Positions 1 to 64,000 of a DNA stretch of 64,000 nt are shown piece after piece. The notes under the pieces were generated by a model, which did not search any database, was not told where the DNA came from, and saw nothing but the letters and a program-made list of their open reading frames with translations. The stretch comes from Candidatus Omnitrophota bacterium. Its GTDB lineage: Bacteria; Omnitrophota; Gorgyraeia; Zapsychrales; Zapsychraceae. The position numbers and the translations under genes were made by a program. The stretch is from NCBI GenBank assembly GCA_018062515.1, contig JAGOSC010000002.1:20807-84806 (forward strand), given 5' to 3'. How positions within the stretch are numbered: the first letter of the stretch is position 1; the number at the start of each line of letters is the position of its first letter.

Positions 1-571
1 CTATTATGACTCCACCCGTGTAAACTTAGGATTATTTCAGCAAGATGTAAATGTGATTTGGGATTTGGCCCCGCATGATTTTTCTATCCTCGATTACTTA
101 TTGATGAAAACTCCCACCAAGATCAGCGCCGTCGGAATTGATCATTTTGATCGCGGTATTGAAAATATTGCTTATGTCACCATGTATTTTCAAGAGAATC
201 TGATCGCCCATTTTAATTTTAATTGGTTGTCTCCCGTCAAAATGAGAAATACATTAATCGGCGGAAGTAAACGAATGCTCGTATGGGACGACTTACAGAC
301 CGACGAGAAACTTAAAATTTATGATAAAGGTGTTGATATTGATAGCAAAGAAGGAATTTATCGTTCACTGATCGATTACCGTTTGGGCGACATGCGCTCT
401 CCCCGGGTCGATCCAAGTGAAGCCCTCAAGCAGGAATTAATTTATTTAGTCAAATGCATTGAAAATAATCAAACGCCGATTAATGATGGGCATGCCGGAT
501 TAAGGGTTGTCCGCATGCTGGAAGCCACGGACGAATCCTTAAAACACGGCGGAAAGGTCATCAAAATATAA
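1..571 (+). CDS. Gfo/Idh/MocA-family oxidoreductase, C-terminal part (5' end lies upstream of the window)
   Basis: The frame stays open to base 2 with no start codon. The C-terminal alpha/beta-domain sequence resembles sugar dehydrogenases (memory-based), and the context is a sugar-nucleotide cluster. Confidence 0.5.
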   Translation, partial: YYDSTRVNLGLFQQDVNVIWDLAPHDFSILDYLLMKTPTKISAVGIDHFDRGIENIAYVTMYFQENLIAHFNFNWLSPVKMRNTLIGGSKRMLVWDDLQTDEKLKIYDKGVDIDSKEGIYRSLIDYRLGDMRSPRVDPSEALKQELIYLVKCIENNQTPINDGHAGLRVVRMLEATDESLKHGGKVIKI

Positions 572-572
572 T

Positions 573-1553
573 ATGGATATTAAAAACAGCCGAATCATGA
601 TTACCGGCGGAGCAGGATTTGTCGGTTCTTTTATCGTCGAGCAATTGCTGAATGAACAGGTCGAAAAGATTATTGTTCTGGATAATTTTTTCCGCGGGTC
701 AGACCGGAATATCCGGGAAGCCTTAGGAACGGGAAAGGTTCAGCTGATTAAAGGCGATATCCGCAATCTGCCGTTAATCATCGAATCACTCAGTGATATT
801 GATTTTTGTTTTCATTTGGCTGCGCTTCGTATCACGCATTGTGTCGCTGAGCCGAGAGAAGCATTGTCGACGATGTATGACGGAACATTTAATGTTTTAG
901 AGTCATGCGCGGATTATAAAGTTAAAAAGGTGATTCTGGCTTCCTCGGCATCCGTGTACGGGCAGGCTGATCAATTTCCGACGCCGGAGACACAGCATCC
1001 TTACAATAATTACACATTCTATGGCGCCGCCAAAATGGCCAATGAACTCATGTGCCGGTCTTTTTACAATATGTATGGGCTAAACTTTTTAGCGCTACGA
1101 TATTTTAATATTTACGGCCCGCGTATGGATACGTATGGGAAATATACAGAAGTATTAATCCGCTGGTATTATTTGATTAAAGAAGGAAAACAGCCTTTGA
1201 TTTACGGCGACGGGAAACAGACGATGGATTTTATTTATATCGGTGATATCGCCCGCGCCAGCATCCTCGCCCTTAAATCTGATGCGACAAATGAAGCCCT
1301 TAATATAGCCTATGGAAAAGAAACGTCCCTCGAGGAATTATGCCAAACACTTTTGGATGTGATGGAATCTGATTTGAAACCAAAATATGTTCCGCTTCCT
1401 GATGAACGGAATAAAGTTGAAGTCATGAGACGCTTAGCTGATGTGTCTAAGGCTCGACGGATGATCGGTTTTGAGGCGCACGTATCTTTAAAAGACGGAT
1501 TAAAAAGCCTGGTTAAATGGCTTGATGAACAACCGCATCCCATAACAATATGA
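573..1553 (+). CDS. NAD-dependent epimerase/dehydratase (extended SDR)
   Basis: N-terminal Rossmann motif ITGGAGFVGS and a YxxxK motif (YGAAKMANE), typical of UDP-sugar 4-epimerase or 4,6-dehydratase enzymes. Confidence 0.8.
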   Translation: MDIKNSRIMITGGAGFVGSFIVEQLLNEQVEKIIVLDNFFRGSDRNIREALGTGKVQLIKGDIRNLPLIIESLSDIDFCFHLAALRITHCVAEPREALSTMYDGTFNVLESCADYKVKKVILASSASVYGQADQFPTPETQHPYNNYTFYGAAKMANELMCRSFYNMYGLNFLALRYFNIYGPRMDTYGKYTEVLIRWYYLIKEGKQPLIYGDGKQTMDFIYIGDIARASILALKSDATNEALNIAYGKETSLEELCQTLLDVMESDLKPKYVPLPDERNKVEVMRRLADVSKARRMIGFEAHVSLKDGLKSLVKWLDEQPHPITI

Positions 1554-2803
1554 TTCCAGTCGCTAAACCATATTTAACCGACGATGAAGTTAAGGCCGCA
1601 CAAGAGGTCATCTTATCCGGATGGGTGACTCAAGGACCTAAGGTAGCGGAATTTGAAAACGCCTTCAAACAATTTGTCGGGGCGGAATATGCGTGCGCCA
1701 CATCGAACTGTACAACTGCTTTGCATTTGGCGTTGAAAGTATGCGGCGTCAGTCCTGGAGATGTGGTCATCACCGTCAGTCATTCGTTTATTGCCACGGC
1801 GAATGTCGTTCGTCAATGTTTAGCCGAACCGGTGTTTATTGATATTGATCCCAATACGTATAACATGTGTCCTCGTCGGTTAGAAAAATTTCTCCAAGAG
1901 GAATGTGAAACTCAACCCGACGGGTTGTATTTTAAAAATATTCATGAGTTGTCTTGTGAAGAGACTCCGCTGCATTATATTGAACAGCGTCAAGGCCGAA
2001 TTTCTGCAATTCTCGCCGTGCATCAAATGGGAATGCCGTGTAATCTTAATCAGATCCTTCCATTAGCCAAGAAATATAATTTACCCGTCGTTGAAGACGC
2101 GGCTTGCGCTATCGGAAGTGAGATTTTTTTTGATAACAGAATTATGTTCGAAAAAATCGGCCGGCCTCATGGCGATGTAGTCTGCTTTTCATTTCATCCC
2201 CGCAAGGTTATTACGACGGGGGAAGGTGGAATGATCACCACCAATAACGCCGAATATGACCGTAAATTCCGTTTGCTTAGGCATCAGGGAATGGATGTAT
2301 CCGACATTGCGCGTCACGAATCAAAAACAGTTCAATTTGAGCAATATACGACGACAGCTTACAATTATCGGATGACTGACATTCAAGCAGCTATTGGTTT
2401 AGAGCAGTTGAAAAAGTTGCCGAAGATTATTGAGCAAAGGCGGAAAATCGTTGAGATGTATAGACGGAAACTCAGTGATGTCGATTATTTTAGATTGATT
2501 GAAGAGCCGGCTTATTGCAAAACGAATTGGCAAAGTTTTCCAATCCGTGTCCTCGATTCATCACCTCGCAGCCGCGATGAGATTATGCAGTATTTGATGG
2601 ACCATGATATTGCTACCCGTCGGGGAATTATGAATATTCATCAAGAACAACCTTATTTGAATAAGATATGGCAATTGCCCGAATCAGAAGCCGCTCGAGA
2701 TCAAACGATCATTTTACCCGTTTATCATACCTTGTCGGAAAAAGCGGTGGATTTGATTGTTGAACAATTAAAGATGGCCATTTCCCAAGTTAATCATGGA
2801 TGA
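1550..2803 (+). CDS. DegT/DnrJ/EryC1/StrS-family PLP-dependent sugar aminotransferase
   Basis: The N-terminal ~50 aa are characteristic of the DegT family, the length fits (~417 aa), and the start overlaps the upstream gene by 4 nt. Confidence 0.8.
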   Translation: MIPVAKPYLTDDEVKAAQEVILSGWVTQGPKVAEFENAFKQFVGAEYACATSNCTTALHLALKVCGVSPGDVVITVSHSFIATANVVRQCLAEPVFIDIDPNTYNMCPRRLEKFLQEECETQPDGLYFKNIHELSCEETPLHYIEQRQGRISAILAVHQMGMPCNLNQILPLAKKYNLPVVEDAACAIGSEIFFDNRIMFEKIGRPHGDVVCFSFHPRKVITTGEGGMITTNNAEYDRKFRLLRHQGMDVSDIARHESKTVQFEQYTTTAYNYRMTDIQAAIGLEQLKKLPKIIEQRRKIVEMYRRKLSDVDYFRLIEEPAYCKTNWQSFPIRVLDSSPRSRDEIMQYLMDHDIATRRGIMNIHQEQPYLNKIWQLPESEAARDQTIILPVYHTLSEKAVDLIVEQLKMAISQVNHG

Positions 2804-3833
2804 TCAAACACTCATCACCAGCATAAAAAAAGCGGTTCAAGATCTTGAATTAGATTTATCGGGACGTATTGTTTTAACCGAAGCCGCCAATGGTCCGTAT
2901 TGCGTGACACCTTTGATCGCCGCTGTGGCGGGCGCGAAAGTGTACGCGGTCGGCCGAACGACAGCGTATGGAACAACGTCAGATATTTTTTCGGAATTGA
3001 ATCAAAGATTGAAGTTATTTAATTTAGATAATGTTCAAATGAGTGAATATCTCTCCGCCGAAATCATTCATCAGGCGGACATCATTACCAATTCAGGACA
3101 TTTAAGACCATTGGATGAGGATAAACTTCAGCACGTAAAAAAAGGGTGTGTGGTGGCATTAATGTACGAAGCCTGGGAAATACGTGAAGATGACCTTGAT
3201 TTAGATTATTGTCAAACATGGAAAATTCCTGTAGCGGCGGTTAATGAACGTCATCCTTTGGTGGGAGTATTTGATTATTTGGGCGACATGGCCGTGGAAT
3301 TAATCCGCCGGGCTGGTTTGACCGTCGAGAATAATACATTTATGTTGATTTGTAATAATGATTTTGGGCCGTACATCGCTCGCACCATCGTTCAACAAGG
3401 CGGCCGTTTGGGAGTTATTGATTCACCGCGTAATCGCGCTCAGTACGATAGCGGAGAGGTTTGGTTAACGGACCGGTTAGAAGATTTAAAAGATGATACA
3501 TTCCACGATTGCCAGGCCGTTATTTTTACGGCATATCCGTTTAATCAAATTTGGATTTCTGACCGGGCGAGTATTCCCGTCGATCAATTAAAAAAACAAT
3601 TTCCGAATGCGGTTTTATTGAGATTTGCCGGCGACGTGGATACCAGAGCGCTGGACCGCGAGGGAATAAGATATTTTCCTCAAGATGTTAAGAGCGGACA
3701 TATGGGAATTCTCCCGTCGGATATCGGTTATGAACCGGTGATTCGCCTTCAGGCTGGAGGATTGAAAGCGGCGCAGGCCTTTTTGGAAAACCGGATGACG
3801 CTCAATAATGAAATTATTTGTACTATTGTTTAA
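2796..3833 (+). CDS. hypothetical protein in the glycan cassette (possible nucleotide-binding fold)
   Basis: 345-aa ORF overlapping both neighbours. The N-terminal segment VLTEAANGPYCVTPLIAAVAGAKVYAVG looks glycine-rich and Rossmann-like. I recognise no family. Confidence 0.4.
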   Translation: MDDQTLITSIKKAVQDLELDLSGRIVLTEAANGPYCVTPLIAAVAGAKVYAVGRTTAYGTTSDIFSELNQRLKLFNLDNVQMSEYLSAEIIHQADIITNSGHLRPLDEDKLQHVKKGCVVALMYEAWEIREDDLDLDYCQTWKIPVAAVNERHPLVGVFDYLGDMAVELIRRAGLTVENNTFMLICNNDFGPYIARTIVQQGGRLGVIDSPRNRAQYDSGEVWLTDRLEDLKDDTFHDCQAVIFTAYPFNQIWISDRASIPVDQLKKQFPNAVLLRFAGDVDTRALDREGIRYFPQDVKSGHMGILPSDIGYEPVIRLQAGGLKAAQAFLENRMTLNNEIICTIV

Positions 3834-3845
3834 ATCAGGACATTC

Positions 3846-4232
3846 ATGAAATTTCATCATATCGGAATTATTTGCAAAGATATTGATGCTGAGCTTAGGG
3901 CTTTAAGAAAAATTCATCTGGTGAATCATGAAAGCGCCGTAATCTATGATGAACTTCAAGATGCCAATCTCTGTATCATTAACGTCGACGATGGGACGAA
4001 TTTGGAATTGATATCCGGCCCTAAGGTGAACGGGCTTCTCGATAAAGGAATCCGATACGCACATGTCTGTTACGAGGTTCATGATTTGAATCAAGCTATC
4101 GAAGAGTTAAGAACAAAGGGTGCGGTATTGGTCAGCGCCCCAAAACCAGCTAAATTATTTAATCTGCGTCGGGTAGCTTTTTTATATGTATCTTATGGGT
4201 TAATCGAATTGATCGAGGAAAACAATGAATAA
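3846..4232 (+). CDS. VOC (glyoxalase / methylmalonyl-CoA epimerase-like) family protein
   Basis: N-terminus MKFHHIGIICKDID is a typical VOC beta-alpha-beta-beta-beta start with His and Glu metal ligands; 128 aa. Confidence 0.5.
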   Translation: MKFHHIGIICKDIDAELRALRKIHLVNHESAVIYDELQDANLCIINVDDGTNLELISGPKVNGLLDKGIRYAHVCYEVHDLNQAIEELRTKGAVLVSAPKPAKLFNLRRVAFLYVSYGLIELIEENNE

Positions 4233-5877
4233 AATTGCGATTTTAAGCAATGTTAATATGGATCCGATTAAATCGCAGTGGGAAAAGGCAGGACTAGGCG
4301 CTCCTTATTTGGCTCCCTTTGGACAATACATGCAGCAATTGATCGATGAAAAGTCAAATACTAATCATACGGATAATCATTATATTTGGTTACATCTCGA
4401 CGCTGAAGAATTTTTAAAAGATAATTATTATCAGCTTCCGGATGAGCAAAAAATAATTGACTCATTTGAAACGCTTTTGAGTGTTGCCGGTAAATGGACG
4501 GAACAAAATCCAAATAAAATATTGATTATTTCATCGTTTGTTTTTCCTTCTCATGCGGTAATTAATTTCCTCGATTTTAATTCTACATATTCTTTTTCAC
4601 GAATTGAGAATGAATTCACACGGCTTCTGCAGAATTTTGTTCTATCATGCGATAATGTTTTGCAGCTCGATTTTCATCGTATCGTCAAGCAATTTGGATT
4701 TGACGCTTTATCTGACGAGAAATATTGGTATTTAGGACGCATCAAATACACTGAACTCGGTTTCGCTGCCCTTTTCCAGGAATTTAACGCCCTGATCAGG
4801 GCTCATGAAGGAAAATCGTGCAAGCTATTAGTCTGTGATTTGGATAACGTGTTGTGGGGAGGAATCGTCGGAGAGGAAGGACCGACAGGCATCATTTTAT
4901 CTGAAGAGGGTGTAGGAAAGGTTTTTCGCGATTTTCAAAAAACCCTAAAAGCTTTAAAAAAACAAGGTGTATTATTGGCCATCAATTCTAAAAATAATGA
5001 AAATGATGTTAAAGAAGTTTTTGAAAAAAATTCAATGATGATATTAACTTGGGATGATTTTATCGTGACTAAAGTCAACTGGAACAGTAAGTCCGATAAT
5101 TTATTTCGCACAGCGTCTGACTTAAATATAGGTCTGGATTCAATGGTCATGATCGACGATTCAGCTCAAGAAAGGCATATGATTCGAAAAGCCTTGCCGC
5201 AGGTCATCGTTCCCGAATTTCCGCAAAATATCGCGCTATTAAAAAAATGGCTGATTCGTGATGTTGTTTATCCGTATTTTGGGAAAACAAAATTGACGGT
5301 TGAGGACAAAAATAAAGAACAGCAGTATAAAAGTAAAATCAAGAGGGATTCTTTGTCCAAAAAATTGGATATCGGGGAATATATAAAGTCTTTGAATATT
5401 CAGTTGGATATTTTGAAAAATTCGGATAATGATTTAGAGCGGATCGCGCAATTAACTCAAAAAACGAATCAGTTTAACTTGACCACAAAGCGTTATCAGG
5501 CTCATGAAATAAAGGCTCTCATCACAAACGGCGAGGCAGGCATTTACGGCCTTCGTTATCGGGATCAATTCGGAGATGAAGGTGTCGTTGGAGCGGCCAT
5601 TGTAAGATATGCGGCTGACATCGCTGCAGTAGATACTTTTTTATTGAGTTGCCGGATTTTAGGACGAGATGTTGAGTTTCAATTTATGCAAATGATGTTA
5701 ACGGATTTGGCTCAGAACGGAATTAGTGAACTGCTTGCGGAATTTATTCCGACAACTAAGAATAATTTGGCCGAGAAATTTTTTGTTCAATGCGGATTTG
5801 ATGAAATAGAATCTAAGCGTTACAAAGCACAGATCACAAGATTAATTCGTAAGATGAACGCAGCAACTATTAAATAA
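4225..5877 (+). CDS. FkbH-like HAD-superfamily (subfamily IIIC) phosphatase domain protein
   Basis: HAD motif I embedded in LLVCDLDNVLWGG, and later MIDDS; the ~550-aa length is typical of FkbH. It is followed directly by an ACP gene. Confidence 0.65.
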   Translation: MNKIAILSNVNMDPIKSQWEKAGLGAPYLAPFGQYMQQLIDEKSNTNHTDNHYIWLHLDAEEFLKDNYYQLPDEQKIIDSFETLLSVAGKWTEQNPNKILIISSFVFPSHAVINFLDFNSTYSFSRIENEFTRLLQNFVLSCDNVLQLDFHRIVKQFGFDALSDEKYWYLGRIKYTELGFAALFQEFNALIRAHEGKSCKLLVCDLDNVLWGGIVGEEGPTGIILSEEGVGKVFRDFQKTLKALKKQGVLLAINSKNNENDVKEVFEKNSMMILTWDDFIVTKVNWNSKSDNLFRTASDLNIGLDSMVMIDDSAQERHMIRKALPQVIVPEFPQNIALLKKWLIRDVVYPYFGKTKLTVEDKNKEQQYKSKIKRDSLSKKLDIGEYIKSLNIQLDILKNSDNDLERIAQLTQKTNQFNLTTKRYQAHEIKALITNGEAGIYGLRYRDQFGDEGVVGAAIVRYAADIAAVDTFLLSCRILGRDVEFQFMQMMLTDLAQNGISELLAEFIPTTKNNLAEKFFVQCGFDEIESKRYKAQITRLIRKMNAATIK

Positions 5878-6119
5878 TGGACAGAAAAAACATTACAGAA
5901 AAAACGATTGAACTTGTGTCTTTAATATTTAAAGAAGATAAGGCCGCGCTTAATTTGGAAACGGAGTTAAGTCATATTAAAAATTTTGATTCTTTGGAAC
6001 AATTAAATTTGTTTTTGAAAATCGAACAAGAATTTAAAACCAATTTCGATATGCAGGAACTTGTGCGTATGAAAAAAATTAAAGACATCGTCGACGGTAT
6101 AGCGGTACGGAAATTATGA
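5877..6119 (+). CDS. acyl carrier protein
   Basis: 80 aa with a DSLEQL phosphopantetheine-attachment serine motif; start overlaps the FkbH stop. Confidence 0.7.
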   Translation: MDRKNITEKTIELVSLIFKEDKAALNLETELSHIKNFDSLEQLNLFLKIEQEFKTNFDMQELVRMKKIKDIVDGIAVRKL

Positions 6120-6664
6120 TTTTTAAAGAAGTTATCCAGGGGAAGAATATTCGTTTGCGTTCCGCTGAGGAAAAAGACGCTGCGTTTATCGTCGAATTAC
6201 GGCTGAACCCGCGGATTCGAGGGTTTATAGGGAAAACAGACCCGTCGGTCGAAAAGCAGGAACAATGGATTGAAGAAAAACGCGCGTTATCCAATGATTA
6301 TCATATGATTATTGAGAGCCTCGACGGAACATCACAAGGGACCATTGCGGTTTATGATATTGATTTTGTTCACAAACGGGCGGAATGGGGACGATGGGTC
6401 ATTCAGGAAAATGCCGGTTTTTTTATCGCATTTGAATCAGCGGTTTTAATGTATCATTTTGCGTTTAATACATTAAACTTGAAGGAATTGTATTTCGGCG
6501 TTCAAAATCAAAATACAAAGGTAATTAATTTTCATAAAGAATTTGGTTCAAAAATTACCAAACAAGATCATAAAGAAATATGGTTTACGTTTGATCAAAC
6601 TTGTCTGGATCAAGTTTTAAGAAAATATAGGCCTTTTCATTCCCTACCGATAAAGGAAAATTAG
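6116..6664 (+). CDS. GNAT-family N-acetyltransferase
   Basis: 182 aa; acyl-CoA N-acyltransferase-like pattern (RimL-like), 4-nt overlap with the ACP gene. Confidence 0.55.
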   Translation: MIFKEVIQGKNIRLRSAEEKDAAFIVELRLNPRIRGFIGKTDPSVEKQEQWIEEKRALSNDYHMIIESLDGTSQGTIAVYDIDFVHKRAEWGRWVIQENAGFFIAFESAVLMYHFAFNTLNLKELYFGVQNQNTKVINFHKEFGSKITKQDHKEIWFTFDQTCLDQVLRKYRPFHSLPIKEN

Positions 6665-6665
6665 C

Positions 6666-7589
6666 ATGAGTACGAATTACGATATCACGATCATCATTCC
6701 TTGTTTTAATGAAGAAAATAATATCGAAGCGTTAACCGCTGAATTAAATCGCAGTTTATCGATGATGAATAACGTGAAATGTGAAGTTATTTTTGTAGAT
6801 GACGGTTCCGTCGACGGGACTTTTGAAAGGCTCAAACAGGCTCAACATAAAGGATATTCCTCTAAAATCATTCGTTTTTCCAGAAATTTCGGGTCACACG
6901 CCGCCATGTCTGCGGGAATACACGCTTCACAAGGCCTTTACACAACTCATTTAGCGGCCGATTTACAATATTCTCCCGACGTCATCAGCCGTTTGTACCA
7001 AAAATGTTTGGAAGGTTATGACCTGGTCCGTTTAGAACGGGAATCTTCCGGGGATCCTTTTTTAAAAAGAATGGGTTCAAAAATGTATGCCGCTTTAATA
7101 CGAACGTATGTTTGCCCGAATTATCCGCCGAACGGTTTTGATGTCATTATGTTCCATGAAAAAGTTCGTAATCAGATTAAGAACCACGTTGAAGCAAATA
7201 CGTCCATATTAATTCGATTAATATCGATGGGTTTTAAACAAACCGGTATTTTCGGCGTTAAAGTGAAGCGAGAAAGAGGAAAATCGAAATGGACATGGCA
7301 GAAAAATATTAAGCTTCTCATTGATTCATTTGTATCGTTTTCTTATATTCCTATACGTTGCATTAGTTTGGCGGGATTAGTTTTTTTAGTTTTTGGAATT
7401 TTGTATCTCATTAAAGTTTTGTTCGTCGGAGAAACATCTGTTCAACAAATTATTTTGGTTGTTTTATTAATGGGATTTGGCGTGACTAACATGGCGCTGG
7501 GAATTTTAGGTGAATATGTATGGAGAACATTCGACGCTGTTAGCCCTAACAAAGCATTTGTTATCGATTCAACGATTGAATTGAGTTAA
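6666..7589 (+). CDS. GT2 polyprenyl-phosphate glycosyltransferase (GtrB/ArnC-like)
   Basis: N-terminus ITIIIPCFNEE followed by a VDDGSVDGT DxD motif, plus two C-terminal transmembrane helices as in GtrB or dolichol-P-mannose synthase-like enzymes. Confidence 0.75.
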   Translation: MSTNYDITIIIPCFNEENNIEALTAELNRSLSMMNNVKCEVIFVDDGSVDGTFERLKQAQHKGYSSKIIRFSRNFGSHAAMSAGIHASQGLYTTHLAADLQYSPDVISRLYQKCLEGYDLVRLERESSGDPFLKRMGSKMYAALIRTYVCPNYPPNGFDVIMFHEKVRNQIKNHVEANTSILIRLISMGFKQTGIFGVKVKRERGKSKWTWQKNIKLLIDSFVSFSYIPIRCISLAGLVFLVFGILYLIKVLFVGETSVQQIILVVLLMGFGVTNMALGILGEYVWRTFDAVSPNKAFVIDSTIELS

Positions 7590-7591
7590 AA

Positions 7592-8320
7592 ATGGATTTT
7601 AAAAAAGAAAAAAAAATATTAGAGCAAATTGCGAATAAGTATCACGATGACAATCCAGGTCGGGCGATTAATCGGAAAATCATGATGATGGTGGTGAGGC
7701 AGGTGATGCCGTGGATTAACGGCCCCGACGTATTGGAAATGGGTTTTGGTGAAGATGCTTGGACCGCGAACATTATTAAAAAGTTCGGAAAATCCAGCAT
7801 CGTCGATGCGTCGGAAATCTTGTTGAAACAAGCCCGGGGAAAATATGGGAAGAAAATCATCGCTTTTCATAATTTGTTCGAAGAGTTTGAACCGCCGGTC
7901 AAATATGATTCTATTATTGCTTCTTTTATTTTGGAGCATGTGGAAAATCCCATCGAGATTTTAAAAAAAGCTAAGTCTTGGCTTAAACCGAAAGGCCAAA
8001 TCATTGTGATTGTCCCTAACGCTAATTCTTTTCATCGCCGGGTGGCTGTTGAGATGAAACTCCACAAGAAAGTTAATGATATCGGTAGGACAGATAAGCA
8101 GATAGGCCACCGTCGAGTTTATACCGTTGTCGCGATGAAAAAAGATATCACCTCGGCGGGATTGAAAATTAAGGGGAAAAAAGGCCTTTTTCTAAAATTT
8201 TTGCCGCAGGATATGATGACTGGTTTTAGCGATGATTTGTTGATGGGATTTATGAAATTGGGTGAAAACATTCCGATGGAAGACTGTGCGACAATAGCGT
8301 TTGATTGCCGCATAAAATAA
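7592..8320 (+). CDS. class I SAM-dependent methyltransferase
   Basis: Motif I VLEMGFGEDA and post-I acidic residue; 242 aa. Confidence 0.65.
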   Translation: MDFKKEKKILEQIANKYHDDNPGRAINRKIMMMVVRQVMPWINGPDVLEMGFGEDAWTANIIKKFGKSSIVDASEILLKQARGKYGKKIIAFHNLFEEFEPPVKYDSIIASFILEHVENPIEILKKAKSWLKPKGQIIVIVPNANSFHRRVAVEMKLHKKVNDIGRTDKQIGHRRVYTVVAMKKDITSAGLKIKGKKGLFLKFLPQDMMTGFSDDLLMGFMKLGENIPMEDCATIAFDCRIK

Positions 8321-8353
8321 TATTTAATTAATCAGCTAAAGATAAGGAACCGC

Positions 8354-8677
8354 ATGGCTACTATTGAAGATTTTCTTAAATTGGAATTTAAAGTGGCTCA
8401 AATTAAAGAAGCCAAAAACCATCCCAATGCGGATCGGCTTTTTGTGTTAAAAATTGATTTGGGTGGCGGTGATGAACGTCAGCTTGTCGCTGGTATACGT
8501 TCCACTTATACGGCCGAACAATTAGTCGGCAAAAGAATCGTTGTCATTGCCAACCTCGAACCCGCTGTTTTGCGCGGTGAGGAATCACAAGGCATGCTTT
8601 TAGCCGCTTCCGATGAAAATGGGCCGGTGATAATCAGTCCGGAAAAAGACGTGGCCTTAGGCAGTCGCGTGAAATAG
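8354..8677 (+). CDS. CsaA/Trbp111-like tRNA-binding domain protein
   Basis: EFKVAQIKEAKNHPNADRLFVLKIDLGG is the EMAP/MetRS C-terminal-like tRNA-binding OB-fold signature. Confidence 0.7.
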   Translation: MATIEDFLKLEFKVAQIKEAKNHPNADRLFVLKIDLGGGDERQLVAGIRSTYTAEQLVGKRIVVIANLEPAVLRGEESQGMLLAASDENGPVIISPEKDVALGSRVK

Positions 8678-8694
8678 TCCTGTCTGATCCTTTC

Positions 8695-8723
8695 TTGACA
8701 ATTTCCTTCAATAACCGTACAAT
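8695..8723 (+). promoter_or_regulatory. sigma70-like promoter TTGACA-17-TACAAT; the pabB ATG lies 9 nt downstream, implying a leaderless or near-leaderless mRNA
   Basis: TTGACA at 8695-8700, 17-nt spacer, TACAAT at 8718-8723; ATG at 8733. Confidence 0.5.
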
Positions 8724-8732
8724 GTCGGTACG

Positions 8733-10136
8733 ATGAAGGATTACCTTAAAGAAACAATTGAATTAACCCGCGATCCACTGCTTCTTCTCAAGGCTTTTGA
8801 AGATCAGCCCTACCGCTTTCTTCTGGATAGCAGTTTGCCTGACCCCCATCGAGGCCGCTATTCTTTTTTCGGATTTGACCCGTTTAAGGTGTATCAACAT
8901 AAAAACCGTTCTCATTTTGATCAATTAAAAAAAGAATATTCGATGTACTGCTTTGATCAATCTTCCGACGATATTTTACCGTCGGGAATTGTTGGTTTTA
9001 TCGGCTATGATCACGGCTTACATCAAGAAAATATTCCGCTCAAATCCATCGATGATTTTAATCTTCCCGATTGTTTATTTGGCTTTTATGACTGCATCAT
9101 CACGGTTGATCACGTATTTAAGAAAATGCACATTACCTCGACGGGTTACCCAGAACAGGAGCCCGCAAAACGGTTAAAAAGGGCTCAAGATCGGATTCAC
9201 TTTGTTAAAGACCGGCTGAATCGATTTAAGAAAATTAATGTTGCCGGGCTTACTTCAGATCTCGTTCATACCGACACAGAAATGGAGTTAGATTGTAATT
9301 TTACAAAAGACCAGTATATCAACGCCGTCGAGAAAGCGCTGGGTTACATCGCCAAAGGGGATATTTATCAAGTAAATTTATCCCAACGGTTTAATGTTTT
9401 GAAAGAACCAAATGCTGATCCGTTGTTATTATATCAATATCTGCGCCGCTATTCACCGTCGAGATTCGGTGTTTATTTTGATGGCGGCCCCTTCCAAGTG
9501 ATCAGCAGTTCGCCCGAACGATATTTGCAATTAAGAGACAATGTACTACAAACTCAACCGATGAAAGGTACGCGCCCACGGGGAAAAACACCGCAGGAAG
9601 ACGCGCGTTATCGTCAGGAGATTTTGTCGTCGGAAAAAGATAAGGCTGAGCTGTTGATGATCACGGATTTAGAGCGCAATGATTTAGGCCGCGTGTGTGA
9701 ATATGGCTCAGTTAAGGTCAGGGATATGCGGACAATCGAAGAATATTCGACGGTATTTCAAACAACATCGACGGTGGAAGGCCAATTGCGAACAGATAAA
9801 GATATGTTTGATGTGTTATCAGCCTGTTTTCCCGGCGGATCGATCACCGGTTGTCCTAAAATTAAATCTATGAATATTATTGAAGAATTGGAACCGACGA
9901 GACGTTCGATTTATACCGGAGCGTTCGGCTATATTGGGTTTAATCGGCAAATGGATTTTAATATTTTGATTCGCACCATCCTTTCTTATCAAGATCGGTA
10001 TTTTTTCCAGGTCGGAGGCGGAATTGTCGCCGAATCGGTTCCCGAGGACGAATACGAAGAAACATTAGTAAAAGCCAAGGCCATACAATCTTCCCTGAAG
10101 GCCCTAAATCTTACATCGAATTTTCAGAAGGTATAA
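8733..10136 (+). CDS. pabB: aminodeoxychorismate synthase component I (anthranilate-synthase component I family)
   Basis: Chorismate-binding-enzyme C-terminal signatures (SPERYL, PMKGT, DLERNDLGRV, FPGGSITGCPK). An adjacent class-IV lyase gene supports PabB over TrpE. Confidence 0.7.
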   Translation: MKDYLKETIELTRDPLLLLKAFEDQPYRFLLDSSLPDPHRGRYSFFGFDPFKVYQHKNRSHFDQLKKEYSMYCFDQSSDDILPSGIVGFIGYDHGLHQENIPLKSIDDFNLPDCLFGFYDCIITVDHVFKKMHITSTGYPEQEPAKRLKRAQDRIHFVKDRLNRFKKINVAGLTSDLVHTDTEMELDCNFTKDQYINAVEKALGYIAKGDIYQVNLSQRFNVLKEPNADPLLLYQYLRRYSPSRFGVYFDGGPFQVISSSPERYLQLRDNVLQTQPMKGTRPRGKTPQEDARYRQEILSSEKDKAELLMITDLERNDLGRVCEYGSVKVRDMRTIEEYSTVFQTTSTVEGQLRTDKDMFDVLSACFPGGSITGCPKIKSMNIIEELEPTRRSIYTGAFGYIGFNRQMDFNILIRTILSYQDRYFFQVGGGIVAESVPEDEYEETLVKAKAIQSSLKALNLTSNFQKV

Positions 10137-10139
10137 TCC

Positions 10140-10946
10140 GTGAAAAGACCGATCATCAATTTTAATCAAGAGTGGACGGAGGCTTCTGACGATTTGCTTC
10201 ATGCTTTGTCTCCCGGTGTGATTAGAGGACATGGCGTTTTTGAAACCATTCTGATCGATCATGGGCACGTTTGCCTTTGGCAGGAACATTTTGATCGATT
10301 AAAACGAGGTTGTGGATTGTATAAAATCCAATTCACATTTTCGTCGATAAAGTTATTACAGCAGATTAAGAAAATCGTTCAGTTAAACCATCTTATTCAT
10401 GGGCGTGTAAGAATTTCTATCTATAAAGATCAAGGACAAATTTTTTTTAATATCGTCGGTGTACCACTGAATTCTAAAAAAGATTCGATCAAGGTTATGA
10501 TTTCACCGATTAGAAGAAAAAAGAATGCATTCTCTCATGTTAAATCCATAACGTATGAACCGTATTTTGAAGCTAATAAAGAAGCAAAATCAAAAGGATA
10601 TGATGAAGCAATTTTATTGAATCCGTCAGGATTTTTGGTTGAAGGATCGACGACGAATATTTTTATGGTGGAAAAAAATCTCCTACTTACGCCGTCGATA
10701 GACACAGGTTGTCTTAACGGTATTATTCGGCAAAAAGTCATAGGTTTGGCCCGGCAAGCGGGAATAAAGGTAAAGACGGGAAAATACAAATTGAACCGTC
10801 TTGTTAAGGCCGATGAAGTTTTTCTCACCAATTCACTGATTGGACTAAAACCCGTGAGTTGTGTGAATCAGTTTCGCTTTTTGAAAAAGCCAAGACCGGT
10901 TTTCGATTTACTTCTTGATCTATATAAAAAATCCCCGCAATACTGA
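10140..10946 (+). CDS. pabC: aminodeoxychorismate lyase / class IV aminotransferase
   Basis: 268 aa, class IV (BCAT/PabC) fold pattern, immediately downstream of pabB. Confidence 0.6.
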   Translation: MKRPIINFNQEWTEASDDLLHALSPGVIRGHGVFETILIDHGHVCLWQEHFDRLKRGCGLYKIQFTFSSIKLLQQIKKIVQLNHLIHGRVRISIYKDQGQIFFNIVGVPLNSKKDSIKVMISPIRRKKNAFSHVKSITYEPYFEANKEAKSKGYDEAILLNPSGFLVEGSTTNIFMVEKNLLLTPSIDTGCLNGIIRQKVIGLARQAGIKVKTGKYKLNRLVKADEVFLTNSLIGLKPVSCVNQFRFLKKPRPVFDLLLDLYKKSPQY

Positions 10947-10998
10947 GAAATTTCCAGTTTATGATTGCAGGTAAAAACTTCTCAACTATAATAAAAAC

Positions 10999-11976
10999 AT
11001 GACACAGGCAACCCACCGACCATTTATCATCTTAATTTTTTCTTTTCTGATTCTTTTAACTGCCTCTTCTTCGTTGAAAGCGGAAGAAGAGACGGATTCA
11101 CTGTATCAACCGCGCACATCCCGTTACGATACGATGAAAAAACTCAAAGATGATATCGCTGTTTTGATCGCCGAGAATAAAAAATTAGAAGAACGGTATT
11201 CACAATTAAAAGAAGAATGGCAATTGATTCAAGATCAGAGCCCTTCATCTCAAAAAGAAGTTATCCAAAATAACCCCGAATCGCTGTTTCCAACAAAAAT
11301 AAATGCTGGTCAGGAAAATTTTGATCCATATATCGACGACAAAAACTTGGATAGTCAAAAACGTTACTTGAGTGGTGAGTTGATGGATTACAGCGAACAA
11401 TTGTCGTTATTGCAGTTACATTTAGCTGATTTACAATACCAGCGTCGGGAATTAGAGCTTGAATTAAAGTTAAACAAAGTTCAGAATCAGGATAAAGAAC
11501 GAAAAGCTTTGGAATTGAAAGAAGCGGAGAATATTGCGCTTCAGCAAGCGCTGCAAAAAGAACGGCAATTATTAGAAGAAATTACTCGTCGAGAAGAGGA
11601 ATTAAGAACCACTCCGGAACAGGTATCGGTTTTAGAAAAAGAAAATCAAGATCTCGAAGAAAAAGCGGTTTCTTTGGCAAAGAAAAAAGAATTTAAAGAA
11701 AAAGAGCTGTCGATTCTTAAAGACAAAAAAATGTTGAAGGAAAAATCTACCGCACAATCTCTATCTAAGGCGGAAAAAGAAAAATCTGATCTTAAAAATC
11801 AGGTGGAAGATTTGAAAAAACAGCATGATCAGCTATCCAATCAAATAACCACTTCCCTAGGCCGGCAAGACCGTAGAAATGAGCTGATTCAAGGAATCAA
11901 GAAATACGACCTGGAAAATCAAAAACTCCGTACCCAAATTGATGAAATGAGCTTAATGCTTAAACGTCAAGAATAA
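10999..11976 (+). CDS. secreted coiled-coil protein
   Basis: Signal-peptide-like N-terminus followed by ~250 aa of E/K/L/Q-rich heptad-like sequence. Confidence 0.5.
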   Translation: MTQATHRPFIILIFSFLILLTASSSLKAEEETDSLYQPRTSRYDTMKKLKDDIAVLIAENKKLEERYSQLKEEWQLIQDQSPSSQKEVIQNNPESLFPTKINAGQENFDPYIDDKNLDSQKRYLSGELMDYSEQLSLLQLHLADLQYQRRELELELKLNKVQNQDKERKALELKEAENIALQQALQKERQLLEEITRREEELRTTPEQVSVLEKENQDLEEKAVSLAKKKEFKEKELSILKDKKMLKEKSTAQSLSKAEKEKSDLKNQVEDLKKQHDQLSNQITTSLGRQDRRNELIQGIKKYDLENQKLRTQIDEMSLMLKRQE

Positions 11977-12022
11977 CCTTCCAAACCCGCCATTTATCCA
12001 TCTTTTCAAGAAAATTTCTATT

Positions 12023-12048
12023 TTGCCGATATAACCATTGGCTTTTTT
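12023..12048 (+). terminator. possible intrinsic terminator (6-bp stem with one G-U pair, followed by T8)
   Basis: The sequence gccgat/attggc can pair and is followed by tttttttt downstream of the coiled-coil gene. Confidence 0.3.
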
Positions 12049-12193
12049 TTGTTCCATGTTATAATTGGCTATCGTATTTATAATAATATTACAATTAAGT
12101 TACGGTACTCCTGTTTTATGGAAAAGGTAGGATTTAAAACGGGATTCATTCTCTCTTATGGGCGGGAGTGAGAAAAATAAATGGGAGTATAGT

Positions 12194-12679
12194 ATGGACG
12201 AGATATTGGAAATTTTATCAAATGATGCGCGGGTAAGCACCGCTGAAATTGCCAAGTTGACGGGAAAAACGGAAGACACGGTTAAGAAGGCGATCAAGAA
12301 ATATGAAGCGGATGGGACTATTGTCAAATATAAGACTGTTATTGATTATGATTTGGTCAGTGAAGGTAAGGAAAACGTACGCGCCTTGATTGAAGTCAGC
12401 GTTTCTCCGCAAAAAAATGTCGGTTTTGAAAATATCGCGGAAAGAATTTATAGTTTTCCGGAAGTAAAAAGCTGTTATCTTTTGTCGGGATCTTACGACC
12501 TTTTGGTCGTCGTCGAAGGTGAAACGCTGCAAACGGTGTCTAATTTTGTCGCCTCCAAGCTTTCTTCTATGGAACAAGTGCGCGGCACAACGACGCATTT
12601 TCTTCTAAAGAAGTACAAAGAAGACGGACACGTTCTTAAGAAAAACTCTGAAGGTAAACGATTAAACATTTCATATTAA
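12194..12679 (+). CDS. Lrp/AsnC-family transcriptional regulator
   Basis: HTH segment ARVSTAEIAKLTGKTEDTVKKAIKK plus a RAM domain. Start set at MDEILEIL, which has a GGGAG Shine-Dalgarno-like sequence 7 nt upstream. Confidence 0.8.
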   Translation: MDEILEILSNDARVSTAEIAKLTGKTEDTVKKAIKKYEADGTIVKYKTVIDYDLVSEGKENVRALIEVSVSPQKNVGFENIAERIYSFPEVKSCYLLSGSYDLLVVVEGETLQTVSNFVASKLSSMEQVRGTTTHFLLKKYKEDGHVLKKNSEGKRLNISY

Positions 12680-12688
12680 CGGAAATCT

Positions 12689-13840
12689 ATGGACTATAAT
12701 ATTTCAAAAAAAGTGGAAAAGATGGCGCCGTCGGGTATCCGCGCCTTTTTTGACCTTGTTTTAGGTATGAAGGATGTTATTTCGCTTGGCGTCGGGGAAC
12801 CGGATTTTGTGACTCCCTGGATGGTGCGGGAAGCCGGGATCCATTCCCTGGAAAAAGGTTATACATCCTATACCTCCAATAAAGGTATGCCGGAATTACG
12901 TAAACAAATCGTCCAGTTTTTAACCAAAAGATATGGACTTACGTATGATTTTGATAATGAAGTATTAATCACCGTCGGAGTATCAGAAGGATTAGACCTA
13001 GTCATGCGGGTCCTTCTTAACCCGAATGATAAAGTTTTAATTCACCAGCCTTGTTATGTATCTTATGCCCCCGTCGTTGAATTAGCCGGCGGTATTCCTG
13101 TCATTATTCAAACGGATGTCAGTAATGGATTTAAACTCAGCCCCGAACAGATTGAAAAAGCTTGCACCAAAGACGCCAAGGTGTTGATGCTGAATTATCC
13201 TTGTAACCCGACCGGAACGTCATACACAAAAGAAGAATTGAGCGCGATTTGTAAAGTCGTTAAGAAACATAATCTTATTGTTGTCAGCGACGAGGTTTAT
13301 GATGAATTAACCTACGATTTTGATCACACGCCGATTTCTACTTTTCCTGGAATGAAAGAGCGAGTCGTTTATTTAAATGGATTTTCAAAATCTTACGCGA
13401 TGACCGGTTTTCGTATTGGTTATGCGTGTGGCCCGAAAGAAATCATTGCCGGCATGACCAAGGTTCATCAATACACCATGTTATGTCCGTCGATTACCGG
13501 CCAAATAGCGGCCAGAGAAGCGCTTCTGCATGGATATAAAGATGTGCTGGAAATGAAAAAAGAATATAATCGCCGGCGATTATTTGTCGTCGATGGCCTA
13601 AATGAGCTTGGATTAAAATGCCATATGCCGCAAGGGGCTTTTTATGTTTTTCCGTCGATCACGAGTACCAAAATGAAATCGATGGACTTTGCTCAAAAAT
13701 TACTGACCGAACAAAAAGTCGCTCTTGTACCGGGCGTGGCCTTTGGCGCCGCCTGCGAAGGCTTTATCCGTATATCTTATGCGTCGAGTTATCAAAATCT
13801 TAAAGAGGCGCTTGCCCGGATTAAATTATTTCTAAAATAA
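12689..13840 (+). CDS. class I pyridoxal-phosphate aminotransferase (aspartate/aromatic type)
   Basis: NPTGT motif and the PLP-lysine motif SKSYAMTGFRIGYA. Confidence 0.8.
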   Translation: MDYNISKKVEKMAPSGIRAFFDLVLGMKDVISLGVGEPDFVTPWMVREAGIHSLEKGYTSYTSNKGMPELRKQIVQFLTKRYGLTYDFDNEVLITVGVSEGLDLVMRVLLNPNDKVLIHQPCYVSYAPVVELAGGIPVIIQTDVSNGFKLSPEQIEKACTKDAKVLMLNYPCNPTGTSYTKEELSAICKVVKKHNLIVVSDEVYDELTYDFDHTPISTFPGMKERVVYLNGFSKSYAMTGFRIGYACGPKEIIAGMTKVHQYTMLCPSITGQIAAREALLHGYKDVLEMKKEYNRRRLFVVDGLNELGLKCHMPQGAFYVFPSITSTKMKSMDFAQKLLTEQKVALVPGVAFGAACEGFIRISYASSYQNLKEALARIKLFLK

Positions 13841-13850
13841 GAGAATAGCG

Positions 13851-14252
13851 ATGGTTAAATTAAAGACTTCAAATACTGATCAGTTTGAAATTGAATTTTG
13901 TGAAGGTTTACTTAAAAAAATCCCGCATTTTTTTGAGGCCATGGTCTTGTTGGGCGATCTATACACAAAAGTCGGGCGTTATCAGGATGGCCTGGCTATC
14001 GACGAGAAATTGTATCAAATCGACCCCGAAAACCCCGTTATTTTATACAACCTAGCCTGCAGTTATTCTTTGATGAATCACATTGATCTTTCCTTCCGAT
14101 CGCTTAAAAAAGCCATTACCTGTGGTTATGATGATTATCGACATATAGAGCACGATTTAGACTTGGAAAATTTAAAAAAAGATAAACGATTCCAGAAATA
14201 TTTTGCTGCTTTGAACAAAAAAAGAACTACTTTTTTTAGCGATCATGCATAA
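13851..14252 (+). CDS. TPR-repeat protein
   Basis: 133 aa with TPR-like helical repeats. Confidence 0.45.
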   Translation: MVKLKTSNTDQFEIEFCEGLLKKIPHFFEAMVLLGDLYTKVGRYQDGLAIDEKLYQIDPENPVILYNLACSYSLMNHIDLSFRSLKKAITCGYDDYRHIEHDLDLENLKKDKRFQKYFAALNKKRTTFFSDHA

Positions 14253-15396
14253 AACAGCAAAAGATCCGCAAACATATCACGGCATGAAATATCGGCTTTT
14301 TTTTGCCGGTTTTTTTCTGGATACCATTTTGTTTTTGTTTTTGCTCTATAGTGGAATGACCTTTAGCATTAAACATTCCGCCCATTCCATAGTCAATCAA
14401 GTCTCCGTCGGGAATGCATTTTACGTTGCCTGCTTAAGTATCTTTTTGTATATCATTCACTTTCCGTTAGGTTATTTTAATGGATTTGTTTGGGAACATA
14501 GACATGGATTGTCCAACCAAACATTTGGACAATGGATAAAGGATGACCTTAAGAAATTTGTTTTGGGACTGGTTCTCTCGACGATCTTAGTGTGCGCGAT
14601 TTATTGGTTCTTAGGGCGGATGGGCGGCGCGTGGTGGTTGATGGCCGGAACTTTTTGGCTATTTTTAAGTGTCGTGTTAGCTAAATTAATGCCGAATGTC
14701 ATTGTGCCATTATTTTACAAATATAAGAATATCGACGATGAATTGTTGAAACATAGCATTCACGAAATGTTTAATCATTGCCGTACAACTCTTAAAGATA
14801 TTTACGCTATTGATTTTTCAAGTAAGACAAAAAAGGCCAATGCGTTTATCTGCGGGCTGGGAAAATCCCGTCGAGTTGTCCTGAGTGACACATTGCTCTC
14901 GGAATTTGATAAGGAAGAAATTGAAGCCGTGGTGGCGCACGAATTAGGACATTATTGTCATCGCGATATTGTTAAAATGCTGGCCGTGAACGCGGTTTTG
15001 ATTTTTTCAGGATTATATATCATCGATAAGGTTTTAAAGGGCGCGGTCAATTACTTTGGTTTTGATGGAATGAATGATATAGCCTCCTTGCCGCTTTTTA
15101 TTCTGGTTTTTTCTTTATTAGGCATTATTGTTACTCCGTTAACCAATTGGTATAGTTGTCGCATGGAGAAATCAGCCGACGAGTTTAGCTTAAAACTAAC
15201 AGATAAGCCCGGCGCTTTTATCAGTATGATGGAAAAATTAGGACAGATGAATTTGTCAGAATTTCAGCCGAATAAATTTATCGAAATATTTTTTTATGAT
15301 CACCCGCCCCTTCAACAGCGGATTAATTTTGCCAGAAATTTTAAAAAGGATAATGAACATGACCGAAGCAAAATCAGAAAAAAGAAAATATCTTAG
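14245..15396 (+). CDS. M48-family (Ste24/HtpX-like) membrane zinc metalloprotease
   Basis: Several N-terminal transmembrane segments and the HELGHY zinc-binding motif (VAHELGHYCHRD). Confidence 0.75.
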   Translation: MHKTAKDPQTYHGMKYRLFFAGFFLDTILFLFLLYSGMTFSIKHSAHSIVNQVSVGNAFYVACLSIFLYIIHFPLGYFNGFVWEHRHGLSNQTFGQWIKDDLKKFVLGLVLSTILVCAIYWFLGRMGGAWWLMAGTFWLFLSVVLAKLMPNVIVPLFYKYKNIDDELLKHSIHEMFNHCRTTLKDIYAIDFSSKTKKANAFICGLGKSRRVVLSDTLLSEFDKEEIEAVVAHELGHYCHRDIVKMLAVNAVLIFSGLYIIDKVLKGAVNYFGFDGMNDIASLPLFILVFSLLGIIVTPLTNWYSCRMEKSADEFSLKLTDKPGAFISMMEKLGQMNLSEFQPNKFIEIFFYDHPPLQQRINFARNFKKDNEHDRSKIRKKKIS

Positions 15397-15829
15397 AACC
15401 GCTAAAAAAGTCCCGATGGATTTCTCGCCGGTGGATCATCAGGAAATACTTCTTCCCGGTGTGGGTTGGCAGAAGGGACAAACCGTTAATGTCAGCCAAG
15501 GCGGTGTCTGTGTCGAAACGGAAACCTTAAATGAATCCGTGATTAGATATTTGAATCAACAGCAAATTTTGCTGGCTTTAAAGTTTCATATTCCGTTTTA
15601 TAAAAAAACGGTGCATGCGATAGGGAACGTCGCGTGGTATGAAAAAGAAGAAACCTCCATAGGCATACGTTATACATTAGGAATCAAGTATCGTTCGATA
15701 AAACCCGTCGACGTTCAGGTTCTTCTTCGGCAAACAGCGATTTTTAAATTTTTTCTTTATATTGTTTTTATTTTGACCACCCTTTTCGTCGGAAGTTTGA
15801 TGTATTATTTCTTAATCAGCGCACGTTAG
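15353..15829 (+). CDS. PilZ-domain protein with C-terminal transmembrane segment
   Basis: RKYLR (RxxxR) and NVSQGG (D/NxSxGG) c-di-GMP-binding motifs. An internal ATG was chosen to limit overlap with the upstream gene. Confidence 0.55.
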   Translation: MNMTEAKSEKRKYLRTAKKVPMDFSPVDHQEILLPGVGWQKGQTVNVSQGGVCVETETLNESVIRYLNQQQILLALKFHIPFYKKTVHAIGNVAWYEKEETSIGIRYTLGIKYRSIKPVDVQVLLRQTAIFKFFLYIVFILTTLFVGSLMYYFLISAR

Positions 15830-17589
15830 TGATCAGTATGCATCGAAAACCGATTATTATACTTATTGTGTTAACCGTATTAATATTCGGTAATTCGCTC
15901 TTGAATGGTTTTGTCGGTGACGACCATTTTTTGATTACGAATAATAAGTTTTATACCTCCTGGTCAAATCTCAAAGATCTGTTCACCTCCAAATATTTGG
16001 CCAACTCCGTCGATGTTCTCAATGTTCAGGATCAGGGCCGTTATTCATCCGGTTCAATCGCTTACCGTCCTGCTTTATCCTTAACTTATTTTCTGGATTA
16101 TTTTATCTGGCAATTAAAGCCATTCGGCTACCATTTGACAAATCTGTTATGGCATTTAGCGAATGTCGTCGGTGTTTATGGGTTGATATTTCTTTTAACG
16201 CGGACGGCGGGCTTGTCATTTTTAACGGCCCTATTATTCGCTGTTCATCCATACAAAAGTGAAGCGGTTTGCGGAATCGGCTATCGGGCAGATTTAGTTT
16301 CGACGTATTTTTTACTGATGACGTTTATTTTGTACATTGCTTACGCGTCTCAAACCAAGAAAATGCATTTATTAATCTTGTCGTGGCTAAGTTTTGGATT
16401 AGCGCTATTTTCCAAAGAATCGGTCATCATTTTCCCGGGATTGTTACTTATGTACGATTGTTGGATCAATCCCGACGGTAAACGACTAAAATTTAGTGAA
16501 TACCTGCGACGTTATAGCGGGTATATTGTCGTTATTTTGTCTTTCCTTTACGTTTATGTATACGTATTTCCTAATAAAACGGTTGAAACGCTGAACTGGT
16601 TTGGCGGAAATGTTCTGAATCATGCGGCCGTATGCATTCACATATTCGGAGAATATCTAACCGGTTTTTTTATGCCTGGCCTCGTCAAGGTTTTACCGCC
16701 CGCCTACAAGCCTCCAGTTGAACAACCGTGGGGAATAGAGACACAAATAGTGGTTTTAATCATTATTTTGTGTTTGTTTTTATTTTATAGAATGTCTGTC
16801 CAGCAGAAATTAAGTAAATTTTTTGTTGGATGGTTTTTAATCGCCTTGATACCCGTATCTAATCTCATTCCGCTGGCGAATCCCATGGCCCATCGTTTTA
16901 TGTATTTGCCTTCCGTCGGGATTTGTTTTATTTTAGCCCGTTTGATTTTCGATATCGGAGGATCGTTGAACATAAAAACGAAATCACAACGGTTCATTTA
17001 TATTTTAGCTTTAGCGTATGTGGGGTCGAGTTTAATCATGACTGTAAAAATCAATGCGATGTGGCGCCACAACTACATCATGGCTTTTCGTTTATACGAA
17101 AATCATCCCAACGATCCTTTTAGTTCAATGTTGATGGGAATCACGTATCAAAAGATCGGCGAAACGGAAAAGGCCAAAGATATTCTGGTAAAAGCATTGT
17201 CATTGGGATTGGAAGATCCGCGGGCATACTATGTTTTGGGACAATGTATGCTCAACGATTTGGATGCAGCACAGCGGTATTTGGAAGAAGGCGTTCACTT
17301 TTATCCGGATTATGGAATGCTTCGCCTCGGATTGGGCCGTATTTATTTGTTAAAGGGGCAAACAGATAAAGCTTTATTTCAGATTAAAAAAAGTATAGAA
17401 TTAACACCTTCCTATCGGGGATATTGTTATTTAACGCAAATTTATTTGATGAAAGGCGATGAACAAGCCGTTCGTCAAACGTTAGAAGATATAAAACGAG
17501 ATATGCCCGATCCCAAATACTATGATTTTATTCAGACGTTTATAAGTCGTAAAGACAAGATGGTTTTGCCCAAAGATATTGGGCTCTAG
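15829..17589 (+). CDS. polytopic membrane protein with C-terminal TPR array (TMTC/PMT-like putative protein O-glycosyltransferase fold)
   Basis: ~11 transmembrane helices, a loop-1 acidic motif FVGDDHF as in GT39/TMTC-type enzymes, and about 5 C-terminal TPRs. Confidence 0.5.
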   Translation: MISMHRKPIIILIVLTVLIFGNSLLNGFVGDDHFLITNNKFYTSWSNLKDLFTSKYLANSVDVLNVQDQGRYSSGSIAYRPALSLTYFLDYFIWQLKPFGYHLTNLLWHLANVVGVYGLIFLLTRTAGLSFLTALLFAVHPYKSEAVCGIGYRADLVSTYFLLMTFILYIAYASQTKKMHLLILSWLSFGLALFSKESVIIFPGLLLMYDCWINPDGKRLKFSEYLRRYSGYIVVILSFLYVYVYVFPNKTVETLNWFGGNVLNHAAVCIHIFGEYLTGFFMPGLVKVLPPAYKPPVEQPWGIETQIVVLIIILCLFLFYRMSVQQKLSKFFVGWFLIALIPVSNLIPLANPMAHRFMYLPSVGICFILARLIFDIGGSLNIKTKSQRFIYILALAYVGSSLIMTVKINAMWRHNYIMAFRLYENHPNDPFSSMLMGITYQKIGETEKAKDILVKALSLGLEDPRAYYVLGQCMLNDLDAAQRYLEEGVHFYPDYGMLRLGLGRIYLLKGQTDKALFQIKKSIELTPSYRGYCYLTQIYLMKGDEQAVRQTLEDIKRDMPDPKYYDFIQTFISRKDKMVLPKDIGL

Positions 17590-17598
17590 AAGGATGAA

Positions 17599-18018
17599 AT
17601 GAAACATTATCGGGAAGAGTTGTGGTTCAATACAGAAACACGGCGCGATTACATTAATATAACGTCGGACGTACAGAAGGCGATTGATAAAAGCGGTATC
17701 AAAGAAGGTTTATGTTTGGTGAATGCCATGCATATTTCCGCGAGTGTTTATATCAATGATGATGAGCGCGGTTTATTGCATGATTACGATCAATGGCTGG
17801 AAAAATTAGCGCCGCACGCGCCGGTTAATCAATATCGTCATAATGATACCGGTGAAGATAATGCGGATGCTCACTTAAAAAGACAAATCATGGGCCGCGA
17901 GGTAACCGTGGCGGTGACTAAAGGAAAGTTGGATTTTGGCCCATGGGAACAGATATTTTACGGCGAATTCGACGGCCGTCGGAAGAAAAGAGTTTTAATC
18001 AAAATAATTGGTGATTAG
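17599..18018 (+). CDS. YjbQ/UPF0047-family protein (secondary thiamine-phosphate synthase-like)
   Basis: 139 aa; the family-typical N-terminus and a conserved HxD segment are recognisable (memory-based). Confidence 0.65.
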
Positions 18019-18032
18019 ATAAAAAATCTTCA

Positions 18033-18776
18033 TTGACAAGCATAATGAAAAAATATTTTCTAGCTCTTATTGTGTCAATAATTTTTACTAGTTATCTCAA
18101 TGTTCATTATGCTAACGGATCAGACTCTGAAAAGAATGAGGGAGAAAAGGAGTTTGGTTCGCAAAATGAACAAAATGATGACTGTTATGTTTATTCCAAA
18201 GAGAACAGTCATGGTTACCAAGAGGGGGAAAGTATTCTCGCTTGTCTGAATAAGATCACATATTTTTATCAACTTTTTGGTTTTAAAATAACTCTTTCAC
18301 GTGATTGGAGACAAAAACAGATTGGTAAACAAAGTCCTGATGATCTTGCAAAGTTTAGGACCGTTCGTTTTTCGCACAAAGTCTATAATATTAATATTTA
18401 TCTTAAAATGGAAAAAAGTTCCGCTTCAACACTTGAGGAAGTAGTCAAACAAAGTATTCATTTATTACCTGGAGGACGTCTAAATTTAGATTCAAAGATA
18501 GAAAAGACAAAAATAAGGGGAATTAAAGCTGTAAAATATGCTTATTCATATCTGGAGTTTGAAGAAGAAAAATCATTCTTGAGTTATTTGATAGTTGGAA
18601 GAAGATTACAAACGATGAGATATTTAATTCTACATGAAGGCTTTTTGTATGAAATAAATCTTTCCGCATGGCCTAATAATAATAACGAATTTAATAAATA
18701 TATTTCCAGCTTCGAAGAAATAATAAATACCATTGAGTTTACAGAGAGAATTGTATTAAGAGAAAATGATGAATAA
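18033..18776 (+). CDS. hypothetical exported protein
   Basis: Signal-peptide-like N-terminus; no recognisable domain. Confidence 0.4.
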   Translation: MTSIMKKYFLALIVSIIFTSYLNVHYANGSDSEKNEGEKEFGSQNEQNDDCYVYSKENSHGYQEGESILACLNKITYFYQLFGFKITLSRDWRQKQIGKQSPDDLAKFRTVRFSHKVYNINIYLKMEKSSASTLEEVVKQSIHLLPGGRLNLDSKIEKTKIRGIKAVKYAYSYLEFEEEKSFLSYLIVGRRLQTMRYLILHEGFLYEINLSAWPNNNNEFNKYISSFEEIINTIEFTERIVLRENDE

Positions 18777-19698
18777 ACAGGAGCGCGATATGAGTTTAAT
18801 TACAATCGGAACGGTGGCTTTAGATAATCTAGTAACGCCGTCCGGAAAAAAAGAAGATTTGCTCGGCGGGTCGGCCAGTCATTTTTCGGTCTGCGCCCAA
18901 TTATTTACCCCTGTGCATCTTGTCAGTGTGATCGGAAAAGATTTCCCTAAACAGCATTTAAATTTTCTAAAGAAGAAGGGGATTAATTTAGATTCGGTAA
19001 CTATAGCCGACGGAAAAACGTTTTCCTGGACGGGGGAATATAAAAAAGAAGATTTGAATACGGCGATCACTCACACGACGGTGTTGGGTGTTCTTGAACA
19101 ATACACCCCACAAATAACCGCCGCACAAAAGAAAATCCCGAATGTTTTTCTCGCGAATTTCGATCCGGATATTCAAATGAATTTTCTCAAGCTCATGGAT
19201 AATCCTAAGTTCATAGGTATGGACACAATGAATCTATGGATTGATATCAAAAATAAATCTGTTAAAAATTTAATGAAAAAAGTTCATTTGATGATTGTGA
19301 ATGATCGCGAAGCAAAATTATTGACGGATGAAACAAATTTACATAAAGCCGCGAAAGCGATCCGTCGTATGGGACCCAAAATGGTTGTCATCAAAAAGGG
19401 GGAAAATGGGGTTATGTTTTACAGTGATCTTCATCATTTTGCTTTTTCCGCATACCCGGTTGAAACCGTTGTCGATCCGACGGGAGCAGGTGATTCTTTC
19501 GCCGGAGGAATCATGGGTTATTTATCTAAGTCAGGACGTGTCACGCAAAAAGTCTTACATAAGGCTATTTTATACGCGACGACATTATCCTCTTACAATG
19601 TCGAAGGTTTTGGCATGGCTAAGACTGCCAATTTAACATTAGACGGTATTAATACGCGCCTAAACGAATTACGTAAACACATTATGCCGGTGGGTTAA
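18766..19698 (+). CDS. PfkB-family carbohydrate/nucleoside kinase
   Basis: DPTGAGDSFAGG anion-hole motif and N-terminal GG dipeptide region. Confidence 0.75.
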   Translation: MMNKQERDMSLITIGTVALDNLVTPSGKKEDLLGGSASHFSVCAQLFTPVHLVSVIGKDFPKQHLNFLKKKGINLDSVTIADGKTFSWTGEYKKEDLNTAITHTTVLGVLEQYTPQITAAQKKIPNVFLANFDPDIQMNFLKLMDNPKFIGMDTMNLWIDIKNKSVKNLMKKVHLMIVNDREAKLLTDETNLHKAAKAIRRMGPKMVVIKKGENGVMFYSDLHHFAFSAYPVETVVDPTGAGDSFAGGIMGYLSKSGRVTQKVLHKAILYATTLSSYNVEGFGMAKTANLTLDGINTRLNELRKHIMPVG

Positions 19699-19699
19699 T

Positions 19700-19978
19700 A
19701 TGAAAGAATTTAATTGGATATATATTTCAGGAATGATCGGGGCCATCATCCTGCCATTTTTTAGCGTGCCTCTGATTATTAAAGTGGTTCAGCGCAAATC
19801 ATCCGAAGATATCAGTATGCTTTGGGCGATCGGAGTTTTTACCTGTTTTGTCATCATGCTTCCGTCGGCGTTGACGTCGTCGGATTTAATTTATAAAACC
19901 TACAGTCTTATCAATATCGTTCTCTTTTCCGGCGTCGTCTACGTCACATTAAAATACAAAGGTGGTTTAAAAAAATGA
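19700..19978 (+). CDS. small two-helix membrane protein
   Basis: 92 aa with two hydrophobic helices, tightly packed between the kinase gene and era. Confidence 0.4.
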   Translation: MKEFNWIYISGMIGAIILPFFSVPLIIKVVQRKSSEDISMLWAIGVFTCFVIMLPSALTSSDLIYKTYSLINIVLFSGVVYVTLKYKGGLKK

Positions 19979-20907
19979 AAGAAAGCAAACTAAAGCCCAA
20001 ATTCGGAATGGTTTCCATCGTTGGCCGGCCCAACGTCGGAAAATCTACTTTACTCAATAAAATTGTCGGTGAGAAGATAGCCATTGTTTCCAAAGTTCCG
20101 CAGACTACCCGTAATCAGATCCGAGGAATGTACAATGATCATCGCGGTCAAATTGTGTTTATTGATACGCCCGGTTATCACCCCGGAGGGGACAATCTGG
20201 GCCGTTATATGAATAGCGCGGCAGCGTCGACCATGGATCATGTGGATTGTTTGATTTATTTGGTGGATCCAAGCCGAAGAATCGGAAAAGAAGAAGAAAA
20301 CATGGCGGAGAAGATTAAGAACGTCAAGATTCCGGTTATTCTTGGACTTAATAAAGTGGATATCAGAAAAACCCCGCTCGATGAATATATTCGTTTTTAT
20401 GAAAAGGTCGTCGGAAAACCCATTACTGAAATGACAAATATTTCTCTAGTTGCTTTATCGGGTGAAAAAGGCATTAATATCGACAAATTGCTCGATGTTA
20501 TTTTTGAATATTTGCCTGAAGGTATTCCGATGTACGATAACGATGTCATAACGGATTTGCCGCAAAAAATGGCAATTGCAGATATTATCAGAGAGAAATT
20601 CTTAATGACATTGAAAGAGGAATTGCCTCATTCCATCGGTGTTTTTATTGAACAAATGCTGCCTTCCAAAGGTAATACCATTCATATTAAAGCTTTGATT
20701 TACGTCGAGCGTCCGACACAAAAAGAAATAGTGATTGGCAAAAATGGCGAGATTTTGAAAAATGTAGGCACGCTGGCGCGGGCAGATTTAGAACAATTAC
20801 TAGAGAAGAAAGTATTTTTGGAAACGTACGTGAAGGTGAGTAAACGTTGGCGGGATGACATTTCAATTTTGCAGGAATTAGGATACGACTCTTTAGGCTT
20901 GTCATGA
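19975..20907 (+). CDS. era: GTPase Era
   Basis: G1 motif GRPNVGKST, DTPG, NKVD, and a C-terminal KH domain. Confidence 0.85.
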   Translation: MKESKLKPKFGMVSIVGRPNVGKSTLLNKIVGEKIAIVSKVPQTTRNQIRGMYNDHRGQIVFIDTPGYHPGGDNLGRYMNSAAASTMDHVDCLIYLVDPSRRIGKEEENMAEKIKNVKIPVILGLNKVDIRKTPLDEYIRFYEKVVGKPITEMTNISLVALSGEKGINIDKLLDVIFEYLPEGIPMYDNDVITDLPQKMAIADIIREKFLMTLKEELPHSIGVFIEQMLPSKGNTIHIKALIYVERPTQKEIVIGKNGEILKNVGTLARADLEQLLEKKVFLETYVKVSKRWRDDISILQELGYDSLGLS

Positions 20908-21566
20908 AAACAGCGACGGTGAAGCAAATCCAAAAGTTGGATGCGCTCGCCATCAATCAATATGGTTTTCCGTCGCTGATTTTAATGGAAAATGCCGGGC
21001 GCCGGGTATTTGAAGAAATACAAAAAAAGTTTCGTCCGGCTAATATTGTGATCATTTGTGGGCATGGAAATAATGCTGGCGATGGATTGGTGATAGCCCG
21101 TCATTTTCACGAGGCCGGTATTAAAACTCAAGTGGTACTCGTCGGTCAAGCCAAACAGCTTAAGCCAGATGCATTAGTTCATTATCAGATTCTGAAACGA
21201 CTGAAATATTCAGTTAAAGAAATATCGAATGTGTCGACGAGTTTTTTGACGGTGATCAAAAATGCTGATGTTGTCGTAGACGCTATATTTGGAGTCGGCT
21301 TAAATCGTAATATAACTGACCCCTTTAAAAGTTTTATTGAAGCGATTAATCATCAAGCAAAAAAAATCGTGGCTGTTGATATTCCATCCGGATTGGATGG
21401 TACAACGGGACAAATTTACGGCGTTTGTATAAAAGCCGATTTAACGGTAACATTCAGTTTTGCAAAACAAGGTTTTTATCGACGCTATGGTCCTCAGCAT
21501 ACAGGGAAAATTGCGGTGGTTGATATAGGAATTCCGGGTAAGCTTAAAAGTAAAATAATTAAATAA
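20904..21566 (+). CDS. nnrE: NAD(P)H-hydrate epimerase (YjeF N-terminal domain)
   Basis: LMENAGR plus ICGHGNNAGDG motifs of YjeF-N; 220 aa, so the epimerase domain only. Confidence 0.7.
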   Translation: MKTATVKQIQKLDALAINQYGFPSLILMENAGRRVFEEIQKKFRPANIVIICGHGNNAGDGLVIARHFHEAGIKTQVVLVGQAKQLKPDALVHYQILKRLKYSVKEISNVSTSFLTVIKNADVVVDAIFGVGLNRNITDPFKSFIEAINHQAKKIVAVDIPSGLDGTTGQIYGVCIKADLTVTFSFAKQGFYRRYGPQHTGKIAVVDIGIPGKLKSKIIK

Positions 21567-21570
21567 TGTT

Positions 21571-22233
21571 ATGCCTGTAACGAATCGAAATATTGACGTT
21601 GTCATCGGAAAAATAAGAACGCAAATGAAAGATTTGCCTGATCCGTCGGTGACTTTGGTGGGAAAGAAATGGAAAAGTCCGTTTTTAGTGTTGATTTCCT
21701 GCATTATGAGTTTACGGACCAAAGATGAAACAACGCTTCCAGCATCGGAACGATTGTTTAAACTGGCTAATACACCGGAAACGATGATCAAATTGACGCC
21801 GGGGCAGATTGAAAAAGCGATTTATCCCGTCGGATTTTATAAAACAAAGGCCAAGACCATTCTCGGTATTTGTAAAGATATTATCGAGAAGTTCGATCAT
21901 AAAGTTCCTGATGATCTCGATACATTGATGACGATGAAGGGTGTAGGGCGAAAAACCGCTAATTTGGTTTTGACCGAAGGATTTGACATTCCAGCTATGT
22001 GTGTTGATACGCATGTTCATCGTATTTCAAACCGTTTCGGTTATGTGGAATCCAAATCGCCAGAAGAAACGGAATGGGCCTTAAGAAAAAAGTTGCCTAA
22101 AATATACTGGAAAGACTATAATGCGCTTTTGGTTACGTGGGGACAAAACGTTTGCCGGCCCATATCGCCTTTATGTTCACAATGTAGCGTTAATCAACAT
22201 TGTGCAAAAATAAATGTAACAACGAGTCGATAA
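21571..22233 (+). CDS. nth: endonuclease III (HhH-GPD DNA glycosylase with a 4Fe-4S cluster)
   Basis: HhH-GPD segment LMTMKGVGRKTANLVL and a Cx6Cx2Cx5C cluster at the C-terminus. Confidence 0.8.
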   Translation: MPVTNRNIDVVIGKIRTQMKDLPDPSVTLVGKKWKSPFLVLISCIMSLRTKDETTLPASERLFKLANTPETMIKLTPGQIEKAIYPVGFYKTKAKTILGICKDIIEKFDHKVPDDLDTLMTMKGVGRKTANLVLTEGFDIPAMCVDTHVHRISNRFGYVESKSPEETEWALRKKLPKIYWKDYNALLVTWGQNVCRPISPLCSQCSVNQHCAKINVTTSR

Positions 22234-22311
22234 AAACCACACATACATTTATTATATGTATTGTTGAAATTATTTCTCTAATAGTGTATTTTAAAGCTCT
22301 AAACTAATCCC

Positions 22312-23360
22312 TTGGAAAAAAAGATGAAAATAGGAATCACCTACGATCTGAAAACAGATTGGGTCAAGAAAGATGCTGACCCGACGGACATCAACGCGGA
22401 ATTTGATAAGCCCGAAACCGTGGATATGATTGTGGCTGCTATTGAAAGTGGCGGACATCAAGTCAAGCGCATTGGCAATATTCATCAGCTTATTAAGAGT
22501 GTTAAAGAACTGGATGTAGATTTTATTTATAACATGTCCGAGGGAAAAACCGGCCGTAACCGCGAATCACAAGTTCCGATCATTCTTGAAATGAATAATA
22601 TTCCTTATTTCGGAGCGGACGCTCTGTCATTAGGCATAACATTGGATAAATTGTAGCCAAACAAATTTTTATGGGCGAAAAAATTCCCACCGCGCCATAT
22701 TTTCGAGCTCAATCGACGGATAATTTAGAAAAATTAAATACAATCGGTTTTCCTTTGATCGTTAAAACAAAGCACGAAGGTTCATCTAAAGGAATCAATA
22801 AAGATTCGCGCGTTGAAAACTTTGAGGCTTTAAAACGGCAGGTTGAATTTATTAACCGGACTTATCAGCAGCCCGCTTTGGTCGAAAAATTTATTTCCGG
22901 AAAAGAATTTACGGTTGCGGTTTTAGGTAATCAGTCGCCGATGGCCATGCCGGTGGTTCAGATATGTATTGATGGTGAAGAAGAGTTGAATGAACGGATT
23001 TATACGAATGAACGGATTTATTCCGCTGCACTCAAATATTTATGTCCAGCGAGAATCAGTCCTGAATTAACGAAAAAAATTCAGGAAATTGCTGTGCATG
23101 TTTTTAAAGCGGTTGATTGTTGTGACGTAGCGCGAGTCGATTTTCGTGTCGACAAACAAGGTCAACCTTATGTTCTGGAAATTAATCCTTTGCCGACCAT
23201 GGATAAAGAAGATGTGTTCCACGTGTTTCCTAAATTGTTTGGGCTTGATTTTAACGGAATTTTAAACATAATACTAAATATAAGCCTGGCCCGGTACGGC
23301 CTTATTGATCAAACAGAACAAGAATTGCTGAAACCTTTTCATCAGGAGATAAATGTTTAA
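22312..23360 (+). pseudogene. D-alanine--D-alanine ligase-family ATP-grasp gene split into two ORFs by an apparent -1 frameshift near 22651-22656 (real pseudogene, recoding, or a 1-nt assembly error)
   Basis: ORF 22312-22656 encodes a Ddl N-domain ending in ...LGITLDKL*. Frame 0 continues directly as VAKQIFMGEKIPTAPYF..., which matches the Ddl DKxxTK...IPTAPY junction. The second ORF (22671-23360) is a full ATP-grasp domain. Confidence 0.55.
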
Positions 23361-24529
23361 TGAATCCTTTGGGTGCCATTGACCAAGAATTAGAAATTTC
23401 TCGCCTACCGCTTACGGCTCAAGAAAAAAGAGTCTTGGAGGCTTTTGACGGTGCGACGGAAGCCGATTGGCATGATTGGCGTTGGCAAATCCGTAATCGT
23501 ATCCGTAGTAAAGAGATTTTGGAAGGTATTGTCCATTTAACAAAAAGAGAAAAAGACGGTATTGTCGGCTGCGGAAAAAAATTGACGATGGCCATCCCGC
23601 CTTATTTTGCCGCTTTGATTAATCCGGATGATCCAGCCTGTCCCATTCGTTTGCAAAGTATTCCTCAAGTCGATGAATTAACAACAGCGCCTGAAGAAAT
23701 GGCTGATCCGTGTGGAGAAGATAAAAATTCACCGATTCATGGACTCGTCCATCGTTATCCAGATCGCGTTCTTTTCCTCGTTAATGAAATGTGTGCCATG
23801 TATTGCCGATATTGTACGCGTTCAAGAATGGTCGGTGATGGTGAACGTTCCCTCAGCATGGAATCTTATCAAAAAGCCTTTCAATACATTCGCGCTCACA
23901 AAGAAATTCGTGATGTTTTAATCTCCGGCGGCGATCCTTTAACTTTAAGTGACCGCGTGCTCGAACACATTATCCAAGAAGTAAAATCCATCGAACACGT
24001 TGAATTTGTGAGAATCGGAACAAGAATACCGGTTACCTTGCCTCAACGCGTCACACCTCAATTAATCAGCATGCTGAAAAAATATAGTCCAATTTGGATG
24101 AGTATACATTTTAATCATCCGGACGAAATAACTCCACGTGTCAAACATGTCTGCAATATGATCGCAGATGCCGGAATTCCCATGGGAAGTCAGACAGTTT
24201 TATTAAAAGGTATTAATGATCATCCGGAAACGATGAAGAAATTGATGCATGAACTTCTAAAAATCAGAGTACGTCCATACTATATTTATCAATGTGATCC
24301 GATTTTAGGATCAAAACATTTTAGAACGGACGTCGCTACTGGAATTAATATTATGGAACATTTAAGAGGACACACGACGGGATATGCCGTTCCAACGTAC
24401 GTTATCGATGGGCCCGGCGGCGGCGGAAAGATTCCGATTTCACCGAATTATTTAGTGAAGAAAGAAAAGAATAAATACACCTTACGTAATTTTAAGAATG
24501 ATGAATTTTATTATCATGACCCTGAATAG
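23360..24529 (+). CDS. lysine 2,3-aminomutase-family radical SAM enzyme (KamA family)
   Basis: CAMYCRYCTRS (CxxxCxxC) and KamA-family flanking sequence. The start ATG overlaps the upstream stop (TAATG), indicating translational coupling. Confidence 0.8.
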   Translation: MNPLGAIDQELEISRLPLTAQEKRVLEAFDGATEADWHDWRWQIRNRIRSKEILEGIVHLTKREKDGIVGCGKKLTMAIPPYFAALINPDDPACPIRLQSIPQVDELTTAPEEMADPCGEDKNSPIHGLVHRYPDRVLFLVNEMCAMYCRYCTRSRMVGDGERSLSMESYQKAFQYIRAHKEIRDVLISGGDPLTLSDRVLEHIIQEVKSIEHVEFVRIGTRIPVTLPQRVTPQLISMLKKYSPIWMSIHFNHPDEITPRVKHVCNMIADAGIPMGSQTVLLKGINDHPETMKKLMHELLKIRVRPYYIYQCDPILGSKHFRTDVATGINIMEHLRGHTTGYAVPTYVIDGPGGGGKIPISPNYLVKKEKNKYTLRNFKNDEFYYHDPE

Positions 24530-24545
24530 GTATCGGAGCGTTTAA

Positions 24546-24848
24546 ATGAAGAAGTTAGAAATTATTGTTAGAGAAGAAAAATTTAACGCGGTGATTGAAG
24601 TTTTGGAAGATTCCGGCATCGGCGGACTAACTGTTACCGAAGTTAGAGGTTTTGGAAGGCATCGAAATGGCCTTCAGCCAAAAAGAAAAATTGATATTTA
24701 TGTAGATGAGTTTCAGGTAGATAAAGTGGTTGAAATGGTGCGGCATGTGGCCAAGACAGGATTTACCGGAGATGGTAAGATTGCGGTTCTTCCTCTAGAT
24801 AATATTATAAAAATCCGAACCGGGGAAGACGGCGCTTTAGGTATTTGA
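24546..24848 (+). CDS. P-II (GlnB-like) family signal-transduction protein with shortened T-loop
   Basis: B-loop TGFTGDGKIAV and C-terminal IRTGE match GlnB. The T-loop region RGFGRHRNGLQPKRK is ~12 aa shorter than the canonical one and lacks the Tyr51 equivalent. Confidence 0.7.
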   Translation: MKKLEIIVREEKFNAVIEVLEDSGIGGLTVTEVRGFGRHRNGLQPKRKIDIYVDEFQVDKVVEMVRHVAKTGFTGDGKIAVLPLDNIIKIRTGEDGALGI

Positions 24849-25005
24849 TATAAGTGTTTTATTTTCAATGATTTATAACATTTTAGAAAATTATCATTTT
24901 GACAAAGATCAGTACGGAAAAATCCTTTACAATTTTTCAATCTCGTATATAATACATCCTCACGATTGAAAAATATTAACGGATAAAGGTAGGTGAATAC
25001 ACCCG

Positions 25006-25164
25006 ATGATCGAAGTCAAAGTCAATGATAATAACAGTTTTGAAAAAGCCATGCGAATTTTTAAAAAAGCCTGTCAAAAAGACGGCTTTATGATGGAATT
25101 GAAAGATAGACGTTTTTACAGCAAGCCTTCTGAAAAGAAACGTTTAAAAGGCAAAATTTATTAA
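25006..25164 (+). CDS. rpsU: 30S ribosomal protein S21
   Basis: 52-aa ORF MIEVKVNDNNSFEKAMRIFKKACQKDGFMMELKDRRFYSKPSEKKRLKGKIY, which matches the S21 pattern. It is missed by the ORF track because it is below the 60-aa cutoff. AGGTG lies 10 nt upstream. Confidence 0.8.
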   Translation: MIEVKVNDNNSFEKAMRIFKKACQKDGFMMELKDRRFYSKPSEKKRLKGKIY

Positions 25165-25217
25165 TTTAAATGATTATTTGCGGTCTTTCAAAATAATTAC
25201 CTTAAGGGACGCAGTTA

Positions 25218-25760
25218 ATGCGTCCCTTATTTATTTCTGAGGAAAATATGCCCAAATCAATTGCGTTATTAGTCGAAGACCAATATCAAGTCCTTGAAGT
25301 CTGGTACCCTTGGCTGCGTTTAAGAGAAAATGGTATCGATGTTCAATTCATCGGATCCGGAACAAAGAATGTTTATGGCAGCAAGGAAGGATATCCGGTC
25401 AAAGCAGATAAATCTATTGCTGATGTTCGCGCTGATCAATTTGACGGCGTGATTGTCCCCGGCGGGTTTGCCCCGGATTTTATGCGCCGGGTTCCGCGCA
25501 TGGCCCAGTTTGTCCGTGAAATTTATGATCAAAATAAAATTGTCGCGGCGATTTGTCACGGAGGTTGGATGCTGGTTTCCGCGGGAATCCTAAAAGGCAA
25601 AAAAGCGACCAGTTTTTTTGCGATTAAAGATGATTTGATTGCGGCTGGCGCAGAATGGTCTGATCAAGAAGTTGTGGTGGATCGAAATCTTATCACTGCA
25701 CGAAAACCGGAAGATTTAACCGCCTTTACCGTTGAAATCATTAAACAATTAAAAATATAA
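25218..25760 (+). CDS. DJ-1/PfpI-family protein
   Basis: Nucleophile-elbow AICHGG and overall PfpI layout; 180 aa. Confidence 0.75.
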   Translation: MRPLFISEENMPKSIALLVEDQYQVLEVWYPWLRLRENGIDVQFIGSGTKNVYGSKEGYPVKADKSIADVRADQFDGVIVPGGFAPDFMRRVPRMAQFVREIYDQNKIVAAICHGGWMLVSAGILKGKKATSFFAIKDDLIAAGAEWSDQEVVVDRNLITARKPEDLTAFTVEIIKQLKI

Positions 25761-25799
25761 TCCAAGCTAGCCCACAAAACATTTTCCAAACGTATCATC

Positions 25800-27356
25800 A
25801 TGCTTAAAGTCCACCGAATACTCATCAGCGTTTCCGACAAAAAAGGTTTAATCCCTTTTGTTAAAGGATTATCCGAATTGAATGTCGAAATTATTTCGAC
25901 TGGCGGAACAGCCAAATTAATCCGCGAAGCCGGCATTGCTGTTCAAGATGTGTCCGAATATACAGGTTTTCCGGAAATGCTCGACGGCCGAGTCAAAACA
26001 CTTCATCCCAAAATTCATGGCGGTTTATTATCCCTTCGTGATAACGCCGATCACATGGAACAAATCAAAAAACATGGTATTGGTCTTATTGATATGGTGG
26101 TGGTGAATCTTTATCCTTTTGAAAAAGTTACCCAAAAGAAAAATGTTCATTTAGAAGAAGCGATTGAAAATATTGATATCGGCGGACCATCCATGTTGCG
26201 TTCCGCGGCCAAAAATTACCGCAGCGTCGCTGTCGTTTGTAATCCTGATCATTACACGAATGTTTTAGATGAACTTAAACAGAATAATGGATTATTGCCG
26301 GATTCAATATTGTACAAACTAGCCGTCGAGGCCTTTGAACATACATCGCGGTATGATGATATCATTCAGAAATTCTTAAAGTCACGTCTGACAGGTTCTG
26401 ACTTTGATTCTTTGCCGGCCCAATACGAACAGAAATTTGAAAAGTTGCAGGTTTTGCGTTACGGTGAAAATCCCCATCAAAAAGCGGCCTTATATAAATC
26501 CGGCGCTGAAGCCTATGGTTTAGCGAATATTCATCAATTACATGGCAAAGAACTTTCATTCAATAATCTCTTAGATTTGAACGCGGCCATTGAATTTGTC
26601 AAAGACTTTAAAGACCCGGCAGCGGTCATTATTAAACATAATAATCCGACGGGTGTGGCGGTGGATGAATCACTCGGGGCAGCATATAAACAAGCTTGGG
26701 GCTGCGATCCTGTTTCGGCTTTTGGCGGAATTATCGGTCTAAACCAAGTTGTCGACGAGGAAACGGCGGAGTCGATTAGCCAAAGCGGTTTTATGGAATG
26801 TATCTTAGCGCCCAAATTCAGTCCGAAAGCAAAAACTATATTGGGTGTAAAAAAGAATTTAAGATTGATCGAATTTGATTTTAAAAAAATAGTCAAAGAA
26901 CCCTTTGATATTAAAAAAGTTTACGGCGGTTTACTTCTTCAGGAAAAAGATGAGCGTGTTCTAAGAACGGAGGATTTAAAGATTGTAACCAAGAAGAATC
27001 CGACACCGTCACAGCTTGAGGCGATGTTGTTCGGCTGGCATGTCATCAAGAATGTAAAGTCTAACGCGATTCTTTTGATTAAAGACAAACATACCGTCGG
27101 TATTGGTTGCGGCCAGACATCGCGCATAGAAAGTCTGCAGACGGCCATAAGTAAAGCCGGAAAAAAAGCCAAAAATTCAATCATGATTTCCGACGCGTTT
27201 CTCCCCAAGACCGATAATATTGAAGTGGCGGCTAAAGCCGGAATCACGGCTATTATTCAAACTGGCGGATCTATTGCTGACAAAGAAGTTATAGCTGCCG
27301 CCGACCATCACAAGGTGGCGATGATTTTTACATCGGTAAGGCATTTTAAGCATTAA
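25800..27356 (+). CDS. purH: bifunctional AICAR transformylase / IMP cyclohydrolase
   Basis: MGS-like N-domain ISVSDKKG...STGGTAK and an AICARFT C-domain; 518 aa. Confidence 0.85.
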   Translation: MLKVHRILISVSDKKGLIPFVKGLSELNVEIISTGGTAKLIREAGIAVQDVSEYTGFPEMLDGRVKTLHPKIHGGLLSLRDNADHMEQIKKHGIGLIDMVVVNLYPFEKVTQKKNVHLEEAIENIDIGGPSMLRSAAKNYRSVAVVCNPDHYTNVLDELKQNNGLLPDSILYKLAVEAFEHTSRYDDIIQKFLKSRLTGSDFDSLPAQYEQKFEKLQVLRYGENPHQKAALYKSGAEAYGLANIHQLHGKELSFNNLLDLNAAIEFVKDFKDPAAVIIKHNNPTGVAVDESLGAAYKQAWGCDPVSAFGGIIGLNQVVDEETAESISQSGFMECILAPKFSPKAKTILGVKKNLRLIEFDFKKIVKEPFDIKKVYGGLLLQEKDERVLRTEDLKIVTKKNPTPSQLEAMLFGWHVIKNVKSNAILLIKDKHTVGIGCGQTSRIESLQTAISKAGKKAKNSIMISDAFLPKTDNIEVAAKAGITAIIQTGGSIADKEVIAAADHHKVAMIFTSVRHFKH

Positions 27357-27374
27357 TGGCTTTGGAGGCCTGAC

Positions 27375-28748
27375 ATGACTTTCCAAGAAGCCCGCATCTA
27401 CCTCAATTCATTCATCGATTCCGAACAATCCCTTGATCAATTAACAAATAAAGCCTTTAAGCTTGAACGCGTGTTTCAAGTTTTAAATGCATTAGATAAT
27501 CCGCATAAAAAATTGAAAGCCATTCACGTCGCCGGATCTAAAGGGAAAGGCTCAACGTCGACGATGATAGCTCATATTCTAAAAGAAGCCGGCTATAAAG
27601 TCGGTTTATATACGTCTCCACATATTCAATCCTATAATGAAAGAATTCGTATTTTAAGCCATGAGGCGCCGACCTCGGCGAACATGCTGTTTTCGGATTG
27701 TATATCTGACCAGCAATTAGCCGAGAGTTTGACGTCTATTTGTCCCATCATTGAAAAATTTAGAAATGACCCCACGCTGGGAGCGTTAACATTCTATGAA
27801 GTATTTACGGTCTTGGCTTTTTATTTTTTTGATCAGGAGCAGGTTGATTTTGCAGTTATTGAAACGGGCTTAGGCGGACGATTGGACGCGACTAATGTAA
27901 TCGATTCTATGATTGCTGTCATCACGCCGATTAGCCTCGAGCATACGCATATTCTCGGTGACACATTGGACAAAATTGCTTTTGAAAAAGCAGCCATTAT
28001 TAAAAATTTTCAAGATGCAGTTATCGCGCCTCAACCTCCAGCGGCAAAGATTGTGATTTTTGAACATTGCGAACAATTTAAAATTAAACCGGTCGATGTT
28101 AGTCAGGTGGTTGATTTTCAAGAAATTAAACAAGATTTGAACAGTCAAACAATACAATTAAGGACGACGGAAAAGGTTTATCAAAATTTAGAAATTGCGT
28201 TATTGGGGCAGCATCAAATCTGGAATGCGGCTACGGCTATTATCGTCGCCGAACGGATAGGGAAAAGAGGATTTGCGGTCAATATGGATGCCATTTATCG
28301 AGGATTGAAAACGGTATTTTGGCCAGTGCGTTTTGAGGTAATCAGAAAAAATCCTACCATTATTTTAGATGGTGCTCACAATGAAGATTCGATGTTACAT
28401 CTAGTAAATACGGTATCGTCTTTATTTGGTGATCAAAAAGTTCATCTAATATTCGGTGTATCGAATGACAAAAAGATAAAAGAGATGTGCACCGCGATTA
28501 AAAGTGTTTCTCGACGGGTGTATATCACAAAGGCGGATCATAAAAGGGCGTATCATTTTAGTGACGATGAATTAAGTAATATTTTTTTTGACGTAGATAT
28601 TGTTAAAACAAACACCGTCGCTGAGGCATTGCGGGCTGCTCAAGACGATTGCTCGCCGGAAGATATTATTTTGATTACGGGATCAATCTTTTTGGCCAGC
28701 GAGGCTAGAAGTTTACTCTTAAGTAGGACCGACTATGTATCAATATGA
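27375..28748 (+). CDS. folC: folylpolyglutamate synthase / dihydrofolate synthase (Mur-ligase family)
   Basis: P-loop HVAGSKGKGST and Mur-ligase middle and C-domain arrangement. Confidence 0.8.
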   Translation: MTFQEARIYLNSFIDSEQSLDQLTNKAFKLERVFQVLNALDNPHKKLKAIHVAGSKGKGSTSTMIAHILKEAGYKVGLYTSPHIQSYNERIRILSHEAPTSANMLFSDCISDQQLAESLTSICPIIEKFRNDPTLGALTFYEVFTVLAFYFFDQEQVDFAVIETGLGGRLDATNVIDSMIAVITPISLEHTHILGDTLDKIAFEKAAIIKNFQDAVIAPQPPAAKIVIFEHCEQFKIKPVDVSQVVDFQEIKQDLNSQTIQLRTTEKVYQNLEIALLGQHQIWNAATAIIVAERIGKRGFAVNMDAIYRGLKTVFWPVRFEVIRKNPTIILDGAHNEDSMLHLVNTVSSLFGDQKVHLIFGVSNDKKIKEMCTAIKSVSRRVYITKADHKRAYHFSDDELSNIFFDVDIVKTNTVAEALRAAQDDCSPEDIILITGSIFLASEARSLLLSRTDYVSI

Positions 28749-30129
28749 AGGATTAAAAGACACGATCGCGGCCATTTCTACTCCAGCAGGGCAAGGAGGC
28801 ATTGGTATCGTTCGTTTAAGCGGACCAGATGCATTGAATATAGCCCAAAAAATGTTTCGTTCCCGACGATCTAATAAACTAACCTCATTTAAAAGTCACA
28901 CGATCCATTACGGTTGGATTGTTTCTCCGGACGAAAAAATTATTGACGAAGTGCTTGTCAGCGTTATGCGAGCTCCAAAAAGTTATACAACGGAGGATGT
29001 CGTCGAGATTAGTTGTCACGGCGGCTTAATATCATTACAGACAATTTTAAATTTGACGCATGATTATGGGGCGAGACTTGCTCAACCCGGAGAATTTACC
29101 AAAAGGGCTTTTTTAAACGGACGCATCGATTTAACACAAGCTGAAGCTGTTCTCGATATTATCCAATCGAAAACGAACGCCTTTCTTAAAGTCAGTGCCA
29201 ATCAATTAAGAGGCGAGTTATCATCGCAGTTGGCGCATATCCGGGAAAAGTTAATGAATATCTATATCGAAATCGAGGCCATTGTTAATTTTCCCGAGGA
29301 TGAAATTGATGCTAAAGGAAGAGACCGCTTGAGTAAAGATATTGAATCGACGAAAGAACTGGTTAATCAATTATTATCGTCGGCGGATCAAGGACGATTG
29401 CTCAAAGAAGGAATTAAAATTGTTTTGTGTGGGAAGCCTAATGTCGGAAAATCGTCGCTGTTAAATATCTTTTTGAAAGTCGAACGGGCTATTGTATCAA
29501 ATATCGCCGGGACAACGCGTGATACTATTGAAGAAACAGCGTCGATTAATGGTTATCCTTTTTTGTTCGTCGATACCGCTGGTATATTGACGCCGAGAGA
29601 TATTATTGAAGAAGAAGCCATTCGACGCAGCCATCTTCATATCGAAGGCGCTGATTTGGTCTTATTATTATTGGACAGTTCTTTGCCGCTTGAAGCAGCT
29701 GATTACGATTTGATTGAGCGTTTTAAAGTACAAAATATGATTATTGTCCTCAATAAATCAGATTTACCGCAACGCATCTCAAAGGAAGAATTAAATAAAG
29801 TTGCGTCGGGAAAATCACTTCAGTCTATATCAGCCTTAAAATCAAAAGACATTGATTCCCTGAAAAGATTGATTATTGAAAATGTCTTAAAAGGAAAAGA
29901 AGCTTCATCTCAAAATCTTCTCGTCAGTAATATGCGGCATATTACGGCGTTGAAAGATGGCTGCCAAGCCTTGGATAGAGCCCAGGAACATTTGAAGAAC
30001 GGATTATCTTTGGAGTTTGTTTCTGAAGAAATCAAGATTGCTGTCAATAATCTCGATGGAATTACCGGAAGAAATATTGATTATGATCTCTTGGATAATA
30101 TTTTTTCTCAGTTTTGTATCGGGAAATAG
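28735..30129 (+). CDS. mnmE: tRNA modification GTPase MnmE
   Basis: G-domain GKPNVGKSSLLN, DTAG, NKSD, and the C-terminal CIGK motif. Confidence 0.85.
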   Translation: MYQYEGLKDTIAAISTPAGQGGIGIVRLSGPDALNIAQKMFRSRRSNKLTSFKSHTIHYGWIVSPDEKIIDEVLVSVMRAPKSYTTEDVVEISCHGGLISLQTILNLTHDYGARLAQPGEFTKRAFLNGRIDLTQAEAVLDIIQSKTNAFLKVSANQLRGELSSQLAHIREKLMNIYIEIEAIVNFPEDEIDAKGRDRLSKDIESTKELVNQLLSSADQGRLLKEGIKIVLCGKPNVGKSSLLNIFLKVERAIVSNIAGTTRDTIEETASINGYPFLFVDTAGILTPRDIIEEEAIRRSHLHIEGADLVLLLLDSSLPLEAADYDLIERFKVQNMIIVLNKSDLPQRISKEELNKVASGKSLQSISALKSKDIDSLKRLIIENVLKGKEASSQNLLVSNMRHITALKDGCQALDRAQEHLKNGLSLEFVSEEIKIAVNNLDGITGRNIDYDLLDNIFSQFCIGK

Positions 30130-30134
30130 ACAAA

Positions 30135-30893
30135 TTATTTTTCAGGCGGGATTGCCTTCGATTTGGGAGGTTTTTGAATGTTGACCCCGCCTGAGCCAGC
30201 ATTAGTACTCATCATTTTCTTCTGTAATTCCATCAATCTTTTGACCATATCGGGATTATTTAACAAAGCCGTCATTTTTGCCATGGCTTCTTTATCACGC
30301 ATTAAACCTTCCATATCTTTTTCCTGGATATATTTTTGAATTTTCGGATCATTGACAATTTTTTTGAATTGATCGTCTTCCAAAATTTTTTTAAATTCTT
30401 CCGAGTCGGCTAACTGTTTCATTTCTTCGGGGGAGCTTGGTAACGTTATTGGATTTTGTTTTAAAAAATAATGGATGAAAGCATAAGTTTTTGTTTTTGA
30501 TAGTTGATCTTGGGTTAAAGCGGCATAAGGTAATCCGGAAGGCATAATCATAATTAATAAAATAAAAATGACAAGCATGCCCCCACTCCAAATCAAACTG
30601 ACGGCCGCTCCGAAAATACGGCTCACCATAGATAAATTTTTTTTCTTAGGCTTTGAAAAGGACCAAATATAAATGATGAGGATCATGGCCCACTGAAGTA
30701 AAAGGGGGCTAAAAAGGCCCAGCAATAATGCAGTAACCGCATTGTTTGTTTTTAGGTAATAGATGTAGCTAAAGATACTTCCTAATATAAGAGAAAGCGG
30801 GCCGAGGAGGCTTCGCAAAAAACCTTTTTCAAATCCCCTAATCAGGAAATAAAGGAATAAAAATACAAAAGCCAGATCAATATAAATATTCAT
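30135..30893 (-). CDS. CvpA-family membrane protein with low-complexity C-terminal tail
   Basis: N-terminal 4-transmembrane region resembling colicin V production protein, plus a Lys/Met-rich C-terminal extension. Confidence 0.55.
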   Translation of the reverse strand: MNIYIDLAFVFLFLYFLIRGFEKGFLRSLLGPLSLILGSIFSYIYYLKTNNAVTALLLGLFSPLLLQWAMILIIYIWSFSKPKKKNLSMVSRIFGAAVSLIWSGGMLVIFILLIMIMPSGLPYAALTQDQLSKTKTYAFIHYFLKQNPITLPSSPEEMKQLADSEEFKKILEDDQFKKIVNDPKIQKYIQEKDMEGLMRDKEAMAKMTALLNNPDMVKRLMELQKKMMSTNAGSGGVNIQKPPKSKAIPPEK

Positions 30894-31135
30894 TGTTTAT
30901 TGAAAGGGTTAGAGTTATGAATAGCAAAATTATTCGAGTATAACATTTCTGATATTTATGTTCAATTCCAATATTTCCGTGATAAAGTAATTTTGTAAAT
31001 CAATGGGGCATATGTTATGCTTTATTACTAGAACGGAATTTATGCAGAGGGTAAACCATCTGAGAAGTTGGGGCACAAAGCTAAAGGGTCTTGGTTGTTT
31101 CGAGATAGCCAGCTGCACGCATAATAATTACGGTT

Positions 31136-31173
31136 AAGCCTATTCTTCTCATAAAAAGAATAGGTTTTTTTTT
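31136..31173 (+). terminator. intrinsic-terminator-like hairpin (9-12-bp stem, 8-nt loop, T9) only 25 nt upstream of the next + strand gene
   Basis: cctattctt [ctcataaa] aagaatagg followed by ttttttttt (31139-31173). No + strand CDS lies upstream of it. Confidence 0.5.
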
Positions 31174-31198
31174 GAACTCATAAAAGGGCAGGAACAGG

Positions 31199-32332
31199 AT
31201 GAATCAGGCGAGAATCGCAATTTTTGTAATCTCCATAATGGCGATACCCGTTTTTGCTTTGGCAGAAACATTGACCATGACAACGTATTATCCTTCCCCT
31301 TTTGGTGTCTATCAATCATTAAGGTTGGCTCCCAACGCTTCAGCGCCAGCTTGCAGCGGTTCGACGACCGGAACGATGTATGTAGATACGTCAAATATAT
31401 TACAATATTGCGATGGAACATCCTATTCAACTATCGGTGAATGGATTTTAAGTGGAACGGATCTTTATCCTCGATCTTATGAGGATGCGAATGTCGGGAT
31501 AGGAACCAACGAACCAGATGCGAAATTGCACATATTTAGTGATACTGACCCAACCGCTATCCGAATACAAACTGGTCTTTTGCCTTCCTGGGAATTACAA
31601 GCTAATGACACAAATCCTCAGAAAGGATTTTCTATTTGGAGTGAATCTGTAGGAACGGTTTTGTCCATTTTACCCGCATCTGGAGGACTGGTTGGTATTC
31701 AAACAACCACACCTTCATCGGCATTGGAAGTGAATGGAGATATTGAATTAGAAGACAATTTGATTTTTAACGGAGTAACTCCAATGATTTCCACAACACA
31801 AGCTGATTTATCTGTAGTCCCGAGCAGTGGCTTTAGCCTTCGGGCCGACCTTAGTGGAAGAGGTCGGTTTTACGTTTATGATGGGGATGTGGGGGATCAT
31901 TTATTAACAGTTGATCAAACGACCAGACGCGTCGGAATCTTGAATGAGGCGCCGACATCGGAATTAGATGTTAATGGGACTGTTACGGCCATCAGCTATT
32001 TGTATGCTTCGGATGCTCGTTTTAAAGAAGATTTTAAACCAGTTTTAGGATTAGACGGCATTATGCAGTTGGAAGGTTTAAGTTATACCTGGAAAGAAAA
32101 TGGCAAACATGATATTGGAATCACCGCCCAGGATGTGGAAAAAGTTTATCCGGAATTGGTGTATACGGATGAAAAGTCCGGTAAAAAATATGTGGAATAC
32201 GGTAATTTAATTGCGCCGATGATCGAGGCCATTAAGGATCAGCAAAAATTAATTGAGTATCAAAACGCAGAAATTGATGCATTAAGGAAAGAATTCCATC
32301 AAATGAAGCATGATATGGATTTTTTGCGTTAA
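31199..32332 (+). CDS. exported tail-fibre-like protein with C-terminal intramolecular-chaperone (peptidase S74) domain
   Basis: Signal peptide; NVGIGTNEPDAKLHI-type tail-fibre repeat; C-terminal SDARFKEDFKPV...LSYTWKE...GITAQDVEKVYPELV pattern of the self-cleaving chaperone of endosialidase/tail-spike. Confidence 0.6.
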   Translation: MNQARIAIFVISIMAIPVFALAETLTMTTYYPSPFGVYQSLRLAPNASAPACSGSTTGTMYVDTSNILQYCDGTSYSTIGEWILSGTDLYPRSYEDANVGIGTNEPDAKLHIFSDTDPTAIRIQTGLLPSWELQANDTNPQKGFSIWSESVGTVLSILPASGGLVGIQTTTPSSALEVNGDIELEDNLIFNGVTPMISTTQADLSVVPSSGFSLRADLSGRGRFYVYDGDVGDHLLTVDQTTRRVGILNEAPTSELDVNGTVTAISYLYASDARFKEDFKPVLGLDGIMQLEGLSYTWKENGKHDIGITAQDVEKVYPELVYTDEKSGKKYVEYGNLIAPMIEAIKDQQKLIEYQNAEIDALRKEFHQMKHDMDFLR

Positions 32333-32349
32333 ATTTTAGGAGAAAAAAG

Positions 32350-33609
32350 ATGATAAAATATCTTTGGGAAAAAACAATCTTCTTCGTCACAATTATATTG
32401 TTTATGTTTGTTTCAACATCATATGCTGGTCAAGAAACGTGTGAGCGAGGAGAGTCTGGGTGTATTTGTTCATATACGAGAGATGGAAGTTATGTTTGTT
32501 ATAAGACAAAGATAGGAGATTCATGTAATCCTCGCGGGACTTTTGGAAGCGATGGTCAGGACGGCGAAATTGGAATCGGAGCTGATACGGGAAATATTGG
32601 GTCTTCTGAAGGATGTTATTGCGATGACGGTCCAACCGGAAAACAAAATTGCCGTACTTACGGAACGGAAACATCGGGATTTTTACTTGCTCAAGAGGCG
32701 GGACAAGGAAAAGTTCCGGCTTTACGAATAAATTTGACCTATACTTCTGACACGGAACCAAATCGCGGTGAGTTAGAATGTTGGGACATTACTAACGAGA
32801 ATCGTGAAGAATATTTTATCCCGACGGCTTCGCAGGAAGAATGGAATACTTTTAAAGCTAAGGTTTTAGAAAATACTGTGTCTGGTGTAACCATGACTAA
32901 GTGTCCGAGTTGCGGAGATCGGATATGTTCTAATCCCGCCACTTATTGGGGATATATTGAAGGTTGCGGTTCTGATGACAGCATGAATCCATCAGTTGAA
33001 ACCGGCGATCCGATGTGCAATACCGATTGTCATGCTTGTCCTATTGTTTGTGGGGACGGCGTTTGTGCCGCCGGAGCGGAAGATTGTACAGGCGGGATTG
33101 GAGATAATCCATGTGCTGATTGCGGAGCGTGTACCTGCGGAGACGCAGATTTCGATTGTACCGGGCAATGCGGTAAGTGTGCCGATTGTTCTCCCTGCTG
33201 TGAGGACGGAGTCTGTGATGCCACTGAAGATAATACAACTTGCGCGGCGGATTGCCCGGCAACAGGTGTATGCACGGGAGCAGTGCCGATTAATTCAATA
33301 TTATGTCCGGGAGATGATACAGGTTTAACAGCAGATGCGCCTAATTCATCAGTCACGGCTTGTACCCCTGGAACCAAATGTGAATATTTATGTAACGCCA
33401 ATACACAATTTGTTGCAGATGAATGCCGATATTGCGCGGTTGCAACAGGAAAAGGTTGCGATACTGGCGGGGGGGATGATTGTAGTCTTTTAGCTGATTG
33501 TTCCCTTAGTGATGGGTGTCCAGTTTTAGGCTATTGTCGTGTAGATTACACCGGTGACTGCAGCGTTTCTCCGTGCGGAGATTTATATGAATGTCAAATT
33601 TGTCTTTAG
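32350..33609 (+). CDS. exported cysteine-rich repeat protein (~60 Cys; CxDGxC / CGxC modules)
   Basis: Signal peptide (cleavage ~SYA/GQ), then Cys, Gly, Asp and Thr make up most residues. Recurrent CGDGVC, CEDGVC, CADCGAC units. Confidence 0.55.
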   Translation: MIKYLWEKTIFFVTIILFMFVSTSYAGQETCERGESGCICSYTRDGSYVCYKTKIGDSCNPRGTFGSDGQDGEIGIGADTGNIGSSEGCYCDDGPTGKQNCRTYGTETSGFLLAQEAGQGKVPALRINLTYTSDTEPNRGELECWDITNENREEYFIPTASQEEWNTFKAKVLENTVSGVTMTKCPSCGDRICSNPATYWGYIEGCGSDDSMNPSVETGDPMCNTDCHACPIVCGDGVCAAGAEDCTGGIGDNPCADCGACTCGDADFDCTGQCGKCADCSPCCEDGVCDATEDNTTCAADCPATGVCTGAVPINSILCPGDDTGLTADAPNSSVTACTPGTKCEYLCNANTQFVADECRYCAVATGKGCDTGGGDDCSLLADCSLSDGCPVLGYCRVDYTGDCSVSPCGDLYECQICL

Positions 33610-33784
33610 TTGCGTCAACTCAGCGGAAGTCATCCATACCATTTCCGCCGGGCTATGGTGATCCTTTAACTGGCCATTTCCTTTATATGATTGTCTGACA
33701 AATGTCATTAGTATTTGTAAAAATATAAATTTTTTCTAAACCATATATTCAAAAATTTTTACCAACATTCCTCAATAACTCTGC

Positions 33785-33813
33785 TTGAACAATAAAAAGT
33801 AATGATATATACT
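33785..33813 (+). promoter_or_regulatory. candidate sigma70 promoter TTGAAC-17-TATACT
   Basis: 33785-33790 TTGAAC, 17-nt spacer, 33808-33813 TATACT, 25 nt upstream of the 33839 start. Confidence 0.4.
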
Positions 33814-33838
33814 ATCACTACTTATAAGGCTCTTATTT

Positions 33839-35077
33839 ATGCGGAGATTCTCCCAAAAAATAAATTTTAAAAAGGGGCAAAGCATTTTCGAATATGCCCT
33901 TTTGATTTTTTTAGCCCTCGCCGGAGTTTATATTCTGACTCCTTTTGTTGTCCGTTCATGGAACGGAAATATTAAAGGTTGGCAAGATTCAATGACCGAC
34001 TCCTACCAAGAACCCATTGGGGCAGCGCCTCCAAGAGCTACTCATATAGATTGTCAATGTTCTTATCAATGTAATAATCCACCTCCGGGCGGAGACGGCC
34101 TTTGTTGTGGGCATGGCACCTGTGAAGAATATCAAAATGCCATGGTATGGACCTGTAATCATGCTGGTTGTCAGGATCCTCCGGGCGGAGAAGTTAATAG
34201 ATACGATTGTAGTGACGAAAACCCAGGATGTTGCACAACACCGGTTAAATTGAAGGTGCCGGATTACTGTGGTGAAACTCCGTGTTTGCCTGAGGAAGTA
34301 CCGGCCGGATATTTTTGTGGAGGGGATCCGCACACGCCACCTAATCCATGGGAAAGATACGTCTGTGAACCTGATCCGAGCTGCGTATATCAATGTGATC
34401 CACAATCCCCCGCGCCATGTGTTTTTCCTTTGCCTTGTGCTACACCGAAGGTAGGATATCATAATGATATTTGCCGAAATGACAATTTAAATTTACCGGG
34501 TCCGGACGATACGTTAATGACCTTCGTTGAAAGAGGCAAATGTAGCAGTCCGTCAGAGTATCCAAAATGTGAATGGGAATGTGAGCTACCGTATCACCCT
34601 GATAGAATGCATACTGAATGTAAATGTCCACCAGGATCTTGGGATCCGCCAGACCCTCCTCCTCCCGCTCCTCCTGTAGTTGAATGTGTCATGGATTGCG
34701 GTGCAGGCGCTTTAGATGGCTCTTGCGATCCAAGGACGCCCGGTCTGGGCGAACCAACCCGCTGTGAAGATTTAACATCGTTTCAAGCTTGTCAAGCCTA
34801 TAGAGGCGTATGTTCTTGGGACTCTTCAGCAAGTCCTGCAACATGTGAAACAGTCCTGACTTGTTCGGATTTGCGAACAAATGTGACATTAACACAGCCT
34901 GACCCGGCAATTTACGCTCAATTTACCCGTTGTGATTCTATTCCATGGTGTGGGTGGACCGGTCCAGGTGGCGGATACTGTTGTCCAGCGGTTTTATCAG
35001 TCGATTGTCCTACTGGTGAGGCGCAAAAAGGATCATGCCCGGCAGGTGAAGTTGTGAGATGTTGTGAAGAGCTCTAG
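33839..35077 (+). CDS. Flp/TadE-type (class III leader) protein with large Cys/Pro-rich extracellular domain
   Basis: N-terminus KKGQSIFEYALLIFLALAGV fits the G/XXXXEY prepilin-peptidase motif followed by a hydrophobic helix. The remaining ~370 aa has ~50 Cys and PP(P) runs. Confidence 0.55.
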   Translation: MRRFSQKINFKKGQSIFEYALLIFLALAGVYILTPFVVRSWNGNIKGWQDSMTDSYQEPIGAAPPRATHIDCQCSYQCNNPPPGGDGLCCGHGTCEEYQNAMVWTCNHAGCQDPPGGEVNRYDCSDENPGCCTTPVKLKVPDYCGETPCLPEEVPAGYFCGGDPHTPPNPWERYVCEPDPSCVYQCDPQSPAPCVFPLPCATPKVGYHNDICRNDNLNLPGPDDTLMTFVERGKCSSPSEYPKCEWECELPYHPDRMHTECKCPPGSWDPPDPPPPAPPVVECVMDCGAGALDGSCDPRTPGLGEPTRCEDLTSFQACQAYRGVCSWDSSASPATCETVLTCSDLRTNVTLTQPDPAIYAQFTRCDSIPWCGWTGPGGGYCCPAVLSVDCPTGEAQKGSCPAGEVVRCCEEL

Positions 35078-35118
35078 TTCATTAATCTGTTATATTAAAT
35101 TTTATGGGGAGGCTAATT

Positions 35119-35535
35119 ATGGCCGTTAGGAATTTTAAAATCCTATTTCTTCTTTTTCTCGTAACAAATATTCTTATTGTGGGTTTAAATTTTTTGAACA
35201 TAAACTCTAAAGAAGAAGTTGACGCCCAATGTATAAAAGTTTTACAAGGATATCCACCAATTGAGAATATAGATGCCTGGGATAGTAGTGGGGCTTGCGA
35301 TTCACGAGCTGGATGGGACTCCTCTAAAAAATATTCTTTATGCGTTTTATCCAAAGTGGAACATCAGGATGATAGTGGTGATGATTGTAGTGAAGACACT
35401 GGAAATTTTAGTAGATGTGAACTTTCGAGAATTGGGCCGCTTAGTTCAGATGGTAGAGATTTTTGGCATATACAGGCCTCACGACATCCTGCGTGCAATA
35501 GTTGTATACGATGCCAGGCATTATGTATAAACTAA
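35119..35535 (+). CDS. small exported Cys-protein, paralog 1 of 3
   Basis: GGGGAGG Shine-Dalgarno sequence 6 nt before the ATG at 35119. Hydrophobic N-segment, then EVDAQC, HQDD, and a C-terminal CIRCQALC. Confidence 0.5.
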   Translation: MAVRNFKILFLLFLVTNILIVGLNFLNINSKEEVDAQCIKVLQGYPPIENIDAWDSSGACDSRAGWDSSKKYSLCVLSKVEHQDDSGDDCSEDTGNFSRCELSRIGPLSSDGRDFWHIQASRHPACNSCIRCQALCIN

Positions 35536-35559
35536 ATATTTTCTATTAGGAGATTTGCT

Positions 35560-35934
35560 ATGACCGTCAACAACATTAAAACACCAATGATTCTTTTTTT
35601 TCTATTTAATATTCTTGTATTAGCCTTTAATTTCTTTATTAGTCAATCCAGCGATAAAGTTAACGCTCAACCGGTATGTGAGCAAGTTTTAACCCATTTA
35701 TCTGAGGGATTGAGTACATGTTTCCAGAAAAACGCGAGTTGTGGCCTTCAAACAGATATAACAACTGGGAGTCCGGCCTTTTGTTTTTTGACAAGAGTGT
35801 ATCAACAGGATTCTGCTAGGGATGATCTGTCGTCTTGTTTGCTGCAAAAGCGGACTCAGGATAATGAATGGCAATTGGACTCAATAGCAAACAATAATAA
35901 TAGGGTTGCATGCGAGGCTCAGTGCATAAAATAA
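35560..35934 (+). CDS. small exported Cys-protein, paralog 2 of 3
   Basis: AGGAG Shine-Dalgarno sequence. Same architecture: hydrophobic N-segment, KVNAQPVC, QQDSARDD, C-terminal CEAQC. Confidence 0.5.
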   Translation: MTVNNIKTPMILFFLFNILVLAFNFFISQSSDKVNAQPVCEQVLTHLSEGLSTCFQKNASCGLQTDITTGSPAFCFLTRVYQQDSARDDLSSCLLQKRTQDNEWQLDSIANNNNRVACEAQCIK

Positions 35935-35960
35935 AAATTTGAAATATGAAGGAAGTTAAT

Positions 35961-36344
35961 ATGTCTATCAAAAATAGAAAAAAATTATACATATTCTTTT
36001 TGGTATTTAATATTTTTATAGTTAGCCTGAATTTTTTCTTAATAAGATCAAAAGATGAGGTTAACGCGCAATGTATGTCGCCAATTCTGGGAATTCCAAC
36101 ACAAACTCTAGAGGCCACGCAAGGTAATACTTGTGCTTCAACTGGGGATCAGCATTCAACACTGCCTGCGACGTTGTGTTATCTGACTTTAGTAGAACAT
36201 CAGGATGATAAAACTCGGACGGACAATTTGGCTGAATGTCATGTTTATCAGAACGGAGACCATTGGACTTTACATGCAGGGGGTCCATCATCGGGAAATG
36301 GTACAGAGACTTGTATAAGATGTAAAGCGGAATGTATGAGGTAG
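35961..36344 (+). CDS. small exported Cys-protein, paralog 3 of 3
   Basis: GAAGGAAG before the ATG at 35961. Hydrophobic N-segment, EVNAQC, VEHQDD, C-terminal CIRCKAEC. Confidence 0.5.
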   Translation: MSIKNRKKLYIFFLVFNIFIVSLNFFLIRSKDEVNAQCMSPILGIPTQTLEATQGNTCASTGDQHSTLPATLCYLTLVEHQDDKTRTDNLAECHVYQNGDHWTLHAGGPSSGNGTETCIRCKAECMR

Positions 36345-36486
36345 AATCATCGAAATGTTGATTAAATATTTGATACAATTTTTAAAGGGAGATCATTGAT
36401 TTTTTAAAAATAAACTAAAATTTTCATCATAACAAAAAAATACTGATGATTTTTGTCAATATTTTCAATATATTTTCATTTCGCTA

Positions 36487-36515
36487 TTGAAATTTATTAA
36501 ATTGTGTTTTATATT
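36487..36515 (+). promoter_or_regulatory. candidate promoter TTGAAA-17-TATATT in a 300-nt AT-rich spacer
   Basis: 36487-36492 TTGAAA, 17-nt spacer, 36510-36515 TATATT, ~130 nt upstream of the first PilZ gene. Confidence 0.3.
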
Positions 36516-36646
36516 TGTCTTGTAAATTAATATTTCCACTTAGTCACTCCCCAAAACTTAAGATTACAAATTTTAGAAAATGATTGATAATTGCGTTAAC
36601 CTTGTTAAACTGAACACAAGGTAACCAACTTATACAGATTTTTACT

Positions 36647-36973
36647 ATGAATAGAGAATTAAACAAACGAAAAAATAAGAGACTGAATTGCGAAGTCCCT
36701 GTAGAAAGTAAAGAGGGGGCTATTTTTGATGCGAGCAGTGTCGTCGATATCAGTCAAGGCGGTTTAGGATTTGTTTCTGCCCGCCGTATTCCTGTCAATA
36801 AACGAATTCCCATTGAAATTGATTTAAAAGAAGATGATGATTCTGTTCTGGTGATCGGCCGCGTTTTATATTCCAAATTAATTTCAGGTTCGTCAAATTA
36901 CCGTATCGGTGTCACATTTGAAAATGTGATGCGCGGTTCTAAAGTACGTCTCCAGCAATATTTTCATAAATAA
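36647..36973 (+). CDS. single-domain PilZ protein
   Basis: RKNKR (RxxxR) and DISQGG (DxSxGG) motifs; 108 aa. Confidence 0.6.
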   Translation: MNRELNKRKNKRLNCEVPVESKEGAIFDASSVVDISQGGLGFVSARRIPVNKRIPIEIDLKEDDDSVLVIGRVLYSKLISGSSNYRIGVTFENVMRGSKVRLQQYFHK

Positions 36974-36980
36974 TATATCT

Positions 36981-37334
36981 ATGTTTGAAGAAATCCGAAA
37001 AGATGACCGGCGTTTATTCGACCGATTTTCTGCCCGTTACCCGGCGAAATTCAAGGACGAGCGCGAATCATTCGGAGAAAATGTGCAGTTATGTGACGCA
37101 TCCGCCTTCGGAGCGCAATTTTCCTCAAGAGACAGACTGTTTTTAAATGACAAAATTGCTTTGGAAGTAGAATTGCCGGATGGTTTGGCGCCGATGGATT
37201 TACGCGGCGAAGTGGTTTGGATCAGAAAAAATGCAGCGAATTCTTGGAATATCGGTTTGAAATTTTATCAAGTTGAGCTTCTTCGAATGGCCCGCCTCTA
37301 TAAATTCCAATCCCAAACATTATCTTCATCATAA
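36981..37334 (+). CDS. single-domain PilZ protein
   Basis: RKDDRRLFDR and DASAFGAQF motifs; 117 aa, tandem with the previous gene. Confidence 0.55.
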   Translation: MFEEIRKDDRRLFDRFSARYPAKFKDERESFGENVQLCDASAFGAQFSSRDRLFLNDKIALEVELPDGLAPMDLRGEVVWIRKNAANSWNIGLKFYQVELLRMARLYKFQSQTLSSS

Positions 37335-37438
37335 ATTAATCAATATATTTATTTAATCTTGACCGGGCTTGATTGTCCGTGATAAACTTTCAAAGTTTAA
37401 CTCAAGCTGAAAACACAATTATATTAATAACTTAACAC

Positions 37439-40135
37439 ATGTCCCATCCTTTGTACCGCTATAATGATGACCAGATTTCGTTTAAATCTGACAAAGCCGG
37501 TTTCAACCGTACGATGTATTTTCCCTTGTGCGGCCCGACATCTAATCACCTAAAATCTTCCATAACTGCCTATTTATCAGGCGATATTAAGCTCGATAAA
37601 AACCGCTATTTAACCAAACCTGTTTCCACGGAAGACTTGCGTCAGCCTCTACGTAATGTTTATCTTCAAATCGACAAAAACATTTTTAGTTTAGCTAATC
37701 CTCAGGATGATCCAAAGACCATTAACGTTGAGGCCGGCCCATTGTGGCATAAAGTCGTTAAACTTGATCCTCAATCTGAAATTGCTATTGAAGCTTTAAA
37801 TTTTATGCCTGTCAGCGGCGAGAATGCGGAATTAATGCGTGTGACAATCACAAATCATTCTTCTATCGTTAAAACAATGACGCCAACGGTCGCAATACCT
37901 TTATTTGCCCGCGCCTTGGAAAATAAACATGATCATGAACATGTGACGAGTTTACTTAACCGTATAAAACAAACCGAACATGGCGTTATGGTTTCTCCGA
38001 CGATGAAATTTGATGAACAAGGTCATAAGCCCAACAAAGACGTCTATTTTGTTTTTGGCATTGAAGATAATGGCCAGCGTATCAAAGGTTCTTTTCCGAC
38101 GGTAGAAACATTTTGTGGTTTGGTGGGCGATTTTAATCAGCCCGACGCTGTAATCACAAATAAAGAACCGGAAGATCTGCATGGGGATGATTTGCAAGGC
38201 CAAGAAGCGGTCGGCGCGCTGCGGTTTTACGATCTCACCTTAAATCCGAAAGAATCCAAAACGTATTTTATCGTGATTGGAATCGCCGGGAATGAAAAAC
38301 AAGCTGAAGAGGTATTTAATCGTTTTAAATTTAGTGAACAATTCAATCATGCGTTTACAGAAAATAATGCATTTTGGCTGAAAAAAACGGATTCCATCAT
38401 TGTCGACACACAGAATAAAGATTTTAACGCATGGATGCGTTGGGTCACCATTCAGCCGGTATTAAGAAGAATTTTCGGTTGTTCATTTCTTCCGGATCAT
38501 GATTACGGAAAAGGCGGAAAAGGCTGGCGCGATATTTGGCAGGATTTATTATCTTTAATTCTCATCGAACCGGAACAAGTGAAAGAGGCTTTACTGAATA
38601 ATTTTGCCGGTATTCGCATGGACGGCTCTAATGCGACGATCATTGGTTCGAATCCCGGAGAATTTATCGCTGATCGGAATGCCATATCCCGAGTGTGGAT
38701 GGATCATGGTGTTTGGCCGCTCATGACCTTGTTTCTTTATATTCATCAAACCGGTGATTTTGACATTTTATTGGCCGATAATACGTATTTTAAAGATCGG
38801 CAATTATCGAGAAATTATCGACGGGACAGTGCGGAATCCATTGATGAGGGCAATAAGTTAAAAGACATTCATAATAAAATTTATAAGGGAACGATTATTG
38901 AGCATCTTTTGGTTCAGCATCTTGTTCAGTTTTTTAATGTCGGTGAACACAATATTATTCGTCTGGAAAATGCCGATTGGAATGACGGTTTGGATATGGC
39001 CTTTCAGCGTGGAGAAAGTGTCGCGTTTACGTGTCAGTATGCGGGAAACATGTTTCAGTTGGCAACGATGCTGGAACAATTATCGACGAGATTACAGGTG
39101 CAGGAATTATCTTTAGCCAAAGAGCTAGCGATATTAATGGATACGATCAATCAACCGATTGATTATTCCAAGGTTCAAGCCAAAAAGACATTACTGTTTG
39201 ATCAATATTTTAAATCCGTCGAACCGAAACTTTCCGGAGAGAAAATCAGTCTTAACATACAAGACATTGTCAGTGATTTGCGTAAAAAAGGCCAATGGAT
39301 TTTTGATCATATCCGTCGGCAAGAGAAGATAACGGTTTCCAATCAAACTTGGTTTAATGGGTACTACGATAATAATGGGAAGCAAGTAGAAGGCCAAATC
39401 GGAAAAACGATTCGGATGACTTTGACCGGACAAGTCTTCGCGGTCATGAGCGGTTTGGCTCAAAAAGATGAAATCAAACAAGTGATCGCGGCGGCGGAAC
39501 AGTTTCTTAAAGATGAAAAGCTCGGCGGATATCGTCTCAATTCCGATTTTAAAGTTCCTCATTATCTTGAATTAGGCCGGGCATTCGGTTTTGCTTTTGG
39601 AACCAAAGAAAACGGCGCTTTTTTCAGTCACATGATTGTGATGTACGCGTTTGCTTTATATAAACAAGGTTTTGCCCGGGAAGGCTATGGGATTTTGCAA
39701 TCCATTTTCAAAATGGCGATGGACACGGACAAAAGCTGGATTTATCCCGGAATTCCTGAATATTTTGATTCCCATGGCCGGGGAAAATATCATTATTTAA
39801 CCGGATCGGCGAGTTGGCTGGTCTTAACTGTTTTAAATCAAATGTTTGGTATAGCCGGATATAATGGTCAGCTCATGTTAGCTCCGAAATTAGTCAAAGA
39901 ACAATTTGGTTCGGATGGAAAAGTCTCGATTCAATGTTATTTTGCCGGAAAGAGATTAAATATTACTTATATAAATTTAACTTTAAAGGATTATGGTCAA
40001 TACAAAGTCAAAGAAGTTGAATTCAATGGCCGTCCATTAACGTCCGTCCAGAATGAATTATCAGAATTTCTTCTCGAGCGTTCGTGGATTGAGAAATCGG
40101 CGGATGAAATAAATCTGGCGGTTAAATTAGGTTAA
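37439..40135 (+). CDS. large glycoside hydrolase / glycoside phosphorylase-like enzyme ((alpha/alpha)6-barrel type, GH94/GH15-like; family uncertain)
   Basis: 898 aa, cytoplasmic (no signal peptide). Segments such as WNDGLDMA and a long helical-repeat region are reminiscent of glucoamylase-like or cellobiose-phosphorylase-like catalytic domains (memory-based only). It heads a sugar ABC-transporter operon. Confidence 0.35.
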   Translation: MSHPLYRYNDDQISFKSDKAGFNRTMYFPLCGPTSNHLKSSITAYLSGDIKLDKNRYLTKPVSTEDLRQPLRNVYLQIDKNIFSLANPQDDPKTINVEAGPLWHKVVKLDPQSEIAIEALNFMPVSGENAELMRVTITNHSSIVKTMTPTVAIPLFARALENKHDHEHVTSLLNRIKQTEHGVMVSPTMKFDEQGHKPNKDVYFVFGIEDNGQRIKGSFPTVETFCGLVGDFNQPDAVITNKEPEDLHGDDLQGQEAVGALRFYDLTLNPKESKTYFIVIGIAGNEKQAEEVFNRFKFSEQFNHAFTENNAFWLKKTDSIIVDTQNKDFNAWMRWVTIQPVLRRIFGCSFLPDHDYGKGGKGWRDIWQDLLSLILIEPEQVKEALLNNFAGIRMDGSNATIIGSNPGEFIADRNAISRVWMDHGVWPLMTLFLYIHQTGDFDILLADNTYFKDRQLSRNYRRDSAESIDEGNKLKDIHNKIYKGTIIEHLLVQHLVQFFNVGEHNIIRLENADWNDGLDMAFQRGESVAFTCQYAGNMFQLATMLEQLSTRLQVQELSLAKELAILMDTINQPIDYSKVQAKKTLLFDQYFKSVEPKLSGEKISLNIQDIVSDLRKKGQWIFDHIRRQEKITVSNQTWFNGYYDNNGKQVEGQIGKTIRMTLTGQVFAVMSGLAQKDEIKQVIAAAEQFLKDEKLGGYRLNSDFKVPHYLELGRAFGFAFGTKENGAFFSHMIVMYAFALYKQGFAREGYGILQSIFKMAMDTDKSWIYPGIPEYFDSHGRGKYHYLTGSASWLVLTVLNQMFGIAGYNGQLMLAPKLVKEQFGSDGKVSIQCYFAGKRLNITYINLTLKDYGQYKVKEVEFNGRPLTSVQNELSEFLLERSWIEKSADEINLAVKLG

Positions 40136-40252
40136 GTAAATTATCCACACCCTACAGCTGGAATATAATTTACTTAATTAAAGGTTTTTGACATTTAATA
40201 TTGAGCGTGATATACTCCTAACTTCAACATTTTCAATATCCTTGGAGCTTAC

Positions 40253-41560
40253 ATGAAAAAACTATCTATTGCGATTCTGCTCATTGTTATGGCAGCCTTT
40301 GGTGTACAAATCATGGGCTGTGCAAAAGTTGAAGATACCAGCAACAAAATTGTTTTATGGCATTGGATGACCGACCGGGATAAAGCCTTTCAAACATTAG
40401 CTGCGAAATATGAACAGTTAACCGGTGTAAAAGTACAAATCCAATTATTCGCCCCGCCAGATACCTATTCCCAAAGAATCACCGCCTCCGCACAAGCCAA
40501 TACCCTTCCTGATATATTCGGAATTCTCGACAAAAAAGAAATTTTTGCGGACTTTATCAAATATAATTTTGTGGCCAACCTAACGGAAGAATTTAATAAA
40601 AATAACAGTGAATGGGAAGCATCGATTTTCCCCAAGGCTTTAGATGTGAACCGTTTTACCGCGGATAATATTTACGGCGTGGAACCCGGAATTTATGGTG
40701 TTCCTATTGATGTCACCAATATACAAATGCTTTACAATAAAAAACTTTTGCAAAAAGCCGGTATCAAGCAACCGCCGCAAACATTCGATGAATTTCTTGA
40801 AGCCATTGATGCTTTAAAACGAGTCGGTGTTCCCGGATTAGTTTCGGGTTGGGGAGAAATTTGGATGACCGACGCTTTTGCCTCCAATTATGCGTTTAAT
40901 ATTATGGGTGAAGAAAAAGTCATGGCGACGTACCGTGGTGATGTTCCATACACGGATAAAGATTGGATCAAAGTTTTAAGCATTTTTAGAACATTGAGTA
41001 AAAAAGGTGCTTTTATTGAAGGGATTGTGACCAAACCGAATAAAGAAGCTGAACAGGATTTTGCCCTTGAGCGGGCAGCTTTTGCTTATAACGGTTCGTG
41101 GTGTGTCAATGTTTATAGCGGGATGAATCCGGATTTGGAATATAGCGCCATGCTTCCTCCGTCGATTAATTCGAAATCACCGATGAAAATTTGGGGAGGC
41201 GCCGGATCTTCTTTTGTCGTTAACAATAATTCGAAAAACAAAGATAAGGCCATTGCCTTTTTGAAATGGCTCTCTGCGGAAGAACAACAAACTTATCTGG
41301 CCACAGAAACTAAGAATCTTCCATCAAATCAAAAAGCCTTAGCGTCCATTCCTGAAATACTTTCTGATTTCGCCAAGGTCATGGAAAATACCACTCATCC
41401 GACGATATGGAAATATAATGAATTGCCGGCGGTGACCGAAGCGTTTGATAAAGGTATTCAATCTATTATTATCGGTGAAAAAACTCCGGAAGATGTAGCT
41501 AAGGAAGTTCAGCAAGTCAAAACTCGTGAAATGGAAAAAGCGGCCAAGAAAGCTAAATAA
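40253..41560 (+). CDS. sugar ABC transporter substrate-binding lipoprotein (solute-binding family 1)
   Basis: Lipobox IMGC and a family-1 SBP pattern; 435 aa. Confidence 0.75.
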   Translation: MKKLSIAILLIVMAAFGVQIMGCAKVEDTSNKIVLWHWMTDRDKAFQTLAAKYEQLTGVKVQIQLFAPPDTYSQRITASAQANTLPDIFGILDKKEIFADFIKYNFVANLTEEFNKNNSEWEASIFPKALDVNRFTADNIYGVEPGIYGVPIDVTNIQMLYNKKLLQKAGIKQPPQTFDEFLEAIDALKRVGVPGLVSGWGEIWMTDAFASNYAFNIMGEEKVMATYRGDVPYTDKDWIKVLSIFRTLSKKGAFIEGIVTKPNKEAEQDFALERAAFAYNGSWCVNVYSGMNPDLEYSAMLPPSINSKSPMKIWGGAGSSFVVNNNSKNKDKAIAFLKWLSAEEQQTYLATETKNLPSNQKALASIPEILSDFAKVMENTTHPTIWKYNELPAVTEAFDKGIQSIIIGEKTPEDVAKEVQQVKTREMEKAAKKAK

Positions 41561-41564
41561 AATT

Positions 41565-42491
41565 ATGGCTCAATCAGCGACGGTCAAGACAATCAATTAC
41601 GAAAAATTAAAAAACACCTCTGAGAATTATATTTTTATTATTCCCGCCGTTATTATTTTTTCCATTTTTTATATTTATCCATTTATTGATATTATTATCC
41701 TTTCTTTACATGAATGGAAAGGAATAGGCCCAAAGACGTTTGTCGGTCTACAGAATTTTAAAGAACTCATAGGCGACAAAATCTGGTGGAAGTCCATTTG
41801 GAATGCCACCTACATCACTTTGTGGGCTCTGACATTTCAGAATGTTTTGGCTTTTATGCTCGCCTTGGCATGCGACCGTGAAATTCGTTTTAAGAAATTT
41901 TATCGTGTTGTTTTTTTTATTCCGCCAGTATTGTCGCAAGTCGTCGTCGGACTCATTTGGCGATGGATTCTATATTCAGGAACTCAAAATGGGCAAGAAA
42001 TTGGTCTGTTGAATTATTTTCTCGATTATGTCGGGTTGAATCATTTAGTGAATAATTGGTTGTCTAATCCAGAGACTGCTTTGACCTCTATTGCGATTGT
42101 GCATTGTTGGCAAGGATTTGGTTGGGGCTTTATTATGCTTTTGGCCGGACTGCAGACAATTGACAAGCAGTTATACGAATCAGCTAAGGTCGACGGGGCT
42201 GATAATTGGTCGACGTTTTGGAATGTCACTATTCCGATGATGGTTCCGGTTATCTTGGTGGTGGTGATTTTGACGGTTTTAGGAGCGATGCAGGCTTTCA
42301 TTTTGGTTTTATCCATGGTCAGTCAAGGGCTCGTGTATCACACGGAAGTTCCGGTGACGCGTATTTTGGCGGCCATGCAGGGGACAAAACAATTTGGTTA
42401 TGCCTGTGCTATGGGTATTAATTTTGCGATGATATTGATTTCCGTATCCGCGGTCATGAAATTAATTTCAAATAAGGCGCAACAAGCGTAA
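41565..42491 (+). CDS. sugar ABC transporter permease (MalF/UgpA-like)
   Basis: 6 transmembrane segments and the EAA-like loop (ESAKVDGADNWSTFWNVTIP). Start taken at the ATG just after the SBP stop. Confidence 0.75.
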   Translation: MAQSATVKTINYEKLKNTSENYIFIIPAVIIFSIFYIYPFIDIIILSLHEWKGIGPKTFVGLQNFKELIGDKIWWKSIWNATYITLWALTFQNVLAFMLALACDREIRFKKFYRVVFFIPPVLSQVVVGLIWRWILYSGTQNGQEIGLLNYFLDYVGLNHLVNNWLSNPETALTSIAIVHCWQGFGWGFIMLLAGLQTIDKQLYESAKVDGADNWSTFWNVTIPMMVPVILVVVILTVLGAMQAFILVLSMVSQGLVYHTEVPVTRILAAMQGTKQFGYACAMGINFAMILISVSAVMKLISNKAQQA

Positions 42492-42499
42492 ATTAAGCG

Positions 42500-43348
42500 A
42501 TGGAAAAAATAAATTTACATTTACTCAAAAGATCGTCGAAATACTTCTGTCTACATTTGTTTTTGATCGTCGTTGCTTTGACATGTTTGTTTCCTCTATT
42601 CTGGATGATTCGTTGTTCATTGATGGATAATCAGACGGTCTTTACTGATAAAGGCATCATTCCGCAGGTCATTAATTTCGGAAATTACCCAGATGCTTGG
42701 ATACAGGGAAATTTCGGAACGTATTTTTTAAATAGTTTGATTTATACAACCTGCGTTGTTTTTGGTATTGTTCTTATTTCTTCACTCGCCGCCTTTGCTT
42801 TTTCACGATTAAAATTCCCCGGAAGAAAATTTTTTTATTATATGTTTGTCATCGCTATGATGATCCCATTGCCCGGAAGTTTCGTTCCACTGTTTGTTCT
42901 TATGAACAAATTACATTTGGCTAATACCAAAATCGGCTATATCCTTTGTATGGTCAACGTGGGATTGTCGCTCAGCATCATTCTCTTAAAAACGTTTTTT
43001 GATAAAATGCCGTCGGACTTAGAAGATGCCGCCCGTATCGACGGATGTAATAAATGGCAAATTTGGTGGAATGTCGCTTTGCCGCTCGCTCGGCCTGCCG
43101 TCGCTGTCATTGTCATTTTTAATTCATTGAATGTTTGGAATGAATTTATTTTAGCCCAACTTTTGTTGAGTGATACAAAACATATGCCTCTTCAGAAAGG
43201 ATTGATGGAGTTTGCCGGCGTGCATAATACGAATTATCCGCTTTTGATGGCGGGTTTGACCATCGCCGCTGTTCCAATCATTCTTTTGTATTTGGCTATG
43301 CAAAAACATATTATTAAAGGACTATCTTCAGGAGCTGTGGTCGGATGA
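42500..43348 (+). CDS. sugar ABC transporter permease (MalG/UgpE-like)
   Basis: EAA loop DAARIDGCNKWQIWWNVALP; 282 aa. Confidence 0.75.
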   Translation: MEKINLHLLKRSSKYFCLHLFLIVVALTCLFPLFWMIRCSLMDNQTVFTDKGIIPQVINFGNYPDAWIQGNFGTYFLNSLIYTTCVVFGIVLISSLAAFAFSRLKFPGRKFFYYMFVIAMMIPLPGSFVPLFVLMNKLHLANTKIGYILCMVNVGLSLSIILLKTFFDKMPSDLEDAARIDGCNKWQIWWNVALPLARPAVAVIVIFNSLNVWNEFILAQLLLSDTKHMPLQKGLMEFAGVHNTNYPLLMAGLTIAAVPIILLYLAMQKHIIKGLSSGAVVG

Positions 43349-45675
43349 TCTCAAAATTTAAAAAATATTCCTCAATTTTTCAATATTCAGTTATTTTTTT
43401 ATGTTTAACGATGGATTGTCCGGTGTATGCACAAGACAATCCAGTTGATGTGACAGATAAGATCGTTAATGAATCTTGGGCCGCATCCAGTCAGCGTCAA
43501 GAGGAAAAGGTTAATGAGCTCGTCGGACAATGTGTTGAACGTTATCAGGAACAGGCTAAGGTACTACAAAATAGTTTAACAGCCTTCCCTAATATGACCG
43601 AAGCCAGAAAATATCAGCCGTTAAATGATATTGGTACGTGTCTTTTCATTCAAGCTGAGTATGTGATGAATTCCGGAAAAAAAGAAGAAGCGATCACCAA
43701 ATTCCAGTCGATTATTGACAATTACAGTTGGGCTCAATCATGGGATCCGAGAACCGGCGCGTTTTGGTCTATCGCCGAGAAAAGTCGTCAAAGTATTGAT
43801 GCGATGTTAGGAAAAGAAGATGTTGAAGTTGATGAAACTAAAGATGTGCTTAGAACGGTTCCGGTTTTGTTCACGAAGGGAACCGAAGACGTCGTCGATT
43901 ATACAAAATATGGACAATTTATGAATGTCGGTACTGAAAATTATATTTATCGCATGACCGATATTGAAGGCTTAAAGAAAGCGGTCGGTGAAGGGATTTA
44001 TCCAAACATCGGTGATATTTACAAAAATCCTGGTTATAAAAAAGCCAAGGCGGAAGGCCGTTTAAACGGCAGTCACTGGGATTTTGTCAATCAGGAAGAT
44101 TTAGAAGCTGCCTATTATAAATGGTTCATCGCGCCGGAACCTTGGGGCGTTCGATTGTTTTATTTAGGTTTTATTTTTGAAAGAGCGGGCATGTACGATG
44201 AGGCGCTCAAGGCTTATCAAGCTTTGGTTGTTCATTACCCAAAAACAATCGGGTACACGTATTGGCAAACACCTTGGTACCCTGGTCAAGCGGCCATTGC
44301 TAAAATCCGGCATATTTTGCGGACTCATCCGGAATTAAATTTGGAAGATGACGGCATGAGGATCATCGTCAAAAAAGGTTTTGATAATGATATTAAGAAC
44401 GATAAGATCATTACCTCGCCGGGAAAAATTTTCAAGAGAAAGACCGGTGCTAAGGCTGATAAACTGTATGCCAAAAGTAAACGAGTTAAATTGGATAAGA
44501 TCGTCGAGACCAAAGGCGATGGAATTGTTCAGTTAGTCAAATTTGATAATGGGCATTGGCAGTTAAGGGTCAATGGAAAGCCATACATAATTAAAGGGAT
44601 TACTTATGATCCGACCAAAATCGGACAATCTCCCGATAAAGGAACGCTTCAGAACTGGATGGAAGAAGATACGAACGGCAACGGCCTTGCCGACGGGCCA
44701 TTTGAGGCTTATGTGGACGCGAATCATAATAATAAGAGAGACGGAAAAGAAAAAGTCGTCGGTGATTTTAAAATCATGAAGGATATGGGCGTAAATACGA
44801 TCCGTTTCTATCACATTCCGACGACGCCGAATAAGGAAGTCCTTCGCAAGCTTTACAAGGATTATGGAATCAGAGTTATTCTCGGTGATTTTCTTGGGAA
44901 ATATGCGATTGGTTCCGGAGCGACATGGGTCGAAGGGACCGATTATGAAAATGAAGAGCATAAGAAAAATATGTTAGAGAAAGTTAAGCAAATGGTCATG
45001 GAACATAAAGATGAACCTTATGTTCTTATGTGGTTATTAGGAAATGAAAATAATTATGGGGTAGCATGCAACGCGGATAAAAAACCAGCAGCATATTTTC
45101 GTTTTGCTGATGAAGTGGCCCAATGGATTAAATCCGTCGACAAAAATCATCCCATCGCTCTCGGAAATGGGGACACTTTATTTTTAGATATTTTTGCTGA
45201 GAATACACCCAACATTGATATATTTGCCGGCAATGTGTATCGCGGAGATTATGGATTTGGATCACTTTGGGAACAAGTATCCGATGCGACTAATAATTCT
45301 AAGCCAGCTTTTATTACAGAATATGGGGCTCCTTCTTTTGCCAAACATTTGAATACCGAACAGGCGGAAAAAGCACAAGCGGATTATCATTTGGGAAATT
45401 GGCAGGACATTTATGAAAATTCCGCCGGTCAAGCTAGGGGTGTAGGAAATTCCATCGGCGGCGTTGCTTTTGAATATTTAGATGAATGGTGGAAAAATTA
45501 TGAACCATTCCGGCATGATAAAAAATCAGACGCTGTAGGGCCATTCCCGGGGGGATATTATTACGAAGAATGGTTTGGATTGGTGGGACAAGGCAATGGA
45601 CAAGACAGCCCATTTTTACGTCAACCACGTAAAAGTTATTATCTTTATAAAGAATTATGGAGTAAGGATAAATAG
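43345..45675 (+). CDS. secreted clan GH-A (TIM-barrel) glycoside hydrolase with an N-terminal ~130-aa domain of unknown function
   Basis: Signal peptide. Acid/base-like LGNENNYG and nucleophile-like ITEYG segments at GH2/GH5-type spacing. The N-terminal domain is shared with the next gene. Confidence 0.5.
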   Translation: MISKFKKYSSIFQYSVIFLCLTMDCPVYAQDNPVDVTDKIVNESWAASSQRQEEKVNELVGQCVERYQEQAKVLQNSLTAFPNMTEARKYQPLNDIGTCLFIQAEYVMNSGKKEEAITKFQSIIDNYSWAQSWDPRTGAFWSIAEKSRQSIDAMLGKEDVEVDETKDVLRTVPVLFTKGTEDVVDYTKYGQFMNVGTENYIYRMTDIEGLKKAVGEGIYPNIGDIYKNPGYKKAKAEGRLNGSHWDFVNQEDLEAAYYKWFIAPEPWGVRLFYLGFIFERAGMYDEALKAYQALVVHYPKTIGYTYWQTPWYPGQAAIAKIRHILRTHPELNLEDDGMRIIVKKGFDNDIKNDKIITSPGKIFKRKTGAKADKLYAKSKRVKLDKIVETKGDGIVQLVKFDNGHWQLRVNGKPYIIKGITYDPTKIGQSPDKGTLQNWMEEDTNGNGLADGPFEAYVDANHNNKRDGKEKVVGDFKIMKDMGVNTIRFYHIPTTPNKEVLRKLYKDYGIRVILGDFLGKYAIGSGATWVEGTDYENEEHKKNMLEKVKQMVMEHKDEPYVLMWLLGNENNYGVACNADKKPAAYFRFADEVAQWIKSVDKNHPIALGNGDTLFLDIFAENTPNIDIFAGNVYRGDYGFGSLWEQVSDATNNSKPAFITEYGAPSFAKHLNTEQAEKAQADYHLGNWQDIYENSAGQARGVGNSIGGVAFEYLDEWWKNYEPFRHDKKSDAVGPFPGGYYYEEWFGLVGQGNGQDSPFLRQPRKSYYLYKELWSKDK

Positions 45676-45741
45676 CATTTCCTTTAAATCATAAATCTAT
45701 GTAGATCAATGATTTGTGATTTTGGGTTGATTTTTGATTCA

Positions 45742-45770
45742 TTGTCAACAAATCATAGATATTGTATACT
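45742..45770 (+). promoter_or_regulatory. candidate promoter TTGTCA-17-TATACT followed by an 8-bp hairpin in the leader
   Basis: 45742-45747 TTGTCA, 17-nt spacer, 45765-45770 TATACT; acttattt/aaataagt hairpin at 45768-45789. Confidence 0.4.
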
Positions 45771-45877
45771 TATTTCACTTCAAATAAGTAGTCTTGGTTA
45801 ATAAAAATAATTTATTTTGCGATATAAATTAAATTTCTTACAACAAAAAGGCAGCAACTATCTCAAGGAGGAATGTA

Positions 45878-46735
45878 ATGAAAAAGTTTGTCTTAATGTT
45901 AACCTTTTTAGCAGCGACGGTGGGAATCATAAATCCGCACCAAGCCGCCGCTTATAATTTCGGGGATTTTCGTTCCGAAACATTAACAACAAAAGCATGG
46001 TTGGCCTTGAAAGAAGGCGATATCGAAGCTGTATTAGCTTATACGAATAAATGTGTTGAGTTATATGGTGAACAAGCTAAAAAAATGCAAAGCAGTGTGC
46101 AAGCTTATCCTACAGGAACGAATGATGAAATTTTTGGTTTTTGGGCATTAAATGATGTTGCCACAGCATTATTCATTCAAGGTGAAGCTTATCGTACAGC
46201 TAAGATGAATGATGAAGCTAAAGCCGCATATAACAAAGTGATCAATGAATATACATTCGGCCAAGCCTGGGATCCTAAAGGTTGGTTCTGGAAACCGGCT
46301 GATGCTTCAAAAGAAAAATTAGCGATGATTGAAAGCGGATCAAACGTTGATTTTGGTGATTACACCTCATCATTCTTGACGACGCAAGCCTGGAAGGCTC
46401 TTAACGATAAAGACGATGCATCTGTTATGACTTATACGGATAAAGTCATTGAATTATACGGCGCCAAGGCGACAGAAATGCAAGGTTCTTTGACAGAATA
46501 TGCATGGGAATCTAAAGATAAAATTTTTAGCTATTGGGCATTAAATGATGTCGGTACTTCATTATTTATCCGAGGCGAAGCTTACAAGAAAGCCGGTAAT
46601 GTTGAGAAAGCCAAGGAAGAATATAAAAAGCTAGTCGATAATTTCTTTTATGCGCAATGTTGGGATCCAAATGGTTGGTTCTGGAAACCCGCCGAAGCCG
46701 CTCAGCAAGCACTCGAAGAATTGAATAATTCTTAA
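45878..46735 (+). CDS. secreted protein made of two tandem copies of the ~130-aa domain also found at the N-terminus of the preceding glycosidase
   Basis: Signal peptide. Two repeats each containing Y(G)EQAK..MQ.S...YP...W.LNDV.T.LFI.GEAY....EAK..Y.K.....Y.Q.WDP.GWFWKPA. Confidence 0.5.
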   Translation: MKKFVLMLTFLAATVGIINPHQAAAYNFGDFRSETLTTKAWLALKEGDIEAVLAYTNKCVELYGEQAKKMQSSVQAYPTGTNDEIFGFWALNDVATALFIQGEAYRTAKMNDEAKAAYNKVINEYTFGQAWDPKGWFWKPADASKEKLAMIESGSNVDFGDYTSSFLTTQAWKALNDKDDASVMTYTDKVIELYGAKATEMQGSLTEYAWESKDKIFSYWALNDVGTSLFIRGEAYKKAGNVEKAKEEYKKLVDNFFYAQCWDPNGWFWKPAEAAQQALEELNNS

Positions 46736-46765
46736 GTTTATTTATAAATAATTCTTTCATTTTTT

Positions 46766-46805
46766 CTTCATCTCGGTACAATGTAAAAATTGTATCGAGA
46801 TGAAG
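46766..46805. repeat. 17-bp near-perfect inverted repeat (hairpin with 6-nt loop, one G-U pair)
   Basis: cttcatctcggtacaat [gtaaaa] attgtatcgagatgaag in the intergenic spacer. Confidence 0.6.
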
Positions 46806-46861
46806 CATTTCATCAAATCCGATCTTAATCAATCCAATATTTTAGAAAGGCTTACCCAACC

Positions 46862-47527
46862 ATGACACGGCGGTTTATTTTATTATCATGTATTTTTTTG
46901 TTATTTCTATGCGGAAAGTTATCAGCAGCGGCGGATAATTCCGTAGAAACAACCGCAGCCGAGGTTAAATCAGAAAAACCGATTGAACCGGATGTGCCTC
47001 AATCTTCTTATGTTCCTTTTTATGTATATTCCGATAAAGGCGCGAGAAGTAATCACTATGTTCCCTCGGGTTTTATGCCGGATGGCCAATGCGTTGTTTT
47101 TAATGACCAGTGGCGAGAAAATTGTGAGAGCGGCAAGACCTGCATCAAAGTCACTTACGATATAGAATGCTCCCGCAATAAAAATGAATGGGCGGGAATA
47201 TATTGGTTAAATCCTGCGAATAACTGGGGTCGACGAAAAGGCGGTTATAATTTGACTGGTGCTACGAAAATGACATTTTGGGCGAAAGGCGAATTAGGCG
47301 GAGAGCAAATACAAGAATTTACCATCGGCGGCATCGAAGGGGATTTTCCGGATACAGATAAAATTGTGATTGGGCCGGTCATTTTGTCCGACAAATGGAG
47401 AGAATATTCCATCGATCTTCAAGGAAAAGACTTGTCCTATATCAGCGGCGGATTTGCATGGACAACCGAAGTTGCTGTGAACCCAGATAATTGCGTTTTT
47501 TATCTTGATAATATAAAGTTTGAATAA
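46862..47527 (+). CDS. hypothetical secreted protein (possible carbohydrate-binding beta-sandwich)
   Basis: Signal peptide; Trp/Gly/Tyr-rich pattern (WAGIYWLNPANNWG, FWAKGELGG). No firm family. Confidence 0.4.
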   Translation: MTRRFILLSCIFLLFLCGKLSAAADNSVETTAAEVKSEKPIEPDVPQSSYVPFYVYSDKGARSNHYVPSGFMPDGQCVVFNDQWRENCESGKTCIKVTYDIECSRNKNEWAGIYWLNPANNWGRRKGGYNLTGATKMTFWAKGELGGEQIQEFTIGGIEGDFPDTDKIVIGPVILSDKWREYSIDLQGKDLSYISGGFAWTTEVAVNPDNCVFYLDNIKFE

Positions 47528-47544
47528 TAATTTAGAAAAATTAA

Positions 47545-47579
47545 AGAGACAGTCTATACGTGGACTGTCTCTTTTTTTT
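47545..47579 (+). terminator. rho-independent terminator
   Basis: agagacagtc [tatacgtg] gactgtctct followed by T7. Confidence 0.7.
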
Positions 47580-47705
47580 GTGTTTAAAAAATTCATATAA
47601 ATCAATAATATATTTAAGTTTAGGTTCCAAAAAAAGGTAATTTTTCTTGTTTAAGATATAATACTTTGTTATATTCATAGTTAAATTATTAACAATAGAG
47701 GAATT

Positions 47706-49049
47706 ATGTCTAGATCGACGAAGTTGGGATATATAGCGCTTATCATAATCAATATCGGTGTGATCGGGTTTTTAGGATACACGCTGTGCGAGATGAAAAA
47801 AGTGAGCGATACTAAAATCAGCGTCGAGAAAGAGTTAAAATCAGCTGAAGAGCGCGAAAAAAAATATGTCGAACAAGCCAAAAAAGCATCGACTGAAGTT
47901 GAAACATTAAAATCATCGAAGATTGATTTGGAAAAAAAATTAAGTTTGGCCCAAAAAAAATCTATTGGTCTGCAGTTAAGAATTAATGATGTCACCAAAA
48001 AAAGCAATAAATGGAAAACTCAGGTGGCATCGATCAGTCAAACCCGCGATCAACTCAATTCACAAGTAAAAACATTACAAGATCAAGTTAATACGACAAA
48101 GCAAAAGTTAGAACAACAATTAACTTTAACCCGCGAAAATATCAATTCCGGTTTAGTTTCGTCCGGTCAATCTTCAAAAGCCAGAGAAGTTTCTCCAGGG
48201 GTCATTGAGATCACTCCAGATCCATTTGATGAAAGTGTGCATCCCGTCAGCGACGAGATGTACTGGGCTTCCGTCCTGAAAGAAAAAGCCAGCCTCGAAG
48301 TTAAGATCCAACAAATGGAAGAAGCTTTAGCTAAAGGTTCAATCGAAATTGTTGAACTTAAACAATCCAATGACAGTATAAAACTAGAGCTGGAAAGCCT
48401 AAGAAACGCTAGTGATGATTTGGCTCAAGAAATCAAATACAAAAGTAATATGATCAATAATCTTTCTCTCGAATTGGCCAGAACCAAGAATGATAAGAAA
48501 TTTGTATCCGACCGTATGATCAAAATACAGGAAGAAAATAGTAATCTCCGAGGAGAAATGAAGCAGCTTGTTTCAGCTAAAGGTTCTCTTCAGAAATCCA
48601 TCGTCCGATTAACTCAAGATAAAAATAAAGTCGAACGTGAATTAGGCAGTTCAGAAAATTTAATCCAGAGTAAAATTGATGAAATCTGGGAAATCAAAGA
48701 CAGTCTCGACCGTTCGTTTAAAGAATCTGCAATAAATCTACAAAATCCCGGTTCGGTTGAGCTGCCGCCCATCATGGTCAGTTCAAATAATGATACGACG
48801 ATTGATTTCAACAGCGATGGTGCTGAGCCAGGATTTCACGGGCGCATCGTCAGCATTAATGAAGAAAATAATTTTGTGGTCGTCGATATCGGAGAAGGAT
48901 CAGGCATCGCGCTCGGCGATGCTTTGAGCGTTTATCGCGATTCGGAATATGTCGCCCGGTTGGAAGTGATCCAGGTCCGCAAAGACATTTCAGCGGCGGA
49001 CATTAAAGATCAATGGTCAAAAGTTCAAGTTGGCGACGAGATCCGTTAA
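47706..49049 (+). CDS. membrane-anchored coiled-coil protein with C-terminal beta-rich domain
   Basis: N-terminal transmembrane segment, ~330 aa of coiled coil, and a C-terminal ~90 aa rich in G/V/I/D. Confidence 0.45.
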   Translation: MSRSTKLGYIALIIINIGVIGFLGYTLCEMKKVSDTKISVEKELKSAEEREKKYVEQAKKASTEVETLKSSKIDLEKKLSLAQKKSIGLQLRINDVTKKSNKWKTQVASISQTRDQLNSQVKTLQDQVNTTKQKLEQQLTLTRENINSGLVSSGQSSKAREVSPGVIEITPDPFDESVHPVSDEMYWASVLKEKASLEVKIQQMEEALAKGSIEIVELKQSNDSIKLELESLRNASDDLAQEIKYKSNMINNLSLELARTKNDKKFVSDRMIKIQEENSNLRGEMKQLVSAKGSLQKSIVRLTQDKNKVERELGSSENLIQSKIDEIWEIKDSLDRSFKESAINLQNPGSVELPPIMVSSNNDTTIDFNSDGAEPGFHGRIVSINEENNFVVVDIGEGSGIALGDALSVYRDSEYVARLEVIQVRKDISAADIKDQWSKVQVGDEIR

Positions 49050-49089
49050 TCATATCTAAAAGAGGACTTGCTCCTCTGTCAATCATCGT

Positions 49090-50106
49090 ATGGTCAATGA
49101 AAAAATCAGTATTAATGATGTCGCTAAACTAGCCAAAGTTTCCGTGACGACCGTGTCACGGGTCATCAATAATATTTCCACGGTGTCGGATAAAAACCGT
49201 ACCAAAGTTGAAGAGGCTGTACGGGCATTAAAATATCGTCCCAATGTCAGCGCACAGCGTCTAGCCCGCGGCCATAACAATGCTATCGGTCTTGTTATTC
49301 CCGGATATCCGGGCGTTTTTCATTCCTTTTATGCGATCGAACTGATCCGGGGTATCGGACACGCGTTGGAAGCAGCCAAAATGGATATGGTTTTTCACAT
49401 CACCGACGGGAATAATCCGATTAATACGAATCATGTCGACGGCGTTATTTTCGCCGACATTATTGAGAACCGTAAACAAGTTGAAGCGGCGATTAATATT
49501 GGCACCCCGGTTTTGATTATTAACAATGAAGTTCATGACATCGACGTGAATTATATCGCTATTGATAATACATTGGGCGGTCAGCTCGTCGCGGAATATT
49601 TATTGGGTTTCGGACACAGAAAAATTGCCACCATTACCGGAAAATTAACCACTCAAGCCGGGCAAAATAGATTGAATGGATTTAAAGAATATTTGGAGAA
49701 GAATAATGGCGGCTTGCCGGCGCATTATATTATTGAAGGCGATTATTCACGGCGAAGTGCTCGATTAGCGGCTGAGGAATTTCTTAAAATGAAAGATCGT
49801 CCCACCGCCATTTTTGCGGCCAGTGATGATATGGCTTTAGAAGCTATTGCTTTTTTTCTCGAAAAAGGACTCAAAATTCCTGAAGATATTTCGGTGATTG
49901 GATTCGATGACAATCCAACCTGTCTATTTGGGCCGGTTGCCTTGACAACCGTTCATCAACCGCTGTTTCAAATGGCTGAAGAAGCCGTGAAAATGTTGGT
50001 CAATGCCATTTCCAAAAAGAACCACTCTAAAACAAAGAAAATTCTCATCCCCGAGCTGGTTGTCCGCGAAACCTGCTGTGCTCCTCGTCCCGAGCGGACG
50101 GCTTAA
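49090..50106 (+). CDS. LacI-family transcriptional regulator
   Basis: HTH segment ISINDVAKLAKVSVTTVSRVINN plus a periplasmic-binding-protein-like sugar-binding core. Confidence 0.8.
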   Translation: MVNEKISINDVAKLAKVSVTTVSRVINNISTVSDKNRTKVEEAVRALKYRPNVSAQRLARGHNNAIGLVIPGYPGVFHSFYAIELIRGIGHALEAAKMDMVFHITDGNNPINTNHVDGVIFADIIENRKQVEAAINIGTPVLIINNEVHDIDVNYIAIDNTLGGQLVAEYLLGFGHRKIATITGKLTTQAGQNRLNGFKEYLEKNNGGLPAHYIIEGDYSRRSARLAAEEFLKMKDRPTAIFAASDDMALEAIAFFLEKGLKIPEDISVIGFDDNPTCLFGPVALTTVHQPLFQMAEEAVKMLVNAISKKNHSKTKKILIPELVVRETCCAPRPERTA

Positions 50107-50192
50107 CACACCCGATACAAGTTGACAATTCATAGGTTTGCGGGTATCTTATATCATATTTGTATGAATCTATTTAGGAAAAGTGCACAAAA

Positions 50193-52082
50193 ATGAGTCA
50201 ATTTTATGATGTGATTGTTATTGGTGGAGGCCATGCTGGCGTAGAAGCGTCCTTGGCGGCTGCTCGTATGGGCGCAAAGACGCTTATGGTGACCTTTTAT
50301 TGGGACACCATCGGCCAAATGAGCTGTAATCCCGCTATCGGTGGCGTTGGTAAAGGCCAGTTGGTTAAAGAAATCGACGCCTTAGGCGGTGAAATGGGCT
50401 TAGCCGCGGATCGCACCGGTATACAATTCCGCCAATTGAATTCTTCTAAAGGACAAGCCGTCCGTTCATCCCGCTGTCAATCTGACCGTAAATTATATAA
50501 ACTCTATATTCAAAGCGTTGTCAAAAATCAATCCAATCTGGATATTGTTGAAGATAAAGTTGCTGAATTAACTGTCGTTGGCGGAAAAATAAAAGGACTT
50601 AAGACCGAAGGCGGATTAAGTTTTGATTGTCACAGTGTTGTCGTCACGACGGGAACATTCTTGAAAGGTCGTATTCACATTGGAAAAGATATTACGCCGG
50701 CCGGACGTATTGGTGAGCCAAACTCGACGAGATTAGCCGATAATTTTACGGATCTTGGTTTGGAAGTTGTCTTTTTTAAGACGGGAACTCCGCCGAGACT
50801 CGACGGAAAAACCATCGATTTTTCAAAGTTAATTCCTCAGCACTCCGACGATAATCCGATTCCGTTTTCTTTCCGCACACCGTTTATTCCCAAAGATCAA
50901 AAATTGCTGCCTTGTCATATTACAAATACAAATGAACGGACGCATGAAATTATTAAGAAGAATATGCATTTGTCGCCGATGTATTCCGGACAAATCAAAG
51001 CCACAGGTGTGCGTTATTGTCCGTCGATTGAGGACAAATTAGATAAATTCTCGAGTAAAAACAGTCATCAAGTATTTCTTGAACCGGAAGGATTGGATAC
51101 CGACGAGTATTATCCCAACGGAATTTCCACCGGACTTCCGGCGGATGTTCAGGAACAATTTGTGCATTCCATTGCCGGTTTAGAAAAAGCTGTTTTCACA
51201 AAACCCGGTTATTCGATTGAACACGGTGTTGTTCTTCCGACGGGGCTTAAGCCCAGTTTAGAGACAAAAAAAATTAACGGTTTATTTTTGGCCGGCCAAA
51301 TCAATGGGACGACAGGATATGAAGAAGCCGGCGCTCAAGGTATTATGGCGGGAATTAATGCCGTGTTATATAGCCGAAGCGAATCGCCGTTTATTCTCCG
51401 ACGAGATGAGGCTTATATTGGCGTTTTAATTGATGATTTAACGACCAAAGGAACTGAAGAACCTTACCGCATGTTTACGTCGCGTGTGGAATACCGGTTG
51501 ATCGTCCGGGAAGATAATGCGGACACTCGATTATCTAAATATGGATATCAATTCGGTATTTTTAATGAAGATTTTTATCAATTGGTTCAGAAAAAATATG
51601 AGACCATTGAACGCGAAATTCAGCACCTTCGCGCGACGCGCGTTCATCCTAATAAAGAACTCAATGTTCATTTGGCCAAATATAACAGTAGTCCTTTGTT
51701 ATATCCAGCGACCTTAAGTGATCTTTTAAAAAGACCGGAATTAAATTATGCGGCGATAGCACCCTACGACGGAGATCTGAAACATTGCGAAAGAGGCGTG
51801 ATTGAACAAGTCGAATATGAAATTAAGTATGAAGGCTTTATTCAGCGTCAGCTTAAAGATGTTGATAAGTTCAAGCATATCGAAAACATCAAAATACCGG
51901 TTGGAATGATTTATGATGATATACAAGGCCTTTCCATTGAAATCCGTCAAAAATTAAAACGCTTCTCGCCTGTGAGTTTGGGCCAAGCTAATCGTATCTC
52001 CGGAGTTACACCTTCCGCCATATCCATTCTTATGGTTTATCTGAAAAAGTATCGTGAGAATAACGCCGCCTCGTCGATCTAA
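50193..52082 (+). CDS. mnmG: tRNA uridine-5-carboxymethylaminomethyl modification enzyme MnmG (GidA)
   Basis: FAD motif YDVIVIGGGHAGVEA and GidA-specific segments; 629 aa. Confidence 0.85.
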   Translation: MSQFYDVIVIGGGHAGVEASLAAARMGAKTLMVTFYWDTIGQMSCNPAIGGVGKGQLVKEIDALGGEMGLAADRTGIQFRQLNSSKGQAVRSSRCQSDRKLYKLYIQSVVKNQSNLDIVEDKVAELTVVGGKIKGLKTEGGLSFDCHSVVVTTGTFLKGRIHIGKDITPAGRIGEPNSTRLADNFTDLGLEVVFFKTGTPPRLDGKTIDFSKLIPQHSDDNPIPFSFRTPFIPKDQKLLPCHITNTNERTHEIIKKNMHLSPMYSGQIKATGVRYCPSIEDKLDKFSSKNSHQVFLEPEGLDTDEYYPNGISTGLPADVQEQFVHSIAGLEKAVFTKPGYSIEHGVVLPTGLKPSLETKKINGLFLAGQINGTTGYEEAGAQGIMAGINAVLYSRSESPFILRRDEAYIGVLIDDLTTKGTEEPYRMFTSRVEYRLIVREDNADTRLSKYGYQFGIFNEDFYQLVQKKYETIEREIQHLRATRVHPNKELNVHLAKYNSSPLLYPATLSDLLKRPELNYAAIAPYDGDLKHCERGVIEQVEYEIKYEGFIQRQLKDVDKFKHIENIKIPVGMIYDDIQGLSIEIRQKLKRFSPVSLGQANRISGVTPSAISILMVYLKKYRENNAASSI

Positions 52083-52106
52083 GCCAATCTTGTGTTTTTT
52101 AATTGA

Positions 52107-52136
52107 TTGACATTTTCTTTGTCCCGGTGATATAAT
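52107..52136 (+). promoter_or_regulatory. sigma70-like promoter TTGACA-18-TATAAT
   Basis: 52107-52112 TTGACA, 18-nt spacer, 52131-52136 TATAAT, ~80 nt upstream of cysK. Confidence 0.5.
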
Positions 52137-52218
52137 CGGTTCTTCTTAGATTTTCTTATAAGAATAGTAGTCTCAATACGCTTTATTTCAACCATCTTAT
52201 CACCATGGAGGATTCAAT

Positions 52219-53178
52219 ATGGGTTCAACCGTCGACTCAACCATGAAAGTCGCTAATGACATTACAGAATTAATCGGAAACACTCCTCTGGTTAGGCTTA
52301 ACAAATTATGTGAAGGTTGCCACGCCGAAATCCTTCTTAAGCTCGAATTTTTTAATCCTTTAGGCTCCGTCAAAGACCGGATCGGCTTAGCTATGATTGA
52401 AGCCGCGGAAAAAGATGGAAAGATCAATAAAAATAAAACAGTTATTCTTGAGCCTACGTCGGGAAATACCGGTATAGCCTTGGCCTTTGTCGCCGCTGTC
52501 AAAGGATATAAATGTACATTGACCATGCCTGAAACGATGAGTTTGGAACGCAGGGCGCTGTTGAAGGCCTTTGGGGCGAACTTGATTTTAACTCCCGGCG
52601 CTGAAGGAATGCGTGGAGCCATTAATAAGGCTAAGGAATTAGCTGAAAATGATAGCCAATATTTCATTCCTCAGCAATTTGAAAATCCAGCGAATCCGGA
52701 AATTCATCGGAATACAACGGCCGAAGAAATATGGAAAGACACTAACGGTAAAGTGGATATCTTGATTTCAGGAATCGGAACCGGCGGAACAATTACCGGA
52801 GTTTCAGAAGTCCTTAAAAAGAGAAAACCCAGTTTTAAAGCAATCGCCATTGAGCCAAAAGGATCTCCTGTTTTATCCGGAGGAAAACCCGGGCCGCATA
52901 AGATTCAAGGTATAGGAGCCGGATTTGTACCGGGAATTCTTAACACCAAAATAATTGATGAAATTATTCAAGTGGATAATGCCGAGGCTTTTGAATACGC
53001 AAAACGGGCTATTCGCGAAGAAGGAATTCTTTGCGGAATTTCGTCCGGTGCTGCTATTTATGCCGCGATTCAGGTTGCTCGTCGAGAAGAAAATAAAGGA
53101 AAATTGATCGTCGCTATCATCCCGAGTACGGGTGAACGTTATTTAAGTACCGATCTTTTTGCTGAATACCGCAGTTAA
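52219..53178 (+). CDS. cysK: cysteine synthase A (O-acetylserine sulfhydrylase), fold-type II PLP enzyme
   Basis: PLP-lysine motif SVKDR, the GTGGT phosphate loop, 319 aa, and AGGAG 7 nt upstream. Confidence 0.8.
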
Positions 53179-53189
53179 TCTTAGAAAAA

Positions 53190-53237
53190 GGGAACAAGAC
53201 AAAAGTTGAAGAACTTTTATACATTGTTCCCTTTTTC
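53190..53237 (+). terminator. rho-independent terminator (nested hairpin + T5)
   Basis: gggaacaa...(inner aaaagtt/aactttt stem)...ttgttccc followed by ttttt immediately after the cysK stop. Confidence 0.55.
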
Positions 53238-53253
53238 ATTTATCATGAGTTGA

Positions 53254-53958
53254 ATGGATCATTCTAAAACCCGTCCCATCGTCAAGATTATTATATTCCT
53301 CATCTTAATTTTGATGAGTTGGTATTTAAGTCAGTATTTCAAAATAGATATAGAGCAGATTCGGCAAAGGGTTTTTCAATTTCCCTTAGGTTTATCCGGT
53401 TTAATTTTTGTCGTCGTCTATGTCAGTTTGACAAGTTTGATCTGGTTTGGGCCGCACGATGTTTTGCGTATTGCCGCGGCGATTTTTTTTGGCGCATCTA
53501 TAAGTACGGCGTTTATTTGGGTCGGAGAAGTCTTAAACTCGTTCGCCATGTTCCACTTGAGCCGTTTTTTTGGCCGCGAATACGTCGAAAACCGCTTGCG
53601 GATTAAATCCAATAAACTCGATCAAGTCGCCCAAGATCATTCAACATTAGCTATTGTGGCGTGGAAAATTAATCCGTTTATTCCCGGCCGCTTGACGGAT
53701 TTAGGGTATGGATTGACGAACATATCGTTTCGTCGTTTTGTTGTTCCGGCTTCTTTGGCGAATTTGCCGCGAATTTATTGGCAGCAATACATATTAGCGG
53801 ATTTAGGATTAAACTTTGTCAAAGATTTCTCTGGGACAGTCCAATATATTCAGGAAAATGTATTTTTTGCCAAATATACTTTAGTCTACTTGTCTGCCGT
53901 CTTGGTGATTTCGGTTTTGGCCGGAAGAAAAAAACATAAACAAAAAAATAGGAAATAG
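53254..53958 (+). CDS. DedA/TVP38-TMEM64-family membrane protein
   Basis: Polytopic 234-aa membrane protein with a DedA-like core; ends in a basic tail. Confidence 0.5.
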   Translation: MDHSKTRPIVKIIIFLILILMSWYLSQYFKIDIEQIRQRVFQFPLGLSGLIFVVVYVSLTSLIWFGPHDVLRIAAAIFFGASISTAFIWVGEVLNSFAMFHLSRFFGREYVENRLRIKSNKLDQVAQDHSTLAIVAWKINPFIPGRLTDLGYGLTNISFRRFVVPASLANLPRIYWQQYILADLGLNFVKDFSGTVQYIQENVFFAKYTLVYLSAVLVISVLAGRKKHKQKNRK

Positions 53959-53961
53959 ATT

Positions 53962-54549
53962 ATGGATGATGAAGCAGCCAAAATAATGAAGATTATTATA
54001 ATTATTTTAGCCGTCTCATATGGCCTTAAATTGTGGTTTTCTCGAGGATCTGATATTTACAAAGGCCCGGGTTATACCATTAAATTTCCGGCGGGCTGGA
54101 GTGATTACGACGATATCAATCCTCAGAAAAAGAAAGATAAGAAATTTGCCACTGAAGATAAGGCCGCCCCTAAGACTGTCACTTATGTCACTCAAGAGGT
54201 TGATGAAGATAGCGGCGCCTTTGTTGCGAGTATGAGCATTACGTCCATGAAACTCAAGTCCGCGGCATGGATCGAAGATGAATGGGGACAGATTGTCGAA
54301 TCGATTAGAGGCTATGGAAATAAAATTATTGATAAAGGAGAAATTAAAATCGACGGAATCGTTTCGAGGTGGATATTTTATGAAGGACGCCCCGGAGAAA
54401 ACGCGGTTAGTTTTGAGTTTTATATAATTACGGAAGGAAATATGTTTTATAAAATTTCTTACATGGCGCTAAAAAATAGTTTTGACAAATACAGAAAAAT
54501 TTTTGAAGCATCTAAAGATACAATCAGGATTAAGCAAGGTATGATTTAG
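53962..54549 (+). CDS. hypothetical membrane-anchored/exported protein
   Basis: N-terminal hydrophobic helix; no recognisable domain. Confidence 0.4.
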   Translation: MDDEAAKIMKIIIIILAVSYGLKLWFSRGSDIYKGPGYTIKFPAGWSDYDDINPQKKKDKKFATEDKAAPKTVTYVTQEVDEDSGAFVASMSITSMKLKSAAWIEDEWGQIVESIRGYGNKIIDKGEIKIDGIVSRWIFYEGRPGENAVSFEFYIITEGNMFYKISYMALKNSFDKYRKIFEASKDTIRIKQGMI

Positions 54550-55187
54550 GCGGATTTAATGTTGAGAGTTAAGTCCAGAACAATCTCGGCCATGCCCGCC
54601 GCGCAGGCTGTAACGCGTGGTGCCATCGGCGGATGTCCGCAGGCGGAATCAGTTGACCCGTCCCCGACGATATAAATATTTTTTAACTTTTTAATGACCA
54701 TTGGCTTTTTTTCCATCAATCCTGCCATTCCATTCCCGCTAATGACATAATCAGCTTTATCCTGATAGAATTCAACAAATCGAAATTTGAAATCTGCCTG
54801 ATCAAACGCTTCAATGATAAAATCACATCCAGTAAAAAATTGATCACCGTTAGATTCGTTCCATTGAATTCGGTGTGCGGTGATATTTAAATCGGGATTA
54901 ATCTCCAACAGCCGTTGTTTAGTGGTGTCAACTTTTACGCGGCCGATTTCATCATAATAATATTGCTGACGATTAAGGTTCGATGCCTCGATAACATCTT
55001 GGTCAAGCATTTCAAGGTTCATAAAGCCGCTGCGGACAAGAATCATTGCGACATTTGATCCCAATCCGCCAACGCCGCCAATACCAATCTTTTTAGATTG
55101 AATGGTGTTTAATTGCTCTTCCGTTAAATATCGAAGCAGACCTTTTTCGAAGAGATTTCTTGTTTTTGAATTAGTGGATGGGTTCAT
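54546..55187 (-). CDS. thiF: ThiF/MoeB-family E1-like adenylyltransferase (sulfur-carrier ThiS activation)
   Basis: Nucleotide-binding motif IGIGGVGGLGS..LD.D.IE.SNLNRQ, in a thiS-thiG-thiH context. An internal start was chosen to limit overlap with thiH. Confidence 0.6.
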   Translation of the reverse strand: MNPSTNSKTRNLFEKGLLRYLTEEQLNTIQSKKIGIGGVGGLGSNVAMILVRSGFMNLEMLDQDVIEASNLNRQQYYYDEIGRVKVDTTKQRLLEINPDLNITAHRIQWNESNGDQFFTGCDFIIEAFDQADFKFRFVEFYQDKADYVISGNGMAGLMEKKPMVIKKLKNIYIVGDGSTDSACGHPPMAPRVTACAAGMAEIVLDLTLNIKSA

Positions 55188-56196
55188 GCGTAATTCTTCT
55201 CCAATCGGTGAAGACCGGATCAAAGTTTTTTATTTTAAGAAGTTGAATAATTTCTTTAACGCTGCGTGTGTCCTCAATATCAAATTGCGGATCCTGCTCC
55301 TGTTGCGGTAAAATTGTATATCCACCGACGGAGGTATTTGATCCGGCGGACATTCGGGTGATGCCTAATTCTAAAATATTATCCCTTAATTGCGGACGCT
55401 CACGCGTCGACAAATTAATGCCCACCCTGGGGAATAAAATTCTCGTCATGCAGATAATCTTTACAAACAATTTGTCATCTATATTGGCTTTAACAAAATC
55501 AACATCTTTAATCGGCTGCAATCGCGGAAAAGACAGGCTGTATTCCACACCGGGAAAAGTTTTTTCCATGAATTGTAAATGCTGATAAAGTGCCAGGAGA
55601 TCTGACGCGACATCACTTAATCCTAAAAGAATGCCCATAGAAATGGTGCGCATACCGCCGGCCGCCGCACGCGCCGGAGCATGATAACGAAAATCATAGT
55701 CCGCTTTAATGCCAGATAAATGAACTTGTTTGTATATCGCGCGATCGTACGTTTCCTGATAGACGGTAATTCCGTCGACGCCGGTTTCAAAAAGTTCTTT
55801 GTATTGATCCGTTTCCATCGGGTGTACTTCTAAGGCAATATTCGGAAAATAATCCTGAGCGACCATCACGGCTTCCTTTAAATAGGATAAAGGAGTAACA
55901 GAATATGATTCTCCCGTCAGCATGAGAATATTTTCAATGCCTTGATTGGCAACAAATGACATTTCCCGGTGCATTTGTTCGGTATTTAATTTAAAACGTG
56001 TAATACGATTTTTACTGTGAAAGCCACAATAGGTACAATGGCTCGAACAAAAGTTGGATAAATAAAGCGGAGCGTACAGTGTGATGGTCCGTCCAAAATA
56101 CTGTTGAGTTAATTTTTTTGATTGCGCGGCGAGTTCTTCGATTTTTTCTCGTCGATCTTCATTAAGAATAGTTTGAATATAATCTTTGGTGATCAT
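55171..56196 (-). CDS. thiH: 2-iminoacetate synthase ThiH (radical SAM tyrosine lyase)
   Basis: [10 protein letters not shown] radical SAM motif and ThiH/HydG-like length. Confidence 0.75.
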
Positions 56197-56996
56197 GATT
56201 CGTAAAGAAATCCTGTGAGAGGAGAAGAGGCTTCAGCGATATTTTTTTTGAATGGCAGACGGCTTAAATAACCTAAGCGTCCGGCTTCAACAGCTAAAGA
56301 AAAAGCCTTGGCTAATCCGGCGGGATTTCCGGCGGTAGCAACGGCCGTGTTGACTAAGACAGCGTCGGCGCCAAGTTCCATAGCTTGGGCGGCTTGAGAA
56401 GGAGCGCCTATCCCTGCGTCGACAATAATAGGAAGATCAATCTCATCGACGAGAATGCGTATCATTTCTTCCGTTTTTAATCCTTGATTGCTGCCGATGA
56501 GAGAACCTAAAGGCATAACCGTCGCGGCGCCGGCTTTAACCAAAGCGCGAGCTACATATAAATCGGGTGTCACATACGGCAAGACAATAAAACCTTCAGC
56601 GGCTAAAATCTCCGTCGCTTTAATTGTTTCCTGATTATCCGGGAGTAAATATTTTGAATCATTAATCACTTCAATCTTGACCCATTTTCCGCAGCCTGAG
56701 GCTTCGGCTAGTCGGGCAATGCGCACAGCTTCTTGAGCGTTACGCGCGCCCGATGTATTAGTGAGTAATGTAACTCCGTCGGGAATATATTCTAAAATAT
56801 TATCTTCATGTCGTTCGAGATCAATGCGGCGCAAGGCCACAGTAACAATTTGCGTACCGCTTTCCTTAATACTTTCCGCCAGCTCTTTTTTATTTTTAAA
56901 TTTGCCGGTCCCTAAAAAAAAGCGGTTGGTGAAGGTTTTTCCAGCGATCACCAAGGGTGTGTCGTGAATTATCTGATTGTGATTTGTTGTCTGCAT
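56193..56996 (-). CDS. thiG: thiazole synthase
   Basis: ThiG TIM-barrel signature segments ([18 protein letters not shown], Schiff-base lysine region KWVKIEVI). Confidence 0.85.
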
Positions 56997-57042
56997 AGAA
57001 TTTAGATTTGTTATGGAAATCGGAGTATTGAAATTCGTTTAT

Positions 57043-57312
57043 TTAGTCATTAGAATACGGATCGCCTAGGATATTAATCCAACCTAAATATACAATTATA
57101 CCTAATATAGCAAGCGCTTTAATTGGATAGGTTTTTGCTAGTTGCCAAAGGGTGGAAATGATCATCAATATCCCGTATTCGGTAGGAAAACGAGGACTGT
57201 TAAAAAATTTTTTCCATATAACAAGAGTAGAAATGCAACTAAATAAAATAAACAAAAATCTTGTCCAATCGAAAGAAATTTCTTTTTTTTCCTTCCCATT
57301 TTTTTCTTGCAT
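57043..57312 (-). CDS. possible small membrane protein embedded between thiS and thiG
   Basis: 89-aa ORF with two hydrophobic helices. An alternative + strand ORF overlaps it, so the coding status is uncertain. Confidence 0.3.
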   Translation of the reverse strand: MQEKNGKEKKEISFDWTRFLFILFSCISTLVIWKKFFNSPRFPTEYGILMIISTLWQLAKTYPIKALAILGIIVYLGWINILGDPYSND

Positions 57313-57361
57313 ATCAAATTTCCTTATTTGGGAATGCTAAATAATCGGATTTGTTACTAAA

Positions 57362-57571
57362 TTAACCGCCTCCGACAAAACTAACGAGTTCAAGAGTATC
57401 GCCATCTTTAAGGATAATTTCTTCCCAGCGCGGATTTTTAACGATTTCCCCATTCAGTTCGGCAATAACTCGGCGATTATTTTGGCAAAAGGAAAGGACA
57501 ATATCATTAAGAGTTTTATTTCCGTCTAAAGTCTGTCTCGCCCCATTGACCGTGATGTTCATGGACATCAT
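57362..57571 (-). CDS. thiS: sulfur-carrier protein ThiS
   Basis: 69 aa ending in GG (FVGGG), ubiquitin-like size, upstream of thiG. Confidence 0.65.
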   Translation of the reverse strand: MMSMNITVNGARQTLDGNKTLNDIVLSFCQNNRRVIAELNGEIVKNPRWEEIILKDGDTLELVSFVGGG

Positions 57572-57641
57572 CTTAGATCAAATCTTATTAAAAATCAAAT
57601 ATTTCTCCTTTGGGGGAATGGTCGAACGATCAACATTTTTT

Positions 57642-57670
57642 TTGACGACTTACACTTCCGATGGCATAAT
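57642..57670 (+). promoter_or_regulatory. sigma70-like promoter TTGACG-17-CATAAT
   Basis: 57642-57647 TTGACG, 17-nt spacer, 57665-57670 CATAAT; the downstream ORF starts with TTG at 57679. Confidence 0.45.
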
Positions 57671-57678
57671 ATTTTACT

Positions 57679-57876
57679 TTGAACGAGTACATTTGCCCCC
57701 ATTGCAAAAATCCAATACATGATGAAGAGGCCTTGTCCTGTCATTTTTGCGGAGAAAGTCTGAATCGTGCCGGAAAAGGTTTTATCAGTAATTTACGGTA
57801 CGGTTCAAACCGATTGGGTTGGTATATTTTAGCGGTAATTTTAGCTTTGGCAGTGGTCATGTTATTTATCCGTTAA
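57679..57876 (+). CDS. small zinc-ribbon (CxxC...CxxC) membrane protein
   Basis: CPHCKN...CHFCGE double CxxC and a C-terminal transmembrane helix. TTG start 8 nt after the -10, so the mRNA is effectively leaderless. Confidence 0.4.
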   Translation: MNEYICPHCKNPIHDEEALSCHFCGESLNRAGKGFISNLRYGSNRLGWYILAVILALAVVMLFIR

Positions 57877-57884
57877 GATATTTA

Positions 57885-57958
57885 CGGGGAGTAGCGCAGC
57901 TGGCTAGCGTGCAACGTTCGGGACGTTGAGGTCGCGGGTTCAAATCCCGCCTCCCCGA
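57885..57958 (+). tRNA. tRNA-Pro (anticodon CGG)
   Basis: Manual fold: acceptor CGGGGAG/CUCCCCG, D-stem GCGC/GCGU, anticodon stem CAACG/CGTTG with loop UUCGGGA (U33, anticodon CGG), T-arm GCGGG-TTCAAAT-CCCGC, discriminator A, no encoded CCA. Confidence 0.8.
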
Positions 57959-57986
57959 TTTGATTTTGTACGAGAGGAGTTGATTT

Positions 57987-58913
57987 GTGAAAAATTATTA
58001 CAGAATAATGTTAGGAAGAGGAAGTAGTTATGCTGATGAATGTTATAAGGGTAATTTCATCGGAGCAGATTATGACATTAATGTTGACCTTACATTAAGG
58101 TTGCCAGAGAATTGGCGAGACTTTAATAAAGAGTTTATTCCAATTTTTCTTGAGAACCATCCTGAGAAGACGAAGATCGCCGCTGGGCTTGCATGCGGGA
58201 TGTTACATACCATCTGCAAAGGTATACAAAGGAACGATATTGTTTTGTGTCCCAATGGCTCAGGAGGCTATTACGTCGGTGAGGTTGTTGAGTCATACTC
58301 TTATCATCCTGGTGAAGTTCTCCCTCATAGAAGAGGCGTGCAATGGTATTCCAAATTGATTGATCGTTCCGAAATGTCTCAAGCATTACAAAATTCAACT
58401 GGTTCTATTGGTGCAGTTAGCAAGATTAGCAAATATGATGTTGAAATTGAATCCCTTATTGTTGGAGAGAGCCCAGCTACTCTTATATCAACTGATGAAA
58501 CAGTAGAAGACCCTTCTGTGTTTGGTCTTGAGAAGCATCTTGAAGACTTTCTAGTACATAATTGGAATCAAACAGAGCTAGGGAAGAATTATGATGTTTA
58601 TGAGGAGGATGGGGAACTCGTCGGCCAGCAATACCCGAGCGATACGGGTCCGATTGATATTTTAGCTATTAGTAAAGATAAAAAAGTGTTGTTGGTTGTT
58701 GAACTTAAGAAAGGACGTGCCAGCGATAGTGTTATCGGACAACTTCAACGATATATGGGTTACGTCAAAGAAGAGCTAGCAGAAGTCAATCAAACAGTAA
58801 AAGGTATTATCGTTGCTTTAGAAGATGATGTACGTATTAAGAGAGCCCTTTCAGTTACGAATAATATAGAGTTTTATAGGTATAAGGTAAGTTTCAAATT
58901 ATTCAAGAATTAA
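57987..58913 (+). CDS. PD-(D/E)xK-family nuclease, NucS/EndoMS C-terminal-like (DUF91-like) with unassigned N-terminal domain
   Basis: C-terminal GPIDILAI...VLLVVELKKGRASDSVIGQLQRYMGYV matches the D...E-x-K + QxxxY core of NucS/Mrr-type nucleases. Starts 29 nt after tRNA-Pro. Confidence 0.5.
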   Translation: MKNYYRIMLGRGSSYADECYKGNFIGADYDINVDLTLRLPENWRDFNKEFIPIFLENHPEKTKIAAGLACGMLHTICKGIQRNDIVLCPNGSGGYYVGEVVESYSYHPGEVLPHRRGVQWYSKLIDRSEMSQALQNSTGSIGAVSKISKYDVEIESLIVGESPATLISTDETVEDPSVFGLEKHLEDFLVHNWNQTELGKNYDVYEEDGELVGQQYPSDTGPIDILAISKDKKVLLVVELKKGRASDSVIGQLQRYMGYVKEELAEVNQTVKGIIVALEDDVRIKRALSVTNNIEFYRYKVSFKLFKN

Positions 58914-59050
58914 AAAAACCTGGGATGCGATCTTGTATCGCAAAGAACGATACCCCGCGAACATGATTCTACATGAAAACCAATTTTGCGTTTGGAACCT
59001 CGCTTTTTTAAGCTTCCAAAATGGAAGCTTATAGATGTGGGCTCATCTTC

Positions 59051-59074
59051 AATTGGTGCCCGCCGGCACCAATT
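59051..59074. repeat. perfect 10-bp GC-rich inverted repeat aattggtgcc-cgcc-ggcaccaatt
   Basis: Read directly from the sequence; one of several palindromes in 58926-59100 (also tgcgat/atcgca at 58926-58942 and aagcttcca/tggaagctt at 59010-59030). Confidence 0.6.
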
Positions 59075-59151
59075 CAGATTTCACCCGGCCTCGGGATTTA
59101 AAAAAGTAGCATTTTATTCTTTTTTGTAGTATAAAAATGCTCAGCGCTTAC

Positions 59152-59270
59152 GGGTTTATTGAGTTAATTGAGTTGTTTGAGTTTGTTGAGTTGATTGAGT
59201 AACGCAATCGACCCAACAAACTTTATAACCCAAAGAACCCAAGAAACCCAAAGAACTCAACAAACACAAT
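59152..59270 (+). repeat. two arrays of 9-bp tandem repeats: (nTTGAGTTn)x5 at 59152-59200 and (CCCAARGAA)x3-4 at 59222-59262, with a 12-bp long-range complement (59181-59192 vs 59255-59266)
   Basis: attgagtta attgagttg tttgagttt gttgagttg attgagt; cccaaagaa cccaagaaa cccaaagaa ctcaacaaa. gtttgttgagtt is the exact reverse complement of aactcaacaaac. Confidence 0.65.
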
Positions 59271-59281
59271 AAACCATAACT

Positions 59282-61762
59282 ATGCCCTACGTTATCCACG
59301 AAATTCGAAAATTAGAAGAGAAATGGCAGAAATACTGGAGCGATCACAAAGTATTTGAAGCCAGCTCTGACACATCAAAAAAGAAATACTATGTTTTGGA
59401 AATGTACCCTTATCCGTCGGGAAAACTGCATATGGGGCATGTGCGCAATTACACCATCGGTGATGTATTGGCCCGTTTCCGTCGTATGCAAGGCTATAAT
59501 GTCCTTTATCCGATGGGATTTGATTCCTTCGGGCTTCCCGCGGAAAACGCCGCCATTAAAAATAATGATCATCCCCGTCGTTGGACAGATTTACGCATGA
59601 ACGACATGGTCGAGCAAATGAAAATGCTCGGCATGAGTTACGATTGGTCCAGATTTTTGTACAGTCATGATCCCGATTACTATCGCTGGAATCAATGGAT
59701 TTTTATTCAAATGTATAAACAGGGATTAGTTTATAAAAAGAAATCTTTGGTCAATTGGGATCCTATCGACAATACGGTTTTGGCGAATGAACAAGTCATC
59801 GACGGAAAAGGTTGGCGTTCCGGGGCCGAAGTTGAGAAAAAGGAAATTGAGCAGTGGTTTATCAAGATCACTGCTTTCGCGGAAGAATTATTGGCTGATT
59901 TAGATAAACTTGATCATTGGCCGGAACGGGTCAAGTCTATGCAAAGAAACTGGATTGGTAAAAGTCACGGAACGACGATTCGATTTGATGTTTTAGATGG
60001 GCAAGGTAAAAAGATCGACGAGATAGAGACATTCACGACGAGACCAGACACCGTTTTTGGAATTGAATATTTAGTATTAGCGCCTGAACATCCGAAATGT
60101 AAAGAATGGATCAAGGGACAAAAAAATGAACAAGCTGTCCTGAAATATATCTCCAGCGTCGAGAAATCATCCATGGTGGAACGTATGGGTGAAGATCGGG
60201 AAAAAACCGGAGAGCCTCTTAACGTTTTTGCAAAAAATCCTGTTAATGGTAAAGTTGTTCCTTTATGGACGGCGGATTATGTTCTCATGGATTATGGAAC
60301 CGGCGCGGTCATGGCTGTTCCGGCGCACGATCAACGTGATTTTCTTTTTGCCAAAAAATATAATCTTCCTGTTTCCGTCGTGATTCGTCCGGAAAATGTG
60401 GCTAATTTAAAAGACGGGGATTTAAAAGAGGCTTTTGTCGAATCAGGAGTAATGATTAATTCCATGCAATTCGATGGAATGAGTAGTACGGACGCGATTA
60501 CAAGAATTTCTGAATGGTTAGAACAAAAAGATTTTGGTAAGCGGACGATTACATTCCGTCTTAAGGATTGGCTCATTTCTCGTCAGCGTTATTGGGGTAC
60601 ACCGATCCCGATGTATTATGATGAACAAGGGAAGCCTCATCCTATTCCTGAAGATCAATTGCCCGTTATACTTCCCGACGATATTGAATTCGGAAAAGGC
60701 AATCCTTTGGAGACGTCAGCGTCGTTCAAATTTTATACTGATCCTAAAACTGGAAAGAAATATCGTCGAGAAACGGATACCATGGACACCTTTTTTGATT
60801 CCAGCTGGTATTATATACGCTACACCGACTCACAGAATAAAAATGAACTTTTTAATAAAGAGAAAGCTAATTACTGGTTGCCGGTCGATCAATATATAGG
60901 TGGGATTGAACATGCCATCTTGCATCTTTTGTATTCACGTTTTTTTACTAAATTTTTCAAAAGCATTGGTTTGATTGAAACAGAAGAACCGTTTTATCGT
61001 TTGTTGACGCAAGGCATGGTGCTGTTACACGGAGAGGTTATGTCTAAATCCAAAGGAAATGTCGTCGATCCTGATGCTATCGTCAAGAAATATGGATCGG
61101 ATTCCATGCGTGTATTCATTTTATTCGCGGCGCCGCCGGAAGATCAATTGGAGTGGAATGATAAAGCCATTGAAGGCTCGTGGAAATTCTTAACCCGTAT
61201 ATGGAATCTCGTCGAGAAACGTGTGCAGCCCTCGAATGATCTTTTTAAGAAAAGCGATTTTGACAAAGATGATCAGGATATTTACCGCGAGCTTAATGTC
61301 GCTATCAAAAAAGTTACCGAAGATTTTCAAAGTTATAAATTTAATACCGCGATTAGCAGTTTAATGATTTTGCAGAATAGTCTTGATAAATATCAACCCG
61401 CAGAGGGCCAATTGAATAAACAGGCCTTGTTAAATCACATTGCCCGGACGCTTGTTTTGTTATCAGCGCCGATCGCGCCTCATATGTGCGAAGAATTATG
61501 GGAAAAACTCGGCCAAACAAATTGTGTCGCCCTCACGAGTTGGCCTACCTATGATGAATCGGCTTTAGAACAGGATGAAGTTCAAATCATTGCCCAAATT
61601 AATGGAAAATTAAGAGGACGTTTCCAAGTTGCCTCCAGCATCACCGAAGGGGATTTGAAACAACTTATTTTATCGGATGATAAAATCAAGTCTTTCCTCG
61701 ACGGTAAAGAAGTAAAACGTTTCGTGTATGTTCCAGGCAAATTAGCCAACATCGTTATTTAG
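59282..61762 (+). CDS. leuS: leucyl-tRNA synthetase
   Basis: HMGH (class I HIGH variant) at [13 protein letters not shown], the KMSKS motif VMSKSKGN, 826 aa with editing-domain insert. Confidence 0.9.
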
Positions 61763-61848
61763 AGCACATTTCATAACCTTCTAAAAAGTTTTTGAAATGT
61801 GCTTCAACCGCTCCCCCGCGCCTCACTCGATTTCCCGTTGGCAGTTAA

Positions 61849-62193
61849 ATGTTTATTCTCACCAAAAATGAAACTATCGTTTTAGCGGTTTTTGCCGTCG
61901 TTATTTGTTTGGGCTCAATATTTCATATGCTCATTAAAAAAGCTCCAGTTCTTACTCATTTCACCAATCAATCAGGCACAGGTCTGGTCCATCATAAAAT
62001 CGATATTAATACCGCTGATAAAGTAGAGCTGGAAAGCGTTCCTTATATTGGTGACTATACAGCGTCGGCCATTTTGGAATATCGTCTGAAAAATGGCGCT
62101 TTTAAGAACCTCGAACAATTAAAAATGATCCGCGGAATTCGGGAAAATAATTTTAAACGGTTCCAGCCGTATTTAAAAGTAGGTGGACCATGA
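61849..62193 (+). CDS. comEA: ComEA-like helix-hairpin-helix DNA-binding protein
   Basis: N-terminal transmembrane segment; HhH repeats DINTADKVELESVPYIG...IRGIRENNFKRFQPYL. Confidence 0.7.
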   Translation: MFILTKNETIVLAVFAVVICLGSIFHMLIKKAPVLTHFTNQSGTGLVHHKIDINTADKVELESVPYIGDYTASAILEYRLKNGAFKNLEQLKMIRGIRENNFKRFQPYLKVGGP

Positions 62194-63815
62194 TAGAAAT
62201 TTTTGAACCATCATCGTCTTCAAGAGGACATGTTCATCGTCCAGCTTTTTGGGTATGTTTAGGTTTAATGATAGGGATTGCCATCGATCCTGCCATTAAA
62301 ATTCCGTTGATTTTTTTGGTGGTATTCGTTTTTCTATCAATACTTTTAAACTGTTTTGTTATTCATAAAAATATATCTGCCGTTTTATGGTTAATCATTT
62401 TTATTATGGTGGGGTCTGTTTATAGACGGAGTTATGAAACTTTTGAACCTAATCATATAAGTCATATTACGTATAGTGAACGGAAGAATCCCGTCGTGAT
62501 AGAAGGAATGGTCGGTTCAGATGTTGAGCCTCGTCCATTTTTTAAGAAGAGAAAAACGGTTTTTACTTTAGAAATAAAGAGAATCAAATCGAAAGGTGAA
62601 TGGAAAGAAAAATCGGGGCTGGTTTTGGTCAATCTTTTCCGTATGGAAAATATTAAATATGGTGATTATTTGCGTTTAGAAGGAAAATTACATAAGCCGT
62701 TTAACTTCTCCAGTGACACCAATTTTTCTTATCGGGATTATCTTTCCCGGCGAGGAATAACATTTATCTTAAGTATCAAAAAAGATGGACGGGTGGAGAT
62801 ACTAAAAAGGCATCAAGGAAATGTTTTAGCTGACGTTTCATTTCGGATCAAACACCGACTTATTTCTATTCTCAAAAGACATTTGCCTAAGATGGAGGCG
62901 GGCATCATGCAGGCTTTTCTCCTCGGCGATCGGTATGACATTCCTAAGGATTTTTATGATTTATGCAAGCTTTCCGGTGTGGCGCACATCATCGCGATAT
63001 CCGGATACAATATTGGCATTGTAACTTTTGTTATTTTTTTGATTTTAAAAATATTTCCCATTTCCCGACGGATACAATATGTCTTAACGATGATTTTATT
63101 GATTTTTTATGCGTTTATGACGGGTGCGCAGCCGCCCGTCGTGCGCGCGACGATCATGGCGATGGTGTTTTTGATGAGCCTGATCATTGAGCGTGAACAA
63201 GACTCCATCAATACATTGTCTTTATCCGCGGTTATTATTTTGTTAATGAATCCGCTTAATTTATTTGATGTCGGATTTCAATTATCATTCATCAGCGTAT
63301 TATTTATTATTGTGTTTTATTCTCGGTTGCTCAATTTGTTTTATAAGTTGTTCCGGTTGGATGAGAACATTGAGAGGAGGGGAATTAGAGAAGCGGTGGT
63401 TAAATATTTTTTGCAATCGATGGCGTTATCGGTTGTGGCGTACATGGGCGTTCTTCCGCTGGTGGTTTATTACTTTCATCTTGTTACGCCTATCGTTTTT
63501 TTAGCTAATCTTTTGATCATACCTTTGTCATCACTGATTATTTTCTTGGGTATAGGCCTTCTCATCGTAGGCATTCTATGTCCTTATATTGCCTTTACGT
63601 TTGCCAACTGTATTACTATTTTGATGAACCTGATGGTGGCGGGTATTGTTTTTTTCACTAAAATTCCCGGCGCGTATTTTGCTGTTTCAAATCTCCCCGT
63701 ATGGAGTGTTTATACTTATTACGGATTGATTTTGGGGGCTTATTTTCTTCTTGATATTAGGCAAAAATTATCCTATCCAAGCATAGGAATTGACAAAAAT
63801 GTGCCGCTGTGCTAA
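62190..63815 (+). CDS. comEC: ComEC/Rec2-family DNA internalisation channel protein (short form without metallo-beta-lactamase domain)
   Basis: DUF4131-like N-terminal OB region plus the polytopic competence domain; stops at 63815, so there is no C-terminal MBL domain. Confidence 0.65.
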   Translation: MIEIFEPSSSSRGHVHRPAFWVCLGLMIGIAIDPAIKIPLIFLVVFVFLSILLNCFVIHKNISAVLWLIIFIMVGSVYRRSYETFEPNHISHITYSERKNPVVIEGMVGSDVEPRPFFKKRKTVFTLEIKRIKSKGEWKEKSGLVLVNLFRMENIKYGDYLRLEGKLHKPFNFSSDTNFSYRDYLSRRGITFILSIKKDGRVEILKRHQGNVLADVSFRIKHRLISILKRHLPKMEAGIMQAFLLGDRYDIPKDFYDLCKLSGVAHIIAISGYNIGIVTFVIFLILKIFPISRRIQYVLTMILLIFYAFMTGAQPPVVRATIMAMVFLMSLIIEREQDSINTLSLSAVIILLMNPLNLFDVGFQLSFISVLFIIVFYSRLLNLFYKLFRLDENIERRGIREAVVKYFLQSMALSVVAYMGVLPLVVYYFHLVTPIVFLANLLIIPLSSLIIFLGIGLLIVGILCPYIAFTFANCITILMNLMVAGIVFFTKIPGAYFAVSNLPVWSVYTYYGLILGAYFLLDIRQKLSYPSIGIDKNVPLC

Positions 63816-63826
63816 ATTTGGCTCTA

Positions 63827-64000
63827 TGTTTCCTTCCTATAAAAGACTATTATTCTTATTAATATTTCTTTTTTCCTACGCTGGCAACACATACGCCTTT
63901 TGGATGTGGACGCCTGAAACGAATCAATGGATCAATCCCAAATTTGCTGTTAAAGACACTCCCAAGGAGCAGTTTGATTTGGCGATGCAAGCCTACGATG
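63827..64000 (+). CDS. 5' end of an exported protein (continues beyond the window)
   Basis: ATG at 63827 with a signal-peptide-like LLFLLIFLFSYAGNTYA; open to the window edge. Confidence 0.3.

Follow-up and report, generated by a model that had tools for sequence, protein, structure and literature searches.

Why should a gene resembling those of D-alanine-D-alanine ligases (Ddl) be joined to a gene for a KamA-family aminomutase, and what might the two enzymes make together? The pair lies, with a P-II family gene behind it, in the 64,000-nt stretch of a Candidatus Omnitrophota contig that we analysed (the window; Table 1). To our knowledge β-lysine has few roles: it is a fermentation intermediate, an acetylated osmolyte of methanogens, a modification of EF-P and a building block of some antibiotics. 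The earlier note on this DNA named several known uses of KamA enzymes, in none of which they are paired with Ddl-type ligases, and indeed we found no published description of an aminomutase or KamA paired with an ATP-grasp or D-Ala-D-Ala ligase in the full-text literature. Nor did searches of that literature for a link of Omnitrophota with an aminomutase, or of a β-aminopeptidase with an ATP-grasp enzyme, yield an account of the pairing; one apparent match (PMC11237513) was irrelevant. Because a predicted enzyme of β-lysine formation adjoins an uncharacterised ligase throughout Omnitrophota, in some other bacteria and in archaea, the locus points to an undescribed pathway to a β-lysine-containing compound.

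Layout of the locus and a reading-frame defect in the ligase gene

Pfam and NCBIfam models assign the three genes to the ATP-grasp, KamA and P-II families, and the sequence features on which the earlier note had remarked (the TAATG overlap, the CAMYCRYCTRS motif and the 16-nt gap before the P-II gene) are all present in the window. The TAA of the ligase gene occupies 23358-23360 and the ATG of the aminomutase begins at 23360, opening a frame of 389 amino acids that ends with the stop codon at 24527-24529. The translational coupling that the note had read from this arrangement holds for the window insofar as stop and start overlap, but the overlap is not conserved: the median gap between orthologous ligase and KamA genes is ~84 nt (range 0-471 nt, measured between the ends of tblastn matches).

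Table 1. Features of the ligase-aminomutase locus, in positions of the window
Feature	Position	Strand	Basis or remark
Ddl-like ATP-grasp ligase gene (G1)	22324..23360	+	345 aa after restoring one A
Frameshift site	22648..22650	+	AAA in window versus AAAA in contig L001
TAATG stop/start overlap of ligase and aminomutase	23358..23362	+	Read from sequence
KamA-family radical SAM/PLP aminomutase gene, predicted lysine 2,3-aminomutase	23360..24529	+	Profile and alignment
16-nt spacer before P-II start codon, with GGAG at 24535-24538	24530..24545	+	Read from sequence
P-II family gene, 100 aa	24546..24848	+	Pfam match

In the window the ligase gene is in two pieces (22312/22324-22656 and 22671-23360), and its A-run is one A short (GATAAAATTG → GATAAATTG at 22644-22653). 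An independent assembly, the 13.1-kb contig L001 (SRR11088468), aligns with the window over 13,110 nt that are identical save for this one base, and encodes an intact ligase. The missing A can thus be put down to misassembly or to a private variant, and a homopolymer error is the likeliest cause. Orthologs with complete reading frames have the usual length of about 330-390 amino acids, and the frameshift, which the note had feared might extend to the relatives, was found in none of them. The ligase likely starts at the ATG at 22324 rather than the TTG at 22312, based on the orthologs and on the gene call in L001. A promoter scan of the region preceding the ligase gave no more than weak matches to consensus, an Rfam scan of 21500-25500 gave no lysine or other riboswitch upstream, and a terminator scan found none directly 3' of the P-II gene, which is probably co-transcribed with the pair in the window.

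The aminomutase has a lysine-type active site

The window aminomutase is 54% identical to the lysine 2,3-aminomutase (LAM) of Clostridium subterminale (2A5H) over 364 ungapped residues (478 bits). Among NCBIfam models, it exceeds the cutoff of the KamA subfamily (TIGR00238; 346.5 versus 199.2), has its best match just under the cutoff of the AblA equivalog (503.1 versus 525.4), and falls below the cutoffs for EpmB (246.7 versus 369.3) and for the glutamate and arginine aminomutases. The ortholog from the ‘Deltaproteobacteria’ clears the AblA cutoff (532 versus 525).

We surveyed active-site residues in 117 ligase-linked KamA genes, comprising that of the window and 116 relatives. The radical SAM motif CxxxCxxC (CAMYCRYC in the window) and the carboxylate-binding arginine (R134 of 2A5H) are conserved at 112 of 112 aligned positions each, and the PLP-binding lysine (K337) at 110 of 110. 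D293 and D330 are the Asp pair to which the ε-amine of lysine binds, and glutamate 2,3-aminomutase has Lys/Asn in their place. The D293 equivalent is kept in 112 of 112 aligned genes and that of D330 in 109 of 110, with one gap; in the window the two stand in the contexts YQCD and IDGPGGGGK. The Zn-site cysteines of the clostridial enzyme are C268, C375, C377 and C380. The window protein is a short form that has His at the position of C268 and, because its last residue (389) precedes the CxCxxC region, lacks the C-terminal cysteines of this site. Since the catalytic and lysine-binding residues are kept in the window enzyme and its 116 relatives, its predicted product is β-lysine, in keeping with the β-amino acid (β-lysine or similar) that the note had proposed.

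The ligase is related to D-Ala-D-Ala ligases and differs at the substrate site

The C-terminal fragment of the window ligase matches the Pfam model Dala_Dala_lig_C with 125 bits, and the intact protein reaches at best 177 bits where the Ddl subfamily model requires 243, and stays below every Ddl cutoff in NCBIfam. An AF2 model of the ligase (pLDDT 85) has Ddl structures as its top matches, at 22-25% identity and a TM score of about 0.75-0.85. The equivalents of the ATP/Mg2+ residues K97, K144, E180, E187, R255, D257, E270 and N272 are invariant, which suggests that the enzyme should be catalytically competent. The residues of E. coli DdlB that bind D-Ala (H63, K215/Y216 and S281/L282), however, are replaced by E, I/V-x and D-V in the window-type ligase G1, and by E, K-E and S-N in a second paralog, G2, which is found in about half of the Omnitrophota genomes that have the pair. 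These observations support the view that the enzyme is something other than a true D-Ala-D-Ala ligase; its substrate specificity is not readable from sequence. At the position of Ddl E15, a residue that binds the carboxylate donor through its amino group, the acidic character is retained, and this suggests that the donor would be an amino acid and not a plain acid. The family comprises 723 cluster representatives (50% identity, E<=1e-30), and its proteins are currently annotated as ‘D-alanine-D-alanine ligase’ or ‘ATP-grasp domain-containing protein’.

Ligase and aminomutase are linked in distant lineages

KamA adjoins the ligase in 74 of the 80 Omnitrophota genome loci, and in the remaining six the contig ends <3 kb from the ligase; with those six left out, the pair is found in all 74 informative loci, far more than chance would give. 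The gene order around the pair is conserved across Omnitrophota. In the window the Pfam-identified neighbours run YjeF_N, Nth, ATP-grasp ligase, KamA, P-II and DJ-1, with PurH and FolC further downstream, and in some genomes a MgtE_N/CBS protein and an Nramp transporter stand between nth and the ligase. Because synteny is generally high in this region (Era-YjeF_N-Nth ... PurH-FolC), adjacency inside Omnitrophota, taken alone, counts for less than the raw numbers imply. Several other neighbours considered as core partners (a HAD hydrolase, an AIR-synthase-like protein, an M20 peptidase, PAC2, a YchF C-terminal domain and an EF-G-like protein) were rejected as clade-specific flanks.

The linkage extends across phyla and domains. 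KamA lies near the ligase in 43 of 46 informative metagenome loci, defined as those with KamA together with those having at least 3 kb on each side of the ligase. The order is ligase-[histidine kinase, sigma54 activator, response regulator]-KamA-ligase in ‘Deltaproteobacteria’ MAGs and KamA-ligase(-ligase) in Bathyarchaeia; across three distant lineages the pair is retained although its flanks and gene order change. Moreover, both genes are absent from an otherwise syntenic slot in two loci (L169 and L170), a joint loss. The conservation of neighbours in related genomes, which the earlier note had proposed to check, is therefore phylum-wide for the pair, which also recurs elsewhere, and the pairing of ligase and aminomutase that it had remarked on is borne out as a conserved two-gene unit in Omnitrophota, ‘Deltaproteobacteria’ MAGs and Bathyarchaeia, and by their co-absence at the two syntenic loci.

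The P-II gene behaves differently. The window protein matches the P-II domain (PF00543; 75.7 bits versus a cutoff of 25), with 94 residues covering 102 model positions, and is below the cutoffs of the GlnB and GlnK equivalogs (71 and 68 bits versus 181 and 202). Its T-loop (GFGRHRNGLQPKRKIDIY) is, by eye, about 12 residues shorter than that of GlnB and is without the Tyr51 region; named members of this subfamily are from Omnitrophota only. The earlier note had listed P-II alongside the possible pathway, but of the 74 KamA-bearing Omnitrophota loci only 15 have it behind KamA, and it keeps its usual position in L169 and L170. Since P-II stays in place where the pair is absent, we assign it to the syntenic backbone rather than to the pathway, as a neighbour and not a demonstrated component.

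Relatives of the ligase outside the pair

Three of the informative metagenome loci (L124, L156 and L165) carry a ligase-family member with no KamA nearby; inspection of the neighbouring genes of these and of the KamA-less locus L149 was uninformative. In Myxococcota and Bdellovibrionota we found relatives in which two ligases are fused, and a Peptidase_S58 gene immediately follows the fused double ligase in three of three independent contexts. Characterised members of this DmpA/BapA family strip N-terminal β-amino acids (PMC13344977). None of the 80 Omnitrophota loci has an S58 peptidase. The KamA-less loci and the S58-linked relatives indicate that the ligase family is not tied exclusively to β-lysine. 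The fused myxobacterial proteins might have had one half equivalent to G1 and the other to G2, but G1 and G2 alike have their best match in the C-terminal half, which rejects this correspondence and implies that the two duplications were independent.

A proposed β-lysine ligation module and its alternatives

The conserved active sites and the recurrent linkage make it probable that the two genes encode a module in which a lysine 2,3-aminomutase supplies a ligase that forms a β-lysine amide with ATP. KamA would convert L-lysine to β-lysine (3,6-diaminohexanoate), and the ligase would use ATP to make an acyl-phosphate, followed by an amide bond in which β-lysine takes part. The product would be a β-lysine-containing dipeptide, an N-acyl-β-lysine or a short oligomer, and in lineages with two paralogs the second ligase would add a second bond. 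We infer β-lysine as the ligase substrate, and likewise its reaction partner and the role of the product in the cell, most plausibly that of a solute in the cytoplasm or of a nitrogen-rich reserve.

One special case of this scheme is that the ligase is an ATP-dependent substitute for the acetyltransferase AblB and joins β-lysine to a small carboxylate such as acetate, yielding an N-ε-acyl-β-lysine compatible solute. This would resemble the situation in methanogens, where the gene adjacent to ablA modifies β-lysine to give an osmolyte (PMC1224877, PMC12776343), and it would fit the lack of a GNAT acetyltransferase beside the pair among the Pfam-scanned window neighbours, and also among the scanned recurring ORF clusters of related loci. 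We nevertheless consider it unlikely, as the acidic residue at the E15 position suggests an amino-acid donor, freshwater and groundwater are the source of many of these organisms, and a single acylation needs no two ligase paralogs.

It is very unlikely that the ATP-grasp enzyme is instead a functional analogue of EpmA that β-lysylates EF-P or another protein. The aminomutase is LAM/AblA-like and not EpmB-like by the scores given above, efp is absent from the window and from every fetched locus, and Bathyarchaeia, which rely on aIF5A in place of EF-P, also have the pair; moreover, many lineages have two different ligases, and relatives of the ligase pair with an aminopeptidase family. These points weigh against a resemblance to the logic of EpmB/EpmA (a KamA-family enzyme with an ATP-dependent ligase), against the position of the module among the translation-related housekeeping genes era, rpsU and mnmE, and against the precedent of RimK and LysX, ATP-grasp enzymes that modify proteins.

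A role in the cell wall, with the ligase making a β-lysine peptidoglycan precursor or cross-bridge, is suggested by its closest characterised relatives, the D-Ala-D-Ala, D-Ala-D-Ser and D-Ala-D-Lac ligases, but is highly improbable given that the D-Ala site is not conserved, that mur, ddl and fem genes are unlinked in the loci with classified neighbours, and that Bathyarchaeia, which are without murein, have the pair. Finally, the suggestion of no functional link at all, with inherited synteny and a pseudogene in the window strain, draws on the frameshifted copy and the phylum-wide gene order and is largely refuted, because the frameshift is the sole difference from L001, the pair is kept amid differing flanks and orders in three distant lineages, and both genes were lost together.

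Under the proposed module, a phylum-wide aminomutase-ligase unit that is also archaeal implies a further, probably abundant, β-lysine-derived metabolite, and the two-gene or three-gene unit is a concrete and easily cloned target for finding it. The scheme also offers a testable function for the 723 cluster representatives now annotated as Ddl or ATP-grasp proteins, and the S58-linked relatives hint at where the natural substrate of β-aminopeptidases may be sought. More tentatively, Ddl-like ligases may make a new class of β-amino-acid peptides, for example a β-lysyl dipeptide or an oligo/poly-β-lysine-type nitrogen-rich compound, that is widespread in uncultured bacteria (Omnitrophota and ‘Deltaproteobacteria’ MAGs) and in Bathyarchaeia, with the S58-linked relatives in Myxococcota and Bdellovibrionota making the long-sought natural substrates of β-aminopeptidases; we hold this wider proposal to be less likely than not.

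Comparison with known systems

Cyanophycin synthetase and cyanophycinase, in which non-ribosomal synthesis of a nitrogen-rich amino-acid polymer by an ATP-grasp enzyme is coupled with a dedicated peptidase, are similar in layout to the two-ligase versions and to the S58-linked relatives; cyanophycin synthetase, however, is a single protein with both an ATP-grasp and a Mur-ligase domain, and a polymer at the window locus is conjectural. Carnosine synthase (CARNS1/ATPGD1), an ATP-grasp enzyme that ligates β-alanine to a second amino acid, provides a precedent for the chemistry; it is eukaryotic and of a different ATP-grasp subfamily, and the likeness drawn here is at the level of superfamily and chemistry. 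EpmB and EpmA likewise have a KamA-family aminomutase feed β-lysine to an ATP-dependent amide-forming enzyme, but EpmA, a paralog of lysyl-tRNA synthetase, acts via an adenylate whereas the window ligase is an ATP-grasp enzyme, EpmB forms a separate KamA clade (window KamA 247 versus a cutoff of 369), and the window pair has no linkage to efp.

The Ddl/Van ligases have their fold and their catalytic residues for ATP/Mg2+ in common with the window ligase and are its best structural and profile matches; the window ligase differs in its low identity to them (22-25%), its replaced substrate-site residues, its scores below their cutoffs and its linkage to KamA instead of mur. AblA and AblB, which make N-ε-acetyl-β-lysine in methanogens, resemble the window pair in the lysine 2,3-aminomutase active-site residues and in the adjacent derivatising enzyme. 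The window KamA is C-terminally shorter than AblA and just under its cutoff, and the partners differ in kind: AblB is a GNAT acetyltransferase that uses acetyl-CoA, whereas the partner in the window is an ATP-grasp ligase with acyl-phosphate chemistry.

Linkage of the ligase and aminomutase genes

There is strong evidence that the Ddl-like ATP-grasp ligase and the KamA-family radical SAM aminomutase form a functional unit, because their linkage outlasts rearrangement across two domains and because they are lost together. A species-level genome scan yielded 80 loci from Omnitrophota, or from MAGs labelled Planctomycetales that share the gene order; KamA lies immediately 3' of the ligase in 74 of these, the other six contigs stop less than 3 kb from the ligase, and we found no counter-examples. 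The idea that the pair is conserved as neighbours in related genomes is thus borne out. KamA in these loci is 56-78% identical to the window copy. Roughly half of the genomes have two ligase paralogs: the second (G2) lies between the first (G1) and KamA and shares 36-42% identity with G1, and the flanking genes differ. Every named homolog, and likewise a P-II entry of 100% identity, is annotated as coming from a Candidatus Omnitrophota/Omnitrophica MAG.

A metagenome scan recovered more distant ligases (35-50% identity), with KamA in 43 loci, no KamA in three despite at least 3 kb on either side, and another 34 loci too short to judge its presence. The order in 'Deltaproteobacteria' MAGs (e.g. 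RBG_16_49_23) is ligase, PAS histidine kinase, sigma54-type activator, response regulator, KamA, second ligase; in Bathyarchaeia KamA precedes the ligase, and the opposite strand often encodes a second ligase. An XPG/FEN1 gene of archaeal type lies near the pair in one Bathyarchaeia locus (L147). Ligase and KamA are both absent from two Omnitrophota loci (L169 and L170) in which the backbone is intact: nth, MgtE_N/CBS, Nramp, P-II, rpsU, (DJ-1), purH, folC and mnmE. In one Omnitrophota genome, an unrelated ATP-grasp gene lies near ligase-KamA-P-II.

Gene layout and the frameshift in the window ligase

The window sequence has three tightly packed genes between nth and rpsU, and the earlier note's description of the ligase, KamA and P-II genes proved accurate. 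The identity of rpsU (ribosomal protein S21) comes from its own sequence and from Pfam-annotated orthologs in loci L167-L170; its promoter-like site and a strong terminator-like hairpin mark where the ligase-KamA-P-II unit ends on its downstream side. A few kb downstream, a 377-aa protein contains Peptidase_S74, which acts as an intramolecular chaperone domain in the tail-spike and endosialidase proteins of phages.

Features of the window and of related loci
Feature	Sequence	Positions	Strand	Remarks
nth	window	21571-22233		upstream flank of the three genes
Ligase G1	window	22312/22324-22656 and 22671-23360	+	two ORFs, frames one base apart
Ligase break	window; L001	22648-22650; 2456-2459
Ligase stop TAA	window	23358-23360		final A is first base of KamA ATG
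KamA-family radical SAM protein	window	23360-24529	+	389 aa; CAMYCRYCTRS
P-II homolog	window	24546-24848	+	100 aa; 16-nt spacer with GGAG precedes
Promoter-like site before rpsU	window	24926-25229 (span of promoter-like site, rpsU and hairpin)		TTTACA, 16 nt, TATAAT; 11/12 consensus match
rpsU	window	25007-25165		small unlisted ORF; downstream flank
Terminator-like hairpin	window	25203-25229		3' of rpsU
Peptidase_S74 protein	window; L001	about 31200-32333; 11008-12141
PAS histidine kinase, sigma54-dependent activator, single-domain response regulator	L130	7000-10266		'Deltaproteobacteria'; between first ligase and KamA
Sigma54-like -24/-12 box	L130; L133	9811-9825; 9821-9835		upstream of response regulator-KamA-ligase genes
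MgtE_N/CBS, Nramp, P-II	L169; L170	1974-5303; 2337-5303		P-II directly 3' of the other two
ATPgrasp_ST (PF14397)	L167	6221-7369		between DJ-1 and purH
Two ligase-family genes	L149	5669-7727		convergent; Gottesmanbacteria (CPR)
Fused double ligase and S58	L082	7001-10432		L082 and L084-L086: Myxococcota/Bdellovibrionota; fusions 676-724 aa
Fused double ligase and S58	L084	7001-10198
Fused double ligase and S58	L085, L086	7001-10227

The ligase gene is a single uninterrupted frame of 345 aa in L001, a 13.1-kb contig from an independent assembly (SRR11088468) retrieved through exact look-up of the KamA protein. At the break the window reads GATAAATTG and L001 reads GATAAAATTG; this one A is the sole difference across 13,110 aligned bases. 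The complete reading frames of orthologs are of normal size, about 330-390 aa. Because L001 and the orthologs carry intact, normal-length frames, the break is either a homopolymer error or a private variant of very recent date, and the frameshift in all relatives that the earlier note had named as a refutation is not found. The two public assemblies come from the same population, and a single homopolymer base is all that makes an intact gene look like a pseudogene.

The aminomutase

With 346 bits, the window KamA exceeds the KamA subfamily cutoff of 199, and it falls slightly short of the AblA lysine 2,3-aminomutase equivalog (503 versus 525), probably due to its C-terminal truncation; it is further under the glutamate (475 versus 650), arginine (417 versus 600) and EpmB (247 versus 369) cutoffs. 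A 'Deltaproteobacteria' ortholog clears the AblA cutoff with 532 bits. The window protein is 54% identical, gapless over 364 residues, to the Clostridium subterminale lysine 2,3-aminomutase (2A5H), but differs from it in having His at C268 and in being shorter, ending ahead of the C-terminal cysteine cluster. It retains the three cluster cysteines, the R134 equivalent, the PLP lysine K337 and both aspartates, D293 (in YQCD) and D330 (in IDGPGGGGK). In Frey-lab work, these aspartates are reported to bind the epsilon-amine of lysine, with Lys/Asn in their place in glutamate 2,3-aminomutase. Counted at aligned positions of 117 KamA genes found beside ligases, all of these residues are kept, with a gap at D330 as the sole exception. 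Because of these active-site residues, we infer that the window KamA is a lysine 2,3-aminomutase, with beta-lysine as its predicted product.

The ligase

The C-terminal part of the ligase matches Pfam Dala_Dala_lig_C with 125 bits; for the N-terminal part, the only Ddl matches are weak. When the PDB is searched with a profile built from 25 orthologs, Ddl/Van ligases are the only matches, scoring 136 bits or less, and an AF2 model (pLDDT 85, pTM 0.87) matches Ddl structures at 22-25% identity. The intact ligase scores 177 bits, short of the 243 that the Ddl subfamily model requires, and NCBIfam and Pfam have no model specific for it. The residues for nucleotide and Mg2+, numbered as in E. coli DdlB (K97, K144, E180, E187, R255, D257, E270 and N272), are invariant, whereas residues that shape the two D-Ala sites are unconserved (H63 to Glu, K215/Y216 to I/V-x, S281/L282 to D-V), and GRNRES replaces the GEDG loop. 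The loop and E15 were placed differently in two alignment runs, and our conclusions rest on robust positions only. Judged by these residues, the ligase should be active and is not a D-Ala-D-Ala ligase.

The P-II gene

The 100-aa protein has a genuine P-II domain, in which the T-loop lacks about 12 residues relative to GlnB, and its score is far under the GlnB/GlnK cutoffs; nearly all members of its subfamily are 100-aa proteins, and the named ones are exclusively Omnitrophota. Of the 74 KamA-bearing Omnitrophota loci, only 15 have P-II next after KamA, and P-II keeps its position in the two loci that lack ligase and KamA; the gene is therefore a member of the syntenic backbone. It is likely co-transcribed with ligase-KamA in the window strain, but we found nothing to tie it to the pathway. 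In L169 and L170 it directly follows the genes for an MgtE_N/CBS protein and an Nramp transporter, and it may regulate this transporter rather than the beta-lysine genes.

The wider ligase family

An exhaustive search of the ligase family gave 723 cluster representatives at E<=1e-30. Four loci (L149, L124, L156 and L165) show that the family is not always KamA-linked; in L149, neither the 5.7 kb upstream of the ligases nor the 2.8 kb downstream includes a KamA gene. Many members, from Myxococcota, Bdellovibrionota and 'Deltaproteobacteria', are 650-730 aa with two fused ligase modules, and in all three independent contexts a Peptidase_S58 gene lies directly 3' of the fused gene. Those S58 (DmpA/BapA family) peptidases that have been characterised cleave off N-terminal beta-amino acids (PMC13344977). 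The S58-linked loci have no KamA, and the Omnitrophota loci have no S58 gene. This linkage, of which we found no published description, is a suggestive, though indirect, independent tie to beta-amino-acid peptide chemistry, and it may help to find the natural substrate of beta-aminopeptidases.

Discussion

In the pathway we propose, KamA would convert L-lysine to beta-lysine, and G1 would bind ATP and phosphorylate a carboxylate for coupling to an amine, one of these two partners being beta-lysine; in genomes that have G2, this ligase would add a second bond. Because G1, G2, 'Deltaproteobacteria' and Bathyarchaeia ligases vary at the equivalents of Ddl 215/216 and 281/282, the partner substrate may differ between lineages. 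The simplest ideas for a role are a zwitterionic solute like acetyl-beta-lysine or a nitrogen-rich reserve. In the 'Deltaproteobacteria' cluster, the sigma54 activator and a sigma54-like box (TGGCACGGAAATTGA, one mismatch) hint at regulated, possibly nitrogen-linked, expression.

Modification of a protein by the ligase, as for EF-P, is unlikely, given a KamA of the LAM type, the absence of efp from the window and the other loci examined, the presence of the pair in archaea and the two ligases of many lineages. A cell-wall role is likewise improbable for a ligase that has lost its D-Ala sites, has no mur linkage in the loci whose neighbours were classified and is paired with KamA in Bathyarchaeia. 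Chance adjacency, or a ligase pseudogene, is effectively excluded by the intact gene in L001 and the normal-length orthologs, and by a pairing kept through rearrangement and co-loss.

The pair is conserved, widespread and directly testable, and its chemistry is inferred. The literature searched holds no description of an aminomutase combined with an ATP-grasp ligase; both enzyme families are well known, and their combination would be a further form of beta-lysine derivatisation, which is itself a known kind of chemistry.

Follow-up and report, generated by a model that had tools for sequence, protein, structure and literature searches.

Eight consecutive open reading frames (g1 to g8) on the + strand of a contig from an uncultivated Omnitrophota bacterium, between positions 31199 and 37334 of the 64,000-nt stretch of DNA that was analysed (the window), raise the question of whether they form one functional unit and what the encoded proteins do. 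All eight are present at the coordinates given in the original prediction, which considered them an insulated module of six exported proteins and two dedicated PilZ receptors. The best reading of the data is that g1 to g6 constitute a c-di-GMP-repressed surface attachment kit, i.e. a chromosomal surface-protein cluster that is kept in one Omnitrophota clade and in which a c-di-GMP-I riboswitch governs the first genes via transcription termination. We consider this reading probable, with considerable room for doubt.

Conservation and composition of the cluster

The relatives' loci L001-L006, L009 and L014 display the order mnmE, cvpA(-), riboswitch, g1, g2-like, g3-like and small Cys proteins, with one or two g3-like genes and two to four small Cys proteins per locus. 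The combination of a riboswitch, an S74 fibre, a Cys-rich repeat protein, a Flp-leader protein and small Cys proteins lies between mnmE/cvpA and the downstream genes in all six lineages examined. As six Omnitrophota lineages share this gene order and its chromosomal location, g1 to g6 represent a conserved module of exported proteins and not a chance neighbourhood.

The unusual composition of the proteins is likewise real. Cysteine accounts for 11.5% of g2, 10.0% of g3 and 5.3-6.3% of g4 to g6, well above chance when compared with 1.06 +/- 0.75% (maximum 3.2%) in the 47 other window genes (z = 5.6 to 13.8). HMM searches assigned g1 to the S74 family and g7 and g8 to PilZ, while g2 to g6 have no match in Pfam or NCBIfam, and most of the g1-g6 proteins are members of undescribed families. 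The two AF2 models (pLDDT 49.5 and 56) are of low confidence, and neither a fibre nor an adhesin fold is supported by them.

S74 domains are typically found in phage tail fibres and spikes (PMC10769870), and the cluster could in principle be a prophage or tailocin remnant, in which a tail-fibre gene and accessory genes were left in the chromosome. This explanation is extremely improbable: the window ORFs of 150 aa or more that were scanned contain no phage genes, in agreement with the original statement on phage structural genes, several lineages have the cluster at a fixed place between housekeeping genes, no member of the g3 family occurs in 2.9 million viral contigs, and the GC content shows no island-like break.

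The leader RNA upstream of g1

A terminator-like hairpin had been noted 5' of the locus. The hairpin and its T-run exist (31136..31173, +; 12-bp stem at 31136-31167, T-run to 31173, detected by a terminator scan), but rather than a plain terminator they form the expression platform of a c-di-GMP-I riboswitch, whose aptamer (31040..31121, +) matches RF01051 with 49.5 bits (gathering score 35). Orthologous aptamers in L001/2, L003, L005, L006, L009 and L014 reach 59.5-64 bits, and a model of our own (R1) scores 95-106 bits and matches these riboswitch sites only in the 541 kb searched. Transcription would start from a promoter predicted by consensus match at 30993..31021 (+), with a -35 element TTGTAA (30993-30998), a 17-nt spacer and an extended -10 element TGtTATGCT (31013-31021); the surrounding block, TTGGCA/TTTGTA...TATGTTATGCTTTAT, is kept in six lineages. 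For aptamer and terminator together, 99.1% of the pair cells are paired and compensatory changes occur at eight pairs, a level reached by 0 of 500 shuffles. The terminator is kept in all lineages, with compensatory changes at three of its 11 pairs.

The logic of the switch is suggested by a predicted anti-terminator segment (31058..31075, +), comprising the loop and 3' strand of the first aptamer hairpin, which would pair with 31137-31154. In the four cleanly folded lineages (window, L003/L009, L005 and L006; L014 did not fold cleanly), the anti-terminator fold is the RNAfold minimum free energy structure of the nascent transcript, 2.7-10.3 kcal/mol below the aptamer-only fold, and the same pairing was seen for L002 in a separate folding. 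Across the alignment 89% of the anti-terminator cells are paired, compared with 43-57% in slid controls, while covariation of this element is not significant. As the terminator begins 15 nt past the aptamer and the two have no strand in common, ligand binding cannot block the terminator. The aptamer, the conserved anti-terminator pairing and the terminator together thus imply an OFF switch. When c-di-GMP is absent, the first hairpin of the aptamer would pair with the 5' arm of the terminator and RNA polymerase would read into g1 and g2; binding of c-di-GMP, the presumed ligand, would lock the aptamer, so that the terminator forms and ends transcription. The window has a weak anti-terminator (2.7 kcal/mol) and an aptamer with a lower score than its orthologs, and the switch may be leaky or decaying there.

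Transcription-terminating c-di-GMP-I (GEMM-I) riboswitches control surface and motility genes. Sudarsan et al. reportedly described in 2008 such a riboswitch, Cd1, upstream of the flagellar operon of Clostridioides difficile. The Cd1-type riboswitches and the element described here share the aptamer family, the succession of aptamer and intrinsic terminator, the OFF logic (predicted here) and cell-surface structures as targets. The element described here differs in its occurrence in Omnitrophota and in its target genes, which encode an S74 fibre and a Cys-rich repeat protein that had not been described; its ligand binding and switching are predictions. No report of a c-di-GMP riboswitch in Omnitrophota was found in the literature pairing the phylum with c-di-GMP or by searching Omnitrophota papers for riboswitch terms. 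The link to c-di-GMP that had been proposed for this locus is retained, but the evidence for it is the riboswitch, found before g1 in every lineage examined, and not the PilZ pair. If the OFF logic is correct, surface attachment genes would be switched off at high c-di-GMP in these bacteria, and at low c-di-GMP the cluster would provide the cell with surface proteins for attaching to a host, prey or particle.

The exported proteins

The first gene, g1 (31199..32332, +), encodes a short, secreted fibre protein with a self-cleaving S74 chaperone domain in its C-terminal part (Pfam PF13884, residues 271-322, E=3e-15; nt 32009-32164, +), as originally proposed. The S74 catalytic motif SDxxxK (PMC10769870) is intact (nt 32009-32026), and S271 and K276 are invariant across 13 orthologs, consisting of 12 full-length sequences with 52-65% identity and the more distant P0014 with 38%. 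The N-terminal motif ETLTMTTYYPSPFGVY follows the signal peptide and is present in 24 of 120 S74 matches. After export, g1 would trimerise with the help of its S74 domain and cut this domain off at Ser271; a short fibre of about 250 aa would then remain at the surface. A related case are the mosaic adhesive trimeric (MAT) fibres of Bdellovibrio bacteriovorus, an S74 subgroup with a ~130-aa N-terminal domain and lengths of up to about 550 Å, which were proposed to be surface fibres for cell-cell recognition (PMC10769870). Like g1, they are chromosomal, non-phage proteins with a signal peptide and a terminal S74 chaperone/protease domain containing SDxxxK, and their bacterium depends on other cells. 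In contrast to the MAT fibres, g1 is much shorter (about 250 aa mature), carries its own N-terminal motif TTYYPSPxGVY and is encoded under riboswitch control inside a conserved cluster.

The secreted Cys-rich repeat protein g2 (32350..33609, +) is a contracted version of its orthologs, with 419 aa here compared to 1,418-1,919 aa in other lineages. Residues 88-418 share 45-54% identity with the N-terminal ~420 aa of the giant orthologs and also match their internal repeats, and a C-terminal GDLY.C...L motif is common to both forms. One giant ortholog shows 10 partial Sushi-repeat matches, while g2 has no relative in the PDB. The protein was first described as one-seventh cysteine; its 48 Cys correspond to about one-ninth, and 16.6% is reached only in the C-terminal 235 residues. 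It would be a disulfide-rich repeat protein that, like surface adhesins, differs in its number of repeats from lineage to lineage.

The 412-aa protein g3 (33839..35077, +) resembles Flp/Tad-type pilins, with the leader KKG/QSIFEY (the slash marking the predicted cleavage site), a hydrophobic helix and a ~350-aa Cys/Pro-rich C-terminal domain. The predicted Flp-type leader, which fits G/XXXXEY, and the polyproline run (PPDPPPP) are present, and the ~50 Cys are in fact 41. The helix is followed by PFVVRSWNGNIKGW, the form that the family motif MGPYVIRSWNANVKGW takes in the window; only the N-terminal helix is confidently modelled by AF2. The N-terminus has no match to Pfam Flp_Fap, TadE or Class_IIIsignal, even at E<=10. 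Orthologs in the syntenic loci are 36-45% identical, and by sequence the N-terminal module belongs to a rare pilin-like family, represented by 16 clusters in 5.8 billion proteins and by 22 distant metagenome loci.

These distant members associate the family with Tad pili. In L036, a g3-like gene is followed by genes for RcpC/CpaB (3e-25), a secretin (1e-40) and an AAA_31+T2SSE ATPase (1e-58). BLAST revealed this layout in L040 as well, which additionally encodes a Flp pilin (Class_IIIsignal, 1e-7) sharing the QSTLEY leader. Family members thus adjoin RcpC, secretin and TadZ-TadA ATPase genes, with the same leader on true Flp pilins, and around eight other g3-family loci, secretin recurs more often than any other family. 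Like Flp pilins, g3 has a G/XXXXEY-type leader preceding a hydrophobic helix, and distant family members in Tad loci are of Flp size (64-67 aa); unlike them, g3 carries the 350-aa Cys/Pro-rich extension and the MGPYVIRSWNANVKGW block, and lacks a Pfam match. Among the window ORFs of 150 aa or more that were scanned, no Tad or type IV pilus genes were found, in agreement with the original statement on Tad genes, and neither Tad genes nor a prepilin peptidase occur in the 64 kb of the window or up to 10 kb from the loci of the close relatives. The earlier statement that the locus matches no known pilus layout must nevertheless be restricted, since more distant g3-family members lie directly next to Tad and secretin genes.

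It is further restricted by the Tip clusters kilLMN of the Myxococcus xanthus Kil (Tad) pilus, which encode disulfide-rich proteins away from the pilus machinery; like TadE/F/G minor pilins, the Kil tip proteins were proposed to be located at the end of a Tad pilus and to mediate contact with other cells (PMC12075869). Compared by description, KilLMN, TadE/F/G and g3 are all pilin-like, with a large variable disulfide-rich C-terminal domain and genes away from the machinery. The g3 leader, however, is of the Flp type (G/QSIxEY), and its gene is accompanied here by those for a fibre, a giant repeat protein and small proteins exported via Sec. Known tip complexes comprise two or three proteins with pilin-type leaders, whereas the window encodes a single one, in contrast to the Kil trio, and some relatives have two g3-like genes. 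We predict that a prepilin peptidase encoded elsewhere processes g3, which would then be incorporated into a Tad-type filament as a minor or tip pilin of large size that displays its Cys/Pro-rich domain. Genes for Tad and type IVa pili are common in Omnitrophota, for which a host-dependent life has been proposed (PMC10066038).

The small secreted Cys proteins g4 (35104..35535, +), g5 (35560..35934, +) and g6 (35946..36344, +) are tandem paralogs, as predicted, with 29-40% identity in the paralog alignment. They have only the leader in common with the small proteins of relatives, whose unrelated mature parts comprise 45-55 aa with 3-6 Cys, and the g4-g6 family is almost orphan, with nine matches in 1.84 billion representatives. 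They would be fast-evolving small disulfide proteins. A conserved signal combined with hypervariable, disulfide-rich small proteins would suit a toxin-like diversification, and instead of adhesins the cluster might encode secreted effectors or antimicrobial proteins rich in Cys, which the fibre would help to deliver or target. This is rather improbable, as the cluster contains no immunity, transporter or modification genes, the leaders resemble ordinary Sec signals ending in V-x-A/Q, and the fibre, repeat protein and pilin-like protein resemble surface structures.

Transcription units and the PilZ pair

Returning to the attachment kit, its genes are probably distributed over two transcription units. 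A sigma-70-like promoter was predicted by a promoter scan upstream of g3 (33785..33813, +; TTGAAC-17-TATACT), and its conservation as TTGAAY-17-TATACT in four of the six lineages (window, L002, L003 and L014) makes two units probable. Thus, g3 to g6 probably have their own promoter as well and may not respond to the riboswitch, and the proposal of an insulated single module is doubtful. A possible but less likely extension is that the riboswitch serves g1 and g2 only, that g3 to g6 and the PilZ pair are separate second and third units, and that the conserved adjacency reflects shared ancestry or loose functional linkage instead of one co-regulated apparatus. Besides the promoter, this would agree with the 229-nt spacer between g2 and g3, compared with gaps of 11-26 nt within g1-g2 and g3-g6, and with distant g3-family genes that occur without g1, g2 or the riboswitch. 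On the other hand, no consensus terminator follows g2, so read-through is possible; all six lineages retain the order g1, g2-like, g3-like, small proteins; and a Cys-rich C-terminal domain common to g3 orthologs and the small proteins of other lineages suggests functional coupling.

The two single-domain PilZ genes g7 and g8 (36647..37334, +; Pfam PilZ, E=1.5e-11 and 3e-12) are adjacent to the cluster on the same strand, with intact RxxxR and DxSxxG motifs, and show no similarity to each other. Together with the riboswitch, which does link the module to c-di-GMP, this would suit the original view of a c-di-GMP-dependent surface or effector system with dedicated receptors at its end. That view is nevertheless improbable, because none of the relatives' syntenic loci contains the PilZ pair; they continue with PMT_2/YfhO genes instead. 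Moreover, the AT-rich spacer of ~300 nt reported to follow the PilZ pair exists (302 nt, 22% GC, with promoter-like sites) but sits between g6 and g7 (36345..36646), where it delimits the conserved module on its 3' side; the spacer 3' of the pair has 104 nt. Accordingly, g7 and g8 were rejected as conserved module members, and they probably form a separate transcription unit. A third PilZ gene is present in the window (15296-15829), which indicates that PilZ genes are simply common in this genome.

Conservation and limits of the module

Eight forward-strand ORFs lie where the original prediction placed them: six genes for exported proteins, encoding an S74 fibre (g1), a Cys-rich repeat protein (g2), a pilin-like protein (g3) and three small Cys proteins (g4-g6), followed by two PilZ genes (g7 and g8). 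The observation of an unusual locus was real and the module is conserved, but its interpretation has to be corrected with regard to a riboswitch, the membership of the PilZ genes and a pilin family with ties to Tad systems. Comparison of gene neighbourhoods, which had been proposed as a check, revealed the same gene order in six Omnitrophota lineages (the window and the homologous loci L001/L002, L003/L004/L009, L005, L006 and L014). The conserved order starts with folC, mnmE and cvpA (- strand), followed by a riboswitch and the g1 ortholog; in the relatives it continues with a Cys-rich protein of 1,418-1,919 aa, one or two g3-like proteins and two to four small secreted Cys proteins, and is closed by PMT_2/YfhO glycosyltransferase genes. 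The conserved module is the riboswitch together with g1-g6.

HMM searches, likewise suggested beforehand, assigned g1 to Peptidase_S74 and g7 and g8 to PilZ, while g2-g6 have no Pfam or NCBIfam match. Both g7 and g8 match PF07238 (E=1.5e-11 and 3.3e-12) and are, as predicted, single-domain PilZ proteins with intact RxxxR and DxSxxG motifs (RKNKR/DISQGG in g7 and RLFDR/DASAFG in g8; general form RxxxR + [DN]xSxxG), sharing no similarity with each other. PilZ-like sequence is absent from L001-L006 by tblastn and from the gene lists of L001-L006 and L014. A third PilZ ORF of 177 aa is found elsewhere in the window (15296-15829, +; E=2e-6, RKYLR/NVSQGG), overlapping the end of an M48 peptidase gene by about 100 nt, and PilZ genes are frequent in the genome concerned. 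The absence of the pair from the relatives' loci and the third copy elsewhere indicate that the PilZ genes are neighbours of the module; their proposed membership is contradicted by the lack of co-occurrence in any relative's locus. The AT-rich spacer thought to follow the PilZ pair exists (302 nt, 22% GC), but it is located between g6 and the first PilZ gene.

The flanks consist of housekeeping genes: upstream are folC and mnmE, downstream a GH94/ABC sugar cluster, LacI and mnmG. In bacteria mnmE and mnmG are frequently neighbours, but in the window about 20 kb separate mnmE (28735-30129) from mnmG (50193-52082), an interval occupied by the module together with the PilZ pair and a GH94/ABC-transporter/GH2/TPR/LacI sugar cluster. 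A ComEC competence-channel gene (62190-63815) and a tRNA gene (57885-57958) are ordinary and unrelated to the module. A prophage or tailocin, considered as an alternative origin, was rejected, as phage structural, lysis and integration genes are absent from the scanned window ORFs of at least 150 aa and no member of the g3 family occurs in viral contigs. The predicted absence of Tad and phage genes also holds for these scanned ORFs, which likewise contain no type IV pilus genes.

A leader of the c-di-GMP-I riboswitch class

An Rfam scan of the window detected a c-di-GMP-I riboswitch aptamer at 31040-31121 (+), scoring 49.5 bits with RF01051 against a gathering score of 35, and the orthologous sites reach 59.5-64 bits with RF01051 or its clan member RF03167. 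In every lineage in which the region is available, the g1 ortholog is preceded by an Rfam riboswitch. Located 15 nt past the aptamer is an intrinsic terminator (31136-31173, +) with a 12-bp hairpin and a 9-T run; a purine-rich stretch then leads up to the start codon of g1. The terminator-like hairpin described in the prediction is therefore real, but its position just 3' of the aptamer identifies it as the expression platform of a c-di-GMP-I riboswitch rather than a plain terminator. The suspected link of the locus to c-di-GMP would thus run via this riboswitch and not via the PilZ genes.

In an alignment of only seven sequences from six lineages, the aptamer and terminator helices are 99.1% paired (97.6-100% for the aptamer helices alone) and contain eight compensatory pairs, five in the aptamer and three in the terminator. 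This level of pairing and compensation was reached in none of 500 shuffles, and slid controls were 38-49% paired. The conserved core positions of the aptamer agree with the canonical family consensus, and columns 15, 42 and 81 of the alignment (A8) are an invariant G, A and C in all seven sequences; we tentatively map them to the ligand-contacting nucleotides G20, A47 and C92 in Vc2 numbering, all three of which would then be canonical. The window carries an A at 31117, directly 3' of the conserved C mapped to C92, where all orthologs have a C, and a G instead of an A at 31049; these two changes may cause its lower Rfam score. For some copies the c-di-GMP-I-GGC variant class is the best model, but the canonical CAAAGC core is kept and these copies are therefore not treated as members of that class. 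A covariance model built from these sites matches nowhere else in the 541 kb of collected loci, and an exact DNA pattern of the aptamer has no match in metagenome contigs. Three loci with distant YYPSP-motif S74 genes (L016-L018) have no riboswitch, so that the association between riboswitch and S74 gene is specific to the g1-g6 module.

As terminator and aptamer do not overlap, ligand binding cannot itself prevent terminator formation. The first aptamer hairpin (CAUCUGAGAAGAUGGGGC) is, however, able to pair with the 5' arm of the terminator (GCCUAUUCUUCUCGGAU). This anti-terminator pairing is part of the minimum-energy fold of the nascent RNA in the window, L002, L003/L009, L005 and L006. Its advantage over the aptamer-only fold amounts to 2.7-10.3 kcal/mol in the window, L003/L009, L005 and L006, a comparison that leaves out L002 and L014, where a U-run in the loop confused terminator detection. 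The pairing is conserved at 89%, versus 43-57% in slid controls, and displays no significant covariation. From the layout of the leader we infer an OFF switch, in which c-di-GMP would lock the aptamer and allow the terminator to form, so that g1-g2 would not be transcribed. The window combines the weakest anti-terminator of the set with the lowest-scoring aptamer, and its switch may therefore be leaky.

A predicted promoter upstream of the aptamer is conserved, and a second one (TTGAAY-17-TATACT) upstream of g3 is conserved in four lineages. The RNA structure of the g2-g3 spacer is not unusual (z=-0.27). Because of the conserved promoter in front of g3 and the lack of a consensus terminator 3' of g2, the riboswitch may control g3-g6 only in part. 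The blocks GAGTATAACATTT, GTTCAAT and ATAAAGTA, located in the interval that separates cvpA from the riboswitch promoter (30894-30990), are strongly conserved throughout the six lineages. They contain a TTGAAC-17-TATACT on the - strand, probably the promoter of cvpA, and possibly a regulatory site that is shared.

The exported proteins

The first gene (g1; 31199-32332, +) encodes a 377-aa protein with a Sec signal and a Peptidase_S74 domain (PF13884, E=3.2e-15, 56.6 bits versus a cutoff of 22); the match spans all 58 positions of the profile. The S74 catalytic motif SDxxxK (PMC10769870) is present as S271-D-A-R-F-K276, with S271 and K276 invariant in 13 sequences. Twelve full-length orthologs share 52-65% identity with g1 and one more distant ortholog 38%. 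The mature N-terminus ETLTMTTYYPSPFGVY is strictly conserved and found in 24 of 120 S74 homologs from many lineages. Structure prediction of single proteins, another of the proposed checks, was carried out with AF2 for g1 and g3, and both models are of low confidence; that of g1 is beta-rich with a mean pLDDT of 49.5, and sequence searches found no PDB relative. Chromosomal S74 fibres are known in Bdellovibrio, and by analogy with the MAT fibres of this organism g1 should trimerise and self-cleave at Ser271 (PMC10769870). The MAT fibres share a conserved N-terminal MAT domain of about 130 aa; g1 has its own conserved N-terminal motif. At L016, a distant S74 fibre gene with the YYPSP motif lies among several prepilin-type N_methyl genes (1-774 and 10500-10943), and some S74 homologs of g1 are fused to N_methyl or Shufflon_N pilin domains. 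These observations hint that S74 fibres and type IV pili are more widely connected.

The Cys content of g2 (11.5%), g3 (10.0%) and g4-g6 (5.3-6.3%) contrasts with 1.06 +/- 0.75% in 47 other window genes. The predicted Cys-richness is thus correct, but the proportions were overstated: g2 contains 48 Cys, about one-ninth of its residues and not one-seventh (16.6% is reached only in the last 235 residues), and g3 contains 41 instead of about 50. The long g2 orthologs of the relatives (giants) have 11-12% Cys. g2 corresponds to their N-terminal ~420 aa with 45-54% identity, also matches their internal repeats and shares a C-terminal GDLY.C motif with them, so that it looks like a contracted repeat protein rather than a broken gene. 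A giant ortholog has no PDB relative by sequence, and g2 and g3 show no similarity on comparison.

The tandem paralogy of g4-g6 could be verified (29-40% identity). Their signals are of the Sec type, and they are almost orphans, having only the signal region in common with the small proteins of the relatives. The 755-aa protein P0144, which has no Pfam match, contains three tandem copies of their C-terminal domain (C.L..V.FE.D....C.V.....W.L.A.....C...C), indicating that this domain is a mobile module not confined to small proteins.

As proposed, g3 carries a Flp-type leader, KKG/QSIFEYALLIFLALAGV (KKG/QSIFEY), in which a G/XXXXEY processing motif of class III type precedes a hydrophobic helix. 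All 16 family members compared have Q14 and E18, and G13 is invariant in seven close orthologs and replaced by A in some distant members. After the hydrophobic helix, g3 has the window version of a near-invariant family block (MGPYVIRSWNANVKGW). The AF2 model shows a helix at residues 5-45 with pLDDT up to 84, within a whole-model pLDDT of 56. The N-terminal 69 aa of g3 and of its L002 ortholog match no Pfam family at E<=10, full-length g3 matches none at E<=0.1, including Flp_Fap, TadE and Class_IIIsignal, and the family has no PDB relative by sequence. g3 is identical to the hypothetical protein KBD53_00705 of a Candidatus Omnitrophica MAG. A search with the single g3 sequence retrieved only itself, its word index missing orthologs of 36-45% identity, whereas an alignment query found 16 clusters in 5.8 billion proteins; the family is thus rare, and its six genome loci all belong to Omnitrophota. 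Scanning of metagenomes added 22 members at a greater distance, which share the N-terminal module and have C-terminal parts of 64 to 688 aa.

Genes for Tad or type IV filaments are absent within 10 kb in the close relatives and among the scanned window ORFs of at least 150 aa. At L036, a g3-family member is located 5' of RcpC/CpaB, a secretin and a TadZ-TadA-type ATPase; the genes on its upstream side, initially candidates for TadA/B/C because of their ORF sizes, proved to be gyrB and gyrA together with metabolic genes, whereas the Tad genes are located downstream. By BLAST similarity, RcpC, secretin and TadZ-TadA are also found near the family members of L038 and L040, the latter with the same layout as L036, and an association with filament machinery is likewise seen at the distant loci L020, L023, L028 and L029. 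Around eight other g3-family loci, the families that recur most often are Secretin, Secretin_N, MshEN and T2SSE. Given these neighbours of the distant members, the N-terminal module of g3 is best read as a Tad/Flp-type pilin module. Its sequence context in the window clade is best read as relocation of this module away from the machinery and acquisition of a Cys/Pro-rich head.

Downstream of the Tad locus of L040 are two small Flp-type pilins, of 64 aa (19149-19343; Class_IIIsignal, 1e-7) and 100 aa (19792-20094; no Pfam match), both of which have a QSTLEY leader, identical to that of the g3-like gene of this locus (9965-10462). In Candidatus Zapsychrus exili (L012, 299-2630), several g3-like N-terminal modules are arranged in tandem, one apparently split across ORFs, which could be a paralog expansion or a frameshifted assembly. 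The L013 contig, which carries the solitary distant g3-family gene P0133, contains a group II intron domain (59-173, -; RF01999, 97.7 bits) adjoining a DUF1016 gene. A Cys-rich domain, CC..NC...CC...CC...C..G.C, terminates the g3 orthologs of L002 (15584-16927) and L003 (15609-16955) as well as the 151-154-aa small proteins of L005 (19643-20107) and L006 (19836-20291), a shared sequence pattern attributable to domain shuffling within the module.

Possible function and relation to known systems

Control of surface structures, adhesins or pili by c-di-GMP riboswitches is established in other bacteria. The most likely function of the module is that of a surface attachment kit expressed at low c-di-GMP. 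To our knowledge, no member of the Omnitrophota has been isolated in pure culture, and their sensing of state and their attachment are poorly understood. The phylum is widespread; its members are for the most part ultra-small and considered dependent on other cells, and Tad and type IVa pili are common among them (PMC10066038). A more specific reading, which we consider rather doubtful, is that the kit mediates c-di-GMP-gated contact of ultra-small, host-dependent cells with host or prey. Low c-di-GMP would mark the free, searching state, in which the cell would deploy a short fibre of the S74 type, a disulfide-rich adhesin of variable length and, at the tip of a Tad pilus, a pilin whose Cys-rich head evolves fast. 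Assisted by the hypervariable small secreted proteins, these would jointly decide which partner cells are recognised; upon attachment c-di-GMP would rise and the riboswitch would shut the kit off. If this contact scheme were true, host recognition would become approachable at the sequence level in a phylum without a pure-culture isolate. The rapidly diversifying exported proteins are candidates for partner recognition, and the riboswitch lends itself to in vitro assays.

In Myxococcus, disulfide-rich tip pilins of Tad systems are known whose genes lie apart from those of the machinery (PMC12075869). Kil/TadEFG Tip clusters contain two or three co-encoded minor pilins that form a heteromeric tip, whereas g3 has the only pilin-type leader in the window, and L005 and L006 have two g3 paralogs. 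In the Omnitrophota literature mentioning c-di-GMP, no report of the locus, its riboswitch or these protein families was found. The mechanism is not new; the value of the module is that a known principle is extended to a further phylum and that new protein families are named, of which the rare g3 family suggests that Flp-type pilins are able to carry large Cys-rich heads.

MshEN is the c-di-GMP-binding domain of MshE-type pilus ATPases. A scan of L012, L015, L020, L023, L026, L028, L029 and L033 found four ORFs with this domain near distant g3-family genes, and c-di-GMP may there exert its effect on the filament motor instead of via a riboswitch.

Follow-up and report, generated by a model that had tools for sequence, protein, structure and literature searches.

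Flp/Fap pilins (PF04964) begin with a short basic leader and a G|xxxxEY motif that runs into a hydrophobic helix of roughly 20 residues. The mature subunit, freed of its leader by a prepilin peptidase of the TadV/CpaA type, is small and helix-only, at about 40-60 aa. TadE, TadF and TadG pseudopilins are larger than Flp, have a prepilin-like N-terminus with a glutamate at position +5, and are believed to act in the priming or capping of Tad pili. Small pilins with class III signals (PF04021) were originally archaeal. In Geobacter PilA-N (PDB 9egp/7tgg), the pilin is cut down to its α1 helix, which carries an N_methyl-type signal (GFTLIE) and pairs with PilA-C. Modular type IV pilins, exemplified by S. 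sanguinis PilB/PilC, ETEC CofB and the T2SS protein GspK, join an N-terminal pilin module to a bulky module through a short linker, and a tip or adhesion role has been proposed for them (Raynaud et al. 2021, PMC8179133). Known modular pilins are built on an N_methyl module (IPR012902) with a globular pilin fold.

The uncultured, ultra-small bacteria of the phylum Omnitrophota are regarded as predators or parasites, and to our knowledge their attachment apparatus has been deduced solely from genes for Tad and T4P machinery. Tad and T4aP systems occur widely in the phylum (PMC10066038), where small class-III-signal genes are also found beside a T2SS/T4P-like gspD/E/F-rcpC system (bioRxiv 10.1101/2023.11.21.568195). 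The protein described here, KBD53_00705, is a probable modular pilin that combines a short, pilus-subunit-like N-terminal helix with a large disulfide-rich head.

KBD53_00705 shares the leader, motif and helix of Flp/Fap pilins, and many of its relatives consist of the N-terminal module alone and are Flp-sized (59-80 aa). The protein itself, however, is no small helix-only subunit and bears about 350 extra residues. It also departs from Flp/Fap pilins in that it and most relatives fall below the Flp_Fap gathering threshold or have no score, in its family-specific Q+1, P+22 and RSWNAxxKGWEDS, and in the lack of an adjacent tad locus, the secretins found near the family being PilQ-like. A glutamine at +1 is likewise unusual for bacterial T4a/T2SS pilins. 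Set against the originally archaeal PF04021 pilins, the family is bacterial. It matches TadE/TadF/TadG in its E+5 prepilin-like N-terminus and in exceeding Flp in size. The stand-alone modules recall PilA-N in being reduced to a helix, but the family profile has no direct match to it. The architecture is that of modular type IV pilins, on a helix-only carrier of the Flp/class III type in place of the N_methyl module.

A modular protein family in Omnitrophota

The gene lies on the + strand at positions 33839-35077 of the window, the 64-kb stretch of DNA that was analysed, and encodes 412 aa, exactly as the first-pass annotation gave it. Its start is the first ATG/GTG/TTG past the upstream in-frame stop codon. 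NCBI lists the product as a hypothetical protein of a Candidatus Omnitrophica MAG. The possibility that this is not a real gene is ruled out by syntenic orthologues in five other distinct loci (41-49% identity) and by a family of 176 cluster representatives. These relatives were recovered at E≤1e-3 by an exhaustive HMMER search, and their named sources are nearly all Candidatus Omnitrophota. The protein had been regarded as an orphan, an impression that proves to be an artefact of word-indexed homologue searching, in which it was its own sole match. The family as a whole is outside Pfam and NCBIfam coverage and is annotated as "hypothetical".

Family members share a common layout, in which an N-terminal module (N-module) of roughly 58 aa leads into a core with about 20 conserved cysteines and then into a variable C-terminus. 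In KBD53_00705, a putative leader peptide (aa 1-13, MRRFSQKINFKKG; 33839..33877, + strand), basic and with Gly at -1, precedes the pilin-like N-module (aa 14-58; 33878..34012, + strand). The latter comprises Q+1, E+5, Y+6, the hydrophobic helix and P+22, followed by RSWNGNIKGWQDSMTDS. The N-terminus as first quoted, MRRFSQKINFKKG|QSIFEYALLIFLALAGVYILTPFVV, is correct, and cleavage at this point, suggested by the sequence and by family conservation at -1, would leave a mature protein of 399 aa. A Pro-rich linker (aa 59-71; 34013..34051, + strand), near which the stand-alone family members stop, connects the N-module to the conserved Cys-rich core (aa 72-263; 34052..34627, + strand), whose approximately 20 conserved Cys form invariant or near-invariant columns. 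The remainder (aa 264-412; 34628..35074, + strand) consists of a Pro-rich stretch and a lineage-specific Cys-rich region common to the closest orthologues only. The stand-alone N-modules are genuine, with other genes on their flanks.

The Pro-rich run originally noted, DPPDPPPPAPP, is present, and prolines number 54 (13%). The accompanying figure of about 50 cysteines was an overcount, the actual number being 41 (10%). A lipoprotein reading was rejected, as the sequence lacks a lipobox and has no Cys before residue 72.

AlphaFold2 (AF2) modelling with a 122-sequence alignment yielded an N-terminal helix of 42 residues (16-57) at pLDDT >90, a linker where pLDDT dips to about 71, and a separate, confidently predicted Cys-rich domain, mostly at pLDDT 83-95 with a dip near residues 191-210. 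Confidence is low past about aa 290. A single-sequence model (pLDDT 41.6) gave nothing informative beyond the helix. A pilin module, a linker and a separately folded module, the organization of modular pilins, can thus be recognized from the AF2 model and from relatives in which the N-module occurs alone. The cargo differs between family members. Neither fold searches of the core against PDB and BFVD nor a PDB sequence search returned a match, and the Cys-rich cargo has none in Pfam. Residues 176-262, approximately, are homologous to a ~60-aa repeat of giant neighbour proteins encoded in the orthologous loci.

The N-module and its relation to pilins

The start of the protein, KKG|QSIFEY, follows the Flp/Fap pilin-type pattern, in which a short basic leader with a terminal Gly runs into xxxxEY. 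Among six-frame translations of the window, KBD53_00705 alone combines G-x4-E-[YF...] with a long uncharged hydrophobic run; a looser scan of the ORFs gave three matches, of which it alone is pilin-like. The original suggestion that the G-XXXX-EY motif and hydrophobic helix act as a class III (prepilin-type) signal is backed by position-specific conservation across ~140 relatives. The residue at -1 is Gly in 70% and Ala in 28%, Gln occupies +1 in ~100%, Glu +5 in 98% and Tyr +6 in 87%. Positions +7 to +20 are hydrophobic and are followed by G+21 and P+22 (85-87%, with P+22 at 87%), R+26 (97%) and the conserved motif RSWNAxxKGWEDS. Leaders are mostly 5-14 aa long. The whole can be condensed into a signature for the helix-only N-module of ~50 aa, G/A|Q...EY...GPYVIRSWNAxxKGWEDS, and the N-module HMM scores KBD53_00705 at 80 bits. 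Family conservation and AF2 together place E+5 and P+22 within a long α1 helix, a classical feature of type IV pilins and pseudopilins; P22 is a hallmark of T4a/T2SS pilins. The classical N_methyl type (PF07963), defined by a profile match and a methylatable hydrophobic residue (F/M) at +1 of G|FTLIE, does not apply, +1 being an invariant Gln.

Neither Pfam nor NCBIfam had a match for the whole protein or for N-terminal pieces of 59 or 28 residues, and the Flp, TadE, N_methyl and Class_IIIsignal profiles found nothing even in the N-terminus alone at E≤10. When 50 N-modules were scanned alone against 24,736 Pfam models, Flp_Fap was the top recurrent family (five modules, best E 2.8e-5), followed by Class_IIIsignal (four modules, best E 2e-4). 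Only 9/50 relatives match these pilin profiles, weakly or below threshold. N_methyl was matched by a single N-module (E 0.06). TadE (PF07811), TadF (PF16964) and Tad (PF13400) matched nothing in KBD53_00705 and were not among the top families of the 50 N-modules. The likeness to TadE/TadG that had been proposed was seen in no family member, the one hint of TadF (E 0.13) coming from a single outgroup protein, P0175.

Another connection runs through small pilins. In a search of 5.8 billion proteins with the N-module profile, the next-best matches outside the family were ~70-aa proteins bearing PF04021. One of these, P0175, exceeds the PF04021 gathering score and reaches 21.7 bits on Flp_Fap, under the gathering score of 32.2 bits. 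Aligned by hhalign, the family N-module and the PF04021-bearing group are related with 97.5% probability (E 5.8e-12). The profile of that group, searched against PDB, gave seven matches at E≤10, all of them type IV filament subunits. Geobacter PilA-N was the best (E 0.0016), and the archaellin matches (E 0.35-6.4) are not significant alone. The N-module profile by itself found no pilin in PDB. One member of the PF04021 group belongs to a tandem array in which six small genes, all pilin-like, are each recognised by the N-module HMM. Compared with the PF04021 pattern QxSxExxxL, the sequence QSIFEYALL of KBD53_00705 retains Q+1, E+5 and L+9 and lacks S+3. On sequence grounds, residues 14-58 form a pilin helix that resembles the Flp/archaeal class III kind.

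The same residues could in principle form an ordinary Sec signal peptide, cut by signal peptidase I to release a soluble, secreted Cys-rich protein. Classical Sec signals do occur on neighbouring genes of the window (an S74 fibre protein, a 419-aa Cys-rich protein and three small proteins), with cleavage sites of the ...ALA|E and ...V[ND]AQ|C types. The N-terminus of KBD53_00705 nevertheless has a hydrophobic stretch of about 21 residues, with a Glu conserved close to where it begins, which continues as one confident helix to residue 57. Signal peptidase I sites have small residues at -3 and -1, and cleavage at RSWNA|N would put Trp at -3, against this rule. A conventional secreted protein is accordingly very hard to credit.

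Genomic neighbourhood and c-di-GMP context

When practically every sizeable ORF of the window was scanned with Pfam, the earlier observation that no tad/cpa genes occur within 30 kb was borne out. The 64 kb yielded neither a pilus ATPase or platform protein nor a prepilin peptidase or secretin, nor any tadV/cpaA, rcpA or tadZABC. Across the family, the non-family neighbour that recurs most often is a secretin. It is found within about 5 kb of family genes in 9/37 distinct loci, directly adjoins a family gene in four of them, occurs in at least three different arrangements and is nearest to PilQ (E 5e-21). N_methyl-type pilins lie 0-7 kb from family genes in four further loci, so that secretin or pilin genes are near family genes in 13/37 loci; the other 24/37 have no filament gene within 10 kb. 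Some proximity of this kind is expected by chance, because each small genome holds roughly 20-30 such genes. The initial assignment to a TadV-processed Tad system is not established; the relatives adjoin PilQ-like secretins and N_methyl-type pilins, not tad genes. Large neighbours in loci L021, L023 and L024 that were considered as PilB, TadA or TadB are actually PKD-domain, trypsin-like, FHA and Na/H-exchanger proteins. The 419-aa Cys-rich protein encoded upstream of KBD53_00705 was considered as a paralogue, a relationship not detectable by BLASTP (best E 1.6).

The gene is part of a conserved surface-protein cluster with a c-di-GMP riboswitch at its start and two PilZ genes at its end, an arrangement that suggests a c-di-GMP-linked attachment programme. 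The riboswitch is of the c-di-GMP-I class (RF01051, 31040-31120, same strand as the gene; 49.5 bits against a cut-off of 35), and a terminator-like hairpin (31136-31167) follows the aptamer. KBD53_00705 begins 2.7 kb further downstream, with no strong terminator between, and has its own conserved promoter directly upstream. This putative sigma-70-like promoter (TTGAAC - 17 nt - TATACT; 33785..33813, + strand), identified by a consensus scan, ends about 25 nt before the ATG. Its block CTTGAAyA...TATACT is kept at the same position upstream of the orthologues in L001, L002, L006, L008 and L009, the same five loci in which the riboswitch element is conserved. No credible Rfam match for a second RNA element was found in the 229-bp gap upstream of the gene, and conservation within the gap reflects the promoter rather than such an element.

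Downstream of the cluster, the PilZ genes are followed by genes for a solute-binding protein, ABC permeases and glycosyl hydrolases. The same order, from a small pilZ onward, has been described at the loci of the giant "archaeovorin" genes (West-Roberts et al. 2023 preprint). The window differs from those loci in having no giant gene or adjacent gspD/E/F, and the neighbouring protein is just 419 aa; in the orthologous loci, a Cys-repeat protein of 1418-1918 aa is encoded beside the family gene.

A proposed filament-borne head and the competing explanations

The explanation that we favour, with somewhat more confidence than doubt, is that KBD53_00705 belongs to the type IV filament superfamily as a modular pilin whose leader is cleaved and whose head is displayed on a filament. 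The preprotein would sit in the inner membrane, its head projecting into the periplasm and acquiring about 20 disulfides there. A prepilin peptidase of the A24 family, encoded elsewhere and perhaps EppA/PibD-like, TadV-like or PilD-like in type, would then cut between G13 and Q14. Subsequently, a type IV filament machine (Tad-like or T4aP/T2SS-like) would add the subunit, by means of its hydrophobic helix and E+5, to a filament made mainly of helix-only subunits. We infer both the cleavage and the assembly from sequence features. The filament would exit through a PilQ-like secretin, a putative route for a head of roughly 38 kDa. Once outside, the bulky Cys-rich head would be exposed, most probably at the tip or as a low-abundance component, and could bind a surface or a prey/host ligand, the variable C-terminus setting the specificity. 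The role of tip adhesin is likewise a proposal.

A pilin-type signal need not imply an extended pilus. Archaeal sugar-binding proteins, for instance, carry class III signals without long pili. KBD53_00705 might likewise work as a pseudopilin or as a surface-anchored protein of a "bindosome-like" kind, its N-module processed and oligomerising at the envelope, where it would act as a piston, a scaffold or a mere tether of the Cys-rich head, for example in the T2SS/T4P-like system of the Omnitrophota giant genes. The N-terminal evidence serves this account as well as it serves the modular pilin. The class-III-signal genes beside gspD/E/F-rcpC and the gene layout shared with the regions downstream of giant genes speak for it, whereas the resemblance of the helix-only stand-alone modules to major filament subunits, together with the adjoining PilQ-like secretin and the outer-membrane passage that it suggests, points towards a filament. 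We consider it unlikely, if clearly worth keeping in mind; as regards pilus versus pseudopilus as such, nothing in the present data discriminates between them.

The N-terminus could also be retained as an uncleaved signal-anchor. KBD53_00705 would in that case be a bitopic inner-membrane protein with a Cys-rich periplasmic domain, and the N-module would be kept for oligomerisation or for binding a partner unrelated to type IV filaments. Such a protein would be in keeping with the lack of a direct pilin-profile match, a window free of machinery genes, the absence of filament genes near most loci, and the strong conservation of the post-membrane RSWNAxxKGWEDS, which is no known pilin feature. 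What it leaves unexplained is why a small residue at -1, Q+1 and E+5 are near-invariant and keep a constant distance from a short basic leader. The homology of the family to PF04021/Flp-type pilins and, via them, to solved filament subunits also argues against it, as do the 60-aa stand-alone modules that carry no cargo and the recurring secretin neighbour. We regard a signal-anchor as improbable.

Beyond the single protein, the modular-pilin reading can be extended, tentatively and with more doubt than conviction, to a type IV filament specific to the phylum. In such a filament, the helix-only N-module (~50 aa) would be the major subunit, many paralogous cargo subunits with this helix in common would present hypervariable disulfide-rich heads, and a dedicated small PilQ-like secretin would provide the exit. 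S74 fibres and Cys-repeat giants would accompany it, under c-di-GMP control, in the recognition of prey or host.

If the modular-pilin model is true, the "modular pilin" principle would reach beyond N_methyl-type carriers to helix-only carriers of the Flp/class III type. The head would represent a novel disulfide-rich domain that lacks any solved structural relative and part of which also makes up the repeats of the large surface proteins encoded nearby. The riboswitch and PilZ genes would further offer a testable tie between c-di-GMP signalling and surface display in Omnitrophota. The N-module signature gives a practical search handle for pilin annotation in candidate phyla. For Omnitrophota themselves, this unannotated, phylum-specific family, which may place adhesive heads on pilus-like filaments, supplies concrete candidates for filament subunits and adhesins.

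Family membership and modular build of the target protein

The 412-aa target protein, encoded at 33839..35077 (+), starts at the first possible start codon past an in-frame stop and has the N-terminus MRRFSQKINFKKG|QSIFEYALLIFLALAGVYILTPFVVRSWNGNIKGW, where the bar marks the putative cleavage point between G13 and Q14. The identical NCBI protein is 'hypothetical protein KBD53_00705 [Candidatus Omnitrophica bacterium]', encoded on a 101-kb MAG contig. Its 412 residues include 54 Pro (13%) and 41 Cys (10%); the first-pass annotation overcounted the latter at ~50, and the rest of its description of the N-terminus and ORF is borne out by the sequence, as is the proline run (DPPDPPPPAPP). Of all six-frame translations of the window, this one alone has G-x4-E-[YF..] with a long hydrophobic, uncharged stretch behind it, and the only pilin-like protein among the three matches of a looser ORF scan was again the target.

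The protein was initially taken for an orphan. A word-indexed homologue search indeed finds only the target itself; phmmer, run exhaustively against 1.84 billion cluster representatives, recovers 176 relatives at E≤1e-3, including 37 at ≤1e-10. Their sources (those named, plus 22 loci from GTDB species representatives) are nearly all Candidatus Omnitrophota, with a few family-bearing MAGs labeled Planctomycetales or Lysobacterales. The family, which carries no present annotation and on which a literature search found no paper, appears to be confined to this phylum.

Alignments divide family members, which range from ~240 to 824 aa and in some cases carry unrelated additional domains, into an N-module of ~58 aa, a Cys-rich core in which ~20 cysteines are invariant or almost so (aa 72-263 of the target), and a variable C-terminal region. 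Many relatives consist of the N-module alone (59-80 aa, e.g. P0155-P0170, P0042 and P0053). These are complete genes with other genes on their flanks, and they stop where the Pro-rich linker of the target (aa 59-71) starts. The AlphaFold (AF2) model, built from a 122-sequence alignment, has three regions: one unbroken helix spans residues 16-57 (pLDDT >90), the linker follows at pLDDT ~71, and a Cys-rich, strand-containing domain occupies aa 71-290, mostly at a confident pLDDT of 83-95 but lower around aa 191-210. At one Candidatus Zapsychrus exili locus (L020, 299-2630, +), two tandem family copies seem broken up into separate ORFs, namely an N-module of 78 aa, a core of 200 aa and a copy of 457 aa that begins with MGPYV; frameshifts, pseudogenes or assembly errors could account for this.

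The N-module as a pilin-like sequence

In the class III (prepilin) signal of type IV filament subunits, a short basic leader ends in a small residue at -1, and ~20 hydrophobic residues follow, with Glu at +5. The leader of most family members has 5-14 residues. Among 141 N-modules, selected by a pattern that fixes Q at +1, position -1 is G (70%) or A (28%), and positions -2 and -3 are for the most part K, R, N or S. Position +5 is E in 98%, and +6 is Y (87%) or F (7%). Positions +7 to +20 are hydrophobic, with G at +16 (79%), followed by G at +21 (85%) and P at +22 (87%). The stretch from +23 to +45 then reads Y-V-I-R(97%)-S-W-N(93%)-A-x-x-K-G-W-E/D-D-S-V-x-D(90%)-S(95%)-x-x-D. Independently of the pattern selection, Q at +1 is at least 90% conserved in two alignments (A1 and A3). 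An EY pair is characteristic of Flp pilins; a Q+1...E+5...L+9 spacing is usual in the Pfam family Class_IIIsignal. The conservation pattern of the N-module follows the logic of a class III signal.

No Pfam or NCBIfam model matches the target, even when its isolated N-terminus is scanned at E≤10, and this includes the TadE/Flp N-terminal domains proposed for a check in the first-pass annotation; the result speaks against placing the target in any curated family. Scanned one by one against 24,736 Pfam models, a diverse set of 50 N-modules most often matched Flp_Fap (five members, best E 2.8e-5) and Class_IIIsignal (four, best E 2e-4); N_methyl matched once and TadE/TadG models not at all. The proposed Flp/TadE-type class III leader is partly supported: its signal logic is conserved in the family, and its Flp side is matched in some relatives; the target itself lacks a profile match, and the TadE side found no model.

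More distant relationships emerge at the profile level. Searched against 5.8 billion proteins, the N-module profile retrieves family members and then ~70-aa proteins (KKKGQSTIEYIILVAAVIAALLIFLPG...) with precomputed PF04021 assignments. One of these, P0175, scores 26.2 bits on PF04021, above the gathering score of 23.7, as well as 21.7 bits on Flp_Fap and weakly on TadF and DUF4244. Aligned by hhalign, the family N-module and this ~70-aa group match with 97.5% probability (E 5.8e-12, 46 columns). At E≤10 the group profile has seven PDB matches, each of them a type IV filament subunit, with Geobacter PilA-N first (E 0.0016); the archaellin matches (E 0.35-6.4) are not significant alone. The N-module profile on its own does not reach pilins directly in the PDB. 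A chain from the target through the family N-module and PF04021/Flp-like pilins to solved filament subunits is thus supported at each step.

At one locus (L031, 321-2677, +), six small genes of pilin-like type (59-151 aa) stand in tandem, among them a member of the ~70-aa group, one gene annotated Flp_Fap and one annotated Class_IIIsignal. All six N-termini read K[GA]Q-x3-EY...Y-x-x-R-x-x-[QN]-[AG], and the N-module HMM recognizes each of them, at 25-50 bits. The array hints at a signature shared by a wider pilin superfamily, the target N-module included.

Genomic setting of the family

The target locus is syntenic with five other distinct loci (L001, L002, L006, L007/L008 and L009). The common order begins with purH, folC, mnmE and cvpA on the opposite strand, followed by a c-di-GMP-I riboswitch, a Sec-signal Peptidase_S74 protein, a Cys-rich protein, the family gene and two or three small Sec-secreted Cys proteins. 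The riboswitch aptamer (RF01051, 31040-31120, +, 49.5 bits) is found in all five orthologous loci having that region. The best-scoring model in L001 and L006 is the c-di-GMP-I-GGC variant (RF03167), and lineages may therefore differ in ligand specificity. A 12-bp terminator-like hairpin with a T-run (31136-31174, +) lies 25 nt before the S74 gene (31199-32332, +), whose 377-aa product has a Sec signal and a C-terminal Peptidase_S74 intramolecular chaperone domain (E 3e-15). Such domains are typical of trimeric fibres, and the protein looks like a phage-tail-fibre-like trimeric surface fibre in a bacterial chromosome.

Next comes a 419-aa Cys-rich protein with a Sec signal (32350-33609, +). Its positional orthologues span 1418-1918 aa (L001 5616-9872, L002 5563-9858, L006 5608-9870, L008 5501-9859, L009 2878-8634). 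In L001, L002, L006 and L008 these proteins, 1418-1452 aa long and directly upstream of the target orthologues, contain ~16 tandem Cys repeats of ~60 aa that match part of the family core HMM and are homologous to ~aa 176-262 of the target; the window copy appears to have lost this array. Downstream of the target lie three tandem paralogous small proteins (35104-35535, 35560-35934 and 35946-36344, all +) that have Sec signals of the type ..V[DN]AQ| and in which the motifs C[FYV]L[TS].V and C-x-[AC]-x-C are conserved. Their HMM matches small proteins after the family gene in L037/L038 (E 1.4e-7), and other small Cys peptides stand behind it in L001, L002, L006-L010, L012 and L025. Small Cys proteins are a recurrent companion of the family gene.

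The family gene has a promoter-like block of its own (CTTGAAyA - 17 nt - TATACT), ~25 nt upstream of the ATG, which is conserved in an alignment of the window with L001, L002, L006, L008 and L009. No strong terminator was found between riboswitch and target, so riboswitch control by read-through could also be possible. Two single-domain PilZ genes, encoding c-di-GMP receptors, directly follow the cluster (36647-36973 and 36981-37334, both +), succeeded by GH94, a solute-binding protein, two ABC permeases and GH2 (37439-45675). The same order occurs downstream of Omnitrophota giant genes in a 2023 preprint (bioRxiv 10.1101/2023.11.21.568195), which also describes small class-III-signal genes near the gspD/E/F-rcpC system associated with giant genes.

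The window is bacterial and rich in housekeeping genes, including those for MnmE, FolC, PurH and LeuRS and thiamine genes. Virtually every sizeable ORF in it was scanned with Pfam, and none matched an ATPase or platform protein of type IV filaments, a prepilin peptidase or a secretin; for the window the earlier statement that no tad/cpa genes lie within 30 kb holds. Besides the PilZ pair, the only loosely related genes are a third PilZ-domain ORF (177 aa, 15296-15829, +), which overlaps the 3′ end of an M48 peptidase gene and adjoins a TPR protein, and ComEA-like (HHH_3) and ComEC (Competence + DUF4131) genes at 61849-63815 (+). ComEA/ComEC form DNA-uptake channel machinery, usually paired with a pilus encoded elsewhere.

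Across 37 distinct loci, the neighbor from outside the family that recurs most is a secretin of small size (257-514 aa as called, Secretin_N + Secretin). It is present in nine loci, immediately adjoins the family gene in four (L017, L019, L035, L045) and comes in no fewer than three arrangements. Among solved structures, PilQ proteins are its best relatives (E 5e-21), ahead of GspD. N_methyl-type pilins lie 0-7 kb from the family gene in four further loci, L023 among them. There (2067-7318, -), four classical GFTLVE-type minor-pilin genes stand among 575- and 626-aa proteins 2.5-8 kb from a family member, separated from it by a trypsin-like protease and an FHA-domain protein. The association is suggestive rather than decisive: about two thirds of the loci show nothing of the kind, and some chance proximity is expected in small genomes. 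According to the literature, gene sets for Tad (TadBC/RcpA) and T4aP are common in the Omnitrophota (PMC10066038), which makes machinery in trans plausible. A MerR-family regulator and an Rce1-like intramembrane protease (CPBP) with fused TPR repeats separate the PilQ-like secretin from the family gene in four loci (L013 6629-8295, L018 3824-5475, L025 6861-8888, L043 1362-3031). A group II intron domain (RF01999, 97.7 bits; L003 59-173, -) sits at the edge of a locus with a solitary family member.

A probable modular pilin and its alternatives

The best explanation, which we favor with some reserve, is that the target works like the modular pilins (PMC8179133), with a pilin-type N-module carrying a Cys-rich head. 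It falls outside the curated membership tests of Flp_Fap, N_methyl and TadE/F/G, and is linked to PF04021-type pilins only at the profile-profile level. The modular-pilin principle itself is known; what is novel is that the carrier is helix-only and of Flp/class-III type, that the motif after the helix is specific to the family, and that the Cys-rich cargo has no structural relatives.

Other readings of the N-terminus were weighed. An ordinary Sec signal cut by signal peptidase I is very improbable, as the predicted helix is continuous, the Glu is conserved and the sole plausible site has Trp at -3. That the segment serves as an uncleaved signal anchor is improbable as well. A processed pseudopilin or bindosome-like anchor instead of a long pilus is unlikely. 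Between a Tad and a T4aP/T2SS-like system, the cues diverge: by its type, the sequence suggests Flp or archaeal class III, while the neighbors and Pro+22 suggest T4a-like systems.

As a modular pilin, the target would insert into the membrane with its head in the periplasm, where ~20 disulfides would form, and an A24 prepilin peptidase would cut between G13 and Q14. The hydrophobic helix and E+5 would then allow incorporation into a filament or pseudopilus made mainly of stand-alone N-modules, which would exit via a PilQ-like secretin. The head would be exposed as an adhesin whose specificity would be set by the variable C-terminus, and the family might, as a tentative and somewhat doubtful extension, constitute a phylum-specific modular display filament.
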